In this document: positions 1 through 64,000 of the stretch, piece after piece
How positions within the stretch are numbered: the stretch's first letter is position 1
Layout of the letters: every line of letters begins with the position of its first letter
Source: Candidatus Multivoradales bacterium
GTDB taxonomy: Bacteria; Acidobacteriota; Thermoanaerobaculia; Multivoradales; Multivoraceae
DNA length: 64,000 nt
Reading direction: 5' to 3'
Assembly: GCA_965223325.1 (NCBI GenBank)
Contig: CBDCWI010000002.1
Coordinates: forward strand, 1,408,001 to 1,472,000
Translations under genes and position numbers: made by a program
The notes under the pieces: generated by a model
Told to the model about the DNA's origin: nothing
Databases searched by the model: none
What the model saw: the letters and a program-made list of their open reading frames with translations, nothing else

Positions 1-1
1 C

Positions 2-985
2 CTCGGCTACCGCACGGCGTTTCTGCAAACCGCCAAGAGCACCTTCGAGAATCGCCCGGGGCTGGTGCGCAATCTCGGTTTCGAAAACGCCGCCTTTCGC
101 GAAACGGTCGCGCGCGAGGGCTTCGACGAAGTCGGCTATCTGGGAGTCGAGGACCGCGCCCTGATCGAACCCGCGCTCGCCTGGACGCGAGCGGCTGGCG
201 ACAACCCCTGGTTCTTGACCCTCTTGACCCTGACGCCGCACCACCCCTACGAGACTCCCGAGATGGCGGCCGAAGGCGTTGGTTTCGATCCCACCCTACC
301 CTCTTACCATCGCACCCTCGAGTATCAGGATCAGTTCCTCGCCGATCTGTTCGCGGACCTCGAAGCGGGTGGTGCTCTCCTGAACACCCTGGTTGTTCTG
401 ATCGGCGACCACGGAGAGGCCTTCGGTGAGCACGCGCGCCGCGAGCACGACGCCGTGCCCTGGCCGGAGGCGGCACACGTACCGCTCTACCTCTGGGGTT
501 CGCCGCTCGCCGGTCGTCCACAGCGCGTTTCAGGTCTACGCAGTGTGCACGACGTCATGCCTACGGTGCTCGACCTGTTCGACATCGAGTGGCAGGGGAC
601 GCTCCGCGGTCAGACGGTCTTCGGGCCCGCCCACGAGCGGGTTTTTACCTGGTGTTGGTACAGCCGCTTCTGCGGCGCGATGCGCACCGGACCCCTGTCG
701 GTCGTCTACCACTTTGATCGCCTGCCCACCGAGCTCTACGATCGCAAGAGTGACCCGCTAGAGCTCACCAACGTCGCGCCTGGCGTCGACGCCGCATCGA
801 TTCGAGCTCTCGAGAGTCGCCTCCTGGCACACTGGTACTCGGTCAACGGCTTCTGGCAACACCAGGCGCCACCGAGCAGCCCGGACGAGCTGTGGTGGGC
901 CAGTAGCGCCCCCACGCCGGCAGACGGCGACCCCGCTCGCCGCTCCAACGACGCCTCTCTCCCGTCAGCGCCCGACCCCTTCTGA
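2..985 (+). CDS. Sulfatase / LTA-synthase-like alkaline-phosphatase superfamily protein (5' truncated)
   Basis: Frame is open from the window edge (LGYRTAFLQTAKSTFENRPGL...). Motifs TPHHPY, VVLIGDHGEAFGEH, HVPLYLW and ELYDRKSDPLELTN are typical of the family. Confidence 0.8.
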   Translation, partial: LGYRTAFLQTAKSTFENRPGLVRNLGFENAAFRETVAREGFDEVGYLGVEDRALIEPALAWTRAAGDNPWFLTLLTLTPHHPYETPEMAAEGVGFDPTLPSYHRTLEYQDQFLADLFADLEAGGALLNTLVVLIGDHGEAFGEHARREHDAVPWPEAAHVPLYLWGSPLAGRPQRVSGLRSVHDVMPTVLDLFDIEWQGTLRGQTVFGPAHERVFTWCWYSRFCGAMRTGPLSVVYHFDRLPTELYDRKSDPLELTNVAPGVDAASIRALESRLLAHWYSVNGFWQHQAPPSSPDELWWASSAPTPADGDPARRSNDASLPSAPDPF

Positions 986-2509
986 CCAGCGCGCCACGTC
1001 GCCGCTCTCTAGACCATCGGTGAAGATCAGAGCCGACGGGCTCACGGTCCACACGAAGCCGGCTTCGGTGCTGCCGGCGCTCTCGGTTACGGTCACTGCG
1101 ACGGTGTGAACACCAACCGCGCCGTTGGTCGGTCGACCGCTGATCACGCCATTCGCTGGGTCGATCGAAAGCCCGGCAGGTAGGCCAGTCGCGCTGTAGG
1201 AGAGAGGCTCGCCCTCGGGATCGGTGGCAACCACCTGGACCAGAACGTAGTCGCCGGCGGCGTCGCCCTGTGCCCCGGGCGAAACAATCGAAGCCGGCAG
1301 GTTGCCGGCCGCCTCGGCAGTCCAGTCGCGAGGACGAAGATCAAACGAGTTCCAGTGCGAGTACATCCAGACGTCGTCTTCATCTCGCGGAACATGATGA
1401 AAGGAAAGACCGACCCACACCACCGGGTCCTGCCCGACCAGACTCTCGCCGTTTCTGAAGTCCGCGAGGTCGGAACCGCAGATGGTGCCCCGCGCCGGGG
1501 TGACGAGGTTGTGCGACGCGAAGCGCTCACAGGCGCGCCACCGGGTGAACCAGAGATCGTGCTCGGTGAAGGGCTCGTAGGAAGGGCCAACGCTTCGGTG
1601 CCCGAAGTGCGTCGGCACGATCTCGTAGGACGGCGAGTGACCATCGGCGTTCGTGGTGCCGAGGTCGGTAACTCGCCAGGTGCGGAGAGCATCGGGTTCG
1701 ATCGAGCGCGCGATCTCGGTATCGAAGCGCTCTACTGAAATCGTCCGGGTGCGGTTGTTGGCATCGGGTGTCGCGTCGATCTCTTCGATCACATCGTCCG
1801 ACCCGTCATCGCCGAGGTCGAAATCGAGGCGCCAGAAAAAATTGTGAACGTGGGAGATCGCAATGCGTACGAAGTCGTCGTCGATCGACCAACCGTGGAT
1901 CTCGTCGGCAGGTTCGTCCGTGACCCGCTGCAGGCGCCCGGTGGCACCCATGCCCACTTCGATCGAACCGTCGTCGCGAAACGTCCAACGAGGAATGTAG
2001 TTGTAGGCACCGATGCCGCTGATCGAGAAGATCACCAATTGCTCACGCGCCGCCCCACCACCGTCGAAGAGCATGCGCGGCTCGCGCGCTTCTTGGTAGT
2101 GACAAACGACGTCCTTGTCGGTTGACAGCGAGTCGGTGAACGGAATCAACGTACCCGGGCAGTTGTCTTGATCGATCGACACCAGCCGTTTGTCGCCGAT
2201 TCCGAAGTCTGAAAGGTCGTGAAAGCGGGCGCCGTTGTCGTCGTAGGGGACATGGATCTGCGCCAGCCCGGCCTGGGTGAACACCCGCCGGCGCTCACCG
2301 GGCGCACTCGAAAAGTACACCTCCTCGAGGAGGACACCTTCGCGGGGATCGTGCGACACGCAGAGGTCCCAGCCCGTTCCGTTGTCGAAGGTGTAGTCGA
2401 GGCGCCAGTTCCCGGTGCACGGTTGCCCACTCGCCCCCGTTCCGACCAGAGACAACAGAACGGCCAGCAGAGGAGCCCGAAGGGAACGCCCGGACTTCGT
2501 AGCGGCCAC
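965..2509 (-). CDS. Exported copper amine oxidase, catalytic domain only, plus He_PIG/Ig domain and IFxDGLE tail
   Basis: Signal peptide; REGVLL; HVPYDD..FHDLSDFG (catalytic Asp); SGIGAYNYI (TPQ-precursor Tyr); Cu ligands HVH and HHVPRDED; Ig repeat ATDPEGEPLSYSATGLPAGLSID. Confidence 0.85.
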   Translation of the reverse strand: MAATKSGRSLRAPLLAVLLSLVGTGASGQPCTGNWRLDYTFDNGTGWDLCVSHDPREGVLLEEVYFSSAPGERRRVFTQAGLAQIHVPYDDNGARFHDLSDFGIGDKRLVSIDQDNCPGTLIPFTDSLSTDKDVVCHYQEAREPRMLFDGGGAAREQLVIFSISGIGAYNYIPRWTFRDDGSIEVGMGATGRLQRVTDEPADEIHGWSIDDDFVRIAISHVHNFFWRLDFDLGDDGSDDVIEEIDATPDANNRTRTISVERFDTEIARSIEPDALRTWRVTDLGTTNADGHSPSYEIVPTHFGHRSVGPSYEPFTEHDLWFTRWRACERFASHNLVTPARGTICGSDLADFRNGESLVGQDPVVWVGLSFHHVPRDEDDVWMYSHWNSFDLRPRDWTAEAAGNLPASIVSPGAQGDAAGDYVLVQVVATDPEGEPLSYSATGLPAGLSIDPANGVISGRPTNGAVGVHTVAVTVTESAGSTEAGFVWTVSPSALIFTDGLESGDVARWSEGVGR

Positions 2510-2511
2510 CC

Positions 2512-3750
2512 TCAGGGCTCTCCCTGTCTGCGGGTCGGGTCGAATGGGTTCTCGTACGTCCAGTCGCGTGGCAGAAGGGTGTAGCCGTACCAGTCGATCG
2601 GCTCACGATAGGCGCTCTCGTCTCGAGGCAGATGATGCCAACTCAACTTGTACCAGAGCACCGGATCGCCGTTCTCGAGATCGCCCGCGTCGATGTAGTC
2701 CGGCAACGACGCCCCGCAGCCACCGACAGTAGAATTGCCGAACGCCAGGCGCTCGCAACTGGTCTCGACGGTGGCCCAGAACGCCGCCTCGGTCCAGGGC
2801 TCGGCAGCCAGCCCGACGAAACGATGGCCTACCGCCAGCGGCTCGAGATGGTAGGAGCGAGCATGGCCCTCGCTGTTGTCCTGGCCGCCGTCGAGGAGCC
2901 GCCATGAGCGCTTCCGCTCGAGGTCGACGGTGGCAAATGCCTCGCTCGTCCAGGCATCCAGCTGCCGTGTGTAGAGCTCACGGTCGAGATTGGGCTCGAG
3001 CTCCAGCTCTTCGACGGTGTCGTCTGCGCCCGAGGTTCCGAGGTCGAGATCGATGCGCCACCAGGACGAAACCGTTGAAGCAACCCCAATGGTTCCGACG
3101 GCATCGATAGGCCAGCCGGCCGTGCTGTCGGATCCGGTTTCGGTGAGCAGGCCACCGCTACCGAGAGCCGGCTCGATCACGCCGTCGTCGTGCAGACGAA
3201 AGCGCACCACCCAGGTTCGACCGGCAAGTTGCGAGGCAGACCAGAGCTCGAGCCACTCGCCCTGACGCTCGGAGCCGTAGTACTGGAGCATCGGGCCGCG
3301 CCACTGCACGCGGTGGCAGGCGTTCGCTTGTGCTCCACCCGGAGCGTTCTGTGCCATGAGCGAACCGCCTGCGCAGTCCTCGGCTCGTAGGGTCAAGGCG
3401 CCACTGGCCAGGCCAGCGGCCGACAAGAGCCCCTCGCGCGAACGATCGTCGTGGAACACCACTTCGATCTGCGCCAGTCCCAAGCGATCGACGACGCGAT
3501 GCTCTGAGCCCCCCGGAAGGGTCAAGCGGGCGTCAACCAACTGCAGGCCCTCTTGATCCGCCAACTCGAGGCAACCGCGCCAGCGCGAACCTGCCTCGAA
3601 GGTCACGTCGAACTGCTGTGCTGGTGCACAGTTGAGCTCCTGGGCGGCGACCGCCTGCCCCGGCAGCAGAGGGCCCAACGACAACACGCCGACCAGGGCG
3701 CAGAATGGCCAGCTAGCAAAAGAACGACGTTCCAGCGACACAGCTCTCAC
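2512..3750 (-). CDS. Exported copper amine oxidase catalytic-domain paralogue, predicted inactive
   Basis: Colinear with 965..2509 (EGLQL, LAQIEV, WRIDLDLG..GADD, DPVLW, HHLPRDE, LLPRDWT), but the TPQ Tyr, catalytic Asp and HxH are missing. Confidence 0.8.
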   Translation of the reverse strand: MRAVSLERRSFASWPFCALVGVLSLGPLLPGQAVAAQELNCAPAQQFDVTFEAGSRWRGCLELADQEGLQLVDARLTLPGGSEHRVVDRLGLAQIEVVFHDDRSREGLLSAAGLASGALTLRAEDCAGGSLMAQNAPGGAQANACHRVQWRGPMLQYYGSERQGEWLELWSASQLAGRTWVVRFRLHDDGVIEPALGSGGLLTETGSDSTAGWPIDAVGTIGVASTVSSWWRIDLDLGTSGADDTVEELELEPNLDRELYTRQLDAWTSEAFATVDLERKRSWRLLDGGQDNSEGHARSYHLEPLAVGHRFVGLAAEPWTEAAFWATVETSCERLAFGNSTVGGCGASLPDYIDAGDLENGDPVLWYKLSWHHLPRDESAYREPIDWYGYTLLPRDWTYENPFDPTRRQGEP

Positions 3751-4616
3751 GGTCGCGCACCGGCTGGGTGCACGTGGTCGGCGTTCGCCGGGGAAGCAGC
3801 GCGAACTCGCCGCTCGAGCTCGAGGACCTCGCCAGTCGAGAGATTGACCACCGGCAAGACGCCCAGCGCCAGGCGTTCGGCGACCCCGGCGGTCGCCTCG
3901 CGGGCGTAGATCACCAGTTGCGCGCAGCGCTCGAGACCACAGCTCTTGGCTCCGCTGCTGCGCGTGGGCATCGCATCGGCGCGGAAGATGAACGCCTTGA
4001 CATTGAGCAGCGAGGCGTTCTGGAGAGCCTCGCCGGTGCCGAGCCGGTAGCGCTCACGGATGACGCGGCGGGTTGGACCGTCGGCGAGCGCCAGGTCGAG
4101 AGCCCGACGCGACTCCCTCTCGGTGAGCGGCAGCTGTGCACCACGAGTCTCGAAGTGATCGTAGAGCGCTGGGTCTCGACCCTCGGTCAGGCTGACCGTC
4201 AGCCTGTGGGTGATGTCGCGTGGGTACTCATAGACCCACACCACGGCACGACGCGGGCGCGCGCTGCGGTTCCTGGCCTTTCTCCCTGCCGGCCAACGCT
4301 CGGTTTCAACCAGCAGCAACTCGTAGCCCGGCAGGGCAGCCAGGAACTCCTCGAGGTCTGCGGGCGGGTTGGCCCGTACGGCCGTGGGAAGAAGCTCTTC
4401 GAGAGCCGACCGACTCGCTGCGCGGCGCTCCTCCGGGCTCAACGGGTCGAGCGCCCCCTTGGCACCGACCGATCGAGCACTCGTTGATCGGGCGTTCTCC
4501 TCTCGACCTTCGGGAGTGAGTGCCTGGGTCTCGCCTCGGGCGGCCAGGAGCGCGCCTCCGATCGCAAGAGCCAGCGCAAAGCGCCACCAGGGGCACAGGA
4601 TTCGAGGTCCCATCAT
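3747..4616 (-). CDS. Exported protein resembling the amine oxidase N2/N3 domains
   Basis: Signal peptide. LDPLSPEE, RRAVVWVY and QLPLTERE resemble CAO N2/N3 hallmarks. Stop overlaps the next start (GTGA). Start set at ATG 4616. Confidence 0.6.
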   Translation of the reverse strand: MMGPRILCPWWRFALALAIGGALLAARGETQALTPEGREENARSTSARSVGAKGALDPLSPEERRAASRSALEELLPTAVRANPPADLEEFLAALPGYELLLVETERWPAGRKARNRSARPRRAVVWVYEYPRDITHRLTVSLTEGRDPALYDHFETRGAQLPLTERESRRALDLALADGPTRRVIRERYRLGTGEALQNASLLNVKAFIFRADAMPTRSSGAKSCGLERCAQLVIYAREATAGVAERLALGVLPVVNLSTGEVLELERRVRAASPANADHVHPAGARP

Positions 4617-4732
4617 CTCTCTATTGTATTCGCCAATGGCTTTCTGTGCCGGAACGAAAGGCACCCCGCAGCCCCCTCGAAAGGGGTCCACGGGGCGCAT
4701 TCGAGGCCTTCAACGGAAGGGGCCGAAGAGCC

Positions 4733-6868
4733 CTAGACCGGCAGGCGCTGCATCCGGCGCCAGGCGAGCCCCCCTAGCACCATCACCAGGAGGATGAGTC
4801 CCCACACATCGAGAGTGGGAATCGGGTAGACACCGATCGGCCCGTCACCCTCGACCACTTCGGCGGTGTCATCGTCAGTGACGTCGGGAAGGCCCGGCAG
4901 GTCATCACCGTCCTGGTTCGACGGGTTGCCGACGGTGGTGGCGTCGTTGATGATGTTGCCCTGGATCGTCGACTCCCAGTAGTAGACGATCGACTCGCCG
5001 GGCGCGAGGGGTTCGCCGCCCGAGAGCAGCACCATGTCGGTCTGGTTCACGCCGTAGGTGTTGTCGACCAGAGTCACATCGTCGAGGTAGGTGGCTCCGG
5101 TATTGGTGATGACGAAGCAGAAGGTGACCGCATCACCGAGCTCGCCCTCGGCCAGTTCCGAACCCTCGCAGCTGGCACCATCGTCATAGCCGAGGTAGAC
5201 CGTCTTCTCGAGGTTGATGTCGGGCGTCGGAGTGACTGGATCGTCGCTCTCGGCCACCTCGGCGGTATCCGTGTCGGTGGGGTTGGGCAAACCGGGGATG
5301 TCGGACCCATCGGGGTTCGACGGGTCGCCCTCGGTGTTGGCAGTGTTGAGGATGTTGCCCTGAATCGTCGACGGCCAGGAGAGCAAGCGCGATTCACCCG
5401 GCGCGAGAATGCCCGGGACGTTGAACGTCTGACCGTAGGTTTCGTCTTCGACGACCACGTCACGCAGGTGGGTGGTGCCGGTGTTGGTGACGACGAAGCA
5501 GAAGGTGACCGGATCGCCGAGCTCGCCTTCGACGAACTCGACCGAACCGGCACAACCGGCATTGCCGTTCGTGCCGAGGTAGACCGTCTTCTCGAGCGAG
5601 ATGGCAGCGCTCACCACACGGACCGAGGCCGGGTCGGTGGCCTCCGGGTCATCGAGGCCCGGAAGATCGTTGCCGTCGCCACCCGTGGGGTTGCCCGTCG
5701 TCGAGGCGGTGTTGTCGAAGTCGACCGTTGCACCACCGGCAGGCGTGTACGAATAGGTCGCCGAAGCCCCGGGTGCCAGTGGCAGGCTTCCCGAAACCGG
5801 CGTCAGGTCGCTGATGTCGAGCCCCAGGGGATTGTCGTCGAGCGCCAGCGAGCTCAGGAAGACACCGCCAGTGTTGGTGACTTCGAAGCACCATGTGATC
5901 GGCGTGCCCGGTGCGACGGTGAGAATCTCGACGCCGGGGCATGCGTTGCCGTCGGTGCCGGCGACGATGGTCTTCTGCAGGTCGATCCCGGTAACGGCAC
6001 ATTCCAGCGTTTCGTAATCGAAACCCAGGGCGCTCAGATCGGCCAGCTGGACGCTCGTGCCGGTCGCTTTGTCGACGGAGAAGAAGCTGTTGTTGAGCCC
6101 CGCCGTGCCTTCGTCGCCAGTCGAGGCGAACATATTCCCGGAGCCGTCGATGGTCAGGCCTTCGACGTCCTTGACGCGCTCGGCGCCGGTCAGGAACGGA
6201 CCGATCGGCGTGGCGACACCGGTTACCCGATCGATCGTCACCAGCACGTCGTTGCGATCAACCCCTCCGCCAGCCTGGTTGGCCACACCGTAGAGGATGC
6301 CGGTCGTCGGATCGACGGCAATGTCATCGACGTCCATGACGCCTGAGACCGCACTCAGGTCGATGGGAATGCAGTCGCCGACGGGCTCGCCGCTGTTCGG
6401 GTTGACCGAGAAGAGGAAGTCCTCGCCGTTTTCATCGCGGCGATTGGCCAACAGCTGACCGGTAGTCGGGTCGAAGTCGAGGCCGTCGTTGTCGGAGGCC
6501 TGCTGACCGCCAGGGCAGGCACCCGCCGCACCAACCGACGTGAACTCGGCGGTGTTGGGGTCGACGCGGCCGAAGTTCTGGGCATCGTAGACCCACAGAG
6601 TCCCGGTTGCGAGGTCGAGCGCCGAAGACTCGATGTTGAAGGTCGCGGAGGTGGTACCGGCGATCACGATGCCACCCAGGTTGACCGGGCTCGAGCCGTC
6701 AGGCTCGACCTGTATCAGACCGTCGGGGCCGCCCTTGTTGTCGGCCACGAGGTAGCAGACGCCATCGGAAGTTTGAGCGCCAGCAACTCCAGCACCAAGA
6801 GTGAGAAGCAGTGCGGCCAGACCGGCCCAGCGGGCGGGCGGGATGGCAAGTATTCTGAGTCGGACCAT
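4733..6868 (-). CDS. Surface protein: beta-propeller plus three DUF11/DUF7507-like repeats and IPTL-CTERM
   Basis: Signal peptide; three repeats of IxLEKTVY...VTFCFVxTNTG; C-terminus PIPTLDVWGLILLVMVLGGLAWRRMQR. Confidence 0.8.
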   Translation of the reverse strand: MVRLRILAIPPARWAGLAALLLTLGAGVAGAQTSDGVCYLVADNKGGPDGLIQVEPDGSSPVNLGGIVIAGTTSATFNIESSALDLATGTLWVYDAQNFGRVDPNTAEFTSVGAAGACPGGQQASDNDGLDFDPTTGQLLANRRDENGEDFLFSVNPNSGEPVGDCIPIDLSAVSGVMDVDDIAVDPTTGILYGVANQAGGGVDRNDVLVTIDRVTGVATPIGPFLTGAERVKDVEGLTIDGSGNMFASTGDEGTAGLNNSFFSVDKATGTSVQLADLSALGFDYETLECAVTGIDLQKTIVAGTDGNACPGVEILTVAPGTPITWCFEVTNTGGVFLSSLALDDNPLGLDISDLTPVSGSLPLAPGASATYSYTPAGGATVDFDNTASTTGNPTGGDGNDLPGLDDPEATDPASVRVVSAAISLEKTVYLGTNGNAGCAGSVEFVEGELGDPVTFCFVVTNTGTTHLRDVVVEDETYGQTFNVPGILAPGESRLLSWPSTIQGNILNTANTEGDPSNPDGSDIPGLPNPTDTDTAEVAESDDPVTPTPDINLEKTVYLGYDDGASCEGSELAEGELGDAVTFCFVITNTGATYLDDVTLVDNTYGVNQTDMVLLSGGEPLAPGESIVYYWESTIQGNIINDATTVGNPSNQDGDDLPGLPDVTDDDTAEVVEGDGPIGVYPIPTLDVWGLILLVMVLGGLAWRRMQRLPV

Positions 6869-7366
6869 TGGTGTTCCCTCTTTCGTTCTCGTAGAAAATC
6901 CGTATGTCTGTGAGGCCGTCGGGCCCGTGCATCAGGGCGCGACGGCCACATCTCCAAAATCCTTCGTTGGGCAAACTCAGCGATTCGAAAAAGCGCGGAG
7001 CCCCTGCGGGGGATCGAAGACCTTGGCCATGACGGCGGGATCAGGGAACTCCTGATCAAGGCGACTGCAAGAGATCTGCCAGGGGGGACTCCACGAGGCC
7101 CTCCCAGCCGGAGCCGAAGGACTCCTTCACCAACGGAACGCTTGTCGTCTCGAATAGTGCATGGCCACACTACCATTGTTTCTCGGCCCGATCCGCCCAA
7201 ACCCCTTATTTCATTGCACTTAAAACTCTTCAAATAAAGTTTCCTTCAAAATCATCGCTGTGTCACAACGATTCAGACGGAGCGTTATCGTGCACCTCGA
7301 GCGACGCATCGCACTGGCAGTGCCGCCGCTATACTCTGCGCCCCATTCCACAGGAGACAAGACGAG

Positions 7367-7849
7367 ATGCCGATCGAAACCGGTCAACAGATCCCCGAAG
7401 CGACCCTCAAGACGCTGACCGCCGATGGCATGCAGGACGTCTCGTCGCGCGAACTCTTCGATGGCAAGAAGGTCGTGATGTTCGCAGTCCCTGGGGCGTT
7501 CACCCCCACCTGCCAGGACGTTCACCTCCCGGGCTTCATTGACAACCTCGATGCGATGCGCGAGAAGGGCGCCGACACCGTCGCCTGCGTCGCCGTCAAC
7601 GACCCCTTCGTGATGGCCGCCTGGCGCGAAGCGCGCGGCATTCCCGCTGACCTGCAGCTGCTCTCCGACGGCAATGGTGAATTTGCCGAGGCGCTCGGTC
7701 TGGTGCTCGACGCCACCCGCTTCGGAATGGGCAAGCGCTCGCGCCGCTACGCCGCCATCGTCGACGACGGAAAGCTCACCTACCTGGGCGTCGAAGAGGG
7801 CGGCGAGGTCTCGGTCTCGGGCGCCGACGCGGTGCTCGAAGCGCTCTAG
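7367..7849 (+). CDS. Peroxiredoxin, Prx5 / type II
   Basis: VPGAFTPTC, HLPGF, AVNDPFVM, RSRRYA; AGGAG RBS. Confidence 0.93.
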   Translation: MPIETGQQIPEATLKTLTADGMQDVSSRELFDGKKVVMFAVPGAFTPTCQDVHLPGFIDNLDAMREKGADTVACVAVNDPFVMAAWREARGIPADLQLLSDGNGEFAEALGLVLDATRFGMGKRSRRYAAIVDDGKLTYLGVEEGGEVSVSGADAVLEAL

Positions 7850-7855
7850 TACCCC

Positions 7856-8839
7856 GTGCCGGCAAAGCCTGAGCAGACGGTCAGCGACGAGGCGGTCATC
7901 GCGCCGCGCTCGCCGTGGTTGGAGTTCAGCCAGGAGGAGTGGGGACGCCTGCGGGCCGACACCCCGCTGACCCTGACCGAGGCCGACCTCGACCAGCTGC
8001 GCGGTATCAACGAGAGTGTGTCGATGGATGAGGTGGCGACCGTCTACCTCCCGCTGTCTCGCCTGCTCAATCTCTACGTCGCCGCTACTCAGGGTCTGTT
8101 CGATGCCACCGCGACCTTCCTGGGCAAGAACGAGGGCAAGGTGCCCTACGTCATCGCGGTTGCCGGTTCGGTCGCGGTTGGCAAGAGCACAACCGCCCGC
8201 ATCCTGCAGGCCCTCTTGAGTCGCTGGCCCAACACACCGGCTGTTTCGCTGGTGACCACAGACGGCTTTCTATGGCCCAACGCCAAGCTCGAGGCCGACG
8301 GCCTGATGCACCGCAAAGGGTTCCCCGAGAGCTTCGACGTGCGCCGCCTCGTCGACTTCGTTGCCAGCGTCAAGAGCGGCAACCGAGGGGTCACCTACCC
8401 GCTCTACTCCCACCTGAGCTACGACATCATCCCCGACAGGTTCGGCGTCGTCGACCGCCCCGACATCCTCATCCTCGAAGGATTGAACGTCCTTCAGCCC
8501 CCACCCACGACCGGTCCGGGGCATCCACCCCGCCGCCATCTCTCCGATCTCTTCGACTTTTCGATCTACGTCCACGCTGAGACCGCGGTCGTCGAAGAGT
8601 GGTACATCCAGCGCTTCTTGACCTTCCGCGAGACCGCCTTCCAATCCCCCGACGCCTACTTCCACCGCTACGCCCAGCTCAATCAGGAAGAGGCCATCGC
8701 AACCGCCAAGGGCATCTGGAAGAGCATCAACGAGATCAACCTCGAACAGAACATCATCGGAACCCGCGAGCGCGCCACCTTGATCCTCGAAAAGGCTGCC
8801 GACCACACGGTCACCCAGGTCAAGCTACGCCGGCTATGA
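7856..8839 (+). CDS. coaA: Type I pantothenate kinase
   Basis: [16 protein letters not shown] Walker [30 protein letters not shown]. Confidence 0.95.
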
Positions 8840-10530
8840 CCGTCCGGTTCGCAGCTTGTATCACCATCGGCGCCTGCCTCTTTCTTTCTGTGCCTGGTGC
8901 CGGCGAGGAGTACCACGTCGCCCGCCAGGCTGGACAGGCTTCCGATGCAAATGACGGCCTGGCGCCGGTCTACCTGGGCGGCAACCACGGACCATGGGAG
9001 AGCCTCCACCACGCCAGCCAGGTCGCGACAGCCGGCGACACGGTCTGGATTCACGCCGGCGACTACCGCGGTGAAGTCACCGGCTGGGGTGGTGACGGCG
9101 TCATTCACGTCGACAACTCCGGGTCCCCGGGCGCTCCGATCCGCTTTCGCGCCGCCCCCGGCCCGCCGCCGCTCGTCCAACGCATGCTCATCCACGACCG
9201 AGAGTGGATCGAGATCGAGGGCCTGGCCTTCGAGAGCACCGAGTACGACCTCCCGGCCACCTGGCTCGACATGCCAATGATTACCGTAGACGACCCCACG
9301 GTGGTCATCGATCCCCGCGAAGACTGGTCAACCCGCGCCGCCAGGGTGCGCCAGAAGTACGCCACCTACACCGCCATGCAGGACTTCTTTCTGACCCAGT
9401 ACACCGTCGGAGTCGACGTGAAGAACTCACACCACGTCACCCTCCAGGGCAACTCGTTTCGCCTCTACACCTTTGGCGTCCAGATCCGCGGCGTCTCGAG
9501 CAACCTTCTGATTCAAGACAACAACTTCGATCACAACCACGACGGCATCTTCAGTTGGCTGCCCGAGCCCTCAATCAGCGACTCGATCATCCGCCGGAAC
9601 GTCATCCGCCACAGCTTCAACTCAGGTATCCAGATTCGCCAGCAGGCGACCTCGGTGGTCATTGCCTCGAACGACATTCGCTGGAGCGGCACCTCCCACA
9701 TCTCGCTTCTCGCCGACTCCGTCGACTGTTCGATCCGCGGCAACCGAGCCGTTTTCGGGGGGTACTACTCGGAGACCATGGAGTTCCCTGGAAGCTCGGC
9801 GATCAACGTCCACACCTCCGGCCCTGGAAACATCGTCGAGGGCAACCTCGCCGCCTACCAGAACGACCCCACCCTCGTCGACGGCAACGGCTACATCGCC
9901 GACTTGATGCGCCCGGACGGCACAGTGCTGTTTGTCAACAATGTCGCCTACCGCAACGTCGGCTCCGGCATCCGCACCGTCGAAACCCCAGGCTGCGTGA
10001 TCGTCCACAACACGCTGGTGGAAAACGGCTACGGCGCCGAGACCGCCTACGGTGGCGCCGGGGTCTACCTGGCGCGTTCACACGACACCCAAACGACGAT
10101 CGCCAACAACATCTTCAAGGGTCACACCTCTGCCTCGATCAAGAGTTGGTACACCGCCGACCAGCAGGCCGAGATCAACTTCAACCTCTTCGACGAGTCG
10201 CCCGGCATTCCGTTGCTCTGGGACGGAGGCGAGGGCGACAGGGCCTACTTCGACCTCCAATCCCTGCACGCCTCGACCGCTTGGGAAACGGAGGGAAGAG
10301 TAGCGAGCGCCCAGCTTGCAGACCATGCCGCCCTGGACTTCCATCTCACCTCCGCCAGCGCCGCGATAGACGGCGGACGCGCGGCACCCGAAGCCACCTC
10401 GGACTACAGCGGAATCCCGCGCCCGCGCGGCGATGCCCCTGACATGGGTGCCTTCGAGTACTGCCCAGACGGCTGCCAGCTGATCTTCCAGGACGGCTTC
10501 GAAGGCGGCGACATCGACGCCTGGCGCTAG
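8836..10530 (+). CDS. Exported right-handed parallel beta-helix protein with choice-of-anchor-Q-like end and IFQDGFE tail
   Basis: ATGA overlap with the coaA stop; signal peptide; [12 protein letters not shown]; Asn-ladder repeats; [13 protein letters not shown]...PDMGAFE. Confidence 0.75.
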
Positions 10531-10572
10531 ATCACAAGAACGGTCAAGACAGCCCGCCACCGATCGCAGACA

Positions 10573-11496
10573 ATGGTGCTCATGGCGACGCCTCTCGAAG
10601 AAATCCTCCCGCTCCTCGCCCGCCTGGCGCACTCAGACGGCGAATCGCGCACCCTCGCCGATCTCGCCACCCTGGATGGCCGCTCGCCGTCTCACCTGCA
10701 ACGGATCTTCAAGGCAGCAGTCGGCGAAAGCCCGCTGCAGTACAACCGCAGGGTCCGGCTGCAGCGCGCCGCAGCGGCGCTCCTGGTGACCGAGCAGAGC
10801 GTCCTCGAGATCGCCCTCGATGCCGGCTTCGACACTCACGAGGGATTCACCCGGGCCTTCAAGTCGAGGTTCGAGGTATCGCCGCGGGAGTTCAGAAAGC
10901 AGCGCGCCACCTTCAACGAGCTCGTGCGCCAGCATCGCACCCACCTCGAGGTCGCCATCCGAACCGCACCGTGTGTGGGCTTGTACCGCGTACCTCTAGA
11001 ACCGAAACCAACCTCAGGAGAAGACCCGATGAGCTACGAAATCACCAAGAAGACCATCGACGAGATCCCTTTCCTCTACAAGACCTTCGAAACCCGACCC
11101 GAAGACATCGCCGACGGCCTGGGCGCCAACTTCGGTGCCGTCTTCCAATACGCCACCGCCAGCGGCATCCCTTTCGCCGGCCCCCCCACCGCCCGCTACC
11201 CCAACATGACCCCCGGCCTTCTCACCATAGACGCTGGCCTTCCCATCGCCGGCCCCACAGAAGCAGAAGACGCAGAAATCAACTGCGGCGTCCTGGCAGG
11301 AGGCACTGTCGCATCAACAATCCACAAAGGCCCCTACGACGGCCTCAGCACAGCCCACGAAGCCATCCAGAACTGGATGAAGGAAAACAACGAGAAGCCC
11401 AGCGGCGCCCCCTGGGAGGTCTACCTCACCGACCCCGGCGAAGTCCCCGACCCGGCAGAGTGGCTGACCGAGATCATCTGGCCCCTGGAGGGCTAG
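10573..11496 (+). CDS. AraC-family regulator with C-terminal GyrI-like effector domain
   Basis: SPSHLQRIFK...IALDAGFDTHEGFTRAFK HTH pair; HKGPYDGL...WEVYLTDP GyrI-like domain. Confidence 0.88.
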   Translation: MVLMATPLEEILPLLARLAHSDGESRTLADLATLDGRSPSHLQRIFKAAVGESPLQYNRRVRLQRAAAALLVTEQSVLEIALDAGFDTHEGFTRAFKSRFEVSPREFRKQRATFNELVRQHRTHLEVAIRTAPCVGLYRVPLEPKPTSGEDPMSYEITKKTIDEIPFLYKTFETRPEDIADGLGANFGAVFQYATASGIPFAGPPTARYPNMTPGLLTIDAGLPIAGPTEAEDAEINCGVLAGGTVASTIHKGPYDGLSTAHEAIQNWMKENNEKPSGAPWEVYLTDPGEVPDPAEWLTEIIWPLEG

Positions 11497-12106
11497 AACC
11501 GCAGGCGGAGAGCGCCCCGCGGTTTCACCCACGGCCCGCACAACAGCAATCGATCGAAGGGGTCCCGGTGATGCGAGGGCAGACCCTTGGGGCCCCCCGT
11601 CGATCAACACTAGTTCACCATTGGCTCGTCCCCTCTGGCAGAAGTCGTCGCGTTTGAATGGCGATGATCTTCATGAAGTGAAGACCAAGCCTGGTCACAA
11701 GACCTGGCCAACCAACACGGCTAGCCGCAGCAACCGTCCCCCCGAGAAAGCAGCCGGCGCTTCCCTCGAAGCGACCACTCTCCGGCCGGTCGCCAACGCG
11801 GCACGGTGAGCCCACGGGTCCGCCCAACGGAAAGGTCGGGCAGAACACGCCGATAAGTCGAAGCGCGCACCCTCCCACCAGACCTGAGAACAAACCCACC
11901 CTCGCCGCCCTCCTGTCTCCGCCCCCGCCACCAAGCAAGAAGATCCCCAACCTGGTCAACGACCACAAAGAGGATCAAGAGCCAGAAAACGGCGCCACCG
12001 ACCCACCAAACCAGGTGCGCTGGCAGCGAAGGGGCATGGAGCGCTTTCAACATAGAGCGAGTACGAACGAGAGGGACAACAATTCGCTGCGACAAGCCCC
12101 GAAATC

Positions 12107-12272
12107 AGGGAGCGACGCCCGAAGGGCAAGCTCCGGACCACCCCAAAACCAGGGAGCGGCGCCCGAAGGGCAAGCTCCGGACCACCCCAAAACCAGGGAG
12201 CGACGCCCGAAGGGCAAGCTCCGGACCACCCCAAAACCAGGGAGCGGCGCCCGAAGGGCAAGCTCCGGACCA
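12107..12272. repeat. 44-bp tandem palindromic repeat, ~3.8 copies (REP-like)
   Basis: AGGGAGCG(A/G)CGCCCGAAGGGCAAGCTCCGGACCACCCCAAAACC starts at 12107, 12151, 12195 and 12239; internal stem GGAGC..GCCC-GAA-GGGC..GCTCC. Confidence 0.92.
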
Positions 12273-12321
12273 ACTTCTCCGCCCCCCTCACCCCCAAGGC
12301 CGGTGGTCAAACCGACCCCAA

Positions 12322-12487
12322 GCTCTGAGGTGCCAGGAGGAGCGCCCAGGGCCTTCTTGGAGGCCGCACCACGACGCCCGTAGCAGTCCACAACCGACAA
12401 GGCGGCCGGAAAGCTGAGGCGGCGCAACCCCCGGCAGGCCAAGAAGCGCTCGCCGTGCCCTGGGCGCTCCTCCCGGCACATCAGAGC
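12322..12487. repeat. 166-bp element bounded by a 31-bp inverted repeat (MITE-like or structured RNA)
   Basis: 12322-12352 GCTCTGAGGTGCCAGGAGGAGCGCCCAGGGC is the reverse complement of 12457-12487 with 2 mismatches; inner stem CTTCTTGG/CCAAGAAG. Confidence 0.8.
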
Positions 12488-12515
12488 GTCGCCGACCCAG
12501 CCCTCCCATCAAGGC

Positions 12516-13517
12516 CTAGACCTCCGACTCCGACTCCGACTCCGACTCCGACGACGACGACGACGACGACGACGACAAAGCATCGATCTCGTCCCAGTAC
12601 CACCGCTTGTAATTCCACGCCCACTGCTCAGGAACCCCCAGAACAGCCCCCTCAATAACCTCCGCCATCCTCTCCGTCAAAGCCCGCTCATCGGTCTCAG
12701 AATGCCCAGCGGCAACCAACTCCTCGACCAACAACCGAAACCGACAACGCCCAGTACGCACCGCGAAAACCGCGATCACCGAGCACCGATGCCGCACCGC
12801 CAACGTAGCCGGCCCACCAACGAACTCGGTAGGAAATCCCAAGAACGAAACCACCGGCCCGCGTCGCCCTTCGGGCTTCTGATCCATCACGAACCCCAAC
12901 GACTCACCACGCTTGAGCGCCGCAATCATCTGACGAAGCGGCGCCCGTTGGTCCGTCCACAGGACCTGAAGTCCAGAAGCCTCGCGCATGCGCCGCAAGA
13001 GCGGCGTCACGGCAGCGAACTTCGAACGTTTCGCCAGCGCCCAGAATTGCCGCTCAGAAGCCAGCGACCCGGCGAGACCCACCAGCTCCCAGCTACCGAG
13101 ATGACCCGTGACGATCAGGTGGCCTCGCCCCGCATCCTCGGCGCGTCGCACTAGCCCCTGCAACGCGTCGAAGCCCTCGAACTCGAGGCAGTCGCGATCG
13201 TAGATCGCCCGCAACGTCTCGAGGGCACACAAAACGTTGGTACGAAACATCAGGCGCAACATCCGCCGCCCCTCAGGAGAGTCCGGCGCGAGACCGAGCA
13301 CCCGCTCGAGATTCACCTTCGCCAGCCGTCGATCGCGCGACGACACCATCCGCAGGAGCCAGCCCAGCGCCGACGCGATCGGGCCGTAGGTCGCCAGGGG
13401 AAGATGGACCACCAACCAGACCACCCCCGCCAGCACAAGAGAGAAGAGCCCGGCACCGGCCTCGCCGGCGCGCTCAGTGGCGGCTGTTCCGGTGGTCTGG
13501 TTGAGATCGCTGGTCAT
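12516..13517 (-). CDS. Lipid A lauroyltransferase-like lysophospholipid acyltransferase (LpxL/HtrB family)
   Basis: TGHLGSWE (HX4E), MDQ, VSFLG, PEQWAWNYKRW. Start uncertain (13517 or 13541). Confidence 0.85.
   Translation of the reverse strand: MTSDLNQTTGTAATERAGEAGAGLFSLVLAGVVWLVVHLPLATYGPIASALGWLLRMVSSRDRRLAKVNLERVLGLAPDSPEGRRMLRLMFRTNVLCALETLRAIYDRDCLEFEGFDALQGLVRRAEDAGRGHLIVTGHLGSWELVGLAGSLASERQFWALAKRSKFAAVTPLLRRMREASGLQVLWTDQRAPLRQMIAALKRGESLGFVMDQKPEGRRGPVVSFLGFPTEFVGGPATLAVRHRCSVIAVFAVRTGRCRFRLLVEELVAAGHSETDERALTERMAEVIEGAVLGVPEQWAWNYKRWYWDEIDALSSSSSSSSSESESESESEV
12522..12576. repeat. Compound microsatellite (CTCCGA)5(CGA)8 in the 3' end of the acyltransferase gene
   Basis: Read directly; encodes a poly-S/(SE)n tail on the minus strand. 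Confidence 0.9.
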
Positions 13518-13655
13518 GGCTCGTCCACCGGATTGGGGCAAACAGAAACGGGGTTTTGACGTCGATCGAGCCTATCAACGGGCCTCCGGCTATGATGGCG
13601 GCCTTCCCGACGACAGTTTGCTGGCAGTCACCGATCTCTCCGCCGAAAGAGGCTC

Positions 13656-13925
13656 ATGGCGACACCCGATCCAACGCGCTACTGGCGCGCCAACCTGACC
13701 TTGATGAGCGTCTTGCTCGCCGTCTGGGCCATCGTTTCTCTCTTGCTCTCGGTGGTCTTCGTCGAACCACTCAATGCTCTTCGCATCGGCGGCTTCCCGC
13801 TCGGTTTCTGGATCGCCCAGCAGGGCGCAATCGTGGTGTTCGTCGTGTTGATTCTGGTGTACGCCGTCACCATGGACCGTATCGACCAGCGCTATGGCGT
13901 CGATCGCCAGGAGGAGAAGCCTTGA
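13656..13925 (+). CDS. DUF4212 small subunit of the sodium:solute symporter
   Basis: YWRANL...GFPLGFWIAQQGAI...MDRID; directly upstream of the SSS gene. Confidence 0.88.
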   Translation: MATPDPTRYWRANLTLMSVLLAVWAIVSLLLSVVFVEPLNALRIGGFPLGFWIAQQGAIVVFVVLILVYAVTMDRIDQRYGVDRQEEKP

Positions 13926-13971
13926 TTCCACCAACGGCGCGGCCCGGCCTCGAGAGGAACAAGAGCCTCTA

Positions 13972-15672
13972 ATGGGAGTACAGGGCTGGACATGGCTCCT
14001 GGTCGGGCTGTCGTTTGCGATCTACCTGGGCATTGCCATCTGGAGTCGGGTTGCGTCGACCGCAGGGTTCTATGTCGCCGGGCGCGGGGTACCCGCCATT
14101 GCCAACGGCATGGCGACCGGTGCCGACTGGATGAGCGCCGCCTCGTTCATCTCGATGGCGGGCTTGATCTCCTTCATGGGCTACACCGGCACGATCTACC
14201 TCGTCGGCTGGACGGGTGGATACGTGCTGCTGGCTCTCCTGCTTGCGCCCTATCTCCGCAAGTACGGCAAGTACACCACCTCGGAGTTCGTCGGTGATCG
14301 CTACTACTCCGACACCGCACGCGCGGTAGCGGCTGCGTGCACGATCTTCGTGTCGTTCACTTACATCGCTGGCCAGATGCGCGGCGTCGGGGTGGTCTTT
14401 TCGCGCTTCCTCGAAACCGACATCAACACCGGCGTGATCATCGGCATGGTGATCGTCTTCATCTACGCCGTCCTCGGAGGGATGAAAGGCATTACCTATA
14501 CGCAGGTGGCTCAGTACTGCGTGCTGATCGTCGCCTACCTGATTCCCGCGGCGGCGATCTCTTGGCAACTGACCGGCAACCCGATTCCACAGCTCGGCTT
14601 CGGCAGCACCATCACCTCGGGCGAGAACGCCGGTATGTTCCTGCTCGAAACCCTCGATGAACTCCATCGCGAGCTCGGCTTCCCCGAGTACACCGCCGCC
14701 TGGGCAGCAGGCAAGAAGGGCATGGTCGACGTGCTCGCGATCACACTGTCACTCATGGTTGGAACCGCCGGCCTGCCGCACGTCCTGATTCGGTTCTACA
14801 CCGTCAAGAGCGCCCGCGCCGCCCGCTGGAGCGCCCTTTGGGCACTGCTCTTCATCGCTCTCCTCTACACCACCGCGCCAGCCGTTGCGGCCTTCGCGCG
14901 CGCCAACATGATCCAGACGCTCCAGGGAGTCCCGTACGCCGAGGCGCCCGAATGGTTCAAGAGCTGGGAGTCGACCGGTCTGATCGGTTTTGAAGACAAG
15001 AACGGTGACGGCCTCATCTTGTATGGCGGCGACCCGGCAACCAACGAGCTGACCGTCGACCGCGACATCATGGTGCTCGCCAATCCCGAGATCGCTCAGC
15101 TCCCGGCCTGGGTGGTGGGCCTGGTCGCGGCAGGCGGCCTTGCCGCGGCGCTCTCGACCGCGGCGGGTCTCCTTCTGGTCATTGCCTCGGCAATCTCGCA
15201 CGACCTCGGGAAGTCCATTCTCGCCAAGAACATGGACGCGAAAGCAGAACTGCGCCTCGCCCGCATCGCGGCAGGCTTCGCGGTGTTGGTGGCCGCCTAC
15301 TTCGGCATCAATCCGCCGGGCTTCGTCGCCCAGGTCGTCGCTTTTGCCTTTGGCCTCGCCGCCTCGAGCTTCTTTCCGATTCTGGTGCTCGGGGTGTTCA
15401 CAAAGAGCACCACCAGGGCAGGCGCCATCTGGGGTATGTCGAGCGGCATCCTGTTCACCGCTTGCTACATCGTGTGGTTCCGCTTCATTCATCCGGAGGC
15501 GGGAGCAGAGAGTTGGCTCTTCGGCATTAGCCCCGAGGGCATCGGCGCGATTGGGATGCTGGTCAACTTCGCCGTCGCGCTCCTCGTCAGCCGCTTCACC
15601 GAGACGCCGCCGCAAGAAGTGCGCGAACTGATCGACGAAATCCGACTGCCACGGGAGCCAGCTGCGAGCTGA
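13972..15672 (+). CDS. Sodium:solute symporter, ActP-like (VC_2705-type) acetate permease
   Basis: GMATGADWMSAASFISMAG, GGMKGITYTQVAQY, GTAGLPHV, LAAALSTAAGLLL. Confidence 0.9.
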   Translation: MGVQGWTWLLVGLSFAIYLGIAIWSRVASTAGFYVAGRGVPAIANGMATGADWMSAASFISMAGLISFMGYTGTIYLVGWTGGYVLLALLLAPYLRKYGKYTTSEFVGDRYYSDTARAVAAACTIFVSFTYIAGQMRGVGVVFSRFLETDINTGVIIGMVIVFIYAVLGGMKGITYTQVAQYCVLIVAYLIPAAAISWQLTGNPIPQLGFGSTITSGENAGMFLLETLDELHRELGFPEYTAAWAAGKKGMVDVLAITLSLMVGTAGLPHVLIRFYTVKSARAARWSALWALLFIALLYTTAPAVAAFARANMIQTLQGVPYAEAPEWFKSWESTGLIGFEDKNGDGLILYGGDPATNELTVDRDIMVLANPEIAQLPAWVVGLVAAGGLAAALSTAAGLLLVIASAISHDLGKSILAKNMDAKAELRLARIAAGFAVLVAAYFGINPPGFVAQVVAFAFGLAASSFFPILVLGVFTKSTTRAGAIWGMSSGILFTACYIVWFRFIHPEAGAESWLFGISPEGIGAIGMLVNFAVALLVSRFTETPPQEVRELIDEIRLPREPAAS

Positions 15673-15796
15673 GCCGTCGGCAGGAGAGGCGTCATGTGAC
15701 GTTTGGGCGCATTGACGGTCTAAGTGCACAGATCCCCTCCGCCTCATTCGAGGCAGACAACCCTCGACCTCGCACACAAGACCCAAGGAGTGCACC

Positions 15797-16327
15797 ATGC
15801 CCTATGAAGACACCTTCTCCGAAGACGACTGGTTCCTTCTCCGCTCGACCCCAGTCCTGGTTGGGGCCGCGATGGCCAACGCCGGCCGCAGTGGCATCCT
15901 CGGCACCCTCAAGGAAGCCATGGCTTCATCGAGCGCCGTCGGCCAGGGCGCCAAGGAACTTGCCGACAATGGCCTGATCAGCGAGATGTTGCGCCAGGAC
16001 AAAGAAGCCGCCGACGGCAGCGTCACTGCCGCGGTTCAGCTGGCGCGGGAGCACCAGAGCCGCGCCATGTCGCGACTCGAGGAGAGCGGCGTCAAGGACG
16101 GCGAAGATCTGATCCGCCTGGTGCTCGATGACTGCCGCGAGGTCGCTCGGATGCTCGACTCCAAGGCAGCGCCCGAAGACGCATCGGGCTACCGTTCGTG
16201 GGCACTCGGCGTCGCCGAGAGCGTTGCCAAGGCCGCCAAGGAGGGTGGCTTTCTCGGTATCGGAGGCGAGAGGGTCAGCGAGGGAGAAAAGCAGCTCCTC
16301 GAGGAAATCCGCACCGCCCTGTCCTGA
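15797..16327 (+). CDS. Conserved hypothetical protein
   Basis: AAGGAG RBS; C-terminal AAKEGGFLGIGGERVSEGE motif recurs in unannotated bacterial proteins. Confidence 0.7.
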   Translation: MPYEDTFSEDDWFLLRSTPVLVGAAMANAGRSGILGTLKEAMASSSAVGQGAKELADNGLISEMLRQDKEAADGSVTAAVQLAREHQSRAMSRLEESGVKDGEDLIRLVLDDCREVARMLDSKAAPEDASGYRSWALGVAESVAKAAKEGGFLGIGGERVSEGEKQLLEEIRTALS

Positions 16328-16366
16328 CCCCACACCCGCGAAATCCCAGAATCACCCCAGTCAATT

Positions 16367-16395
16367 GCCCGGGAAACGCCCGGGAAACGCCCGGG
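16367..16395. repeat. 11-bp tandem repeat (GCCCGGGAAAC)x2.6 between convergent genes
   Basis: Read directly; contains the palindrome CCCGGG. Confidence 0.6.
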
Positions 16396-17922
16396 CTAGT
16401 TGCTGCTGGCGGCTTCCAGGGTCTTTTGCTTTTCGGCGAGTGCTCTTTCATCGAGGAGCACGCCGCCGAGGATGACTGCCCGCACGCTGGCGGTGTTGCG
16501 GATGTCGGCGAGCGGGTCACCATCGAGGAGGACCAGGTCGGCGAGGTTCCCGGGAGCGATGACGCCGGTGTCTGGGCGGCCGAAGACTCTGGCTGGGACG
16601 CTGGTTGCTGTGGCGATCGCCTGACTGGGAGTGAGGCCGGCTTTGACGAAGAGAAGGAGCTCGTCGTGCAGGCTGATGCCAGGAACGACCCAAGGCACCT
16701 CGGCCTCGAGAACTGCATCGGTGCCGGCGAGGATCGGAACACCCGCTCGGTGCACGCGACCGACGAGAGAAGCGAGGAGGTCGCGGGTGGCCCGAAAGGC
16801 CGTGCGGTCCTCTTCAGTCAACCGTAGCTCGAGCGACTCCCAGGCGGTTCTCACATCAGCCGGTACGAAGCGCATCCTCTCGTCCTGGCGGAGGGCGACG
16901 CCTTCGAACACCGGGTCGGCAGATCGCAGACCGGGGTACTGAACGACCAGCGTCGGCACCCAGGCAGTCCCAGACGCGGCAAGCGCCTCGATGAGGCGAG
17001 CGGCGCGCTGATCGTCGAAGGTGTCGTGCAGCTTCTGCAGGTAGTCGGCCGACAGTGCCTCCTGGAAGGGGATGAAGGGGCGCTGGCGCTCGCGGCCGAG
17101 AGACATGGCAGCCGCGATCTCAGACCGCAGCTCTTCCTCGGCACTCGAGCACGCCATCAGAAGAGTGCCGAAGGCACTGCCTTCGTGCTCGATCGTGCGC
17201 TGACCCTGGCCGAGCGCATGGAGAACCGGTACTTCGACAGCCAGGTGGCCATCGACCGGCAGGCCCTGGGTCCTGGCGGCCGCCACGACCGCGTCGTACT
17301 CCGGGAGCGTCAACCAGTCCCGCACCTTGACGAAGTCGCTCCCCAGTTCGGCGAGGGCAGTGACCTCGGCGGCGGCTGTCTCCGGCGTGACATGCCAGTG
17401 GCCCGAGTAGTCGATCGGCGACGCGCCATCGATGTTCGGACCCGCAACCAGGAGGCGCGGTCGAAGCGCCGCTGGCGTGCTCTGGGTGTCGCGCCGAGCG
17501 TTCTGAATCTGAACCAGCACCTCGCTGCACTCTGGCGGACACCCCATGTCGCGCAGCGAGGTCACGCCATTCAACAGGTAGAGGTCGAGCACCTCCGGGC
17601 TGGCGAAGCTATGGGCGTGCGCGTCCCAGAGGCCCGGAATCAGGAAGCGCCCGTCGCCATCCAAGACCCGCGCTCCGGCGCGACGGTACTCCTCGACGTC
17701 GACCCCGCCGCTCGCCGAGATGCTCTCGATTCGGTCGCGACGAACGACCACGGTTTGCCCTGTTTGCGCTTCCCCACCACTTCCGTCGATGACGGTGACG
17801 CCGGCGATGACCAACGCCGGACTCGCGGCCAACGGGGCGACGGGCTCTCGATCGCCACAGGCCACCGCCGCACAAAAGGCCGTGCCGAGCAGAACGCCGC
17901 GGAAGATGCGTGGGCTTCGAAT
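16396..17922 (-). CDS. Amidohydrolase-family lipoprotein (start probably non-canonical)
   Basis: PGLWDAHAH, GVTSLRDMG, TIEH, LAGTD, GVIAPGNLADLVLL. The signal peptide with lipobox (AAVAC) lies upstream of GTG 17865, with no in-frame ATG/GTG/TTG. Confidence 0.8.
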   Translation of the reverse strand: MRSPRIFRGVLLGTAFCAAVACGDREPVAPLAASPALVIAGVTVIDGSGGEAQTGQTVVVRRDRIESISASGGVDVEEYRRAGARVLDGDGRFLIPGLWDAHAHSFASPEVLDLYLLNGVTSLRDMGCPPECSEVLVQIQNARRDTQSTPAALRPRLLVAGPNIDGASPIDYSGHWHVTPETAAAEVTALAELGSDFVKVRDWLTLPEYDAVVAAARTQGLPVDGHLAVEVPVLHALGQGQRTIEHEGSAFGTLLMACSSAEEELRSEIAAAMSLGRERQRPFIPFQEALSADYLQKLHDTFDDQRAARLIEALAASGTAWVPTLVVQYPGLRSADPVFEGVALRQDERMRFVPADVRTAWESLELRLTEEDRTAFRATRDLLASLVGRVHRAGVPILAGTDAVLEAEVPWVVPGISLHDELLLFVKAGLTPSQAIATATSVPARVFGRPDTGVIAPGNLADLVLLDGDPLADIRNTASVRAVILGGVLLDERALAEKQKTLEAASSN

Positions 17923-17946
17923 GGTCGGTCGCTTCTCCTGGCTCAG

Positions 17947-20367
17947 TCACTCGCCATAGGCTGAGTCTTCTGCCGGGAAGAGGGTCTCGAGAATGTCGTC
18001 CTGCTGGCCTTTCCAGCCCGCAAAGAGTGGTGTGTAGCCCATCGGCAGTTCAGTGACCGGCACCTGCTGCTGGCGCAGCTCTTCGAGAAGCCTCTTGCTT
18101 GCCTCTTCTGCAGTGAGGGTATTGCCGAAGTCGTAGTCGCGATTGCTGTAGGTGACAAGAACATGCTCCGGCTTGGGGCCGCCGGCCGCGATGAGACGCG
18201 TGATCTCCTCCACCATCGGGTCGGTTGGGTAGAACGTCTGCAATGCGGCTCTCTGGAACACTTCGGGTAAACGAAGTGCAGCGTAGATCGCCGAAACCGC
18301 TGCCGAACCCGGTCCCATGATCGCACGGTTCTTCCGATCGGTACGATAGTGGCGGTCGACGTGCGGAATCAGCTCGGCGGTCAAGAACCGGTTGTAGTCG
18401 TCCGCCTTTGCGCCGCCATACTCGGCCGCATCCGACCGCGGAACGAAAACCGCGACCAGCGGCCGCACGCTCTTGCCCACCAGGTTGTCGAGCGTGTTGG
18501 AAAAGCTCGCAAAGTCGAGGTATTGGCCACCGTGGTTTACGTACAGCGTCGGGTAGCGAACGGTCGCATCGGCATCGTAGTCGTGCGGGCGCCAGACCTC
18601 GATCTGCCGCGTGTTGTCGAGGATCTCCGAACGGAACTGAAAAACGTCGATCGTCCCGCGCTGGGCATCCTCAGCCGGGTCGTCGAGATGTGACTCGGCG
18701 GGCCAGCCCGGGGTGTAGACCTGGGAGAAGACCGCGAAGCCCTCATCCGACGATTGTGGGTTGGAAGGGTCGGGTCCCGGTGACTCGTAGTCGACCGCCA
18801 GCTGATAGGCGTACTGCGATGCTGGCTGGAGCTCGACACTGTGCCACCAAAGGTCGGTCCCCGCCAGGTGCTCGAACGCCTCTGCCGGTTGGCCGTTGAA
18901 ACTGATCGCCACGTCCTGGGCTTTACCGCGATGGAAGAAGTGCACCAGTCCGTCTTCGCCTTCGATGAGCGGCGACTCTTCGATCGACGCGAAGCGTTCC
19001 TCGACCGCCGCCTGGCGCCGACCCTCGGGCATTGCCTCGACCCCTTCGAGCCAGGCACCGAAATCGCCGAGGCGTGCGGTTGTCTCGACGGGCGCCAGCG
19101 TCGGCTGGAGATTGCGATCGACCCTTACCTTCGCCAGATGTGAAAGGTTGCGGACGTAGAACGCACCGTCTCCAAACGCCGGGAACGGATGGTCGCCGGC
19201 CTCGAGTGCCTTGATCCGGGTGACCTCGCGGTAGCCGTCGGGGTTGGCGTCGACGATGACCAGGGCACCCGAGCTCTCGAGCACCGCCAGATCGTCACCG
19301 ACACGCGCTAGACCCAGTGACTCGAGCGCGCGAACCCGCCAGGCGATCTCGCCGGTGGCGACGTCGACAGAAGTGAGAATCGAACCGGTGAAACCGTACA
19401 GGTGCCCTCCCACCCGCACCGGAATCGCGTAGCCGCGACCCAACGCCCGTGTACTCCACACTTCTTCGACTTCATCAAGAGTCGCCTGGTAGAGCTTCGC
19501 GCCTGCGTCGTAGTTGACCACGAAGCGACCGGCCCCGAGATCGACCACGTGCGGCAAGTCCTCCGTCTGCGTCCCTTCTGTATGCCTCAAACTCCACAGC
19601 ACCCGACCGTCGCCGGCATCGAAGGCCAGCAGGTGCTGGCGCCCTGCCAGCACGATGACCGCACGACCATCAATCTCGAGGACACTCGGCGTCTGGTAGG
19701 CGACATCGTCAGTGCCCGAGGTCCAGGCAGGTTCGCCGGTGATCCGATCAAGAGCAGTCAGAGCGTGCCCCTCGCCACCGGTGGCGATATAGACCAGGTC
19801 GCCAAGGACCACCGGCGAAGTCGCGTACCCCCACTCGGGAGTCGTCGAGTTGTCCTCAGTCAGATCGAACTGCCACTTTCGACTGCCAGTCGCGGCGTCA
19901 ACCGCTACTACCTGCCCATGCCCCCCAACCAGATAGACAACCCCCCGATCGATCGCCGGCGTGCTCATCGGACCGTCATCCGAACCATCGTGACCCGCGT
20001 ACTTCGGACCGATCTCGTAGCGCCAGATCTCGTCCCCAGAGGCAGCCTCGAACGCCGCCAGCACATCCACCTCGCCGCTGGTGAACGCGGTGACGACGCG
20101 ACCGTCGGCAAGCGAGATGTTCGAGTAGCCCGAGCCAATCTCGATTTGCCATTCAACGGCCAGACCGTACGGCCCGTCGGGCAGCACTGGCTCCGCCTCG
20201 AGGTCGTTCGCACTGCCGCGAAACGACGACCAGGTGTCGACCTCGGCGGCGTGAGCGGGCGAGAAAGAGAACACCAGCGCCAGGCCGAAACCAGCGACGA
20301 GGACCGGAATCAAAAGGCGATCGAAAGCGAAAGGGCGAGCGACTCCGTCGAGGTAGAGCAAGGCCAT
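17947..20367 (-). CDS. PQQ-like beta-propeller fused to an Ig-like domain and a Fes-type alpha/beta hydrolase
   Basis: WSSFRG, GYS, GPMSTP and WGYATSP propeller motifs; FRSEILDNTRQIEVWRP.DY, YPTLY.NHG, ELIPHVDRHYRT. Start uncertain. Confidence 0.75.
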   Translation of the reverse strand: MALLYLDGVARPFAFDRLLIPVLVAGFGLALVFSFSPAHAAEVDTWSSFRGSANDLEAEPVLPDGPYGLAVEWQIEIGSGYSNISLADGRVVTAFTSGEVDVLAAFEAASGDEIWRYEIGPKYAGHDGSDDGPMSTPAIDRGVVYLVGGHGQVVAVDAATGSRKWQFDLTEDNSTTPEWGYATSPVVLGDLVYIATGGEGHALTALDRITGEPAWTSGTDDVAYQTPSVLEIDGRAVIVLAGRQHLLAFDAGDGRVLWSLRHTEGTQTEDLPHVVDLGAGRFVVNYDAGAKLYQATLDEVEEVWSTRALGRGYAIPVRVGGHLYGFTGSILTSVDVATGEIAWRVRALESLGLARVGDDLAVLESSGALVIVDANPDGYREVTRIKALEAGDHPFPAFGDGAFYVRNLSHLAKVRVDRNLQPTLAPVETTARLGDFGAWLEGVEAMPEGRRQAAVEERFASIEESPLIEGEDGLVHFFHRGKAQDVAISFNGQPAEAFEHLAGTDLWWHSVELQPASQYAYQLAVDYESPGPDPSNPQSSDEGFAVFSQVYTPGWPAESHLDDPAEDAQRGTIDVFQFRSEILDNTRQIEVWRPHDYDADATVRYPTLYVNHGGQYLDFASFSNTLDNLVGKSVRPLVAVFVPRSDAAEYGGAKADDYNRFLTAELIPHVDRHYRTDRKNRAIMGPGSAAVSAIYAALRLPEVFQRAALQTFYPTDPMVEEITRLIAAGGPKPEHVLVTYSNRDYDFGNTLTAEEASKRLLEELRQQQVPVTELPMGYTPLFAGWKGQQDDILETLFPAEDSAYGE

Positions 20368-20530
20368 CTCTCCTAGGGGTGTGTTCCAGGCGGTGGGTTT
20401 CAAGGGGTGTTTGAGGGCGGTACTTCGCCTCCCTTAGAAACCCGACGTGCCGAGAAAGTTCCCAAAAGAGTGGAAAAACTCGACTCTGGGACGAGTGGCC
20501 GGTGGCGTCACACCAACCGCTGCCAGGCCC

Positions 20531-21616
20531 CTACTTTCCCAGGTCCTCAAGGGCCTCTTTTTCGAGCAAGCGAGCGCCGCGCATGATGTTGCCGAGCGCA
20601 TAGTTGCCCTCGTGGCAAGCGTACTCGTAGACCTTCTCTTCGGGCGCATTGCGCCAGATGTACTCGCCGGTCCACGGCTCCTCCCACACGGTGTCGTCCT
20701 CGACCGTAAAGCGGTAGAGCAGGTTGCCGTCGTCTTGCCTGGTCAGGTGCTCGGTGACTGTCATGTTTTCCGAACCGCCGCGACCCTGCACCCCGGGGCG
20801 AAAGTTGGTGGTCTCGATGACCAGGGTGTCGCCCTCCCACCAGCCGATCGAGTCGCCGAGCCACGAGCGCTCGTCGGGGGGAGCGTGTTCTGAGTTCATC
20901 CGCACGATACGCGCATCGTGATTCATCTCGATGAGGATCATGACGTGGTCCTCGGTCTGGATGACCCGCTTGTAGTTGTTGTAGAGCGACGGGAAGGTGG
21001 GAGTGGCGCCGGTGAATCCCAGCAGACAACGCTCGGCGGTTCCCCGCTGCTCCATGTTGTCGTAGGGGCCGGGTACGACGTCTTCGTAGACCCACCAGGC
21101 CCTGCCTTCGTTGGCACGACGGAAGCTGGAGAAGCGCTTCATGCGCTCCTTGCGTGCCTCTGGTGTCATCGCCGGCATCTGGCCGTCCTTCGGCTCGACC
21201 AGAATCGAGGTGCGGAACTTGCCGTCGACGAGGAAGGCGTCGGAGCCACGGTCGATCCAGAAGGTGTTGTAGCCACCGACGTTGCCAGCGGCGCCCTCCG
21301 AGCCGTCTCCACCTTCAGGCGGCGCCTCGCGGTCGGGGTCGCTGGCCTGAGAGCGTGACTCGAGCAGGAGGCGCTCGGCCTCGGCAATCTCTTCGGCTTC
21401 TTCGGGGGTCAGATAGAGGTTGTCGCCGTACTCTCGAGGACGCACCAGCGGCGTGAGGGTGGCGGCGTCGTAGGTCCCCGAAAGGTCCGGTTTGCCGTAG
21501 GACGTCCGCCGGACGCCTTCGTCTTCGGCCGGCGCGGCGCCTACCAGGGAAGCAACGAGTGCAACGAACGAGAGGGCGGCGAAGGTCCGAGCGGGAAAGC
21601 GGAAACGTTGCTTCAC
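20531..21616 (-). CDS. Conserved exported hypothetical protein (GKPDLSG...EYACHEGN family)
   Basis: Signal peptide; GKPDLSGTY, WLGDSIGWWEGDTLVIETTNF, YEYACHEGNY; AGGAGG RBS. Confidence 0.75.
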   Translation of the reverse strand: MKQRFRFPARTFAALSFVALVASLVGAAPAEDEGVRRTSYGKPDLSGTYDAATLTPLVRPREYGDNLYLTPEEAEEIAEAERLLLESRSQASDPDREAPPEGGDGSEGAAGNVGGYNTFWIDRGSDAFLVDGKFRTSILVEPKDGQMPAMTPEARKERMKRFSSFRRANEGRAWWVYEDVVPGPYDNMEQRGTAERCLLGFTGATPTFPSLYNNYKRVIQTEDHVMILIEMNHDARIVRMNSEHAPPDERSWLGDSIGWWEGDTLVIETTNFRPGVQGRGGSENMTVTEHLTRQDDGNLLYRFTVEDDTVWEEPWTGEYIWRNAPEEKVYEYACHEGNYALGNIMRGARLLEKEALEDLGK

Positions 21617-21711
21617 GGTTCTGTCCTCCTACCGATCGCAGAAAGCGCAACGATCGGTTCATGTTCGCGAGAGCCGAGGGGGCTCTGCGCAGTATAGACC
21701 GATCGTCCAAT

Positions 21712-21747
21712 CCCCAGAGGAGGCCCCAGAGGAGGCCCCGGAGGAGG
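21712..21747. repeat. 12-bp direct repeat CCCC(A/G)GAGGAGG x3
   Basis: Read directly, just upstream of a TATACT -10-like box on the minus strand. Confidence 0.7.
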
Positions 21748-21842
21748 ACCATGGGAGGCAGTCCTCTCTACCCTGCGACGCCCTGAACGATGGCGCTGGC
21801 GGAACTCTACGGGCGGAGCTGGTGTTTCCAGCCGTTCAAACG

Positions 21843-21878
21843 AAAAGCTTCCCGAGGCACCAGAGCGCCTCGGGAAGC
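21843..21878 (-). terminator. Intrinsic terminator of the giant gene
   Basis: 12-bp stem GCTTCCCGAGGC/GCCTCGGGAAGC followed by TTTT on the minus strand. Confidence 0.75.
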
Positions 21879-21906
21879 CGTTCATTGTCTCCAACTGTGG
21901 TAACGA

Positions 21907-24900
21907 CTACTCGCCGACGACCCTGCTCCAGGCCGAGGTGCTCGAGGACTCGAAGTCGTCACCGAAGAGGCTCGTGTCCTCCATCGGAAGACCGCCAACC
22001 CGGAGGGCGGGATCGCCCAGCAGGTTGTAGATCTCGAGCATGTGCGGGAAGTCGATGTCGGAGCCTTCGTAGCCCGCCATCGCATCGCGCATCGCCTCAC
22101 CCAGCGTCTCGCGTTCGCGAAGCGCGGTGACGAAGGCCTTGTTGAGCTCGTGGGCGCCATCGTTGATCGACAGACCCGATGGTGCCCAGACTGCGACCGC
22201 ACCACCGTCTTCGTCGGCAACCAACGCTTCACCCAGGGAGGTGTAGCCCGGCAGCTCGAAGCGTCCGACGCTGCAGGTCATGCTCGAGACGATCGGCAGG
22301 CGAGCCTGCGGTCCGAGTGTCGCGACGTCGGCGGTGGTCAACAGCCCCTCGGCGGCGAAGCGATCGAGACCGCCATGGCCGATGAAGTTCACCATCCACA
22401 CGCCGTTCTCGATGGCCGTCTTGATCGTCGCCCTGATCGTGGCCTCCGCACCCGGCGTGAAGTACGCCTTGTCGAGCTTGTAGCCATCCAGGAGGGCTGC
22501 AACTTCTTCCGCATCGCCGTCGAAATCGCCAGCCTCGTCGTCATTGTCGGCAACCAGGAGGACGCGATCGACATTGGGTGCGCGCGTACTCTCGAAGCCA
22601 GCCATCTTGGAGATGAAGTCCATGAGCTCGACTTCCGAGACCGCCGGGATGCGGCCAACGATGACCTCTGGCACGCCGTCGTCACCGACGACATCGCCGA
22701 GGCCAGCGTCCGAGGCGAACAGACCCTGCGGAGTCGCCACCATCTCGGGCGGCGCCAGGTTGGTGTTGGCCTCCTGGACTCCCTTGAAGTCGAGGGTGCC
22801 CTTGCCAACGATGACCGCGTACACCGGCTTGGTCGACCAGCTGTTCCAGGCCTCGGCCAGGTACGCACCAACCGCCGAGCCCTTGCGCTGACCGTCGCCG
22901 TACTCATCCCAGACGTCGAGCAGGTCGACGACACTGGTGCTGAGTCCATCGAGCGCCCGGTAGTTGGCGAGCTCCTGTGCTCCGCTTGCCAGTTCAGGCG
23001 GTGCGAAGACCAGGTACTCGGCTTCTACCATCGTCGGCCTACGCGAAGCCGTCGGGGTGAGGTTTGTAACGGCTTCGGAACCGTAGAGGAAGTAGCTCGC
23101 ACCAGCGGCGGCGTTCCAGGAGTAGGTGGTCGAACCCGCCTGCTCGTCGACCGCGCCGCCACTCAAGCGGACCGCCATCCTCGGGTCACTGACGTCGAGG
23201 GCCTGGACGGCCGCTGAGCTGAAGCCGCTCACCTCATGGTTGCCGCCACTCTCGGCGACCAGACTGAGCTGGTTGGACTCAGCTGCTGGGTTGCGCAGGT
23301 AGTCGACGGTGAACTTGTCGAGGTAGACGACACTCTGGGCGACACCCGGGTGCAGAACTCCGACCAGCTCGAGCGTGTTGCTCGCCTGGAGGAGACTGCC
23401 CTCGAACGTCAGCTGATGCGTGCGCGGACCGTCACCGTCCCAGTCGACCTGTCCGATCGACACGTCGTTGAGTAGAACCTCGAGACCATGGTCGGGGTTG
23501 TCGGCCGCCTTGGTCGCGGAGTAGACCTCGAGCGAGACCGTCGCCATGCCGGAACCGGCCGCGCCGTCGAGCTCGAAGCCAACTGTCTGCGTACCCGCAG
23601 TCGGGTTGCCGGCTACGATCGGCTTCCAGTACCAGAAATCCACGGTGTCGTCGCGCAGCGCTGCCGTAGCGTAGAAGACGTCGTCTTCGAAGACCGCACT
23701 GGCACCTACCGGGTTGCTCGAGGCACCTCCAGCCGGTACCGCACTGCTCGTCGGCGCTTTGGATCCTGCTGCCAGTTCGACGAAGTAGACGTCGTAGTTG
23801 GCGAAGTGTGAACTCGGTGCCGGAGCGTAGAAGCCCACTGCTGAGGCGACTCCGAAGCTGACATCCAGCGGCCACCAGGCGACGTCCTCACCGTTCGAAA
23901 CGATGCGCAGGTCGCCTGTCGCGATGCCCGCCTGTACGGATTCCGACGTAGCGGCGGTCACCGCGGCGATGTCAGCAACGGAGACGCGGTAGACGCCTTC
24001 CGCTGTGACCTCGACCCGTGCCCGGTCGCCGACCGCACCGGCTCCGGCCGCCAGACCGGCACGCTGGCGGAGATTCCGGTCGAGACCGTCGACCCGCGCC
24101 TCGTGGACCGCGCTCGAGCGCACGCTGCGCTCGACCCGATCGACCGGCTCGGCTGCTACGTCCTCGGCGGTGGCCATGTAGGGACCATGCCACTGCTCGA
24201 CGCCGCTCATCTCGATCTCGAGGACCCAGTACTCGTACTCGACCCCCGCCTCGGCGCCGGCATCAGGCAAGCGATAGGTGCTGCCCTGTCCTGCACCGAC
24301 GACGGCCGGGATCATCCTGTCGTTGGCCTTCTCGAAGGCGTCGCCGTTCGAGCGGTAGAGCCAGTAGCCCACCGTCCCGACTTCGCTCGCCGTCTGAAAC
24401 TCGACCTGCACACCCCGCGGTCCGCGCTTCGTCTCGAACTCGCTGACCAGGGCATCCGTCGAGGGACGGGAGTAGCCGAAGTCGTGGTTGGGTGAATTGG
24501 CACCGGAGATGCTCACCGGCTCGACGCTGGCCGTGGCCAACTGCGTCGTCTGGATGGCACCGTCGAGGAATGAGCCGGAGGTATCGACCACCACGATCCA
24601 GTCGGTGCCATTGGGCAGACCGGTGAACTGGTAGGAACCCAGGTTCGGCGTGGTTGCCTTCGAGGTCTGCGTACCGAACATCGGATCGGTGGGATCGAGA
24701 ACCCCATCGCCGTCCAGGTCGCGGTAGAGCTCGACGGTGACGTTGCCGACACCAGATTCGGCTGGGGGCTCGCGGTTGCCGTCAGCGTCGCCGTCGAACC
24801 ACACCGTGCCGCTCAAGCTGTACGACGTCACGGAAGCGGTGAAGCCGAAGTCCGCGGTGAGGACCGCCGGAGTACGCGACGAGGTGATGGTCACGGGGTA

Positions 24901-27900
24901 GGGACTCGCTTGGGAGTTGTTGTCCTGGCCCGTCGCGCCCGACGTCATACCGAACTGGTCGGTGACGTCCTCGGTGTCGTGCACGATCACGAAGTAGGTC
25001 CCGAATGGAACGTTCTTGAACAGGTAGCCGCCGTCGCGATCCGTCTTCTGCTGCTGCTGCAGACTGTCGATGCCCGCCTGGTAGGTCCCATTGGCGTTCT
25101 CGTCCTTCCAGAGACCGAGCCAGACGCGCTCGAGGCCCTGCTCGCCCACATCGTAGACGCCATCGCCATCGACGTCGTGCCAGACGAAGTTGCCGACCGT
25201 ACCGAGACCCGGCGATGAGTAGCCGAAGTCCGCATCGGTGTACTCAGCGCCGGCCGCCAAGGCGATGAGGGCAGTCGGGTTAGAGGCGGTCGTCAGGTTG
25301 AGACCCGAGAGGATGCCAGAAAGGTCGGTGACTTCGACGCGGTAGTCGCCGGCAACCAAGCCTGTGAAGCCATAGATGCCGCCCCCACCAGTCGTCGTCG
25401 TGGCCACCAGATCGCCGTTCGAGTCGGTGAGGTTGACCGTCACGTTCTTGATTCCGGGCTCGCCAGCATCCTGCACACCGTCGCCATCGACGTCGTGCCA
25501 GACGCGATCACCGATCCCACCCGTTGCACCACCGGTGAAGCCGTAGTCGGCGAGCAGCACGTCGGCCGAAAGGTCGACGTAGAAGCCTTCGGCGGCCGAG
25601 GGCTGGTTGGTCGGCGTGGTTCCGATGCCGGCCGGAAGATCACTCGTATCAACCGTCGCGGTGTAGGTACCGGTCTGGGTAATGCCAGTCACCAGATAGA
25701 AGCCGTTTGCCTTGGTGGTGGCCGTCTGGCTGTAGCTACCCGGGCCGGTCACTGTCACGTCGACGCCCTTGATTCCGGCCTCACCCTTGTCCTGGAGACC
25801 GTTGGCGTTGTCGTCGTGCCAGATGAAGTCACCGAGTGCCACGCCGGTGGCCGGCGCATAGCCGAAGTCGGCGTTCATCAGGTTCTCACCCGACGGCAGG
25901 TTGACCAGGGCCTGCGCCGGGGTTCCGGTCGTAGCGCTGAAGCCACTCGGCAGGCTGCTTTCCACTGGATCGACCCAGTAGGAGCCGGCGAGCAGCGACC
26001 CAAAGGCGTAGAAGCCGTTCGAGTCGGTCGTCATCGTGCTGAGCAGGGTGTCGTCGCCACCCGGCTCGAAGCTGCCATCGCCATCGTCGACGTAGAGACG
26101 TACAGTTACGTCGGCGATGCCTTCTTCGGAGCCCTGCTCGGTACCGTCGCGGTTGGCGTCGAACCAGACCGTGTCGCCGATCGAGCCAACGACCGGGTTG
26201 TCACCGAAGCCGAGATCGAGGGAGTGCATGTTGACCCCGGCGCCACCGGTGTTGACCACCGCACCCACGAAGGTCGTCGCCGCACGCGTGCCGCAGCTGA
26301 CGCTCGAGGCCTCGGAGTCGTGCAGGTCGGAGCCCTGCCCCGCCACGGTCGCCTGGTAGCCCGCCAGGGCGTTGCCACTGGTGAAGTTACTGTCCTTGAC
26401 CCGAATGTAGTAGGTCGAGTTATAGGCGATCGATCCGCTCACCTGGCCGACGGACGCATCACCCATCGAATGCGGAGCGCGAGGATCGGTCGAACCGATG
26501 AAGTAGAACTCACCGGCGGCGTTGGTCGTCGCCGAGGCAACCACCGCGCAGCTACCGTCGAGCAGCTCGAGGTCGACCCCGCTGAGCGGTGCCTCCCCCG
26601 CATCCTGGATGCCGTCCTCATCAATGTCAGCCCAGACGCGGTTACCGATCTCGATCGATGGTGCGTCGCAGAGGATCTCGACATCACCGAGACCGTTGGT
26701 CTTGCCGTAGACGTCGCCGTGACCGGAGATCACGTCGTACTGGCGGGTCTTGGCACCGTCGGCGGTGAACCACGAGAAGCCGTTGAAGAACGCGTAGTGA
26801 CCATCCTTGGTACTGGCAATGATCTCGGGGAATCCCGGGCGTGAGGCCAGGCCACCGAGGGCCGACTCGCCGCGAAACGCAGCACTGTCGTCGGCAAAGT
26901 AATACTCACCGCCGCCGATGCCCTGGGTGTTGTTGGCACCGAGAGTCGTCCGGCCACCGCAGCTGCCATTGTTCTCGATGGTCCAGGTCGCACCGACCTT
27001 GCAGGCACGCAAGATGTCGCCTGAGGCCGTGACGTCTTCGTGCTTGAAGTCACCCGAGCGTGAACGAATGCCGATCACCATGTCGCCCTGGTCGAATTCG
27101 ATGTCGGCGACCATCGGTTCTGGCGACCTGCTCATGAAGCCCCAGGGAACGAACGCATTGCTGTTGAAGTCGCGATGCAGGTAGGTCAGCGGGACGTTCA
27201 GCACCTGGGTGAAGGTGTCGGTCGTTGGGTTGAAGGTGTAGACGTAGGCCTTGAGGTTGGCTGCAGTCGCTGTGCTCTCGGCACTGCAGACCACGCCGAC
27301 GTAGACGTTGTCGTCGGTGGCGTCGGAGTGGTTGAAGCCGAGGCCCCATGGGCGAATGTCACCGTCGTTGACGCAGTCACCCTGGTCGAGCGGAATGGCG
27401 TGACGGAGAATCGCTGACGCTGCCGGTGCGGTACCGCCGGCGCCCAGCGGGAGCTCGACGAGCTCGCGATAGCTGTCAGCCACATTGATCGCCCACAGGG
27501 TCTGCTCATCTTTGCTGAGCTCGATGTCACCGAGCCCGACCTTGCCGATCTTGGGATCGAGCAGCGGCGGCGGGTCAGTGATCGTGCCGGAGTAGTCGGA
27601 GATCGAGTGCTCGCTCAACATGGCCGCTGCCAGGTCGATGAACAGCGTCACCGTCTCCGGGTCGGTGCTGTAGTCGATTGAGTAGATCGCACCGAGACCG
27701 TCCGGCGGCAACGAGGTCGTCGCGCTGGCGGTGGCACCGGCAAACAGCTGCTGGCTCGAACGATGGTAGGCAAGGCCGTAGAGCGAGCCCACCTGAGCGG
27801 CCGAGGCCGGGTAGTTGTGCGACGCACCCTGGAACCATGGCGGGTCCTGATCGCTGGCGTCCCAGGGGAAGTCGAGAACCGCAGCCAGGCTCTGGTCGCC

Positions 27901-30900
27901 CGTCGACTGGACGAAGCAGGTGCTGGCCGCCCGGGCACCGGGCTGGCAGTAGTCCTGTGGCCGGTTGATCGAGATGCTCACCCCGCAGGCTGGGCTGGTC
28001 ACGAACTGGACTGTACTGCCGGTACCGCCAGCAACCGGGCCCGGGTTCGAGCCATTCGCCAGCGAGGTGAACTCGACCCGCACCGGGGTGCCGTTGGGAA
28101 CCGACAGTTCGTAGGTACCGTTGGCGGTCGTGGTGGTTGTCGCAACCAGGTTGTTCTGGTTGTTGTAGGCCTTGACCGTCGTACCCGAGAAGAAGCCCTC
28201 GAGCGGATCGAGAAGACCGTTGCCGTTGTAGTCCTGGAACACCAGGCCCTTGATCTTGTTGGCGCTGGTTGTACACGTTGTGTAGACGCCGGCGTCGTAC
28301 TCGGAATCCGACGCGAGGTCTTTGGCCGAGTTCGATGTCAGAGTGAACGTATCGGTCTTGCCAGTGGCATCGGCATCACTGTCCAGGGTGTCGTCGCCAC
28401 CAGCATCCTTGGGACTGAAGGTGAAGCCCATGCCGCTCGGCAGGATGTACTTGAGGTACCAGTCGCCCGGCAGCAGATCACCTTCGAGGTAGGTGCCCAG
28501 AGCCGTGAGACTGGACGCCTTGGTGCTCTCCCTGAAGGTCCAGAAGTTGCCGATCTCCCAGCTGCCATCGAAACGCGTCACGGTCGTGTAGTAGGGCGAG
28601 GAGCCCGCTGGCCGCCACACTTCGACGGTGACACCGGGAATGCCTGGCTCGTTCGCATCCTGGATGCCGTCCTGATCGAGGTCGCGGAAAACGCGATCAC
28701 CGAGGACCGGGCTGACGATCCAACCCATGTCGACGGCGCTGACTGTCGACTCGCCGTCGTGGGTGATGGTCGGACCGAAGACTGAACCGTAGCTGTGTCC
28801 GAACGTCGCGCTACCGATTCCGAAGTCGCTGTCGGCCAGGTCGTCGCCAACGTCCTTCAACGTGTGCCAGCGCATTCCGTTCTGACGAGAATTGACATCC
28901 CAATCGACATCTTCGAAAGTGGCGCTGTTCTTGAAGCTGATCGACGGCGTGTAGTCGCCGGCCGCACTGATGGGAATCTCGTAGCAGCCGGTTGTGAGGT
29001 TGATGGTGCCGCCGGAAGTGCTGAAGGGGAAGGCGGTGACATTGGCCTGGATCTGGGCACCCTTGTCGACAGCGAAGTCTTCCCCAGACTGACGAATACC
29101 GTCGTAGTTCTGGTCTTCCCAGAAGCAACCGCGAATCATCGGCGGTGTGTCGAGACCGAAGTCCGCGTTGGTGAACGCCTGGCCGTCGCCGAGCGTTACC
29201 GCTACGGGATCCGTGGTCGTCTTGGTGGTGCCGGTGGGCAGCAGACCGTCGACGACGTCGACCGTGTAGTTGCCCTGGAAGAGCCCGCTGAAGGTGTAGA
29301 CGCCCGAAGCGTTGCTCATCGTACGCGGGCAATCGGTACCCGGTGTGCATACCCCGTTCTGAAGTTCGACAACGATGCCGCCAAGCACGATGTCACCAGC
29401 ATTGTAGGTGCCACTTGCGTCCACGTCTTCGAAGATCAGGTCACCGATCGAACCCGGGCCGGTGGCCGGCAGGTCGTAACCGAAGTCGGCGTCGTTGTAG
29501 TCCTCATCGACTCCGAGGTTGACGATCAGCGGCTCGTTGCCGGTGGTCAGCGTCGAGCCGGCTGGCAACGTCGTCTCGTCGACGTCCACGCAGTAGGTAC
29601 CCGTGAGGTATCCCTTGAAGTTGTAGAAGCCCGTCGAATCGGTCTGCTGGGTCTCGAGGATCGCACCCGCGCAGGTGGTATCGCGCAGACGGACCGTCAC
29701 CAGAGCAACGCCCGGCTCCGAATCGTCGCTACCGTTGACGTTCAGATCGTCATAGATCCGGTCACCGATGTGGCCTTGCGGACCCTGGTAGCCGAAGTGG
29801 AAGAAGTTGTAGTTGGTCGACGAAGAAACACCGATGCCACCCAGGGGCTCGGCGGTGCCGGTGTAGGTGTAATTCGGCGGTAGTGTCGAATCGTCGACAT
29901 CGATCCAGTAGGTATCGGCGATCAGCCCGTCGAGGGTGTACGTACCGTCGGCCGCCGTGACCGCGGTGCGCTTGATCGGCCCGGTGGCACTCCCGGAGCG
30001 CGCGTAGACCGTGACGCCCTCGAGGCGCCCAGTTTCACCAAAGGCACTGTTGTCACCGTTCTCGTCGTCCCAGAGGTAGCCACCGAGGGAACCGCCGCTG
30101 ATCTGGTAGCCGATGTCGGCGAGATCGTAGTCCTGATGTCCCACGATGGTCACCAGTCGAGGTTCGGTCCCGCCGGTGTGGGTCGCACCACCCGGGAGGG
30201 AGGTCTCGTCAACGTCGACGCAGTAGGTCCCTGCGGCGAGGCCGGTGAAGTCGTAGGCGCCGGCGCCATTGGTGACCTTGGTCTGGACCGTGGCCCCGGC
30301 ACAGCTGCCGCCCTTGAGCCAGACGGTGACACCTGAGACGCCACCCTCACTGTTGTCCAATCCGTTGCCGTCGGCGTCTTCCCAGATCTTGTCGCCGATG
30401 GTGGCGTCGTTCACCTGGTAGCCGACGTCGGCCAGGTTGTAGTCCTGCCCGGCGGAAAGTGAAAGCAACCGCGGTTCGGTCCCACCGGTGTGGGTCGCAC
30501 CAGCTGGCAGCGACGACTCGAGCACGTCGACACAGTAGGTGCCGGCGGCGAGAGTGGTGAAGTCGTAGGCACCGGTCCCGTCGGTGACATCGGTCTTGAT
30601 GACCGAGCCCGAGCAGCCGCCGGAACGCAGCTGGACCGTGACGCCAGAAAGACCGCCTTCGCCGGCGTCCTGGATACCGTCGCCATCGTCGTCGGCCCAG
30701 ATCCGGTCGCCGATCGTGGCGTTGTCGATTCGGTAGCCGACGTCGGCTGTGTTGTAGTCCTGGCGAGCAGTCAGGGTGAGCAGCTTCGGCTCGGTTCCAC
30801 CTGTGTGGGTGGCGCCAGTGGGCAGCGACGACTCGAGGACGTCGACGCAGTAGGTGCCGGCCTGCAGCCCGGTGAAGTCGTAGCTTCCGGTGGCGCCAGT

Positions 30901-33387
30901 GACCTTGGTCTGGACAACCGACCCGGCGCAGCTGCCCGAGCGTAGGTTGACGGTGACGCCAGAGAGGCCGGGCTCGGAGTCGTCCGTGCCGTTGCCGTTC
31001 GAGTCCTGCCAGATGCGGTCGCCGATGGTCGCATCATCGATGCGGTAGCCAACGTCGGCGCCGTTGTAGTCCTGGCCCGAGGTGATAGTGACCAGACGCG
31101 GCTCGGTACCGCCGGTCTTGACAGCCCCGGAGGGCAGAGACGCTTCGAGCACGTCGACACAGTAGGTGCCAGCGACGAGGTTGGTGAAGTCGTAGGTTCC
31201 GACCGCCGAGGTGACCTTGGTCACACTCACCGGGCCAGCACAGGTACCCGACCGCAGTTGCACACTCACACCGGAGATCCCAGGCTCAGAGTCGTCGGTA
31301 CCGTTGCCGTTGGCGTCTTCCCAGATGCGGTCGCCGATCGAGGCCGTACCACCGCCGGTGCCGGTGATCACGATCTTCGCGCGGTTGTAGGTTCCAGAGT
31401 CGCCGGCTGACGCATCACAGATCTCGAGCGTCCAGGTGCCGTTCGAGGTTTCGCCATCGAAGGCGTCGAGGGCGTTGTTGGGTGCGCTCGCGCCGGTGTC
31501 GGGATGCGCCGTCCGCTCATTCTCGTAGTAGGGCGAAGCCACGTTGTCGTCGTCACCGTCGTCGAGCCCGTTCGCACTGTCGGAGTCGACCAACACGTCG
31601 TAGTTCTTGCGGTTGGCTCCGCTTCCCCAGATGAAGTTGGCGGTGGTCGCGTTGGGCGAGGTCAAGCGCATGCGCAGGTCGCCACGGTAGGTGTGGGTGA
31701 CATTGACGCCGACATTGACATCGGTGATGGTCATCGACTCGCTGACCGAGAACGTGCGACTGAGCGACCCGGTCCAACAGGGCGTCGTGACGTTGTCGAT
31801 CGTATTGCTCGTGGTGTCGGTGTTCTCGTAGGTCACGGTGCCACCGCCACCACCGCCGGAGATCTGGTAACCAAAGTCAGCGGAGTTGTAGTCCTGGCCC
31901 GAGGTCAGGTTTACAGTCAGGGGCTCCGTACCGCCAGTGAGAGTCGCACCCGCTGGAAGGGTCGTGTTGTCGACGTCGACACAGTAGGTACCGGGGGTCA
32001 CATTGGTGAAGTCGAAGGCCCCCGTGCTGGTCGTGACCTTGGTCTGCACGGTTGAGCCAGCGCAGGTACCCGACTTCAGCCTTACCGTTACGCTGGCGAT
32101 GCCCGCTTCGCTGTCATCGGTTCCGTTGCCGTTGGCATCGTTCCAAACGCGATCGCCGATGGTGCCGGGCGAAGGAGCGCCGCACGACTGACTCGAGAGA
32201 CGAACACATACGTCGTCGAAGCTGAAGCCGTCGCCACCCGCCACGCTCGTATTGTCGTACTGCCCCCAGCGAATCTGGGTGGTCGAGCTGAAGTCCTCCG
32301 AGAAGCCACTCAAGACGGTCGAGAGATTGAGCCCAGTCTTCTGGTGCCAGGTGTTCGACGTTTGACCCTGCCAGCTGTTGACTGCACGCCAGGTGCCGGT
32401 GTTGTTGCCGCGCACCCAGACCGTGTCGTAGGTGGTGTGGGTCTCGTCGGCGTGGTCGACGAACCAATAGTCGAGAACGACCGTGTCACTGGCGACGGTG
32501 AACGAAGAAAGGTTGAGGGTCAGAATGGTGTAGTTGTCGGCGAGGCCGCTTGAACTATCCATCGTCAGAACACCAGTAGACGAATTGTGTCCGGTGGTGG
32601 CCCGGGTTCTGAGTCGACCTCCGTCTGCAACTCCGTCCTCGTAGGCGAAGTCGGTCGACCCAACCACCGCGCCATCGGCGGTGTAGGTCGCGTTGGTCGT
32701 GTTCTCGAAGTCTTCGGAGAACGGAAGCACAGCGCAACTCGTTGAGCTGAGGCTCAGCGCAAGATCGTCGAAGGCCACACCGTCGGAGGCCCGCGGGAAG
32801 TTGTCGTTCTGACCGAAGCGAATCTCAAAGGTCGAGCTGAAGCTCTGGCCCGCTCCCGTCAGGGCCAAGCTGACGTTCTGCCCGGTGATCTGCTGCCAGG
32901 ACGTCGTCGCGGTCGCCGACCAATCGTAGAGTTGGACCCAGGAGCTGGAACTGCTACCGCGGACCCAGATGCGATCGCCGGTGTGCACCTCGTCGCCGGT
33001 CTCCGCGAACCAGAAGCTCAAATGGACGACATCGCAGGAGGCGTCATAGTTCGACATGTCGACCTGGACGATGCCGTAGTTCTGGGAGTAGTTGCCGTTC
33101 GACGAGTCGGACTCGTCAAACGACAACGACTTCGTCCCGGCATGGACGTATGGGGAGTCGGTCACCAACCGACCGTCGAGTGTCTTCTCGTAGCGCCAGG
33201 CGTGGTCGCTACCGGTCAAGCCCGGAATCGGTGATTGGTTCGCGGTGTAACCACCGGCACCCGATCCGGTCGCGCCTTCGAAGTCCTCGGTCCAGGGCAG
33301 ACTGACCTGTGCCGCGGCCGGGGACGTGAGCGTGAAGATGAGCGCAACAAGGGCGATGCTTACGACAAGAGCTTTGGGCTTGAACAT
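21907..33387 (-). CDS. Giant (~3,826 aa) surface protein: beta-sandwich domains, proprotein-convertase P domain, many SdrD-B/Cna-B repeats, beta-propeller and C25 cysteine peptidase
   Basis: GGAG RBS and signal peptide at ATG 33387; repeats IGDRxWxDxNGxG..EPG..GVTV.L...YxFxxLxxGxYxV...DxGY; HTYRGDL..L.SP...GTWTLEI P domain; C25 motifs VGRIP, NFIGHG, SMTCSVG, YNLLGDP. Confidence 0.88.
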   Translation of the reverse strand: MFKPKALVVSIALVALIFTLTSPAAAQVSLPWTEDFEGATGSGAGGYTANQSPIPGLTGSDHAWRYEKTLDGRLVTDSPYVHAGTKSLSFDESDSSNGNYSQNYGIVQVDMSNYDASCDVVHLSFWFAETGDEVHTGDRIWVRGSSSSSWVQLYDWSATATTSWQQITGQNVSLALTGAGQSFSSTFEIRFGQNDNFPRASDGVAFDDLALSLSSTSCAVLPFSEDFENTTNATYTADGAVVGSTDFAYEDGVADGGRLRTRATTGHNSSTGVLTMDSSSGLADNYTILTLNLSSFTVASDTVVLDYWFVDHADETHTTYDTVWVRGNNTGTWRAVNSWQGQTSNTWHQKTGLNLSTVLSGFSEDFSSTTQIRWGQYDNTSVAGGDGFSFDDVCVRLSSQSCGAPSPGTIGDRVWNDANGNGTDDSEAGIASVTVRLKSGTCAGSTVQTKVTTSTGAFDFTNVTPGTYCVDVDNTTLPAGATLTGGTEPLTVNLTSGQDYNSADFGYQISGGGGGGTVTYENTDTTSNTIDNVTTPCWTGSLSRTFSVSESMTITDVNVGVNVTHTYRGDLRMRLTSPNATTANFIWGSGANRKNYDVLVDSDSANGLDDGDDDNVASPYYENERTAHPDTGASAPNNALDAFDGETSNGTWTLEICDASAGDSGTYNRAKIVITGTGGGTASIGDRIWEDANGNGTDDSEPGISGVSVQLRSGTCAGPVSVTKVTSAVGTYDFTNLVAGTYCVDVLEASLPSGAVKTGGTEPRLVTITSGQDYNGADVGYRIDDATIGDRIWQDSNGNGTDDSEPGLSGVTVNLRSGSCAGSVVQTKVTGATGSYDFTGLQAGTYCVDVLESSLPTGATHTGGTEPKLLTLTARQDYNTADVGYRIDNATIGDRIWADDDGDGIQDAGEGGLSGVTVQLRSGGCSGSVIKTDVTDGTGAYDFTTLAAGTYCVDVLESSLPAGATHTGGTEPRLLSLSAGQDYNLADVGYQVNDATIGDKIWEDADGNGLDNSEGGVSGVTVWLKGGSCAGATVQTKVTNGAGAYDFTGLAAGTYCVDVDETSLPGGATHTGGTEPRLVTIVGHQDYDLADIGYQISGGSLGGYLWDDENGDNSAFGETGRLEGVTVYARSGSATGPIKRTAVTAADGTYTLDGLIADTYWIDVDDSTLPPNYTYTGTAEPLGGIGVSSSTNYNFFHFGYQGPQGHIGDRIYDDLNVNGSDDSEPGVALVTVRLRDTTCAGAILETQQTDSTGFYNFKGYLTGTYCVDVDETTLPAGSTLTTGNEPLIVNLGVDEDYNDADFGYDLPATGPGSIGDLIFEDVDASGTYNAGDIVLGGIVVELQNGVCTPGTDCPRTMSNASGVYTFSGLFQGNYTVDVVDGLLPTGTTKTTTDPVAVTLGDGQAFTNADFGLDTPPMIRGCFWEDQNYDGIRQSGEDFAVDKGAQIQANVTAFPFSTSGGTINLTTGCYEIPISAAGDYTPSISFKNSATFEDVDWDVNSRQNGMRWHTLKDVGDDLADSDFGIGSATFGHSYGSVFGPTITHDGESTVSAVDMGWIVSPVLGDRVFRDLDQDGIQDANEPGIPGVTVEVWRPAGSSPYYTTVTRFDGSWEIGNFWTFRESTKASSLTALGTYLEGDLLPGDWYLKYILPSGMGFTFSPKDAGGDDTLDSDADATGKTDTFTLTSNSAKDLASDSEYDAGVYTTCTTSANKIKGLVFQDYNGNGLLDPLEGFFSGTTVKAYNNQNNLVATTTTTANGTYELSVPNGTPVRVEFTSLANGSNPGPVAGGTGSTVQFVTSPACGVSISINRPQDYCQPGARAASTCFVQSTGDQSLAAVLDFPWDASDQDPPWFQGASHNYPASAAQVGSLYGLAYHRSSQQLFAGATASATTSLPPDGLGAIYSIDYSTDPETVTLFIDLAAAMLSEHSISDYSGTITDPPPLLDPKIGKVGLGDIELSKDEQTLWAINVADSYRELVELPLGAGGTAPAASAILRHAIPLDQGDCVNDGDIRPWGLGFNHSDATDDNVYVGVVCSAESTATAANLKAYVYTFNPTTDTFTQVLNVPLTYLHRDFNSNAFVPWGFMSRSPEPMVADIEFDQGDMVIGIRSRSGDFKHEDVTASGDILRACKVGATWTIENNGSCGGRTTLGANNTQGIGGGEYYFADDSAAFRGESALGGLASRPGFPEIIASTKDGHYAFFNGFSWFTADGAKTRQYDVISGHGDVYGKTNGLGDVEILCDAPSIEIGNRVWADIDEDGIQDAGEAPLSGVDLELLDGSCAVVASATTNAAGEFYFIGSTDPRAPHSMGDASVGQVSGSIAYNSTYYIRVKDSNFTSGNALAGYQATVAGQGSDLHDSEASSVSCGTRAATTFVGAVVNTGGAGVNMHSLDLGFGDNPVVGSIGDTVWFDANRDGTEQGSEEGIADVTVRLYVDDGDGSFEPGGDDTLLSTMTTDSNGFYAFGSLLAGSYWVDPVESSLPSGFSATTGTPAQALVNLPSGENLMNADFGYAPATGVALGDFIWHDDNANGLQDKGEAGIKGVDVTVTGPGSYSQTATTKANGFYLVTGITQTGTYTATVDTSDLPAGIGTTPTNQPSAAEGFYVDLSADVLLADYGFTGGATGGIGDRVWHDVDGDGVQDAGEPGIKNVTVNLTDSNGDLVATTTTGGGGIYGFTGLVAGDYRVEVTDLSGILSGLNLTTASNPTALIALAAGAEYTDADFGYSSPGLGTVGNFVWHDVDGDGVYDVGEQGLERVWLGLWKDENANGTYQAGIDSLQQQQKTDRDGGYLFKNVPFGTYFVIVHDTEDVTDQFGMTSGATGQDNNSQASPYPVTITSSRTPAVLTADFGFTASVTSYSLSGTVWFDGDADGNREPPAESGVGNVTVELYRDLDGDGVLDPTDPMFGTQTSKATTPNLGSYQFTGLPNGTDWIVVVDTSGSFLDGAIQTTQLATASVEPVSISGANSPNHDFGYSRPSTDALVSEFETKRGPRGVQVEFQTASEVGTVGYWLYRSNGDAFEKANDRMIPAVVGAGQGSTYRLPDAGAEAGVEYEYWVLEIEMSGVEQWHGPYMATAEDVAAEPVDRVERSVRSSAVHEARVDGLDRNLRQRAGLAAGAGAVGDRARVEVTAEGVYRVSVADIAAVTAATSESVQAGIATGDLRIVSNGEDVAWWPLDVSFGVASAVGFYAPAPSSHFANYDVYFVELAAGSKAPTSSAVPAGGASSNPVGASAVFEDDVFYATAALRDDTVDFWYWKPIVAGNPTAGTQTVGFELDGAAGSGMATVSLEVYSATKAADNPDHGLEVLLNDVSIGQVDWDGDGPRTHQLTFEGSLLQASNTLELVGVLHPGVAQSVVYLDKFTVDYLRNPAAESNQLSLVAESGGNHEVSGFSSAAVQALDVSDPRMAVRLSGGAVDEQAGSTTYSWNAAAGASYFLYGSEAVTNLTPTASRRPTMVEAEYLVFAPPELASGAQELANYRALDGLSTSVVDLLDVWDEYGDGQRKGSAVGAYLAEAWNSWSTKPVYAVIVGKGTLDFKGVQEANTNLAPPEMVATPQGLFASDAGLGDVVGDDGVPEVIVGRIPAVSEVELMDFISKMAGFESTRAPNVDRVLLVADNDDEAGDFDGDAEEVAALLDGYKLDKAYFTPGAEATIRATIKTAIENGVWMVNFIGHGGLDRFAAEGLLTTADVATLGPQARLPIVSSMTCSVGRFELPGYTSLGEALVADEDGGAVAVWAPSGLSINDGAHELNKAFVTALRERETLGEAMRDAMAGYEGSDIDFPHMLEIYNLLGDPALRVGGLPMEDTSLFGDDFESSSTSAWSRVVGE

Positions 33388-33655
33388 TTCATATCTCCGA
33401 GACCCTCCCGACGACTCGCGTCGGAGAACGGGCACTTCAGAACTTCCACGACCGGCAGTTGGTCGCTGGAATGAGAATCAGGGCGAGGCAAGAAAGAAGC
33501 TGACGAAACAAGAACGTGATCCTGGTTGAGAGAAAAGCGATGACGGCCCTGGGCGGATAGACAGTAGTTATGCGCATGATCCGATTTATCTGAGCCCGTC
33601 AAAACCGCACTCCACCTCGTCTTACACGAGTCTCGGGAGTTTTCGGCCAATTCAT

Positions 33656-33683
33656 AGAATATCATCTGATCCAAGAAAATCAA
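33656..33683 (-). promoter_or_regulatory. Candidate sigma70-type promoter for the giant gene
   Basis: TTGATT-16 nt-TATTCT with a TGn extension, in an AT-rich intergenic stretch. Confidence 0.35.
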
Positions 33684-33860
33684 CCCTTGTCCTGTTTTGT
33701 CGACCTCTCGACGACCTACCGATCGGTGTCCGACGCCTCTGGCAAGTGACGACAAACCGCCTGTTTTGAGCGGTTTACGCCGATGGAGCCCTGGTCGAGA
33801 CGGCAACTGGTCGACCGATCGATTTCTCATCCATCCCTGGGATGAATCGCCTTCCAGGCT

Positions 33861-34784
33861 TCAGGTGGATCGGGGCTCAGGATCGGTGGCGGTGCTCTGG
33901 GAGACGCGTCGTGCGACACGCACCGTCTCCATATGAACAGCGACGGTCTCCTCGACCGGCCGGGCGTAGCCACCAGCCATCACAGTGACCACCGGGACGC
34001 CTCGTTCCCGGAGGGCGCGGACGACCAGATCATCGCGGGCTGACAGACCAGCCGCACTCAACGCAAGTCGACCGAGGGTGTCGCACCACAGTGGGTCGGC
34101 ACCGGCGAGATAGATCGCCAGATCGAACGGCTCACAGAGGATCGCCTCGAGGCTCGCTGCGAGAGCTGCCAGGTAGGGCTCGTCGCCCACCCCGTCAGCC
34201 AGCCCAACGTCTAAATCGGAACGTTGCTTGCGGAAGGGATAGTTCTTCTCGCCGTGGATCGAGAAGGTGAAAACGGTCGGATCTTCTTCGAAGATCTGTG
34301 CCGTCCCGTCGCCCTGGTGCACGTCGCAGTCGATCACCACCGCGCGCTCGATCAAACCCGTCGCCTGGAGGTCTCGGATGGCAACTGCCGCGTCATTCCA
34401 CACGCAGAAGCCACCTCCGCGATCGGAGAAAGCATGATGCGTACCGCCCGCCAGATTGGCCACCACTCCATGAGTCAACGCATCGCGCGCCGCCACCAAC
34501 GTCGCGCCAACCGAACGGCGACTGCGCTCGACGAGTTCGGGTGACCAAGGAAAGCCAATCGCGCGAGCTGCTTTCCGGTCAAGTCCGCCACTCTTGACGG
34601 CCTCGACATAGTCCCGCGTGTGAACGCGCAGTAGCTGCTCGTCGCTGGCGGCTGCGGGTACCAGAAGCTCGGAGGCGAGGCGTCTTGCGGCAACCCCGTC
34701 ACGGACTGCGCGGTACTTCGCCATCGGGAACCGATGTCCCGGCGGAAGAGGCAGTTCGAAGGTGTCCGAGTAGTAGGCGCGCAT
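33861..34784 (-). CDS. Histone deacetylase-family (Zn-dependent) deacylase
   Basis: HRFPMAKY, GGTHHA, GFCVWND, DCDVHQGDGT, AGADP..D.LG, GGY. Confidence 0.92.
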   Translation of the reverse strand: MRAYYSDTFELPLPPGHRFPMAKYRAVRDGVAARRLASELLVPAAASDEQLLRVHTRDYVEAVKSGGLDRKAARAIGFPWSPELVERSRRSVGATLVAARDALTHGVVANLAGGTHHAFSDRGGGFCVWNDAAVAIRDLQATGLIERAVVIDCDVHQGDGTAQIFEEDPTVFTFSIHGEKNYPFRKQRSDLDVGLADGVGDEPYLAALAASLEAILCEPFDLAIYLAGADPLWCDTLGRLALSAAGLSARDDLVVRALRERGVPVVTVMAGGYARPVEETVAVHMETVRVARRVSQSTATDPEPRST

Positions 34785-34806
34785 CGCGCACCCACTTTAG
34801 CCAGAC

Positions 34807-36024
34807 TCAGCCGGCGTGCCCCAGGCGACTGGTGATGGCCAGGCGACGCGCCTGGCCGACCGCGTTGCGCCCACCCTTCTTGGCTTCGTAGAGCGCTTCG
34901 TCGGCCAACTTGAGCATCGTGTCGGCGTCGCGGCCGTTCTCGGGGAAGGTCGCGATGCCGCCCGACATCGACACGATTCCAAGTGGCTGCTTCTCGCGAT
35001 GGGGGAACGGATGCGCCGCAATGATGCTTCGCACCTTCTCGGCCACTACCCGAGCTCCCTCGGCGTCGGTCTCGGGCAAGACGAGCAGGAACTCCTCACC
35101 GCCGAAACGACCAAGGCGATCGTAGTCGCGGGTTGACGAGTCGACCAGCCGCGCCAGGTCACGCAGCAGATCGTCACCGGCCATGTGGCCGTTGGTGTCG
35201 TTGTAGTTCTTGAAGTTGTCGAGGTCGAAGAGGAGTACCGAGGAGCGGTGTCCCTTCTTACGGGCGCGATTGATCTCGCGCTCGAGGAAATCCCTGATCG
35301 AGGCTTTGTTGTCGACCTGTGTCAACTTGTCGAGCTGGGCTGAACGGCGGACCTCCTTGAACTGCGCGGCATTGTGGTACGTCAGGGCACCCATCTGAGC
35401 GATCAAGCCGAGCACCTCACGCGACGCCGAGGGCGTCCGCCGTGGGTTGCTCACGCACAAGACCCCATGGCACTCGTCGTTGAAGATCATCGGCGCCGCG
35501 ATGCTCATGACGAAGCCGGGAAGAGACTGGCGCTTGCCAACGATCGAGGTGCGTGACGTCGCCTGAAGGAGATCTTCGCGTGTCATGACCCGCTTGGCAC
35601 GCAGCAACAGACCGAGCTCGCCTTCGTGCGCCGGGAAGTCCATACCGACGATCTTCGAGGTTCCGGGGTGAACGGCGACGGCGCGCATGCGGCGCAGCCG
35701 GTCGCCCTCCTTGCGCAACAGAACGACAGCACCCGAAGGCTCGAAGGTCTTGACGATGACCGCCAACAGCACCTGCGGAATGTTTCGCGACGAAGACAGA
35801 CTGTCGAGCTGCTTCGAGAGGGTCAGGAACTCCTGAATGAACTGAGTCTGAACCTGGAGATCATGATGAGCGGTTGCCAGCTGGCGCTTCGCCTTACCGA
35901 AGTTCTCCTCCGAGATCACCAACGAACGCCGCGCATGCGACCGTGACTGCACGACAGCGAACAGGCAGGTCGCCAGAACGACGGCCAAGGCAACCGCCGC
36001 GATCAACAGAATCCATTGGGTCAT
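34807..36024 (-). CDS. Membrane-anchored GAF-GGDEF diguanylate cyclase
   Basis: N-terminal TM; DKLT, DLDNFKNYNDTNGHMAGD, RxxD I-site (RDYD), RFGGEEF, ADEALYEAK. Confidence 0.92.
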   Translation of the reverse strand: MTQWILLIAAVALAVVLATCLFAVVQSRSHARRSLVISEENFGKAKRQLATAHHDLQVQTQFIQEFLTLSKQLDSLSSSRNIPQVLLAVIVKTFEPSGAVVLLRKEGDRLRRMRAVAVHPGTSKIVGMDFPAHEGELGLLLRAKRVMTREDLLQATSRTSIVGKRQSLPGFVMSIAAPMIFNDECHGVLCVSNPRRTPSASREVLGLIAQMGALTYHNAAQFKEVRRSAQLDKLTQVDNKASIRDFLEREINRARKKGHRSSVLLFDLDNFKNYNDTNGHMAGDDLLRDLARLVDSSTRDYDRLGRFGGEEFLLVLPETDAEGARVVAEKVRSIIAAHPFPHREKQPLGIVSMSGGIATFPENGRDADTMLKLADEALYEAKKGGRNAVGQARRLAITSRLGHAG

Positions 36025-36103
36025 GAGGGCTCAGGGGTAGCAAGGCAGGGGTGCCCGCCGTTTCCGAGGTAGAACAACCTCGGGGAAAACTCCAAAAACT
36101 ATT

Positions 36104-38326
36104 CTATATTGTATTTCGACCCTCACACAACCTTTCGCGCAGCCGCGACCAACGACGGCCCGAATCCCCGCCCTTGATGGCCTTTCCCAGCGCCCGGGCT
36201 TCGCCGACGATGACGACCAGCCGGCTTCCCCGCGTCACGCCGGTGTAGACCAGATTGGCCCTCAGCATCGGCCAGTGCTGCATGGCGAGCGTCATGACGA
36301 TTGCTGGATACTCGGAACCCTGCGCCTTGTGAATGGTGGTCGCATAGGCGAGGACCAACTGATCGAGCTCGCCGAATCGGTAGACCGTCTCAGAACCGGT
36401 GCCGGGTCGCGCAGCGGCCTCCTGGAAGACGACGCCGAGCTCTTCGGTTTCGGGGTCGATCCGTTGGACCACTCCTAGATCACCGTTCCAGACCTCTTTG
36501 TCGTAGTCGTTTTCGATCTGCATGACCTTGTCGCCCACTCGATAGGTCCAACCAAAACGCTCAACTTCAGATTGCTCGCCGCGCTTTGGGTTGAGGGCCG
36601 CTTGCATCACCAGGTTGAGCGCCCTGGCACCGAGCGTTCCGCGCTGCATCGGGCAGAGGACCTGAACGTCACGTTTGGGATCGAGACCGAAACGATCCGG
36701 AATTCGGTTGCGCACCAGCTGCAGGATCTTTCGGTGCGCGTCGTCGGCATCGGTTGCCGGCACAAAGTAGAAGTCGGAGAGCTCGGCGCCTCGGTTGCTG
36801 ACGTTCAGTTCGGGCATATGCCCCTGATTGATGCGATGCGCATTGACCACGATGCGGCTCGCTTCCGCCTGTCTGAAGATCTCGACCAGGCGCGCTACCG
36901 GCAGCGCTCCGGAGTCGATCACGTCGCGCAACACCTGGCCCGGACCGACCGACGGCAACTGGTCGACGTCACCCACCAGGAGGAGCGCACCATCGTCAGG
37001 CACCGCATCGACCAGGGCCGCCATCAAGTTGATGTCAACCATCGAGGTCTCATCGGCGACCAACAGACCGCAGTCGAGCGGAAGATCGGCACAGCGTTTG
37101 AACAGGCCGGTCCTGGGGTCGACCTCGAGCAATCGATGGATCGTCTTCGCCGGTAGACCGGTCGACTCCTGAAGGCGCTTTGCCGCACGGCCGGTCGGCG
37201 CACACAGAGCGACCTCGACACCCTTCGCAACAAGCACTTCGAGAATCGCGCGCACGAGAGTCGTCTTGCCGACACCGGGCCCACCGGTGATCACCAGCGC
37301 CTTCGACAAGAGCGACGCTTCGACGGCCCGCCGCTGACTGGCTGAGAGTTCGACGTCGAGCTTCTTCTCTACCCAACGTGTGGCGGCCTCCGCATCGATG
37401 TCCATCCACGGCGGCGCTCCCTGGCTCAGCTGCAACAACTTGCGCGCCGTTACAACCTCCGCCTCCCACAAACGGCGAGGAAAGATCGATGGGCGATCCT
37501 CGATCACATCTTCAATCAGAACGCCGCCATCGCCGAGTTCGAGGGTCAACGCCTGGCTCAGAATCTCGCCGTCGATCTCGAGGAGCTCGGTAGCGCGCAC
37601 CAGCAACTCGTCCTTGGGCAGAGCACAGTGCCCCTGCCCCACCGACTCCCAGAGTGTGTAGGCCAGCCCGGCGCGTGCACGGATCATCGAGTCGCGCGGC
37701 ACGCCGAGCCTTTCTGCCACCCCATCGGCAGTCACGAAACCGATCCCCCGAATGTCGCGCGCCAGACGGTAGGGATTCTCCTGGATCAGCGGCACCGCAT
37801 CGGCGCCGTAGGTCTTGTAGATGCGCACCGCCCGCGATGTCCCGACACCGTGCGACTGAAGAAACACCATGATCTCGCGCACCGCTCGTTGCTCGGCCCA
37901 GCCCTCGAGGATGTTGCGGATGCGTTTGGGGCCAACCCCGGGAACGGTGTTCAAACGTTCCGGGTGGTGATCGATCACGTCAAAGACCTGATCGCCAAAG
38001 GCGGCCACCAGGCGCCTTGCCATCTCCGGGCCGATGCCGCGAATCAACCCCGAACCCAGGTAGCGCTCCATCCCCTTGGCCGTCGACGGTGGCGCCGTCA
38101 CCAGATGCTTCGTTACGAACTGCACTCCATGCTCGACGGTGTTCTTCCACTCACCCGAAGCTTGAATGAACTCGCCCGCCGTCACGGCACCGGCCCGGCC
38201 AACGACTGTCACCAGCTCCCGTCTGCCGCGCACCTTGACGCGTAGAACAGCGAACCCGTTTTCGGGGTTGTGAAAGGTCACCCGCTCGACGGTGCCGGCA
38301 AGCGCCTCTCGTTCGTTAGAGGACAC
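36104..38326 (-). CDS. recD2: RecD2-type ATP-dependent helicase
   Basis: GTVERVTFHNPENGFAV, HhH motifs, TGGPGVGKTT, APTGRAAKR, DETSM, GDVDQLPSVG, TIHKAQGSE, YTGVTRG. Start set at GTG 38326. Confidence 0.92.
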   Translation of the reverse strand: MSSNEREALAGTVERVTFHNPENGFAVLRVKVRGRRELVTVVGRAGAVTAGEFIQASGEWKNTVEHGVQFVTKHLVTAPPSTAKGMERYLGSGLIRGIGPEMARRLVAAFGDQVFDVIDHHPERLNTVPGVGPKRIRNILEGWAEQRAVREIMVFLQSHGVGTSRAVRIYKTYGADAVPLIQENPYRLARDIRGIGFVTADGVAERLGVPRDSMIRARAGLAYTLWESVGQGHCALPKDELLVRATELLEIDGEILSQALTLELGDGGVLIEDVIEDRPSIFPRRLWEAEVVTARKLLQLSQGAPPWMDIDAEAATRWVEKKLDVELSASQRRAVEASLLSKALVITGGPGVGKTTLVRAILEVLVAKGVEVALCAPTGRAAKRLQESTGLPAKTIHRLLEVDPRTGLFKRCADLPLDCGLLVADETSMVDINLMAALVDAVPDDGALLLVGDVDQLPSVGPGQVLRDVIDSGALPVARLVEIFRQAEASRIVVNAHRINQGHMPELNVSNRGAELSDFYFVPATDADDAHRKILQLVRNRIPDRFGLDPKRDVQVLCPMQRGTLGARALNLVMQAALNPKRGEQSEVERFGWTYRVGDKVMQIENDYDKEVWNGDLGVVQRIDPETEELGVVFQEAAARPGTGSETVYRFGELDQLVLAYATTIHKAQGSEYPAIVMTLAMQHWPMLRANLVYTGVTRGSRLVVIVGEARALGKAIKGGDSGRRWSRLRERLCEGRNTI

Positions 38327-38387
38327 GATCAGGATCTTGTCAGGTTGCCCACGGCGGACGCCGCCCTTGCACATAGGATCGCAAGCC

Positions 38388-40403
38388 ATGGACACGAAAC
38401 CCCTCGACCGACTGCTGCCACGACCGCGAAGCGCTACTGCGGGTGGGAGCACCTGTGATCTTCCGCCAACGCTGACCTGGGCGGCCACTGGAGCTTCAGA
38501 TTCCCGACTCGAGGCGCATCTCGAACGGGCGCTCGCAACCGTCGACCGTCGGCTCGAGCGCGCACCAGTCGAGGGAGATGGGCAGAGCGCTGGTGCAGAC
38601 GTTCTTCTGGTCCAGGAGGGCGGCGGCGCCGCAGGAGTCCCGCAGAAGGGCATACCCCCACAGGGCTACTCGCTCCACGTCCGTGAGCGCGCTCGCAGCG
38701 ACGACGTAAGACCGCGAATCGAGATCCGAGCAGCCGACGCCCGGGGCATCTACTACGGCATCAGGACTCTCGAGCAGTGGTTGACCCTGCACAGGGAATC
38801 GGTCGCTCGCGAGGCCCGGGTTGCCACTCTCGAGGTCCAGGACGCGCCAGACTTTTCCTATCGCGGGCTGATGCTCGACATCAGCCGCAACCGTGTTCCG
38901 ACAATGGAAACACTGCGCGCGCTCGTTGCGTGGTTGGCCTCCCTCAAGTTCAACCAGCTGCAGCTGTACGTCGAACACACCTTCGCGTACGACGGGCACG
39001 AAGTCGTGTGGAAAGACGCCAGCCCCCTCACTGCCGAAGAGATGCGATGGCTCGACCAGTTCTGCTACGACCACTTCATCGAGTTGGTGCCCAACCAGAA
39101 CAGTTTCGGTCACCTGCACCGATGGCTGATCCACGAACCCTATCGCCAGCTCGCCGAATGTCCCGACGGAATCGAGCACCCGTTCTCTCCTGATCGAGAG
39201 CCCTTCAGCCTCTGCCCTACCGACCCGCACGCTCTCGCCCTGCTCGAAGATCTCTACGGCCAGCTGTTGCCGAACTTCCGGTCGACGCTCTTCAACGTTG
39301 GTCTTGATGAAACCTTCGATCTCGGCCGCGGGCGCTCCGCCGACGAATGCCGCGAGAAGGGCCCCGGCCAGGTCTACCTCGAGTGGCTGCGCGCAGTCTG
39401 TGAACTGGTCGCGCGACACGATCGTCGAACGCTGTTCTGGGCCGACATGCTGCTCGAGAAGAACCTGCTCGGCAACGAGTTGTTCGCCGACCAGAAGGCA
39501 CGACAGAAAGCCATCGAGCAGGTCCCACGCGATGCCATCGCCTTGATCTGGGGGTACGAAGCCGGACACGACTTCGCCGGTCAGACCCGAACCGTCGCCG
39601 ACACCGGACTCGAACACTGGGTGTGCCCAGGAACCAGCTCCTGGAACTCTGCCACCGGTCGCACCGCCAACGCGCTGGCGAACATTCACAACGCGGCCAT
39701 CGCAGGCCAAGCAAGCGGTGCCACCGGAATCCTGCTGACCGATTGGGGCGACTTCGGTCACCTCCAGCCGGAAGCCATCTCCTGGCCGGGCCTGCTCGCT
39801 GCCGCCGAATTCGGCTGGTGCCTCGAGGGGGCCCGGGCTCCCGAACCGGACACCTTCCTGGACGCCCTCCTCACCTGGGCGATTCCCTTCGCGGAACCCG
39901 AGCCGCCTGCCAACGCCGCCGATCTGGCACGCGCCATCCTCGAGCTCGGTGCGCTTTCCCGGCGAACCGGGGCGCGCGAATGGAACGGCTCGGCACTCTT
40001 TTATCTCTTCGTCTTTCCAGACACCACACTCGACCATCGTCGCTTCGAGGGTCTCGACACCGCTTCGCTGGCCGGAGCCCGCGCGGCGATCGCTCTGGTT
40101 CGCCAGAAGTTGGGCCAGGGAACCTACGTCGAGCGATCACTCGACTGGGCCGCACGCCTGGCAGACCTCGGCGCACGACTCGGCCTCGCACGCCTGGCCA
40201 ACGCTCGCAAGGACCGCGAGCGCGCGCTCTCGGGAATCTCGGCGGGTGAACGAGGCGCTCTCCGGGAGAGTGCCCGCACCTTGCAGCGGGACCTTCCCGG
40301 TTTGTGGCGCGAACGTTCCCGGCCCGGCGGCCTGGATCTCTCGAGCGCCTGGTTCGATCGCTTCTGTCGCGCTCTCGACAGAGCGGCTGCTCCGGAGACC
40401 TAG
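38388..40403 (+). CDS. GH20 beta-N-acetylhexosaminidase
   Basis: DAPDFSYRGLMLDISR, NQLQLY.EH, PNQNSFGH, catalytic NVGLDET, TDWGD.GH. Confidence 0.85.
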   Translation: MDTKPLDRLLPRPRSATAGGSTCDLPPTLTWAATGASDSRLEAHLERALATVDRRLERAPVEGDGQSAGADVLLVQEGGGAAGVPQKGIPPQGYSLHVRERARSDDVRPRIEIRAADARGIYYGIRTLEQWLTLHRESVAREARVATLEVQDAPDFSYRGLMLDISRNRVPTMETLRALVAWLASLKFNQLQLYVEHTFAYDGHEVVWKDASPLTAEEMRWLDQFCYDHFIELVPNQNSFGHLHRWLIHEPYRQLAECPDGIEHPFSPDREPFSLCPTDPHALALLEDLYGQLLPNFRSTLFNVGLDETFDLGRGRSADECREKGPGQVYLEWLRAVCELVARHDRRTLFWADMLLEKNLLGNELFADQKARQKAIEQVPRDAIALIWGYEAGHDFAGQTRTVADTGLEHWVCPGTSSWNSATGRTANALANIHNAAIAGQASGATGILLTDWGDFGHLQPEAISWPGLLAAAEFGWCLEGARAPEPDTFLDALLTWAIPFAEPEPPANAADLARAILELGALSRRTGAREWNGSALFYLFVFPDTTLDHRRFEGLDTASLAGARAAIALVRQKLGQGTYVERSLDWAARLADLGARLGLARLANARKDRERALSGISAGERGALRESARTLQRDLPGLWRERSRPGGLDLSSAWFDRFCRALDRAAAPET

Positions 40404-40650
40404 AACCCGAGGAGCTCATGCGAGCCCGCGGGCTGCCAATCCGCGGTCGGTACTGGGGCAAACCATCTTCCACTTGTGCGAACGCAGTGTTCAGGGGGGC
40501 CTCTGTGCTAGTGTTTTCCTCTTGCCAGCGCTCAAGGCGCAACCCCTTCCCACCCGAGTTGTCCTAGACACCCGCGGAATCTGATCTTCTCCGCCAACCA
40601 ACCGTCTGACCTCTGCCCAACCTATCCGGCCGACCGCCCCTCCCACCTCC

Positions 40651-41781
40651 ATGGCGAACGTCAACCGACGCATGAAAGAGCGCCTCCTGCGCGAGGTGGT
40701 GCACGACAATGTCCAGACTCGAGAAGGCCGTCGGGGAACACCCCGGCGCATACGTACCCGGCTTCATCCGAGCCACTGGTTGGCTCTCGCACTGGCGATT
40801 CCCACTCTGGCGTTCGTTGGTGCCTGGCTGGCAGGGGGCGAGAGCGGACTCGGGGCCTTTGCGATGACTCTCGTACCCTCACGGCAAGCGCCGGTCGCGA
40901 TACCCGACCGGGTGATCGACAAAGAGGCTCCCGACGCCAGAGAACGTGAGCTGTTTCCCCTCGACGTGCGACGGGTGATGATCGACCCCGGGCATGGCGG
41001 GCACGACCCTGGAACGCGGGCGCCCGGCGGACTCGAAGAGAAAGAAATCGTGCTCGATGTCGCCTTGCGGCTGCGCGAGCTGTTGGAGGAGCGCGGCTAC
41101 GAAACCGTGATGACCCGCGAGACCGACGACTTCCTCGAGCTCGACGAGCGGGTCGCCGCCGCCAACGCGGCGTCCGCCGATGTCTTCGTTTCGATCCACG
41201 TCAACTGGCTCGAAACACGCAACGAACGGGGCATCGAGACCTACTATCTCGGTCCCACCGAAGATCCGGTCCTCGAGGCCCTGGCACGCTCAGAGAACCG
41301 CAACTCGGGCTACTCCCTGGCCGACTTTCGCCACTTACTGCAGGGGGTCTACGAGCAGGTTCGCGAAGACGAGTCGCGCGAGCTCGCCGAAACCGTCCAG
41401 ACCTCGATGGTGCGCTCACTGCGCCAGACCAATCCCGAGATCAGAAACCGTGGCGTCAAGACCGCGCCGTTCGTGGTGCTGATTGGAACCGAGATGCCAG
41501 CGGTGCTCGCCGAGGTGTCTTGCCTCTCGAACGCGAAGGAAGCCGAGCTGCTGGCCAAGCCGCTCTACCGCCAGTACATCGCCGAGGCTCTCGCCAAGGG
41601 TCTCGACGGCTTTGCCGCCGAACGTGGCACACCACCGGTTCCCGAACCCGATCCGGCGGCTTCGTCCATCGAGCTTCCCACCGATCGAACTGTGTCATCG
41701 CTGGTGCCACAAGCGGCACCTTTGCCTGCCCTTCCCGCCTTGGACTCGTCTTCACAGGCAGCGTCTAAGACACCTTCCTGA
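40651..41781 (+). CDS. N-acetylmuramoyl-L-alanine amidase (Amidase_3), membrane-anchored
   Basis: IDPGHGGHDPG, EKE, MTRETD, FVSIHVN, GIETYY, MPAVLAEV. Confidence 0.92.
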   Translation: MANVNRRMKERLLREVVHDNVQTREGRRGTPRRIRTRLHPSHWLALALAIPTLAFVGAWLAGGESGLGAFAMTLVPSRQAPVAIPDRVIDKEAPDARERELFPLDVRRVMIDPGHGGHDPGTRAPGGLEEKEIVLDVALRLRELLEERGYETVMTRETDDFLELDERVAAANAASADVFVSIHVNWLETRNERGIETYYLGPTEDPVLEALARSENRNSGYSLADFRHLLQGVYEQVREDESRELAETVQTSMVRSLRQTNPEIRNRGVKTAPFVVLIGTEMPAVLAEVSCLSNAKEAELLAKPLYRQYIAEALAKGLDGFAAERGTPPVPEPDPAASSIELPTDRTVSSLVPQAAPLPALPALDSSSQAASKTPS

Positions 41782-41851
41782 ACGTCTTCCAAAGCACCTT
41801 CCGAACCGTCTTCCAGAGCATCTTCCAGAGCATCTTCCAGAGCACTTTCAG
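41774..41851. repeat. 12-bp tandem repeat (CTTCCxxxxCxY) x6
   Basis: Units at 41774, 41786, 41798, 41810, 41822 and 41834; the last three are CTTCCAGAGCA(T/C). Confidence 0.85.
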
Positions 41852-41923
41852 AAAAACCACGCCAGGACCTGCCGTCGCCCTCACCGGCCGACGTCACAGC
41901 CCTCAGAAAGGGACACGAGAACA

Positions 41924-42973
41924 ATGACCCAGAAACTTCAAGTCGGAATCGACCTGGGAACCTCCCGCAGCTCGATCTCCGCATCCAACGGCAAGAAGCA
42001 CTACGTCGAGAGCTACGTTGGTTGGCCAGTCGACATGGTGGCGCGCAAGGTCCTCAAGAAGAAAGTCATGGTGGGCACCGAAGCACGCGAAAACCGGCCG
42101 ATGCTCGACCTCCACCGGCCGCTCGAGAGAGGCCTCATCAAAGAGGGCTCCGAGAAGGAAGACGAAGCGGTGCGCGAGCTCCTCAGTCACCTGATCGGTC
42201 TGGTGCACGAGAACGGTAGCGATACCAGGATCAACGCCGTCGTCGGCGTGCCCGCCGAAGCGATGCGGGTCAACAAACAGAACCTGCGGCGCTCGATGCA
42301 GGGGCTGGTCAACGGCCTGATGATTGTCTCCGAACCTTTCGCCGTCGCCTACGGGCTCGAAGCGCTTCTTCATACCCTGGTCATCGACATCGGAGCCGGC
42401 ACGACCGACTTCTGCGTCATGATGGGTCGCCTGCCGGGCGAGGACGATCAGCGCACGTTGACCGTCGCCGGTGACACCGTCGACGAGCAGCTTCTCCAGC
42501 TGGTGCGTGAGAAGCATCCCGATGCCCAGGTCACCATTCATATGGTGCGCGGCTGGAAGGAAGAACACTCTTTCGTCGGCAAGGCCAAGAACCCGATCAA
42601 GGTCGAGGTGCCCATCAACGGCAAACCCACCGAGATCGACATCACCGAAGAAATGCGCATCGCCTGCGAGAGTCTGGTCGATCCGATCAGCGAGACCCTG
42701 CTCGACCTGATCGCCAAGATCGAACCTGAGTTTCAAGAAAAGGTGCGACAGAACATCATCCTCACCGGTGGGACCGGGCTGATTGGTGGCCTGGCGATGG
42801 CCATTCAGGAAAACCTCGAGGACGTCGGTGGCGGGCGCGTTCGAGTGACCAAGGACCCGATCTACGTGGGTTCAGATGGCGGTCTTTCGATCGCCAGCGA
42901 CGCCAAAGCCGCCGACTGGGAGAAGCTCAAATCCGAACCGGATGCTGGGTCCGAAAAGGCGAGCAACAAGTAG
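41924..42973 (+). CDS. MamK-like bacterial actin
   Basis: GIDLGTS, SYVGWPVD, VVGVPA, VSEPFAVAYGL, IDIGAGTTD, DQRTLTVAGD.VD, KEEHSFVG, IACESL, QNIILTGG. Colinear with magnetotactic MamK as I recall it, rather than with MreB. Confidence 0.8.
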   Translation: MTQKLQVGIDLGTSRSSISASNGKKHYVESYVGWPVDMVARKVLKKKVMVGTEARENRPMLDLHRPLERGLIKEGSEKEDEAVRELLSHLIGLVHENGSDTRINAVVGVPAEAMRVNKQNLRRSMQGLVNGLMIVSEPFAVAYGLEALLHTLVIDIGAGTTDFCVMMGRLPGEDDQRTLTVAGDTVDEQLLQLVREKHPDAQVTIHMVRGWKEEHSFVGKAKNPIKVEVPINGKPTEIDITEEMRIACESLVDPISETLLDLIAKIEPEFQEKVRQNIILTGGTGLIGGLAMAIQENLEDVGGGRVRVTKDPIYVGSDGGLSIASDAKAADWEKLKSEPDAGSEKASNK

Positions 42974-43213
42974 CGAACGAGGTCAATCGCAGTAGGGGCA
43001 ACGGGAAGGCCAAAACAGGCGCCAGAACGGCGATCAGGTATTGACCAGTTGGTCGAATAGGCCCTCTAACGGGCCAATGTGCTAACGTTTTCGGTTGTCC
43101 GAACCCCCTCTCAAGATTCCAAGTACACCTGTCGCTCGCGCGCTTCGATTCGGCTTTCGGACCTCGGCCAATCCAAGCGACCGTCGTCAGACCGTTCCGG
43201 GAGAATTCTCCAC

Positions 43214-43459
43214 ATGTCAGTACGTATCTACGTCGGCAACCTTCCATTCGAAACCACGGAAGATGCCGTCCGCGAGCTGTTCGCAGGCTATGGTTCTGTT
43301 TCCTCCGTCCGCCTCATCAACGACCGTGAGACAGGCCGCCCGCGCGGCTTCGGTTTCGTCGAGATGGCAGATGGCGGTCCGGAGGCCATCCAGTCCCTCG
43401 ATGGAAAGGACTTTGGGGGTCGCCCGCTGAGGGTGAACGAGGCGCGCCCGCGCACCTAG
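43214..43459 (+). CDS. RRM RNA-binding protein
   Basis: RNP2 IYVGNL, RNP1 RGFGFVEM, GRPLRVNEARP. Confidence 0.93.
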   Translation: MSVRIYVGNLPFETTEDAVRELFAGYGSVSSVRLINDRETGRPRGFGFVEMADGGPEAIQSLDGKDFGGRPLRVNEARPRT

Positions 43460-43502
43460 GTGGTGTGGAGCGTGACCTCCGGTCGCACTCCCGCTGAACC
43501 CG

Positions 43503-43527
43503 AGCCCGGCCTCTGGCCGGGCTTTTT
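43503..43527 (+). terminator. Intrinsic terminator
   Basis: AGCCCGGCC-TCT-GGCCGGGCT followed by TTTT. Confidence 0.8.
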
Positions 43528-43562
43528 GGTTGTGGCAATGGAAAAAGAAGCGGAGACGATTC

Positions 43563-44582
43563 ATGAAAATCGATAGTGGCCTCGGCACCCAGGGCCTCGA
43601 ACGGGCTGCACAGGCCGCAGAGGACCTCGAAGCGCTCGGATACGACGGGCTGATCTCGATCGAGACCTCGCACAACCCCTTTTTCCCACTCGTTCTGGCG
43701 GCCGGTGCGACCCGCCGCATCGAGCTCATGACCGGCATCGCCGTTGCCTTCGCCCGCTCGCCGATGACGCTGGCAGCCGAGGCTCACGACCTGCAGTCCT
43801 ATTCAGGGGGGCGTCTGGTGCTCGGGCTCGGCTCGCAGATCAAACCGCATATCACCAAGCGCTTCAGCATGCCGTGGTCGAAGCCGGCGGCGCGCATGCG
43901 GGAGTACATTCTCGCCATGCGGGCAATCTGGGATTGCTGGTACGAAGGAAAGCCGCTCGACTTTCGCGGCGACTTCTACACCCACACCCTGATGACACCG
44001 ATGTTCACTCCCACCGACATCGAACACCGGGCCCCGAAGGTCGTCCTCGCCGCCGTCGGCCCCCTGATGACGCGGGTTGCGGGTGAGGTCGCCGACGGTG
44101 TGCTGTGCCATGCCTTTACCACTCGTCGCTACCTCGAAGGGGTGACGATGCCGGCAATCGAAGAGGGTCTCCGAAGAGGCGGCCGCCAGCGCGATGACTT
44201 CCAGGTCGTCTACCCGGGATTCGTCGTCACCGGCGCCACTGAGGAGAGTATGGCCGAGCAGAAGATCGCAGTCTGCAAGCAGATCGCCTTTTACGGCTCG
44301 ACACCCGCGTACCGCCCGGTCCTCGAGATGCATGGCTGGGGAGAACTGCAAGATGAACTGAACGCGCTCTCGAAGCGCGGCCAATGGGACGCGATGGGAG
44401 ACCTGGTCACCGACGACATCCTGGCCGAGTTCGCAGTCGTCGCCGAACCCCGAGACGTGATCACCAAGATGGGTGAGCGCTACGGCGGTTTGATCGATCG
44501 CACCTCGGCGAGCTTCCCGTGGGCCACTGCGCACGAGCAGCAGCAGATGATCGCGCGCCTCAAACAGCTCGGTAGGACCTAG
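43563..44582 (+). CDS. LLM-class (probably F420-dependent, TIGR03617-like) oxidoreductase
   Basis: ETSHNPF, IAVAFARSPM, LGLGSQIKPHITKRFS, AFYGSTPAY. Confidence 0.85.
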   Translation: MKIDSGLGTQGLERAAQAAEDLEALGYDGLISIETSHNPFFPLVLAAGATRRIELMTGIAVAFARSPMTLAAEAHDLQSYSGGRLVLGLGSQIKPHITKRFSMPWSKPAARMREYILAMRAIWDCWYEGKPLDFRGDFYTHTLMTPMFTPTDIEHRAPKVVLAAVGPLMTRVAGEVADGVLCHAFTTRRYLEGVTMPAIEEGLRRGGRQRDDFQVVYPGFVVTGATEESMAEQKIAVCKQIAFYGSTPAYRPVLEMHGWGELQDELNALSKRGQWDAMGDLVTDDILAEFAVVAEPRDVITKMGERYGGLIDRTSASFPWATAHEQQQMIARLKQLGRT

Positions 44583-44656
44583 CGTCCAGGAAACCGGCCA
44601 GAGTCTCAGCGGAGTGGAGCGGTACGATGGCGCCCGCGCACCAAAAAGGAACCCCC

Positions 44657-46339
44657 ATGCCGCGATCTAGATCGGAAGCCATCGCCCAGCTCACCGCGCC
44701 TGGAGCAGACTTCGAGCTCGAAACCGTCGAGCTCTACGGGCGCCCGTGCCGGGCTTTCGTGAACGCTCCGCCAACACTTCGCGACCTCTACGCCGACGCG
44801 CGAAGCGACGAGACCTTCATCGTCTACGAAGACGAGCGCTACAGCTTCGACGAAGCCCATCGAGAAGCCGCACGCATCGCGCGCCTTCTCGTCGACAGTT
44901 ACGGCATCGAGAAAGGCGATCGGGTCGCAATCTCGCTGCGCAACTATCCCGAATGGATCACCAGTTTCATGGCCGTGACCTCGATCGGAGCGATCGCTGT
45001 GGCGATGAACGCTCTCTGGCAGTCCGACGAGATGGAATACGGGCTCAAAGACAGCGGCGCAAAGGTGCTTTTCGCCGACCAGGAGCGCTTGGACCGACTG
45101 GCCGGTTGCAGCGCAGACCTCGAGGTCGAAGTGATTGCCGTTCGGCCGCGGGGCGATCTCCCACCTCCTGGTGCGCGCGAACTGCGCAGCCTGCTGGCCG
45201 GAATCGACGCGTCAGCCGCCATGCCCGACCGAGAGCTCCACCCGAACGAAGACGCCTTGATGCTCTACACCTCAGGTTCGACCGGTCGCCCCAAGGGCGC
45301 GGTGAGCTGCCATCGCAACGTCATCAGCGCGCTCCTTTCCTGGGAGCTCGACACTCAGGCCGCGCTGCTGGTCGCCGACGAAGAGGCACCCGAGCTCGAA
45401 CACCAGATTTCCACTCTCCTGGCGGTGCCGCTGTTCCACGCCACGGGGTCGCACGCCGTGTTTCTCAACTCCTTCAGGTCGGGGCGCAAGATCGTCTCGA
45501 TGTACAAGTGGGACCCCGCATTGGCCGCCGAACTGATCGAGCGCGAACACATCACCTCGTTTATTGCACCGGCCGCCATGACCGGTGACCTCGTCCTGAC
45601 GGCGCGCCAGACCAGGTGCGACCTGAGCTCGCTTCTCCAGGTCGGCGGCGGTGGCGCGCCGCGAGCGCCCGAGCAGGTCAAGAACATCGAGCAGGCGTTC
45701 GACAACGCCCTTCCCGGTACCGGTTGGGGCATGACCGAAACCAATGCCATCGGCACCGGCATCGGTGGCCAGGACTATCTCGACCGCCCCGAGAGCTCCG
45801 GGCGTTGTTCGGCGGTGCTCGACCTGCGCGTCGTCGACGAAGACGGCCAGGAGTTGCCGGCGGGTGAGCGCGGCGAGCTCCAGGTGCGCGGCACCTCGGT
45901 CATTCGTGGCTACTGGAACCGTCCCGACGCCAATGAGGCGGCATTCGCTCCAGGGGGCTGGCTACGCACGGGAGACGTTGCCTATCTCGACTCTCGAGGC
46001 TTCGTGTTCATCGTCGACCGCATCAAAGACCTGGTCATCCGCGGCGGGGAGAACATCGGCTGCGGTGAGGTGGAAGCGGCTCTCCTCGAGCACGACCTGG
46101 TCCTCGAAGCCTCGGTTTACGCGGTTCCCGACGAGCGCCTCGGCGAGGAGGTCGGCGCAACGCTCTACTGTCGCCCGGGCGCCAGCCCCGAGACGTTGCG
46201 CGAGTTCCTGGCCAAGAGCCTCGCCAGTTTCAAGATCCCGCGTCACATCACGATCCGCGACGAACCGTTGCCCCGCACCGCCTCGGGCAAGATCTTCAAG
46301 CGCGGCCTGCGTGCCGAGGCAGCGGAGCGACTCCAGTAG
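44657..46339 (+). CDS. Long-chain acyl-CoA synthetase (ANL family)
   Basis: YTSGSTGRPKG, PLFHATG, GWGMTET, RTGD, DRIKD..IRGGENI, PRTASGK. Confidence 0.92.
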   Translation: MPRSRSEAIAQLTAPGADFELETVELYGRPCRAFVNAPPTLRDLYADARSDETFIVYEDERYSFDEAHREAARIARLLVDSYGIEKGDRVAISLRNYPEWITSFMAVTSIGAIAVAMNALWQSDEMEYGLKDSGAKVLFADQERLDRLAGCSADLEVEVIAVRPRGDLPPPGARELRSLLAGIDASAAMPDRELHPNEDALMLYTSGSTGRPKGAVSCHRNVISALLSWELDTQAALLVADEEAPELEHQISTLLAVPLFHATGSHAVFLNSFRSGRKIVSMYKWDPALAAELIEREHITSFIAPAAMTGDLVLTARQTRCDLSSLLQVGGGGAPRAPEQVKNIEQAFDNALPGTGWGMTETNAIGTGIGGQDYLDRPESSGRCSAVLDLRVVDEDGQELPAGERGELQVRGTSVIRGYWNRPDANEAAFAPGGWLRTGDVAYLDSRGFVFIVDRIKDLVIRGGENIGCGEVEAALLEHDLVLEASVYAVPDERLGEEVGATLYCRPGASPETLREFLAKSLASFKIPRHITIRDEPLPRTASGKIFKRGLRAEAAERLQ

Positions 46340-46345
46340 CACGAG

Positions 46346-48211
46346 CTAGAGCGCGCTCCGTACCCAGATGGGCGACGACCAGGCGCGCTCCTTGATCGTC
46401 GTCGGAAGATCGAGGCGCGGGGCGGTCCCGGCGCGCACCGCATCCCAGGTCGACCAGCGGCAGGTCGGGTTCTCGAGCACCCGCAGGTAGTAGGTCGCAC
46501 GTTGACCTTGTACCCAGCTCTCGTCGCCCCAGACCACCCGCAGCTCGTCGGCGCCCGCGCCACTGATGGCGCAGGTCGAGGTATCGACCATCGCACCGTT
46601 GTCGGGACAACGGTGGGTTGAAGGATCGGGCGCGGCTCCGCCCGAACATGCGATATCGATGACCGCTTCCTGGGTGCGGCCGTCTTCGACCCACACCTTG
46701 ATCATCTGCAACCGATCGAGGTCGGTTCCCGCCGGGTCTTTGATCGCCCAGGCCAGAAAGCTCGGCGCTTCTCCATCGGCCACCACCAGGTCACCGCCCA
46801 TGGCGACACCCTGGGCGTAGGCCACATCGATTGCATCAGCGCGACCGGCGAGGTCGCGCGCAAGGTCGACGCCACCAAACAGCCTGATGCGGAGGCGCGG
46901 CCCACTGGTGCCAAACGTCTCCTTGCGGCGCAGGGCCTGGTAGATCGAGGCGCGCGTGTTCTCCTCGGCCCAGACCCCGGCCAAGCCTGAGGCACCCCAG
47001 AAGCGATAGTAGGTCTCGGAGTAGAAGTCGGCACCGTCAGGACCCTTGATCGGTACGGAACCCCGCAGAACGCCGGTTGAGTCCAAGGTCCCGACCTTGC
47101 TCCAGAACCGATCTTCCTCAACCGAACCGGCGCTGTTGTGACCATCGGTCGCTGCAACGACGCCAAAGCGGTAGGGGTTCCAACCCTGGGTTTCTTCGAG
47201 CGACAGGCCATTGCCCCACGCCTCGCGAACGTAGCTGCCCTGCGGCCGGCTCTTCTCCCAGCGCGCGATCTTGTAGGGAAAGATCTCGAAACTCGCCCAC
47301 TCGTCGTTCGGCGACAGGAAGGGGTGGGTCTCGGATGTTCCTTTGACCTGAGAGATCTCGACCAGCGGTTCATTGCGCATGCGCTGCTCGGCGTAGTCGG
47401 CGTCGAGGGGCTCGCCCTCGAAGGTGTCGAGGGCAAACATCAGACCGTTCGAGGCGTTGGAGTTGTGCGGAATGGCGAGCAGCTCGTAGCCGGCTTGCCG
47501 CTGGGTGTCCATCCAGTCCCAGAGATCTTCGGGGTTGAGCGAGTCGTTTCGGCTGAAGGGGATCGCCGGCGAGGCCTGGTCTTCAAAGACCACGTTGCGG
47601 TGCAGGTTGCCGCCGAAGCTCGAGGTGTACTCGAAGGCCGAAAAGGTCGTGAACACACCCGGATTGTTGTACTTCTCCGCCGCCGCGATCACCTTCTCCC
47701 AAGTCGATCGCAAGACCTCACGATCGAGATTCTCGGCCAGGTACTGGCCACCGCCGTAGAACACGGCCCGCTTCTCCGTCACCGTCTCGGCTGTTGTCAT
47801 CTCGGCCGCCCGCTCGAGCGACGCCAACCGATGGCCTGGAGTCGACATCGCCTCCATCATCCCGAGGAAGTTGGCGTGATCGGTCACCGCATAGAAGTCG
47901 AGTGGTCGATCCATCTGGATCCTGAAACCCGAGGCATGATCGATCGCCTCTCCGAGCGCAAACCGGTAGGCGTCTTCTGGAGACTCGCGGGTACCAAAGA
48001 TGAAGGCATCGAAGGAGTAGCGCGTGTGGACGTGCAGGTCACCAAAGAGCGCTCGCCTCGAGCTTGCGGTTTCGGCGGCCGGAAGCGAGGACAAAGGAGC
48101 GCTGGCGGCGGACGATGCCGGCACCGAGTCTTCGGTTTCAGGAGCGCCGCAGCCACCAAGCGAAACAACGAGCAGGGCGACTGCGATCGAACAAGCGTTG
48201 TTGGGAAACAT
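46346..48211 (-). CDS. DUF3604 (PHP-like) lipoprotein
   Basis: Lipobox LGGC; FGDLHVHT.YSFDA, TDHA, NLHRNV, IPHNSNASNG, QVKGTSE, ERAWSSPIW. Confidence 0.88.
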   Translation of the reverse strand: MFPNNACSIAVALLVVSLGGCGAPETEDSVPASSAASAPLSSLPAAETASSRRALFGDLHVHTRYSFDAFIFGTRESPEDAYRFALGEAIDHASGFRIQMDRPLDFYAVTDHANFLGMMEAMSTPGHRLASLERAAEMTTAETVTEKRAVFYGGGQYLAENLDREVLRSTWEKVIAAAEKYNNPGVFTTFSAFEYTSSFGGNLHRNVVFEDQASPAIPFSRNDSLNPEDLWDWMDTQRQAGYELLAIPHNSNASNGLMFALDTFEGEPLDADYAEQRMRNEPLVEISQVKGTSETHPFLSPNDEWASFEIFPYKIARWEKSRPQGSYVREAWGNGLSLEETQGWNPYRFGVVAATDGHNSAGSVEEDRFWSKVGTLDSTGVLRGSVPIKGPDGADFYSETYYRFWGASGLAGVWAEENTRASIYQALRRKETFGTSGPRLRIRLFGGVDLARDLAGRADAIDVAYAQGVAMGGDLVVADGEAPSFLAWAIKDPAGTDLDRLQMIKVWVEDGRTQEAVIDIACSGGAAPDPSTHRCPDNGAMVDTSTCAISGAGADELRVVWGDESWVQGQRATYYLRVLENPTCRWSTWDAVRAGTAPRLDLPTTIKERAWSSPIWVRSAL

Positions 48212-48247
48212 CGCTCCAGTGTACGGCACCCGCAGGGACCCCAACCT

Positions 48248-49039
48248 TCAGTCGGCGTAACCCTCGCGCACCCGGTCCCAGGCGTCGGACTGGTCGCGGC
48301 ACCACGCCGCCAGCACTGCCAGGTCCCAACCCACGCAGAAGTGCCTGACGCCGAGATCGAGAAAGGGCCTGGTCTCTTCGACCGTCGCCACCTCGACGCG
48401 CGGATGAACTAGGGCCTTGGCGATCACCTCGCGCTCGACGGCCGACACGGCAGGCGTGCGCGCCGCTTCGGGCTTGCCGATCGAGATCGAGTAGTCCACC
48501 GGCCCGAACTGCACCATCTCGACACCGCCGACTTCGAGAATCTCGTCGAGGTTCGAAACGGCGGCACTCTTCTCGATCATCAAAGCGACAACAACCTCAT
48601 TCATCGCCTCGACCCACGAGACCGCATTGCCATACGTACCGTAGCCAACGTTGCGGCGCGAACCGTAGCCGTGCCGGCCGCCCGCCTCTGGAGTCTCGGG
48701 CCGTACCAGGGCCACACACTCGCGCGCATCGTCTGCCGTGCGAACGTCGGTGAACAAGACGTTCTGAATCCCGGCATCGACCGCCCGCGTGGCAATGAAG
48801 CCGCGCGTCTGCTCCTCGACTTTCATCATGCCGGCGAGGTCGGGGAAGAGCTCGATCGCCCGTCCGATGTTGTCGAGTGTTTCGAGGCTGAACGACGAGT
48901 ACTCGCCAACGTACTCGACGTAGTCGAAACGTCCACTGCGACCGATGACCTCGACCATTCCCGGCCAGGGCGTGAGGATGTGCGTGCCGAGGGTTGGCGC
49001 GCCACGGTCGAGCCGCTCGCGAAGAGGATTGCGACGCAT
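48248..49039 (-). CDS. HpcH/HpaI-family aldolase
   Basis: FDYVEYVGEY, LMIEK, QFGPVDYSISIG. Confidence 0.8.
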   Translation of the reverse strand: MRRNPLRERLDRGAPTLGTHILTPWPGMVEVIGRSGRFDYVEYVGEYSSFSLETLDNIGRAIELFPDLAGMMKVEEQTRGFIATRAVDAGIQNVLFTDVRTADDARECVALVRPETPEAGGRHGYGSRRNVGYGTYGNAVSWVEAMNEVVVALMIEKSAAVSNLDEILEVGGVEMVQFGPVDYSISIGKPEAARTPAVSAVEREVIAKALVHPRVEVATVEETRPFLDLGVRHFCVGWDLAVLAAWCRDQSDAWDRVREGYAD

Positions 49040-49150
49040 CGAGACAGACTCCTTGTTGAGAATCGGAACCGGCGGCACTGTACATTGAAACATCGAAGAC
49101 CCGGCTCGCGAGCTCAATCCACCAACTCAGAGTGTGTTCGAGGGGACTCC

Positions 49151-49639
49151 ATGCAAGACCTGCAAGATCTCGACATCCGTATCCGAAGACTCGAGCGGCG
49201 GCTTGCCGCCTGGCAAAGAGCCGCCGCGCTCGGCCTTGCCATCGTTTCGCTGGTTCTGATCGCCAGCTGCGCCAACCATGAGCCCAACCCGGGCCAGGGC
49301 ATTGAGACCCTGCGGGTCGGCAAGTTGGAACTCGTCGACGGTGACCGGGTGCTCGCCGAACTAGCGGTCGAAGAGGGAAGTCCGCAGCTCAGGCTCTACG
49401 ATCAGGACGGCGTCGTGCGCGCCCGCCTCTGGCACGATCAGGACCAAACCGCCCTCTTCCTCAGTGACGCCGAGGGCCACACCCGGGTGGGTGTCGCTCA
49501 GTTCGCGCACGGCGGCGGCGGCGTCGCCCTGCATGGGGAGGAATCGAGAGGCGCCGCGGTGCTCTACCTGAAAGATGAGAGTGGCAGCCTGAGCTTCATC
49601 GATGAGGAAGGGAAGGTCACCAAGCGCGTCGCGCCCTGA
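49151..49639 (+). CDS. Hypothetical membrane-anchored / lipoprotein
   Basis: Coiled N-terminus, TM ending in LIASC, beta-hairpin repeats L.L.D..G..R..L. Confidence 0.6.
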   Translation: MQDLQDLDIRIRRLERRLAAWQRAAALGLAIVSLVLIASCANHEPNPGQGIETLRVGKLELVDGDRVLAELAVEEGSPQLRLYDQDGVVRARLWHDQDQTALFLSDAEGHTRVGVAQFAHGGGGVALHGEESRGAAVLYLKDESGSLSFIDEEGKVTKRVAP

Positions 49640-49806
49640 CCGCGATCGGAGGCGAGGTGTGGTTTGCCGAAGGTAGGCCTCGCACTCTCCACGGGTTGCT
49701 CCTTGGTCGTGTTGCACTACGGTCGGAGGAATCACTCCCAGCCGTTCGGCGATCAGATCCACGCGTTTCCCCGCAGCGAGCGGGCAACGAACGAAAGGAC
49801 GATCTC

Positions 49807-50400
49807 ATGATGGACTTCCTACAGACCGTCGAGTCGAGCGGTTTCTCCATGTTCGTGAAGGAGTCCTCGACGGCATACGTCGCCGTTCTCGCCTTTCACA
49901 CCATTGGACTGGCGTTCCTGGTCGGCATTAGCGTCGGAACCTCGCTCCGCATCCTGGGAGCTGCCAAACAGGTTCCTCTGGCACCCCTGGCAGACTTCTT
50001 CCCGCTCATGTATGCCGGGTTCTGGATCAACCTGTTCACCGGTGGCGTTCTTCTCTTGCTCTACCCGACGAAGTACGTCGTCGACCCGATCATCTACATC
50101 AAGCTCGGAGCAGTCGTCCTGGCGATGCTCGCGTTGCGCAACCTACGCGCCCACGTCTTTGGTGACGGACCCGGAATGAGCACTCTCGAGGGCGCCCGCA
50201 GAGCGAAGATGTTGGCGATCGCGATGACCCTGTTCTGGCTCATCGCAACGGTTGCCGGCCGCATCACCGCGTACGACGTGTCGACCAAGATCCAGACCAC
50301 GATCGCGGTCGTCATCACCCTGGCGGCGATGCTCGGAGTCGGCTTGCTCCTCGGGCGCAGTCTGGGCTGGATCGAGCCATCAGAAGAGGGCGCAGGCTAG
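49807..50400 (+). CDS. DUF6644-like integral membrane protein
   Basis: HTIGLAFLVG, LRILG, GFWINLFTG, YIKL, AGRI. Confidence 0.65.
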   Translation: MMDFLQTVESSGFSMFVKESSTAYVAVLAFHTIGLAFLVGISVGTSLRILGAAKQVPLAPLADFFPLMYAGFWINLFTGGVLLLLYPTKYVVDPIIYIKLGAVVLAMLALRNLRAHVFGDGPGMSTLEGARRAKMLAIAMTLFWLIATVAGRITAYDVSTKIQTTIAVVITLAAMLGVGLLLGRSLGWIEPSEEGAG

Positions 50401-50442
50401 CCAGGATCGGTTGCGGTCAACACATCATCGAAAGCAGGTTCC

Positions 50443-50952
50443 ATGGACTTTCTCCCCGAAACGTTTCTCCAGATCCCGTTCGTCGAGTACCTGATCGGCA
50501 AGTACCGTTGGTTCTGGTCCTTGAACGAGGTGCTGCACTTCGTAGGGCTCATCCTGTTGGTGGGAATCGTCACCATGTTCGATCTCCGGCTCCTCGGGGT
50601 TGCCAAACGCCTGGCGATCGCACCGCTTCAAAAGCTTCTCCCCTGGGCGGTGTTCGGCTTCGTCCTCTGTACCCTGAGCGGCCTGATCTTCGTGACCGGC
50701 ATCTGGGCCAATGTGGCCGTTCATCCGATCGAAGCGGTTCAGATCGACCTCTATCTGCAGCTGAAGCTGCTCTTCATCGCGCTTGCTGGAATCAACATCC
50801 TGGTGTTTTACAAGGGCGGAGTCTCGAAGGCCGTCGAAGCCGTCGGCCCGGGCGAAGACGCCCCGCCGATGGCCAAGTTCATTGCCGCCTCATCGTTGTT
50901 CCTGTGGGTAGGAATCGTGTACTGGGGACGCCTGATTCCCTGGGGCTTGTAA
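50443..50952 (+). CDS. DUF6644-like integral membrane protein (paralogue)
   Basis: EVLHFVGL.LLVG, FDLRLLG, LKLLFI..AG.N, SLFLW, GRLI. Confidence 0.7.
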   Translation: MDFLPETFLQIPFVEYLIGKYRWFWSLNEVLHFVGLILLVGIVTMFDLRLLGVAKRLAIAPLQKLLPWAVFGFVLCTLSGLIFVTGIWANVAVHPIEAVQIDLYLQLKLLFIALAGINILVFYKGGVSKAVEAVGPGEDAPPMAKFIAASSLFLWVGIVYWGRLIPWGL

Positions 50953-50997
50953 GGCGCCCGCCAGTGCCCCCCTTCACTCCATAGAAAGGAGACCTGA

Positions 50998-51087
50998 ATG
51001 TCGAAAGCCTGGCGCAGCGTCGTGATCGTATTGGGCGCTTCCTTCTTCTTCTGCCTTCTGATCACCTACCTGACAATGTACTCCTAG
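50998..51087 (+). CDS. 29-aa single-TM small protein (not in the ORF track)
   Basis: AAAGGAGA RBS; MSKAWRSVVIVLGASFFFCLLITYLTMYS*. Confidence 0.6.
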   Translation: MSKAWRSVVIVLGASFFFCLLITYLTMYS

Positions 51088-51119
51088 GAGCCCGTGGTGC
51101 ACGGTCCTGCGAGGCTGAG

Positions 51120-52010
51120 CTAGGTGCCGATGTCCTCGCTGGTCTCGACCGCTTCCGGCGGGCGGCGGGCGGACACGTAGGCGATCCAACTGCCTTCGTT
51201 GTCGAATTCGTCGACCGGCTGGAAATCGCCGTCGCCCTCCTCGTCCTCTTCGTCCCAGCCTTCCGTATAGACCACCGGGGCTTCGAAACCGACCTCGGTG
51301 AGGATCTCCCGCAACTCGGGCAACGTCCAGTAGCGCCAGTCGTAGCGGAAGGCGTGGCGCAGCTTCTTCTTCACGCCCGCGCCGGCGTTCCTCTTGACGC
51401 GCAGGTGAATCGAACACTGCAGGCTGTGATCGACCGGGTTGAACGAGACCTGTTCCCAGGTGTACGTCAGAGCGGGCACGCGGCGCCCGTCGGGGTCGAC
51501 CTTCTCGTCACGATCGGTGTCCTCCTCCAGACTCTGGAGCGACTCGGTGCCACCAAAGGTGTCGAGAAAGAACATGCCGCCCGGCACCAGGTTGTCGAAC
51601 GCTGCCTGAAAGTAGTCCCGCAAGCCGGCGCGGCCATGAAAGACGAAGAACGAGAAGTTGAAGGCACACACCACTTCGACCGGCTGGGTTGCAGGCTCGC
51701 GCACGTCGCCAAGGACGAGCTCGACCCGGTCGGCCGACGGGCCCAGCGGCGCGACCCGATGTTCGCGGCCCCAGGCGAGAGTTTCTTCATGCAGGTCGAC
51801 ACCCCAGGCTCGGTTGGTCGGCCGTCGGCCGACGAACTCCGCACAGAGAGACGCGCTCCCACAGAAGTCTTCGCGAAGGAGCTCGGGCGGCCGTCCCCAT
51901 GCGGCGGTGAAGGTCTCGTCGAGAAAGTCGACATCGGCGTCGACGTTCTGCACTGCTGACTCATAGAGCGCGTGTAGATCGACGGTGTAGGGGCCTTTGG
52001 GTTCTGTCAC
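51120..52010 (-). CDS. Class I SAM-dependent methyltransferase
   Basis: LYESAVQ, LREDFCGSA, GVDL, AFNFS, PGGMFFLD, FRYDWRYWTLPELRE. Confidence 0.8.
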   Translation of the reverse strand: MTEPKGPYTVDLHALYESAVQNVDADVDFLDETFTAAWGRPPELLREDFCGSASLCAEFVGRRPTNRAWGVDLHEETLAWGREHRVAPLGPSADRVELVLGDVREPATQPVEVVCAFNFSFFVFHGRAGLRDYFQAAFDNLVPGGMFFLDTFGGTESLQSLEEDTDRDEKVDPDGRRVPALTYTWEQVSFNPVDHSLQCSIHLRVKRNAGAGVKKKLRHAFRYDWRYWTLPELREILTEVGFEAPVVYTEGWDEEDEEGDGDFQPVDEFDNEGSWIAYVSARRPPEAVETSEDIGT

Positions 52011-52265
52011 GGTCGACTCCTGGCGGAGGGCGGCAGCGGCCGCCGGTCGTTCAAGGCGTGAGGCAATGGTCCGAGAAGCGGCCGCATCCTACCGTCCCTT
52101 CTCGTGCTCGGAAAGAAACGCAGGGGTCTTCCTGCCGAAGGCCCCCTAAGCGCCTCGCGCTATACTGCTTTCGATCCCCAAACAAGGTAAGACCTACGGA
52201 CACGTTTTGACGCACGAGCACTCGAAAACTACTCCAAACGAGCCTTGCGCTCGAGAAGGCACATC

Positions 52266-53978
52266 ATGAAGAACTCCCCCCTGCGCCATGCATCGCTCGC
52301 CGCGCTGCTCCTCTCCCTGGCAGTCTTCACCATAGCTGCCGGTGCGCCTCCGGCGAACAACGCCGCTGACGTTGCCGAAGTCACCTACGCGGGCACGGTC
52401 GTCGACGCCGAAGGAGCTGCCGTCCGCGGCGCCACGGTCTCGATCTTTGCCAACGAACGCAACCGCAGCGTGAGCGTCTATTCCGACGAGACGGGTGCCT
52501 TCGAGCTGCCGCCGCTGCCAGGTGGTTCGGGCTACGAGCTCCGCGCCCGTCTGGTTGGCTATGAAGACGCCTGGGCAGACGCCTCGCCTGACGGCGGCAA
52601 GACCACGTTCACGATGAAGCCCGCGACTGGCTGGGATCTGCAACTGCAACGTCGCGCCCACGAGCTCATCTCGTTCCTCGAGTTTCCAAACGAAGCCGAT
52701 CGTTTGAACTTCAAGATGATGTGCACCTACTGCCATCAGGTCGGAACCCTCGGTTTCCGCTCGCCGGAAGAGCCGGTCGATTGGGAAGTCATGCTGACCC
52801 GCATGGACGGTTTCCAGGGGCTCTACAAGCACACCCAGGAAAACCTGGTCGACCTCGTCGTGGGTTCCTTCGGCCGTGACGCCGAGAAGAACTGGCCCGA
52901 GTTCGTCCCGCCCGAAGCACCCAAGGGCGACGCTCTGAACGCCGTCGTGCGCGAGTGGACGATGGGCCTGCTCAACGACGCCGTCATTCACGATCTCGAA
53001 CTCGGTAACGATGGCCTCATCTACACCGTTGACATGACGGCAGACGCAATCCAGACGCTCGATCCGCGAACCCATGAGCGCCAGGTCTACAGCATCCCCG
53101 GGGGCAAGGTCTACGGCTCGGAAGACCCACCGATCAAGGGCCCACACTCGATCGAAATGGCGGCCGACGGCAACATGTGGTTGACGCTCGCGCTGTCAGG
53201 CGAGATGGCGGAGTTCGACACCAAGTCCAAGGAATGGAAGATCGGCTCGGGTCATGTGGCGCCGCGGCCGAGAGCGGGCTACCCGCACACCCTGCGCTTC
53301 GCCGCCAACGGCCAGCTGTGGTGGACGGACGCGGCGCTCGGCGTCTTCGAACTCGATCCCAAGAGCTGGGATGGCGAGCGTTGGGACGTCACCTACTACA
53401 AACTGCCGTCGGCCGACCAGGTCCGAGGCGGCGGAGCGCGCGGCGAGTCGCGTGGGGTGACCCCCTACGGCATCGACGTGGCGCCGAATGGTCACATCTT
53501 CTACTCCAAGCTCAACGGGCAGCGTGTCGGCCGCATCATTCCTGACCTCGCCGACGACGATCCCGAGAAGATCGTCGAGTGGAAGCCACCGGTCCACGGT
53601 CCGCGCCGTCTGCACGTCGCGCCGAACGGCATCGTGTGGGTTCCCGGTTGGGCGAGTGGCGATCTGGCGTCGTTCGACCCCAACACCGAGGAGTGGGCGG
53701 TCTTCGATCTACCGCACGGCCCCGACTCACTCCCCTACGCGCTCAACATCAATCCGGTCTCGGGCGACGTCTGGATCACCGGCACTGGGACCGACTCGAT
53801 GTTGCGGTTCGATGTCGAGAAGGAAACGTTCGTCGAGTACCGCATGCCGACCCGGGTGACCTATACGCGTGAAATCGAGTTCGACGCCGAAGGCAACGCT
53901 TGGACGGTCAACTCGAACGCCCCCGTTCGGCACGTCGAGAACGGCATGGGGTCGATCATTCAGATCAGCCTCCGCTGA
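52266..53978 (+). CDS. Exported carboxypeptidase-regulatory-like domain + c-type heme + Vgb-like beta-propeller protein
   Basis: Signal peptide; GTVVDAEG..V.GATV; CTYCH; GPHS, YPHTLR, PYGID, GPRRL, PYAL. Confidence 0.8.
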   Translation: MKNSPLRHASLAALLLSLAVFTIAAGAPPANNAADVAEVTYAGTVVDAEGAAVRGATVSIFANERNRSVSVYSDETGAFELPPLPGGSGYELRARLVGYEDAWADASPDGGKTTFTMKPATGWDLQLQRRAHELISFLEFPNEADRLNFKMMCTYCHQVGTLGFRSPEEPVDWEVMLTRMDGFQGLYKHTQENLVDLVVGSFGRDAEKNWPEFVPPEAPKGDALNAVVREWTMGLLNDAVIHDLELGNDGLIYTVDMTADAIQTLDPRTHERQVYSIPGGKVYGSEDPPIKGPHSIEMAADGNMWLTLALSGEMAEFDTKSKEWKIGSGHVAPRPRAGYPHTLRFAANGQLWWTDAALGVFELDPKSWDGERWDVTYYKLPSADQVRGGGARGESRGVTPYGIDVAPNGHIFYSKLNGQRVGRIIPDLADDDPEKIVEWKPPVHGPRRLHVAPNGIVWVPGWASGDLASFDPNTEEWAVFDLPHGPDSLPYALNINPVSGDVWITGTGTDSMLRFDVEKETFVEYRMPTRVTYTREIEFDAEGNAWTVNSNAPVRHVENGMGSIIQISLR

Positions 53979-54011
53979 TCCAACCGGCTTCGCCCGCTGC
54001 GATCGGCGAAC

Positions 54012-54046
54012 GAGAAAGGCCCGAGCTTCGGCTCGGGCCTTTTCTC
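54012..54046 (+). terminator. Intrinsic (possibly bidirectional) terminator with UUCG loop
   Basis: GAGAAAGGCCCGAGC-TTCG-GCTCGGGCCTTTTCTC. Confidence 0.8.
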
Positions 54047-54141
54047 ATGGCTCACTGTTGGCGCTCTCGCGCACTCGCTATCATTGCCATCTCGATTCCC
54101 CATTAGAGAACCCCCGAAGAACTGACTGAAGGCTTGATGAG

Positions 54142-55497
54142 ATGAAACTCTCTCCGGCGACACCCGTCGTCCTCGCCGCGCTCCTCTCCTCGATCGGCAG
54201 CGTTTCTCCTATGGCGGCAAACCCCAGTGCTGCTAGCCAGGAGAGCGAAGAAGGAGACGCGCTTGCTGACGCACGCGCCGAGCTGGGCGATCTCTTGTTC
54301 CGTGAGCAACTGTTTACCAACCCGGCCTCCGACTTCCAGGCCAGCTGCGCGAGCTGTCACCAGACCGCCGGCACCCAGGCGGGAAGAGCAAAGCGGGTGT
54401 GGGCCGACTACACGAGCTTCAGCATGACCGCGCAGACCGAAACCACCGCCCGCAACACGCCGACCATCAACGGTCCCTGGACGGAAGGCACCCCGCTTGG
54501 CTGGGCCGGTGGCTGGACCTCGATGGAGGAACTGGTGCGCGAGAAGCTGCTCGGTCCGATCAACGGCTGGAAGCCAGAAGATCTAGAGCGCGCGAAGTCG
54601 TCGATTCACTTCACCCTGGTCGAAGAGGGAAGCGGCGGCGGAGCTGGGCCAGACTACGTCGAACGTTTCAAGACGGCTTGGAACATCGACATCAGCAAGC
54701 TCAGCATCCCCGACACCATCGACAGCGCGGTGCGTGCACTCGCCGCCTACACCAGAGAGATCGAGTCGACCACTTCACGCTGGGACGCGTTTGCCACCCA
54801 GAACCGCCTACGCCCGGCGCCCAACCCAGGCGAAACACCGGACAACTACGCGTTCGCACTCGAAAGCAGAATCGGCAACCAGGAGGGCCGCCGGCTGATC
54901 CGACGTCCCGAAGGGATGAGCCAGGAAGCCTATGAAGGCTTCAAGACCTTCTTCCGCGTCTACGGAGAGGAGGACCAGCCGATCGGCAACTGCGTCGCCT
55001 GTCATGTCCCGCCCCGTTTTACCGACGACAGTTTCCATGTCATCGGCACCGCGGCCCTTCAGTACGAGCGCGTTCACGGCGAAGGTTCGTGGGCTGAGTA
55101 CGACGTTCCAGCCACTCCGAGTAGTGCAACGGCCCTACCCGCGACTGCGGGAGAACCGTCGCGAGCTGACCTCGGCTACTGGAACCATGCACCAGAGGCT
55201 GAGCGTGACCAGTGGCTCGGCGCCTTCAAGACACCACCGCTGCGCAATTTGAGTGGTACCGACCCCTACTTCCACGACGGCAGTCTGGAGTCGCTCGAAG
55301 AGGTAGTGAGAACCAAGATCGCCATGGCAGAGTTCGCCCGGTCTGAGGACGAGAGCGCTCAGGGCCTCGACCCTGAACTCCGCAAGATCAATCTCAGCGA
55401 CGAAGACATCGCACCGCTGGTGGCGTTCCTGCGCACGCTCGACGATGTTGGCAAAGACAACTTTCGCCACTACCTGATCCACTTCGAAGACAACTGA
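54142..55497 (+). CDS. Diheme cytochrome c peroxidase / MauG-family protein
   Basis: Signal peptide; CASCH, RNTPT, CVACH, FTDDSFH, FKTPPLRN, PYFHDG. Confidence 0.85.
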   Translation: MKLSPATPVVLAALLSSIGSVSPMAANPSAASQESEEGDALADARAELGDLLFREQLFTNPASDFQASCASCHQTAGTQAGRAKRVWADYTSFSMTAQTETTARNTPTINGPWTEGTPLGWAGGWTSMEELVREKLLGPINGWKPEDLERAKSSIHFTLVEEGSGGGAGPDYVERFKTAWNIDISKLSIPDTIDSAVRALAAYTREIESTTSRWDAFATQNRLRPAPNPGETPDNYAFALESRIGNQEGRRLIRRPEGMSQEAYEGFKTFFRVYGEEDQPIGNCVACHVPPRFTDDSFHVIGTAALQYERVHGEGSWAEYDVPATPSSATALPATAGEPSRADLGYWNHAPEAERDQWLGAFKTPPLRNLSGTDPYFHDGSLESLEEVVRTKIAMAEFARSEDESAQGLDPELRKINLSDEDIAPLVAFLRTLDDVGKDNFRHYLIHFEDN

Positions 55498-55519
55498 CTT
55501 CGGTGTCGAGGGCGCCGCT

Positions 55520-56743
55520 TTGACTCTTAGTCGGCCGCTTCGCTTCATCGTCGTCGCGGCTCTTGCGGCCGTGCTCTGGGGCTGCGCGACGGCCACGCCT
55601 CTCCGGGTTGGCACGAGCGGTGACTATCCGCCCTTCTCGGTCAGCGTTCCTACCGAGCGCCACGAGGAGCGTGGGCAGGCGGCCCCAACCAGGACCGGCA
55701 TCGAGATCGAGCTCGCGGAACGGGTCGCCGAGGAACTCGGCTTTCGCATCGTATGGGTGCCCTTTCGCTGGCCTGAACTCAGTGCCGACGTCGCTGCCAG
55801 CCGATTCGATGTCGCCATGAGCGGCGTGACCTGGCGACCGGAGCGCGCGGCCCGTGGCCAGATGACGAGAGCCTGGGCAGTGGGTGGACCGTGCACCGTC
55901 GGCAACCCGGAGCGCGGCTCGCCGGAGCGCCCCTCCCGCATCGCCGTCAACCGAGGTGGCGTTCTCGAACACTTCGCGCGCACCCGGTTTCCCGAAGCGC
56001 CGGGCTCGGGCTGGCGGGTCATAGCGGTCGACGACAACCGCAGTCTGCCGCGGCTTCTCGCGACCGGCGAAGTCGACGCCTTCGTCACCGACAGTTTCGA
56101 GATCGAGAGCTTTCGCTCCGAGGAGATGCCCTTTGCCTGCGAGCCGCGAACCGACCGCAAGGTCTGGTGGACGACGCCGGGAGCGCCCGACGGACTCGCC
56201 GAGCGGCTCGATCGGTTCCTGGCGCAGCACGAAGGAGAGATTCGAGTCCTAAGGCGCGCATCTTTTGGCCAGGCCCAGGCACGCAGCGAGCTCGACCACC
56301 TGGTCGACCTGCTCGACCGCCGCCTCGCCTTCATGCCGCACGTCGCGCGCATCAAACAGGCACGAGGTCTGGCGATCGAAGTGCCCGAACGTGAGGCGGT
56401 GGTGGCCGAGAGCGCCGCCCGGGCGGCACGAGCCGCGGGGCTCGACCCAACGGCGGTGCGAGACCTTTTCGCACTCCAGATCGAGCTGGCGAAGAAGATC
56501 CAACGCCAGACGCTCGCCGACCTCGAGAGCGGAGAGATCGAAAGTGACAGCCCGCTGACCCTCGAAGAGATCCGGCCCGTCCTCCTTCGACTCGGCGAAC
56601 AGATCGTCGAAGCACTCTCCAACCTCCCTCCGCTCGACGGGCCGGAAGCTGGTGCGCAGGAGTTCTCCCTCCTCGAGAGCCGGCTCCCCGCCGCCGAGAT
56701 CAACCAGCTACGCCGTGCGGTCCTCCAGGCAGCGTCTCCGTGA
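55520..56743 (+). CDS. Lipoprotein: cyclohexadienyl dehydratase-like SBP domain fused to AroQ chorismate mutase
   Basis: Lipobox LWGC; LRVGTSGDYPPFS, FDVAMSG, VNRGG; LLDRRL..M..VARIK...IEVPERE..V...QIELAKKIQ. Confidence 0.75.
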   Translation: MTLSRPLRFIVVAALAAVLWGCATATPLRVGTSGDYPPFSVSVPTERHEERGQAAPTRTGIEIELAERVAEELGFRIVWVPFRWPELSADVAASRFDVAMSGVTWRPERAARGQMTRAWAVGGPCTVGNPERGSPERPSRIAVNRGGVLEHFARTRFPEAPGSGWRVIAVDDNRSLPRLLATGEVDAFVTDSFEIESFRSEEMPFACEPRTDRKVWWTTPGAPDGLAERLDRFLAQHEGEIRVLRRASFGQAQARSELDHLVDLLDRRLAFMPHVARIKQARGLAIEVPEREAVVAESAARAARAAGLDPTAVRDLFALQIELAKKIQRQTLADLESGEIESDSPLTLEEIRPVLLRLGEQIVEALSNLPPLDGPEAGAQEFSLLESRLPAAEINQLRRAVLQAASP

Positions 56744-56991
56744 CGACCGCAGGATTCCACCACCGGGCCCTCGAGACGCCGGCGAACCCCCAACCAGCCC
56801 GAACGCCTTCCAACGGCAATCATGGGGGAATTGTAGAATTTTGCCTTATCGTTTAGTGGCGATCATCTCCGGTCATCTGTATATTCTGTAAACGAGAGAT
56901 TTCTCTACTGGTCGTGCTCTCGCCAGCCTCCCCGTTCTGTCGTTCCGATGCGACAGACGCTTCCCTCCCTCCTTCCTCCAGGTATCCCGCC

Positions 56992-59900
56992 ATGCTTCGA
57001 CCTACGTTCGCTTCCCTGTTCCTCGCTTCTCTCTTTGCCACGGCCGCAATGGCCAACATCACCGGCCAGGTCTTCATCGATCACGGCGACGACGGCACGC
57101 GCAACGCCAACGACGCGGGCCTCGCCGGAATCCAGGTGCAGGTTTTCGATGCCACCGGAGCAGCGGCGGGCAGCGCAACGACCGTCTACTGCACCGGGGC
57201 CGGTGCCCCGGTCGCCGACTGCGCGTCGGCAACCGACGCCGGGCACTACAACGTCGCAGTCGCCGGAACGGCTCCTTTCCGGGTCGAGTTCATTCTGCCG
57301 GCGGGGGTCGAGCCGAGCCAGTTCGGCGCTGAGTCTGGGACCACCGTCCAGTTCGTCGCCACGGCCAACGAATCAGGGGTCGACCTCGGTGTCTTGTCGC
57401 CATCGCTGTTTTGCGAAGACGATCCGCGCGTCGCGGTGTCGTGCTACGAAGAGGGTAGCGCCACTGGCAATGCAAACAGCGCCTACGTCTCCTGGCCCTG
57501 GACCCAGGCAGGCGACGCCGTTCCTCCACGCAGCGACGCGACGATCGGAGAACTCGGCACCGTCTGGGGCGCCGCTTATCAACGCGCTACGCAACGCATC
57601 TTCACCACCGCCGTTGTCCGCCGCCACTCCGGGCTCGGGGACCAGGGGACCGGCGGGGTCTACGTTCTCGACTACGCGACCGCCGGCGTTCCGCTGGCGA
57701 CCAAGTTCGACCTCGCCGGCGTCGTACCGGACAACGGCGGCGCAGCGCTCGACTTCGGCAACGTCTGCCGGGCGGCAGGCGCCTGCGTGACTGCCGGAAC
57801 CGGCATCGTGGCGGACTACACCCTGGCCGCCGGCGGAATGCCGTCGATCGACCTCGACGCCTACAACAAGGTCGGGCGCGCCGGAATCGGCGACGCCGAC
57901 ATGGCGGGCGATGACAAGACGCTCTGGTTGGTCAATCTCAACGACGCCGAGCTGATCTCTGTCGATGTCAGCGGTGACGCCGGTTCCCTACCCGGCGCAG
58001 TCAACCGTTTCGCGGTCTCGGGGTCAGGGGACTGGCCTGTCTGTGCCGATGCCAGCCCTTTCGTCCCCTGGGGCCTGGCCTTCCGCCTCGGCCGCGGCTT
58101 CCTGGGTGGTGTGTGCACAGCCGAGTCGAGTTCAGACCCCGCGAACCTGGCGGCCTTCGTTCTCGAATTCGACCCGGCTGATCCGGTCGGAACTCTCACC
58201 GAGGTCCTCACCTTCAGCCTCGCTTTCAACCGCGAGGAGTCGGTGGTTGGAGACAAACCCGGTGAGTGGCAGGACTGGACCACCGTCTGGCCGCACGGCA
58301 ACAACAACGCCTTCTTTCAGTTCTTCGTCGGGCGACCATCGCCGATTCTGAGCGACATCGACTTCGCCAGCGACGGCTCGATGATCCTCGGTTTCATCGA
58401 CCGTCACGGTATGCAGCTGGCCTCCTATCAGGCCCCCGCTGTTTCAGGTGGTGGCACCAACAACTACTCCGCCACCATGGCCGGCGACATCATGCGAGTC
58501 TGCGACGTCGATGGTGTCTGGCGCCCGGCAGGGCATGCCGACTGCCCCTCTGGCGACGCTGGCGCGGCGCCCAACGAACTTGACGACGGCCCGTTTGGAG
58601 GCGGTGAGTTCTTCAACGAAGATCGACTGCTCAGCGGCGCCTCGCACATGGAAGTCGCTACTGGCTCGGTGTCGGTGCTGCCAGGCTCGACCGAGGTCAT
58701 GAGCACGGTCATCGACCCGTTCGTCATCGATACCAGCGGTGTACATCGCTACAGCACCGTCGATGGGTCGAAGAACGCCGGTTACCTCGTGTACTCGGGC
58801 GGTGGTAGCGGCGCCAACCCGATCGTCAACAAGGCTCAGGCGCTCGGCGACCTCGAGCTGGCCTGCTCGCCGGCCCCGGTCCAGGTCGGCAACTACATCT
58901 GGTCCGACACCGACGAGAACGGCGTGATGGACCCTGGTGAGCCTGCGCTCGGCGGTGTTGGAGTATCGGTCTACGACGACAGCGGCAACCTCATCGGGAT
59001 GACGACTACCGACGGCAGCGGCCGCTACCTGTTCGACTTCGCACAGTCCGCAATCGTCGACCCGGACCCGATGGACAACCAGATCCTGCTTGCCGACCCC
59101 TTCGACGCCAACTACTACATCGAAGTCAAAGCCTCCAACTTCAACGCTGGGCAGCCGCTCGACGGTTTGACCGCTGCAACGCCTGACAACGACGGTTCGG
59201 CCGGCGGTGACAAGCGCGACTCAGACGGCGTAGCCATCAACATCCCGGGGGTCGGCGCCGGCCTCGGCGTTCAGTTCACCCTTGGCAGCCACGGCCAGAA
59301 CAACCACAGCTACGACTTCGGCTTCGTTGGCGCGGTTGCTGTGCCCGACCTTTCGCTCGGCAATCGCGTTTGGCTCGACATGGGAGTCGGCGTAGGTGAG
59401 CTCAACAACGGCCAGCTCGACGCTGGCGAGTCAGGCATTGCTTCGGTACAGGTCGAGCTCCTCAACGCCGCGGGTGCGCCGGTCGACCTCGGCAGTGGGC
59501 CGGTGACCACCACCACCGATGCCCAGGGCCACTACCTGTTCGACAACCTGCCGGCCGGCACCTATCGGGTGCGCCTTTCGGCCTCCAACTTCGGAACTGG
59601 CCAGCCGCTCGCCGGCCTGGTGAGTTCAACTCCCACCGAGCTCACTCCCGACAGCGACATCGATAGCAACGACAACGGCATCGATGCGGCCACTCCCACC
59701 ACCACCGGAATCACCAGCGGCCCGGTGACCTTGGCGCTCAACCTCGAGCCCATCGGCGAAACCGACCTCGGTGCGCTGGGGCCGGGCGGGGCCGAGAACG
59801 ACGACTCCAACCTGACGGTGGACTTCGGTCTCTTCCAACCTCTTTCGCTTGGCAACCTGGTGTGGTCCGATGCCGACAACAGCGGTGACGTGAACGCCGG

Positions 59901-60417
59901 CGAGCTCGGCATTCCTGGCGTGACGCTCAACCTCCTCGATGGAGCCGGCGTTCCCGTGCTGGGCGGCGACGGTCTTCCGCGAACGACGACCACCGACGCC
60001 TCCGGGCACTACCTCTTCGACCTTCTGGCACCAGGTGTCTATATGGTCGAGATTCCGGCGACGGAGTTCCAGCCCGGGGGCGTCCTCAGCGGAGGCACCA
60101 GCTCGAACGGTCCCGCCGAGGAGGGTGACCCCAACCTCGATGGCGACGACAACGACAATGGCGTCGACCCGGCAGATGCGGCGGTCGACGGCGTGCGCAG
60201 CAACCCGGTCACCATCACCTACACTGCCGAGCCACTCGCCGAGGGAGACCCCTCCGGCAACGCCACCGATTCGAACTCGAACCTGACGGTCGACTTCGGC
60301 ATCTTCGGCGTCGTCATCGAGATCTACACCGTGCCAACGCTCGGTGGCGCAGGCCTGATGACACTCCTGGCCCTGATCTCGCTCTTGGCTATGCGTCGTT
60401 TGCGGAGGATCAGCTAG
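56992..60417 (+). CDS. SdrD-B-domain surface protein with beta-propeller and IPTL-CTERM
   Basis: Signal peptide; repeats VGNYIW, LGNRVW, LGNLVW...GHYLF; C-terminus VPTLGGAGLMTLLALISLLAMRRLRR. Confidence 0.85.
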   Translation: MLRPTFASLFLASLFATAAMANITGQVFIDHGDDGTRNANDAGLAGIQVQVFDATGAAAGSATTVYCTGAGAPVADCASATDAGHYNVAVAGTAPFRVEFILPAGVEPSQFGAESGTTVQFVATANESGVDLGVLSPSLFCEDDPRVAVSCYEEGSATGNANSAYVSWPWTQAGDAVPPRSDATIGELGTVWGAAYQRATQRIFTTAVVRRHSGLGDQGTGGVYVLDYATAGVPLATKFDLAGVVPDNGGAALDFGNVCRAAGACVTAGTGIVADYTLAAGGMPSIDLDAYNKVGRAGIGDADMAGDDKTLWLVNLNDAELISVDVSGDAGSLPGAVNRFAVSGSGDWPVCADASPFVPWGLAFRLGRGFLGGVCTAESSSDPANLAAFVLEFDPADPVGTLTEVLTFSLAFNREESVVGDKPGEWQDWTTVWPHGNNNAFFQFFVGRPSPILSDIDFASDGSMILGFIDRHGMQLASYQAPAVSGGGTNNYSATMAGDIMRVCDVDGVWRPAGHADCPSGDAGAAPNELDDGPFGGGEFFNEDRLLSGASHMEVATGSVSVLPGSTEVMSTVIDPFVIDTSGVHRYSTVDGSKNAGYLVYSGGGSGANPIVNKAQALGDLELACSPAPVQVGNYIWSDTDENGVMDPGEPALGGVGVSVYDDSGNLIGMTTTDGSGRYLFDFAQSAIVDPDPMDNQILLADPFDANYYIEVKASNFNAGQPLDGLTAATPDNDGSAGGDKRDSDGVAINIPGVGAGLGVQFTLGSHGQNNHSYDFGFVGAVAVPDLSLGNRVWLDMGVGVGELNNGQLDAGESGIASVQVELLNAAGAPVDLGSGPVTTTTDAQGHYLFDNLPAGTYRVRLSASNFGTGQPLAGLVSSTPTELTPDSDIDSNDNGIDAATPTTTGITSGPVTLALNLEPIGETDLGALGPGGAENDDSNLTVDFGLFQPLSLGNLVWSDADNSGDVNAGELGIPGVTLNLLDGAGVPVLGGDGLPRTTTTDASGHYLFDLLAPGVYMVEIPATEFQPGGVLSGGTSSNGPAEEGDPNLDGDDNDNGVDPADAAVDGVRSNPVTITYTAEPLAEGDPSGNATDSNSNLTVDFGIFGVVIEIYTVPTLGGAGLMTLLALISLLAMRRLRRIS

Positions 60418-60446
60418 AGCTACGTCGGCCTGACCGCAGCGGGCGG

Positions 60447-61628
60447 TCAGGCAACTTCGAAGAGTCCCGCGGCTCCCATGCCGCCACCGATGCACATCGT
60501 CACCACGACGTACTTTGCCTTGCGACGGCTGCCTTCGATGAGCGCGTGACCGACCATGCGCGCGCCGCTCATTCCATAGGGATGTCCGATCGAAATGGCA
60601 CCGCCGTTGACATTGAGGAGTTCATCGGGGATGCCCAGCTTGTCGCGACAGTAGATGACCTGGACGGCGAAGGCTTCGTTGAGCTCCCACAGACCGATGT
60701 CGCCGACCTCGAGGCCGAAACGTTCGAGAAGCTTGGGAACCGCAAACACCGGACCGATGCCCATCTCGTCGGGCTCGGTGCCGGCAACCGCCATGCCGCG
60801 GTAGATACCAAGGGGTGCGAGACCGCGCTTCTCCGCTTCTTTGGCCTCCATCAAGACGGAAGCCGAAGCGCCATCCGAGAGCTGGCTGGCGTTGCCGGCG
60901 GTAATCGTGCCGCCTTCGCGCACCGACTTCAAGCCTGCGAGACCTTCGAGGGTGGTGCCTGGACGATTGCCCTCGTCTTGTTCGAGAAGGGTTTCCTTGA
61001 AGGTGATCTCTCCAGTCTCCTTGTTCATCACCCCCATGGTGGCTGGAGTCGGCACGATCTCGTCATCGAAACGGCCGGCCTCCTGGGCGGCGGCGGTGCG
61101 CATCTGGCTCTGGTAGCCGTACTCGTCCTGGGCCTCGCGCGAAATGTCGTAACGCTTGGCAACCACCTCAGCGGTGTCGATCATCGGCATGTGCAGCGCC
61201 GGAATGTTCTCTTTGATCCAGGGATCGGGGGTGCGGTAGCCGTTCATGTGTTCGTTCTGCACCAGGCTGATCGAATCGATGCCGCCAGCGACGACCACTG
61301 GTGCACGGTCGATGACGATCTGTTTGGCGGCGGTCGCGATCGACATCAGACCCGACGAACACTGGCGGTCCATTGTCATACCCGAAACATTGACCGGCAG
61401 CTCCGCCCGCAGCGCGATCTGGCGCGCAACGTTGAAGCCCTGCGAACCCTGCTGCATCGCCGCACCGAAGATCACGTCGTCGATCTCGGCCGGGTCGACC
61501 CCGGAGCGCTCGACCGCCGCCTTGACCGCGTGCGATCCCAGGGTCGGGGATTCCGTATTGTTGAACGAGCCTCGGTAGGCCTTGCCGATCGGTGTCCGGG
61601 CAGTGGAAACAATGACCGCTTCTCTCAT
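60447..61628 (-). CDS. Acetyl-CoA C-acyltransferase (thiolase)
   Basis: [41 protein letters not shown]. Confidence 0.95.
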
Positions 61629-61737
61629 GGCGCTCTACTCTCCTCGACGTGTTCGAAACACGCTCGGTTCACTCAGATGGATGGTTGCGCGGGCGAGCGT
61701 ATCCCAAGGAGCTGGTGGGAAACCCCTGCCGGAAGCC

Positions 61738-62586
61738 TCAGTCGTCGAGCCAGCGGTTGAAGCGTGGCTCGCGACGATCACGAAAGGCGGCGACACCTTC
61801 CTTGGCGTCGGGGTGGTGGTCGGCCAGCGGGGTCTTCGACGCGATGTCGTCGAGGGCCTGATCCCAGGTCTGATCGACGGCGTTCTGCAGCGACCGTTTC
61901 AGGAGCCGCATCGCCACCTGCGGACCATTGGCCAATTCAGTGGCAAGATCGAGCGCGCGCTCGGTGAGCTGATCGTCGGGAACCACTTCGTGCACCAGGC
62001 CGAGCTCGAGCGCCTCGTCGGCGTCGACGATGCGCCGGCGCATCAAGAAGTCCATCGCCCGAGGCAGGCCGAGGGTCCGTTCCAACAGCCAGTGACCGCC
62101 CTCGTCAGGCAAGAGGCCAAAGCGCAGCGTGGCGCTGCCCATACGGGCGGACCGGGCGGCGATGCGGAAGTCGCAACACAGGGCGAGTGAAAAGCCGGTT
62201 TGAATGGCCACGCCGTTGATCGCCGCGATGGTCAGTTTGTCGAGCGCGCGCACCGCCGAGTTGAGTGGCTGCGAGATCTTGCGCAGGCCGTTGATGGTGC
62301 CGAGGGCATTGTGATGCCCCGGATGGATGTCGGGCATGACCGCGTTCTCGGAATCCGCCTCCTTGCCTGAGATGTCGTCACCGGCAGAGAACGCGCGACC
62401 CGAGCCTGTAAACACCAGCACCCGAAGGCGGTCGTCCATCGCCACCTGGGTCAGGACCTCCACTAGATCGCGCTTCATCGGCGCCAGCATTCCGTTTAAA
62501 CGGTCGGGCTCATTGAAGGTGACGATGGCGATGCCGGGGTCTTCGACATCAACGGCGAAGCTTTGGTAGGGACCGGGCTCGAGCAT
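61738..62586 (-). CDS. Enoyl-CoA hydratase/isomerase family protein
   Basis: NEPDRLN, FSAGDD, IAAING, CDFRIA, GLLPD, EALELGLV, EGVAAF. Start set at ATG 62586. Confidence 0.88.
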   Translation of the reverse strand: MLEPGPYQSFAVDVEDPGIAIVTFNEPDRLNGMLAPMKRDLVEVLTQVAMDDRLRVLVFTGSGRAFSAGDDISGKEADSENAVMPDIHPGHHNALGTINGLRKISQPLNSAVRALDKLTIAAINGVAIQTGFSLALCCDFRIAARSARMGSATLRFGLLPDEGGHWLLERTLGLPRAMDFLMRRRIVDADEALELGLVHEVVPDDQLTERALDLATELANGPQVAMRLLKRSLQNAVDQTWDQALDDIASKTPLADHHPDAKEGVAAFRDRREPRFNRWLDD

Positions 62587-62778
62587 GGAAAGTATTCCTC
62601 TGCGGGCCGAAGGTGGCCGCATCAAACTGTCATCGGTGAGGTGAACCTCAGCAAGAGGAGACGCCGAAGCATAGCGCGCCCTACCCCTCGACCAGCTCGT
62701 TGAGAGAGCACGAAACGCGGTACTCTGACTCCCACCTGCTTTCCAGGTCAGCAACTTGCACCAAGCGGAGGTTTCGTC

Positions 62779-63576
62779 ATGCGACTTCGTCAGGTGGCGC
62801 TCGTCGCGCGTGATCTCGAGTCCGCGACCCAGCGCCTCGGTCAACTTCTGGGCATCGACTACGGGTACCACGACCCCGGGATCATCAAGTTCGGGCTCGA
62901 CAACTGGGTGGCAGCAATCGGCGACACCTTTCTCGAGGTGGTTTCACCAGTGCAGGACGAAACGACCGCTGGGCGCTTCCTCGAACGGCGCGGCGGCGAC
63001 GGTGGCTACATGGTGATCCTGCAAACCGACAGCCTGGCGGCGGCGCGGCAACGCATCGAAGGTGCCGGGGCGCGCATCGTGTGGGAGGCGCAGGGTGACG
63101 GCCCGGCAGGTGAGAAGACTCTGGGCCTCCACGTCCACCCCAGAGACTGCGGCGGCGCGATCCTGTCAGTCGACGAGTCCACGCCAACCGAGGCCTGGGT
63201 GTGGGCAGGACCGGAGTGGCAGTCGCATGACGCGGCCGCGGCGTCCATGATCATGGCGACCGAGCTCGCTGCCGCCGACCCGGCCACCATGGCCGAGCGG
63301 TGGAGCGAGCTCCTCGGCGGTGAGGTTCGAGAGGGCAAAGCTCCCGGTGATCGCCCGGCCTGGATTCTCGAGCTCGACCGCAGCAGCGTGCGTTTCGTTC
63401 ACGATGCCGAGGGTCGGGGCGATGCAGTGATCGGTTTCGACGTCGCCACCAGAGACGAGACGGCCCTCGAGCAGCGGCTCGCGGAGGTCGGCATTCCACT
63501 TGGCGGCGAAACCGGTGGAGTGCGCTGGGCAGACGAGGTCGGGGTCAGGGTCTACTTCCAGCCGCACCAGGTCTAG
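62779..63576 (+). CDS. VOC / glyoxalase-like protein
   Basis: [35 protein letters not shown]. Confidence 0.8.
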
Positions 63577-63587
63577 GAGAAAGGTCT

Positions 63588-64000
63588 ATGGACTTCGAAT
63601 ACAACCAGAGAACCCGCGAGCTGCAGGCACGGCTCAACGCCTTCGTGGACGAACACGTCTACCCCAACGAGAAGGCCGTCCATGAGCTCAGCCAGACCGA
63701 CCCGATGGCCATCCCGGCCTTCATCGAGCCTCTTAAACAGCAGGCGAAGTCCCATGGGCTGTGGAACTGGTTTCTGCCGCACGAGTACGGTGAGTTCAGC
63801 CCGGGCCTCAGCAATCTCGAGTACGCGCCGCTCGCCGAAGAAATGGGCAAGGTCTCGTGGGCATCGGAGCTCTTCAACTGCAGCGCGCCCGACACCGGCA
63901 ACATGGAGGTCCTGGCGCGCTTTGGCGACCGGGAGCAGCAGAAGCGCTGGCTACAGCCCTTGCTCGAAGGTGAAATCCGCTCAGCATTCTTGATGACCGA
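63588..64000 (+). CDS. Acyl-CoA dehydrogenase (3' truncated)
   Basis: AGGAG RBS; MDFEY..., [54 protein letters not shown]. Confidence 0.92.

Follow-up and report, generated by a model that had tools for sequence, protein, structure and literature searches.

Three adjacent genes in a 64,000-nucleotide stretch of the genome of a Candidatus Multivoradales bacterium (hereafter, the window) raise the question of whether a copper amine oxidase (CAO) can be built from three separate polypeptides, one of them catalytically dead. The genes, named here g1, g2, and g3, lie in the same orientation on the minus strand and span positions 965 to 4616 (Table 1). As originally predicted, they are tightly packed: the g1 stop and the g2 start share a GTGA overlap, and a 2-nucleotide gap separates g2 from g3 (the g2 TGA, then GG, then the g3 GTG), an arrangement suggestive of translational coupling of the three genes. 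A promoter/terminator scan of positions 800 to 5000 returned no promoter-like sites and eight terminator-like sites, every one of them within genes. The 711-aa gene upstream of the cassette is not a conserved neighbor across the related loci described below.

Table 1. Positions in the window of the three genes and of the domains and residues of g3
Feature	Positions	Strand	Description
g1	3747-4616	-	289 aa; ORF open to 4700; ATG at 4616 taken as the likely start, yielding a signal peptide
g2	2512-3750	-	412 aa; putatively exported dead CAO catalytic-domain paralogue
g3	965-2509	-	514 aa; CAO catalytic subunit, Ig domain, and C-terminal tag; stop codon 965-967
g3 catalytic (D4) domain, residues 29-405	1295-2425	-	Pfam and E. 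coli CAO alignment
g3 Asp98, putative catalytic base	2216-2218	-	alignment
g3 Tyr169, putative topaquinone precursor (A-Y-N-Y motif)	2003-2005	-	alignment
g3 His220-Val-His222, two putative Cu ligands	1844-1852	-	alignment
g3 His372, putative third Cu ligand	1394-1396	-	alignment
g3 He_PIG Ig-like domain, residues 410-490	1040-1282	-	Pfam
g3 C-terminal tag ALIFTDGLESGDVARWSEGVGR	968-1033	-	instance of a genome-wide C-terminal motif

The catalytic part of the putative enzyme is carried by g3, which matched the Pfam model Cu_amine_oxid (PF01179; cutoff, 27 bits) over residues 46 to 399 with an E value of 8.8e-41 (140.6 bits), followed by a match to He_PIG (E 1.1e-15). Residues 43 to 396 align to residues 324 to 713 of the E. 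coli CAO chain, and in this alignment g3 keeps Tyr89, Asp98, Tyr169, His220, His222, and His372; the catalytic Asp, the topaquinone Tyr, and all the Cu-binding His residues attributed to it in the original prediction are each present. Moreover, among 81 active-type sequences, Tyr89, Asp98, Tyr169, Tyr171, His220, and His222 are kept in every one, and His372 is kept in 79, the other two being truncated. The N2 and N3 domains are absent from the g3 chain, in which the catalytic domain begins about 14 residues past the signal peptide. The NCBIfam cutoffs for primary-amine oxidases (NF008559 and NF011285) were not reached by g3, with scores of 121.7 versus 651 and 65.4 versus 1278. The same genome holds a canonical CAO of 678 aa elsewhere.

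Since the original prediction had assigned the missing N2 and N3 domains to g1 on the basis of three motifs, g1 was compared with CAOs at the level of both sequence and predicted structure. g1 contains all three motifs (LDPLSPEE, RRAVV, and QLPLT..E), which are conserved in its family. The family comprises 190 representatives at an E value of ≤1e-3 in a full HMMER scan, and its members, g1 included, are at present unnamed hypothetical proteins. g1 itself had no Pfam match at an E value of ≤1 and no NCBIfam match; when 66 members of the family were run against the N2/N3 Pfam models (PF02727, PF02728, and PF21994), AGAO-like_N2 was matched by four and Cu_amine_oxidN2 by three, weakly (best E, 0.0035). 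The proposed identification of all the parts by Pfam models thus succeeded for g2 and g3, both of which pass the Cu_amine_oxid cutoff, but the N2/N3 models missed g1. The fold, however, was as expected for these domains. In a Foldseek search with the AF2 model of g1 (pLDDT 84), the top matches were all CAOs (best E, 3.1e-7); residues 46 to 273 of the model superimposed on residues 87 to 284 of E. coli CAO with a VIA Z score of 10.3 (rmsd 3.9 over 190 residues), and the VIA Z score against residues 9 to 195 of Arthrobacter AGAO was 9.2. The g1 profile aligned with canonical CAO N termini (hhalign 97.8%, E 1.1e-12, 186 columns) and matched the N terminus of the genome's own canonical CAO (E 2.5e-5). 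Against PDB sequences it reached only an E value of 1.1, yet in register on a CAO N2 region. As judged by its predicted fold and profile, g1 is a homologue of the CAO N2 and N3 domains, modeled as two tandem alpha-beta(4) domains.

The second gene, g2, encodes a relative of the g3 catalytic domain (32% identity over 385 residues, E 2e-62) and matched Cu_amine_oxid with an E value of 5.4e-13 (49 bits), its score of 41.6 lying below the NCBIfam primary-amine oxidase cutoff of 651. The alignment places Phe, Leu, Arg, Ser, and Val in g2 at the positions of Tyr89, Asp98, Tyr169, His220, and His222 of g3, bearing out the predicted replacement of the catalytic Asp by Leu and of the cofactor Tyr by Arg. 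The predicted reading of STVS in place of the HxH motif stands as far as the loss of the His residues goes, there being no His anywhere in that segment of g2, but the exact register depends on the alignment. The same loss is seen among 49 dead-type sequences, in which the Asp and His220 are kept in none, His222 in one, and the cofactor Tyr in six, with Arg at the cofactor position in 25. As for the possibility that g2 is a decaying pseudogene, dN/dS values in three groups were 0.06 to 0.10 for the dead copies, comparable with those of the active partner (0.07 to 0.10) and of g1 (0.06 to 0.14), at dS values of 1 to 2, near saturation. g2 fits a pseudoenzyme paralogue that lost its catalytic residues and has long been retained under purifying selection.

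A word-indexed protein search with g1 or g2 returned two proteins each, the query included; further relatives were gathered by the full HMMER scan and a locus scan, and g3-type relatives number at least 579 in species-level genomes. Among 78 related loci, the order N-dead-active was found in 47, N-active in 19, and active alone in 11, with one dead-active pair at a contig edge. In a quick LG+G4 tree search, in which g2 and g3 were both flagged for long branches (end branches of 0.83 and 1.17), all 49 dead copies, g2 included, fell into a single clade with SH-aLRT support of 99; another clade (support, 97) united the gammaproteobacterial active copies, with subclades matching those of the dead copies. 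These topologies suggest that the dead copies share one origin, a single duplication, and have been co-inherited beside the active clade since.

We consider it reasonably probable that the products of the three genes make up one exported multisubunit topaquinone CAO, with the usual single chain split into parts and with g2 and g3 paired in a dimer that has one active site. The refuting outcomes named in the original prediction that were checked here, among them an unrelated fold of g1 and decay of g2, all came out in favor of that prediction. Under this proposal, which covers how the complex is assembled and in what subunit ratio, as well as its cofactor, activity, and location, g1 would provide the N2 and N3 domains as a separate protein, and the catalytic domain of g3 would bind Cu, turn Tyr169 into the quinone cofactor, and oxidize primary amines, with aldehyde, ammonia, and H2O2 as the products. 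g2, which would stem from an old duplication of the catalytic domain and has lost its active site, would be kept as the second half of an obligatory dimer, leaving a single active site per g2-g3 pair. The complex would be tethered outside the cell by the Ig domain and C-terminal tag, which are present only on g3.

The predicted pairing of g2 with g3 was examined by complex modeling. g2 scored 0.92 in three of three runs versus 0.02 for the best control, a score that cannot tell a g2-g3 heterodimer from two homodimers; the mark used is attained by 116 of 157 solved complexes and by 2 of 215 mismatched pairs. The runs agreed in at least 93% of contacts with a partner pLDDT of at least 88, and the g2 score fell to 0.02 when g3 was replaced. 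The original prediction of a heterodimer is thereby upheld as a modeled pairing, one that may echo the likeness of g2-g3 to solved CAO homodimers. Two natural fusions, 87% identical to each other, link g1 to the dead domain, whereas g1 contacts g2 through only three residues in the complex model.

Alternatively, g3 might form a homodimer with g1 docked on it, while g2 acts separately as a homodimeric binding protein, a helper in maturation or copper delivery, or a regulator of g3. A g3 homodimer is presumably the state in the two-gene systems, and the N-active (19/78) and active-alone (11/78) loci indicate that active-type genes can also occur where no dead copy lies beside them. The predicted interface positions are not specially conserved either: no enrichment was seen in the dead family (mean of 2.69 versus 2.66 bits; 2004 of 5000 permutations reached as high a value) or in the active family (as high a value in 4977 of the 5000 permutations), and the Arg that recurs at the cofactor position in about half of the dead copies could serve ligand binding. 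However, the apparent descent of the dead clade from a single duplication and its inheritance alongside the active clade ever since, the overlapping or abutting genes, and the modeled score of g2 relative to its controls all speak against separate roles, as does the report that CAOs are functional only as dimers (PMC4497604). That a half-dead dimer is feasible is shown by AGAO, which is reported to be active when engineered as a dimer in which one of the monomers is inactive (PMC4497604). Weighing both sides, we regard a separate g2 as unlikely, although it is the most probable of the alternatives.

The divided enzyme that we favor was also predicted to be exported and displayed at the surface. 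Signal peptides on each of the three proteins were called by eye, which leaves that part of the prediction at the level of inspection, and export itself is supported by conserved Cys pairs. The predicted display through an Ig domain and tail agrees with what is seen in relatives: orthologous active subunits, and no other subunits of the cassette, carry Ig, cadherin, or TSP3 arrays and GlyGly-CTERM-like, MYXO-CTERM-like, or IPLP-plus-helix ends, the type of end depending on the lineage. In the window's genome, the tag motif of the ALIFTDGLESGDVARWSEGVGR type ends 56 ORFs, with six occurrences elsewhere. Such C-terminal sorting signals on one subunit suggest that the complex is tethered outside the cell. 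Besides the cassette genes and spurious overlapping frames, the sole recurrent neighbor (23 loci) is a YtkA-like gene for a putative metal chaperone, located directly downstream in 22 of the 65 loci with enough sequence; this neighbor may be taken as copper-related support for the CAO assignment. No YtkA-like gene was detected in the genome that contains the window, whose completeness is 98.2%.

The sequence around the cofactor raises a further question about the chemistry of g3. The consensus around the CAO cofactor Tyr is N-Y-D/E, from which the A-Y-N-Y motif of g3 departs. Among the PDB matches of g3 is Pichia pastoris lysyl oxidase (1rky/1w7c; E 1.1e-10), a CAO acting on peptidyl lysine. 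None of the 81 active-type sequences has Asn before the cofactor Tyr (Ala in 65), and one has Glu after it. Since the N381A variant of AGAO is reported as 160-fold slower (PMC9491219), the active-type subunits may, by analogy, have low activity or altered chemistry. On this basis, g3 could be something other than a conventional oxidase of small amines: it could hold a different or differently held Tyr-derived cofactor and work at the cell surface on macromolecular amines such as peptidyl lysine, cross-linking proteins of the sheath or matrix, or it could mainly generate H2O2. This proposal is in line with the long adhesin-like tails, the surface sorting signals, the lysyl oxidase match, and the many filamentous genera among the hosts. 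The cassette is widespread, its carriers ranging over Thiothrix, Leucothrix, relatives of methanotrophs, Chloroflexota, and Microthrixaceae from marine and wastewater habitats. Filamentous carriers are Thiothrix, Leucothrix, Cocleimonas, Herpetosiphon, Caldilineaceae, and Microthrixaceae; however, the hosts were listed in order of similarity and do not make up an independent sample, and Woeseiaceae, Halioglobus, Methylococcales, and Cellvibrionales are nonfilamentous carriers. Furthermore, the active-type sequences keep all the residues needed for topaquinone chemistry, and no conserved substrate gene was found nearby among the related loci. An unconventional g3 seems to us slightly less likely than a separate g2. 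A related and slightly more doubtful idea is that the dead subunit does more than fill a structural place: its former active-site pocket, with Arg at the cofactor position in 25 of 49 copies, would be a ligand or target site aiming the single active site of a surface-tethered heteromeric quinoenzyme at macromolecular amines, the enzyme being an analogue of lysyl oxidase that cross-links the sheath or matrix of filamentous bacteria.

Finally, the cassette could be a horizontally acquired, disused relic in this genome, given that a g1 match at an E value of ≤1e-12 occurs in 1 of 401 genomes of the class (the window's own), that a search of 24 genomes of the same family gave no standalone g1, and that the end branches are long. 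Against this, none of the three reading frames is broken, the residues invariant in the family and the Cys pairs have all been retained, and g3 ends in the C-terminal tag that 56 ORFs of its genome share, a sign that the cassette is adapted to its host and is not decaying. We regard a relic as very improbable.

If the divided enzyme is assembled as proposed, a natural pair of active and dead CAO subunits with separate N domains would offer a test bed for the roles of dimerization and of the N domains, in a field where communication between the two CAO active sites is described as a long-standing debate (PMC4497604). The cassette would also be a clear case of a homomer turned heteromer after gene duplication. 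For its hosts, an amine oxidase at the surface could be of importance in scavenging nitrogen, in releasing H2O2, or in the chemistry of the matrix.

To our knowledge, characterized CAOs such as E. coli TynA (ECAO) and Arthrobacter AGAO are single-chain homodimers with the N2/N3 and catalytic domains in one chain. No description of a natural split or heteromeric CAO was found in the literature searched (outside subscription journals and supplements), and as far as that literature goes, a split CAO with a dead partner is an unreported layout of a known kind of enzyme. The cassette shares with TynA and AGAO the catalytic fold, cofactor Tyr, Asp, and three Cu-binding His residues of g3, the predicted N2 and N3 fold of g1, and probable export. 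Unlike them, it has the N2 and N3 domains on a separate polypeptide, a dead paralogue as the presumed second catalytic domain in place of an identical chain, the A-Y-N-Y motif, C-terminal Ig domain, and sorting tag of g3, and g2 and g3 scores far below the NCBIfam cutoffs. Pichia lysyl oxidase, with its macromolecular amine substrate, belongs to the same family and offers a functional analogy for cross-linking, but it is a single-chain homodimer with its N domains in cis. The closest parallel to the proposed pair is the engineered AGAO WT/Y382F heterodimer, with one active and one cofactor-less subunit, in which the active monomer is reported to behave normally (PMC4497604); that laboratory construct carries a single point mutation, whereas g2 is a natural, 32%-identical paralogue from which the entire active site is missing, and its kind has been conserved in many genera. 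[quoted passage not shown] That enzyme of eukaryotes, however, is a homodimer of single chains anchored in the membrane by their N termini, in contrast to the C-terminal bacterial sorting signals seen here on one subunit.

The region from 965 to 4700 of the window is occupied by three co-oriented open reading frames on the minus strand (see table), an N2+N3-like gene (g1), a dead catalytic paralogue (g2) and an active-type catalytic subunit (g3) of the copper amine oxidase (CAO) family. The g1 stop and the g2 start share the bases GTGA, and two bases separate the g2 TGA from the g3 GTG, so that the layout and both junctions agree with the tightly packed trio of the original prediction. Of the signal peptides foreseen on each product, signal-peptide-like N-termini were recognized on all three, as judged by eye only. 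The gene for a 711-residue exported protein ends 116 nt upstream of g1 and is not a conserved neighbor in the other cassette loci. Elsewhere in this genome lies a gene for a canonical single-chain CAO of 678 residues (L001; G000:C2:2576915-2578948), which scores 422.8 bits to PF01179.

Features of the cassette, its surroundings and related loci (L-numbers)
Feature	Location	Strand	Remarks
g1	3747-4700 as open frame; likely start ATG at 4616	-	289 aa from likely start; signal-peptide-like N-terminus
g2	2512-3750	-	412 aa
g3	965-2509	-	514 aa
Sulfatase-family gene	65-985, 5' part beyond window start	+	convergent with g3, overlaps last 21 bases of g3
711-aa exported protein	4733-6868	-	three DUF7507 repeats, IPTL-CTERM end
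Other window ORFs linked to C-terminal tag	8599-10530; 21907-33477	+; -	
YtkA-like gene	L004-L059 range, e.g., L005:10368-10814		directly downstream of active subunit
LFLPxxxR-type ends	L015, L024, L026, L050, L053, L057, L058		
g1 and dead gene in one frame	L005, L009, L018, L025, L028, L041, L042, L048, L049, L051		

Residues 46 to 399 of g3 matched Cu_amine_oxid in Pfam (E = 8.8e-41), and residues 181 to 402 of g2 matched it more weakly (5.4e-13); scores against the NCBIfam primary-amine oxidase models were far under the cut-offs (121.7 versus 651 for g3). Since g3 aligns with residues 324 to 713 of E. coli CAO, the catalytic domain only, it has no room for N domains. The two proteins are 32% identical across 385 residues. 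As anticipated, g3 retains the catalytic Asp, the cofactor Tyr and the copper histidines (Tyr89, Asp98, Tyr169 at the cofactor position, Tyr171, His220, His222, and His372), and the foreseen losses in g2 were also observed: its counterparts of the first six residues are Phe, Leu, Arg, Trp, Ser, and Val, and only the last His is kept. The canonical CAO consensus around the cofactor Tyr is N-Y-D/E, and the cofactor Tyr of g3 sits in an A-Y-N-Y motif. In Arthrobacter CAO, replacing the Asn before the cofactor by Ala reportedly resulted in a 160-fold lower rate and a flipped cofactor (PMC9491219). Given this effect and the A-Y-N-Y substitution, the active-type family departs from the active-site shell of canonical CAOs.

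When one genome per species was scanned, at least 595 pattern matches were obtained, of which at least 579 were confirmed as related to the catalytic domain of g3; the 80 best of these relatives, located in 78 loci, were retained, and the architecture counts rest on them. The three cassette proteins were searched with phmmer against every ORF of the 78 loci, and architectures were assigned by combining the matches with residue typing. The complete order, a g1-type gene followed by dead and active copies, was found in 47 of the 78 loci: one in Myxococcota and 46 in Pseudomonadota, where a second active copy is present in two. A dead-active pair occurred once, at a contig end. In 19 loci the g1-type gene was paired with an active copy only; Chloroflexota contribute 13 of these, Actinomycetota 4, and Nevskiaceae 2. 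A further 11 loci held a lone active copy, several from genomes that have the full cassette besides. Typing excluded L002 and L003, two duplicates of the window from its own genome, and ORFs with at most 100 bits to g3, a rule that also drops the canonical L001. The first six active-site residues were kept in 81/81 active-type sequences and His372 in 79, the remaining 2 being truncated. Among 49 dead-type sequences, the Asp and His220 were never found, the cofactor Tyr persisted in 6 (Arg in 25), His222 in 1, and His372 in 26. Many carriers are filamentous (Thiothrix, Thiolinea, Leucothrix, Cocleimonas, Herpetosiphon, Caldilineaceae, Ca. Amarolineaceae, and Microthrixaceae), in a list ordered by similarity that also includes non-filamentous groups.

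In a quick maximum-likelihood tree (131 rows, LG+G4, canonical CAO outgroup), all 49 dead copies formed one clade (SH-aLRT 99), as did 59 gammaproteobacterial-type active copies (SH-aLRT 97), with parallel subclades in both for Thiothrix, Leucothrix, Cocleimonas, and Methylococcales relatives. The tree did not resolve how both clades and the copies from Chloroflexota branch relative to one another, and the program issued long-branch warnings, both window genes among them (0.83 and 1.17). Four sets of close relatives gave Nei-Gojobori dN/dS ratios of 0.098, 0.063, 0.058, and 0.104 for dead copies, 0.098, 0.090, 0.073, and 0.076 for active copies, and 0.135, 0.068, 0.057, and 0.336 for g1; usable pairs numbered 10/10, 3/6, 5 to 6/6, and 1/6, the others being left out for dS of at least 3 or because the estimate failed, and with dS of 1 to 2 the ratios are rough, though far below 1. 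In line with the conservation expected of it, the dead copy is, judging from its single clade and low ratios, no decaying pseudogene.

No Pfam match was obtained for g1, and its nearest protein-atlas clusters are labeled hypothetical proteins. When 1.84 billion representatives were scanned in full with HMMER, 190 relatives were identified (E ≤ 1e-3), mostly of 220 to 280 residues, of which 66 were aligned (alignment A1); 4 and 3 of these 66 matched the Pfam N2 models, weakly. The AlphaFold2 model from A1 (mean pLDDT 84, pTM 0.74) predicts two tandem units, each of a helix and four strands, and its top Foldseek matches in the PDB were all CAOs (best E, 3.1e-7). By VIA-align, model residues 46 to 273 superpose on E. 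coli CAO 87-284 (Z 10.3, rmsd 3.9, 190 residues), and the model also superposes on Arthrobacter globiformis CAO 9-195 (Z 9.2) and the Hansenula enzyme 21-212 (Z 9.9), ranges that correspond to the N2+N3 region. The A1 profile matched the canonical CAO of this genome at its N-terminus (E = 2.5e-5), as well as relatives' canonical CAOs, and hhalign of A1 against 13 canonical N-termini, themselves chosen through their match to A1, gave 97.8% probability (E = 1.1e-12, 186 columns). Predicted fold and profiles thus bear out the proposal that g1 is an N2+N3 protein.

Three chains entered the complex model: the catalytic domain of g3 (alignment A2, 45 of 80 relatives), g2 as the scored partner (A3, 41 of 48 relatives), and residues 46 to 275 of g1 (A1). 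All three runs scored 0.92, versus 0.00, 0.00, and 0.02 in controls; they shared at least 93% of contacts, with partner pLDDT of at least 88, and replacing g3 gave 0.02. The same mark was attained by 116/157 solved complexes and 2/215 mismatched pairs, counts that are only a rough guide when, as here, three chains with alignments of their own are modeled. Because CAO homodimers are solved, the score may only reflect likeness to them, and it fits a g2-g3 heterodimer and homodimers alike. Predicted interface positions were no more conserved than others in either the dead or the active family. An engineered Arthrobacter CAO dimer in which one monomer lacks the cofactor is reported to function normally (PMC4497604), and a one-site dimer is therefore feasible. 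The modeled g1-g2 contact involves three g1 residues only; in contrast, two proteins (P0040, 640 aa, and P0153, 638 aa; 87% identical) are natural fusions of a g1-type N2N3 module with a dead-type catalytic domain. In ten loci the g1-type and dead genes share a frame and are separated by one stop, an arrangement that suggests a route to such fusions.

The catalytic domains have six (nearly) invariant cysteines in common and the g1 family two. A C-terminal tail is confined to the active subunit. A scan of 14 proteins, all of them active subunits except for one g1-like ORF (L063), revealed He_PIG, Big_9, cadherin-like, PKD, or TSP3 arrays in 8 of the 13 active subunits, whose C-termini, named by eye, are GlyGly-CTERM-like, MYXO-CTERM-like, or IPLP-plus-helix-plus-basic. 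In Chloroflexota, a recurrent LFLPxxxR or [LF]FLP-x-x-x-[RN] sequence at the very C-terminus (by eye) may be a lineage-specific sorting signal. The expected Ig domain and tail of g3 were both present, as He_PIG at residues 410 to 490, C-terminal to the catalytic domain, and a final F-x-D-G-[FL]-E-x-G...W motif (968-1033). In this genome, 56 ORFs with a length of 150 aa or more, a few of which exceed 4000 aa, close with the broader [hydrophobic]-x-[DE]-[GDS]-[FL]-E-x-[GSN]...W, which was found just 6 times elsewhere in 5.04 million ORF residues. It is probably the organism's own sorting or anchoring tag; g3 had no NCBIfam match for it, and it looks undescribed. Directly 3' of the active gene, 22 of the 65 loci with at least 600 nt of downstream sequence encode a small exported YtkA-like protein with GGMPxHGHGLP, which was not found in the window's own genome. 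YtkA-type proteins are copper chaperones, and this one is likely a metal chaperone for the oxidase.

A g1 match at E ≤ 1e-12 was restricted to the window's own genome among 401 of its class, and a standalone g1 was not found in 24 same-family genomes searched. The window genes nest on long branches among uncultured gammaproteobacterial sequences, which points to horizontal acquisition of the cassette; the intact frames and the host-type tag on g3 argue for its use in this host. Three same-order genomes carry weaker g1-like ORFs (235 to 281 aa), adjoined in two (L083 in G026 and L085 in G037) by a distant catalytic-domain gene, so that the diversity of split CAOs may exceed that of the family sampled.

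The cassette might serve to scavenge ammonium from amines, to release H2O2, or to cross-link surface material. No description of a natural split or heteromeric CAO was found in the openly accessible literature searched. The parts of g1, g2, and g3 belong to the CAO family, but three of its defining habits are broken: the N domains would be provided in trans, the partner subunit would be a dead paralogue, and the N-Y-D/E consensus is absent.
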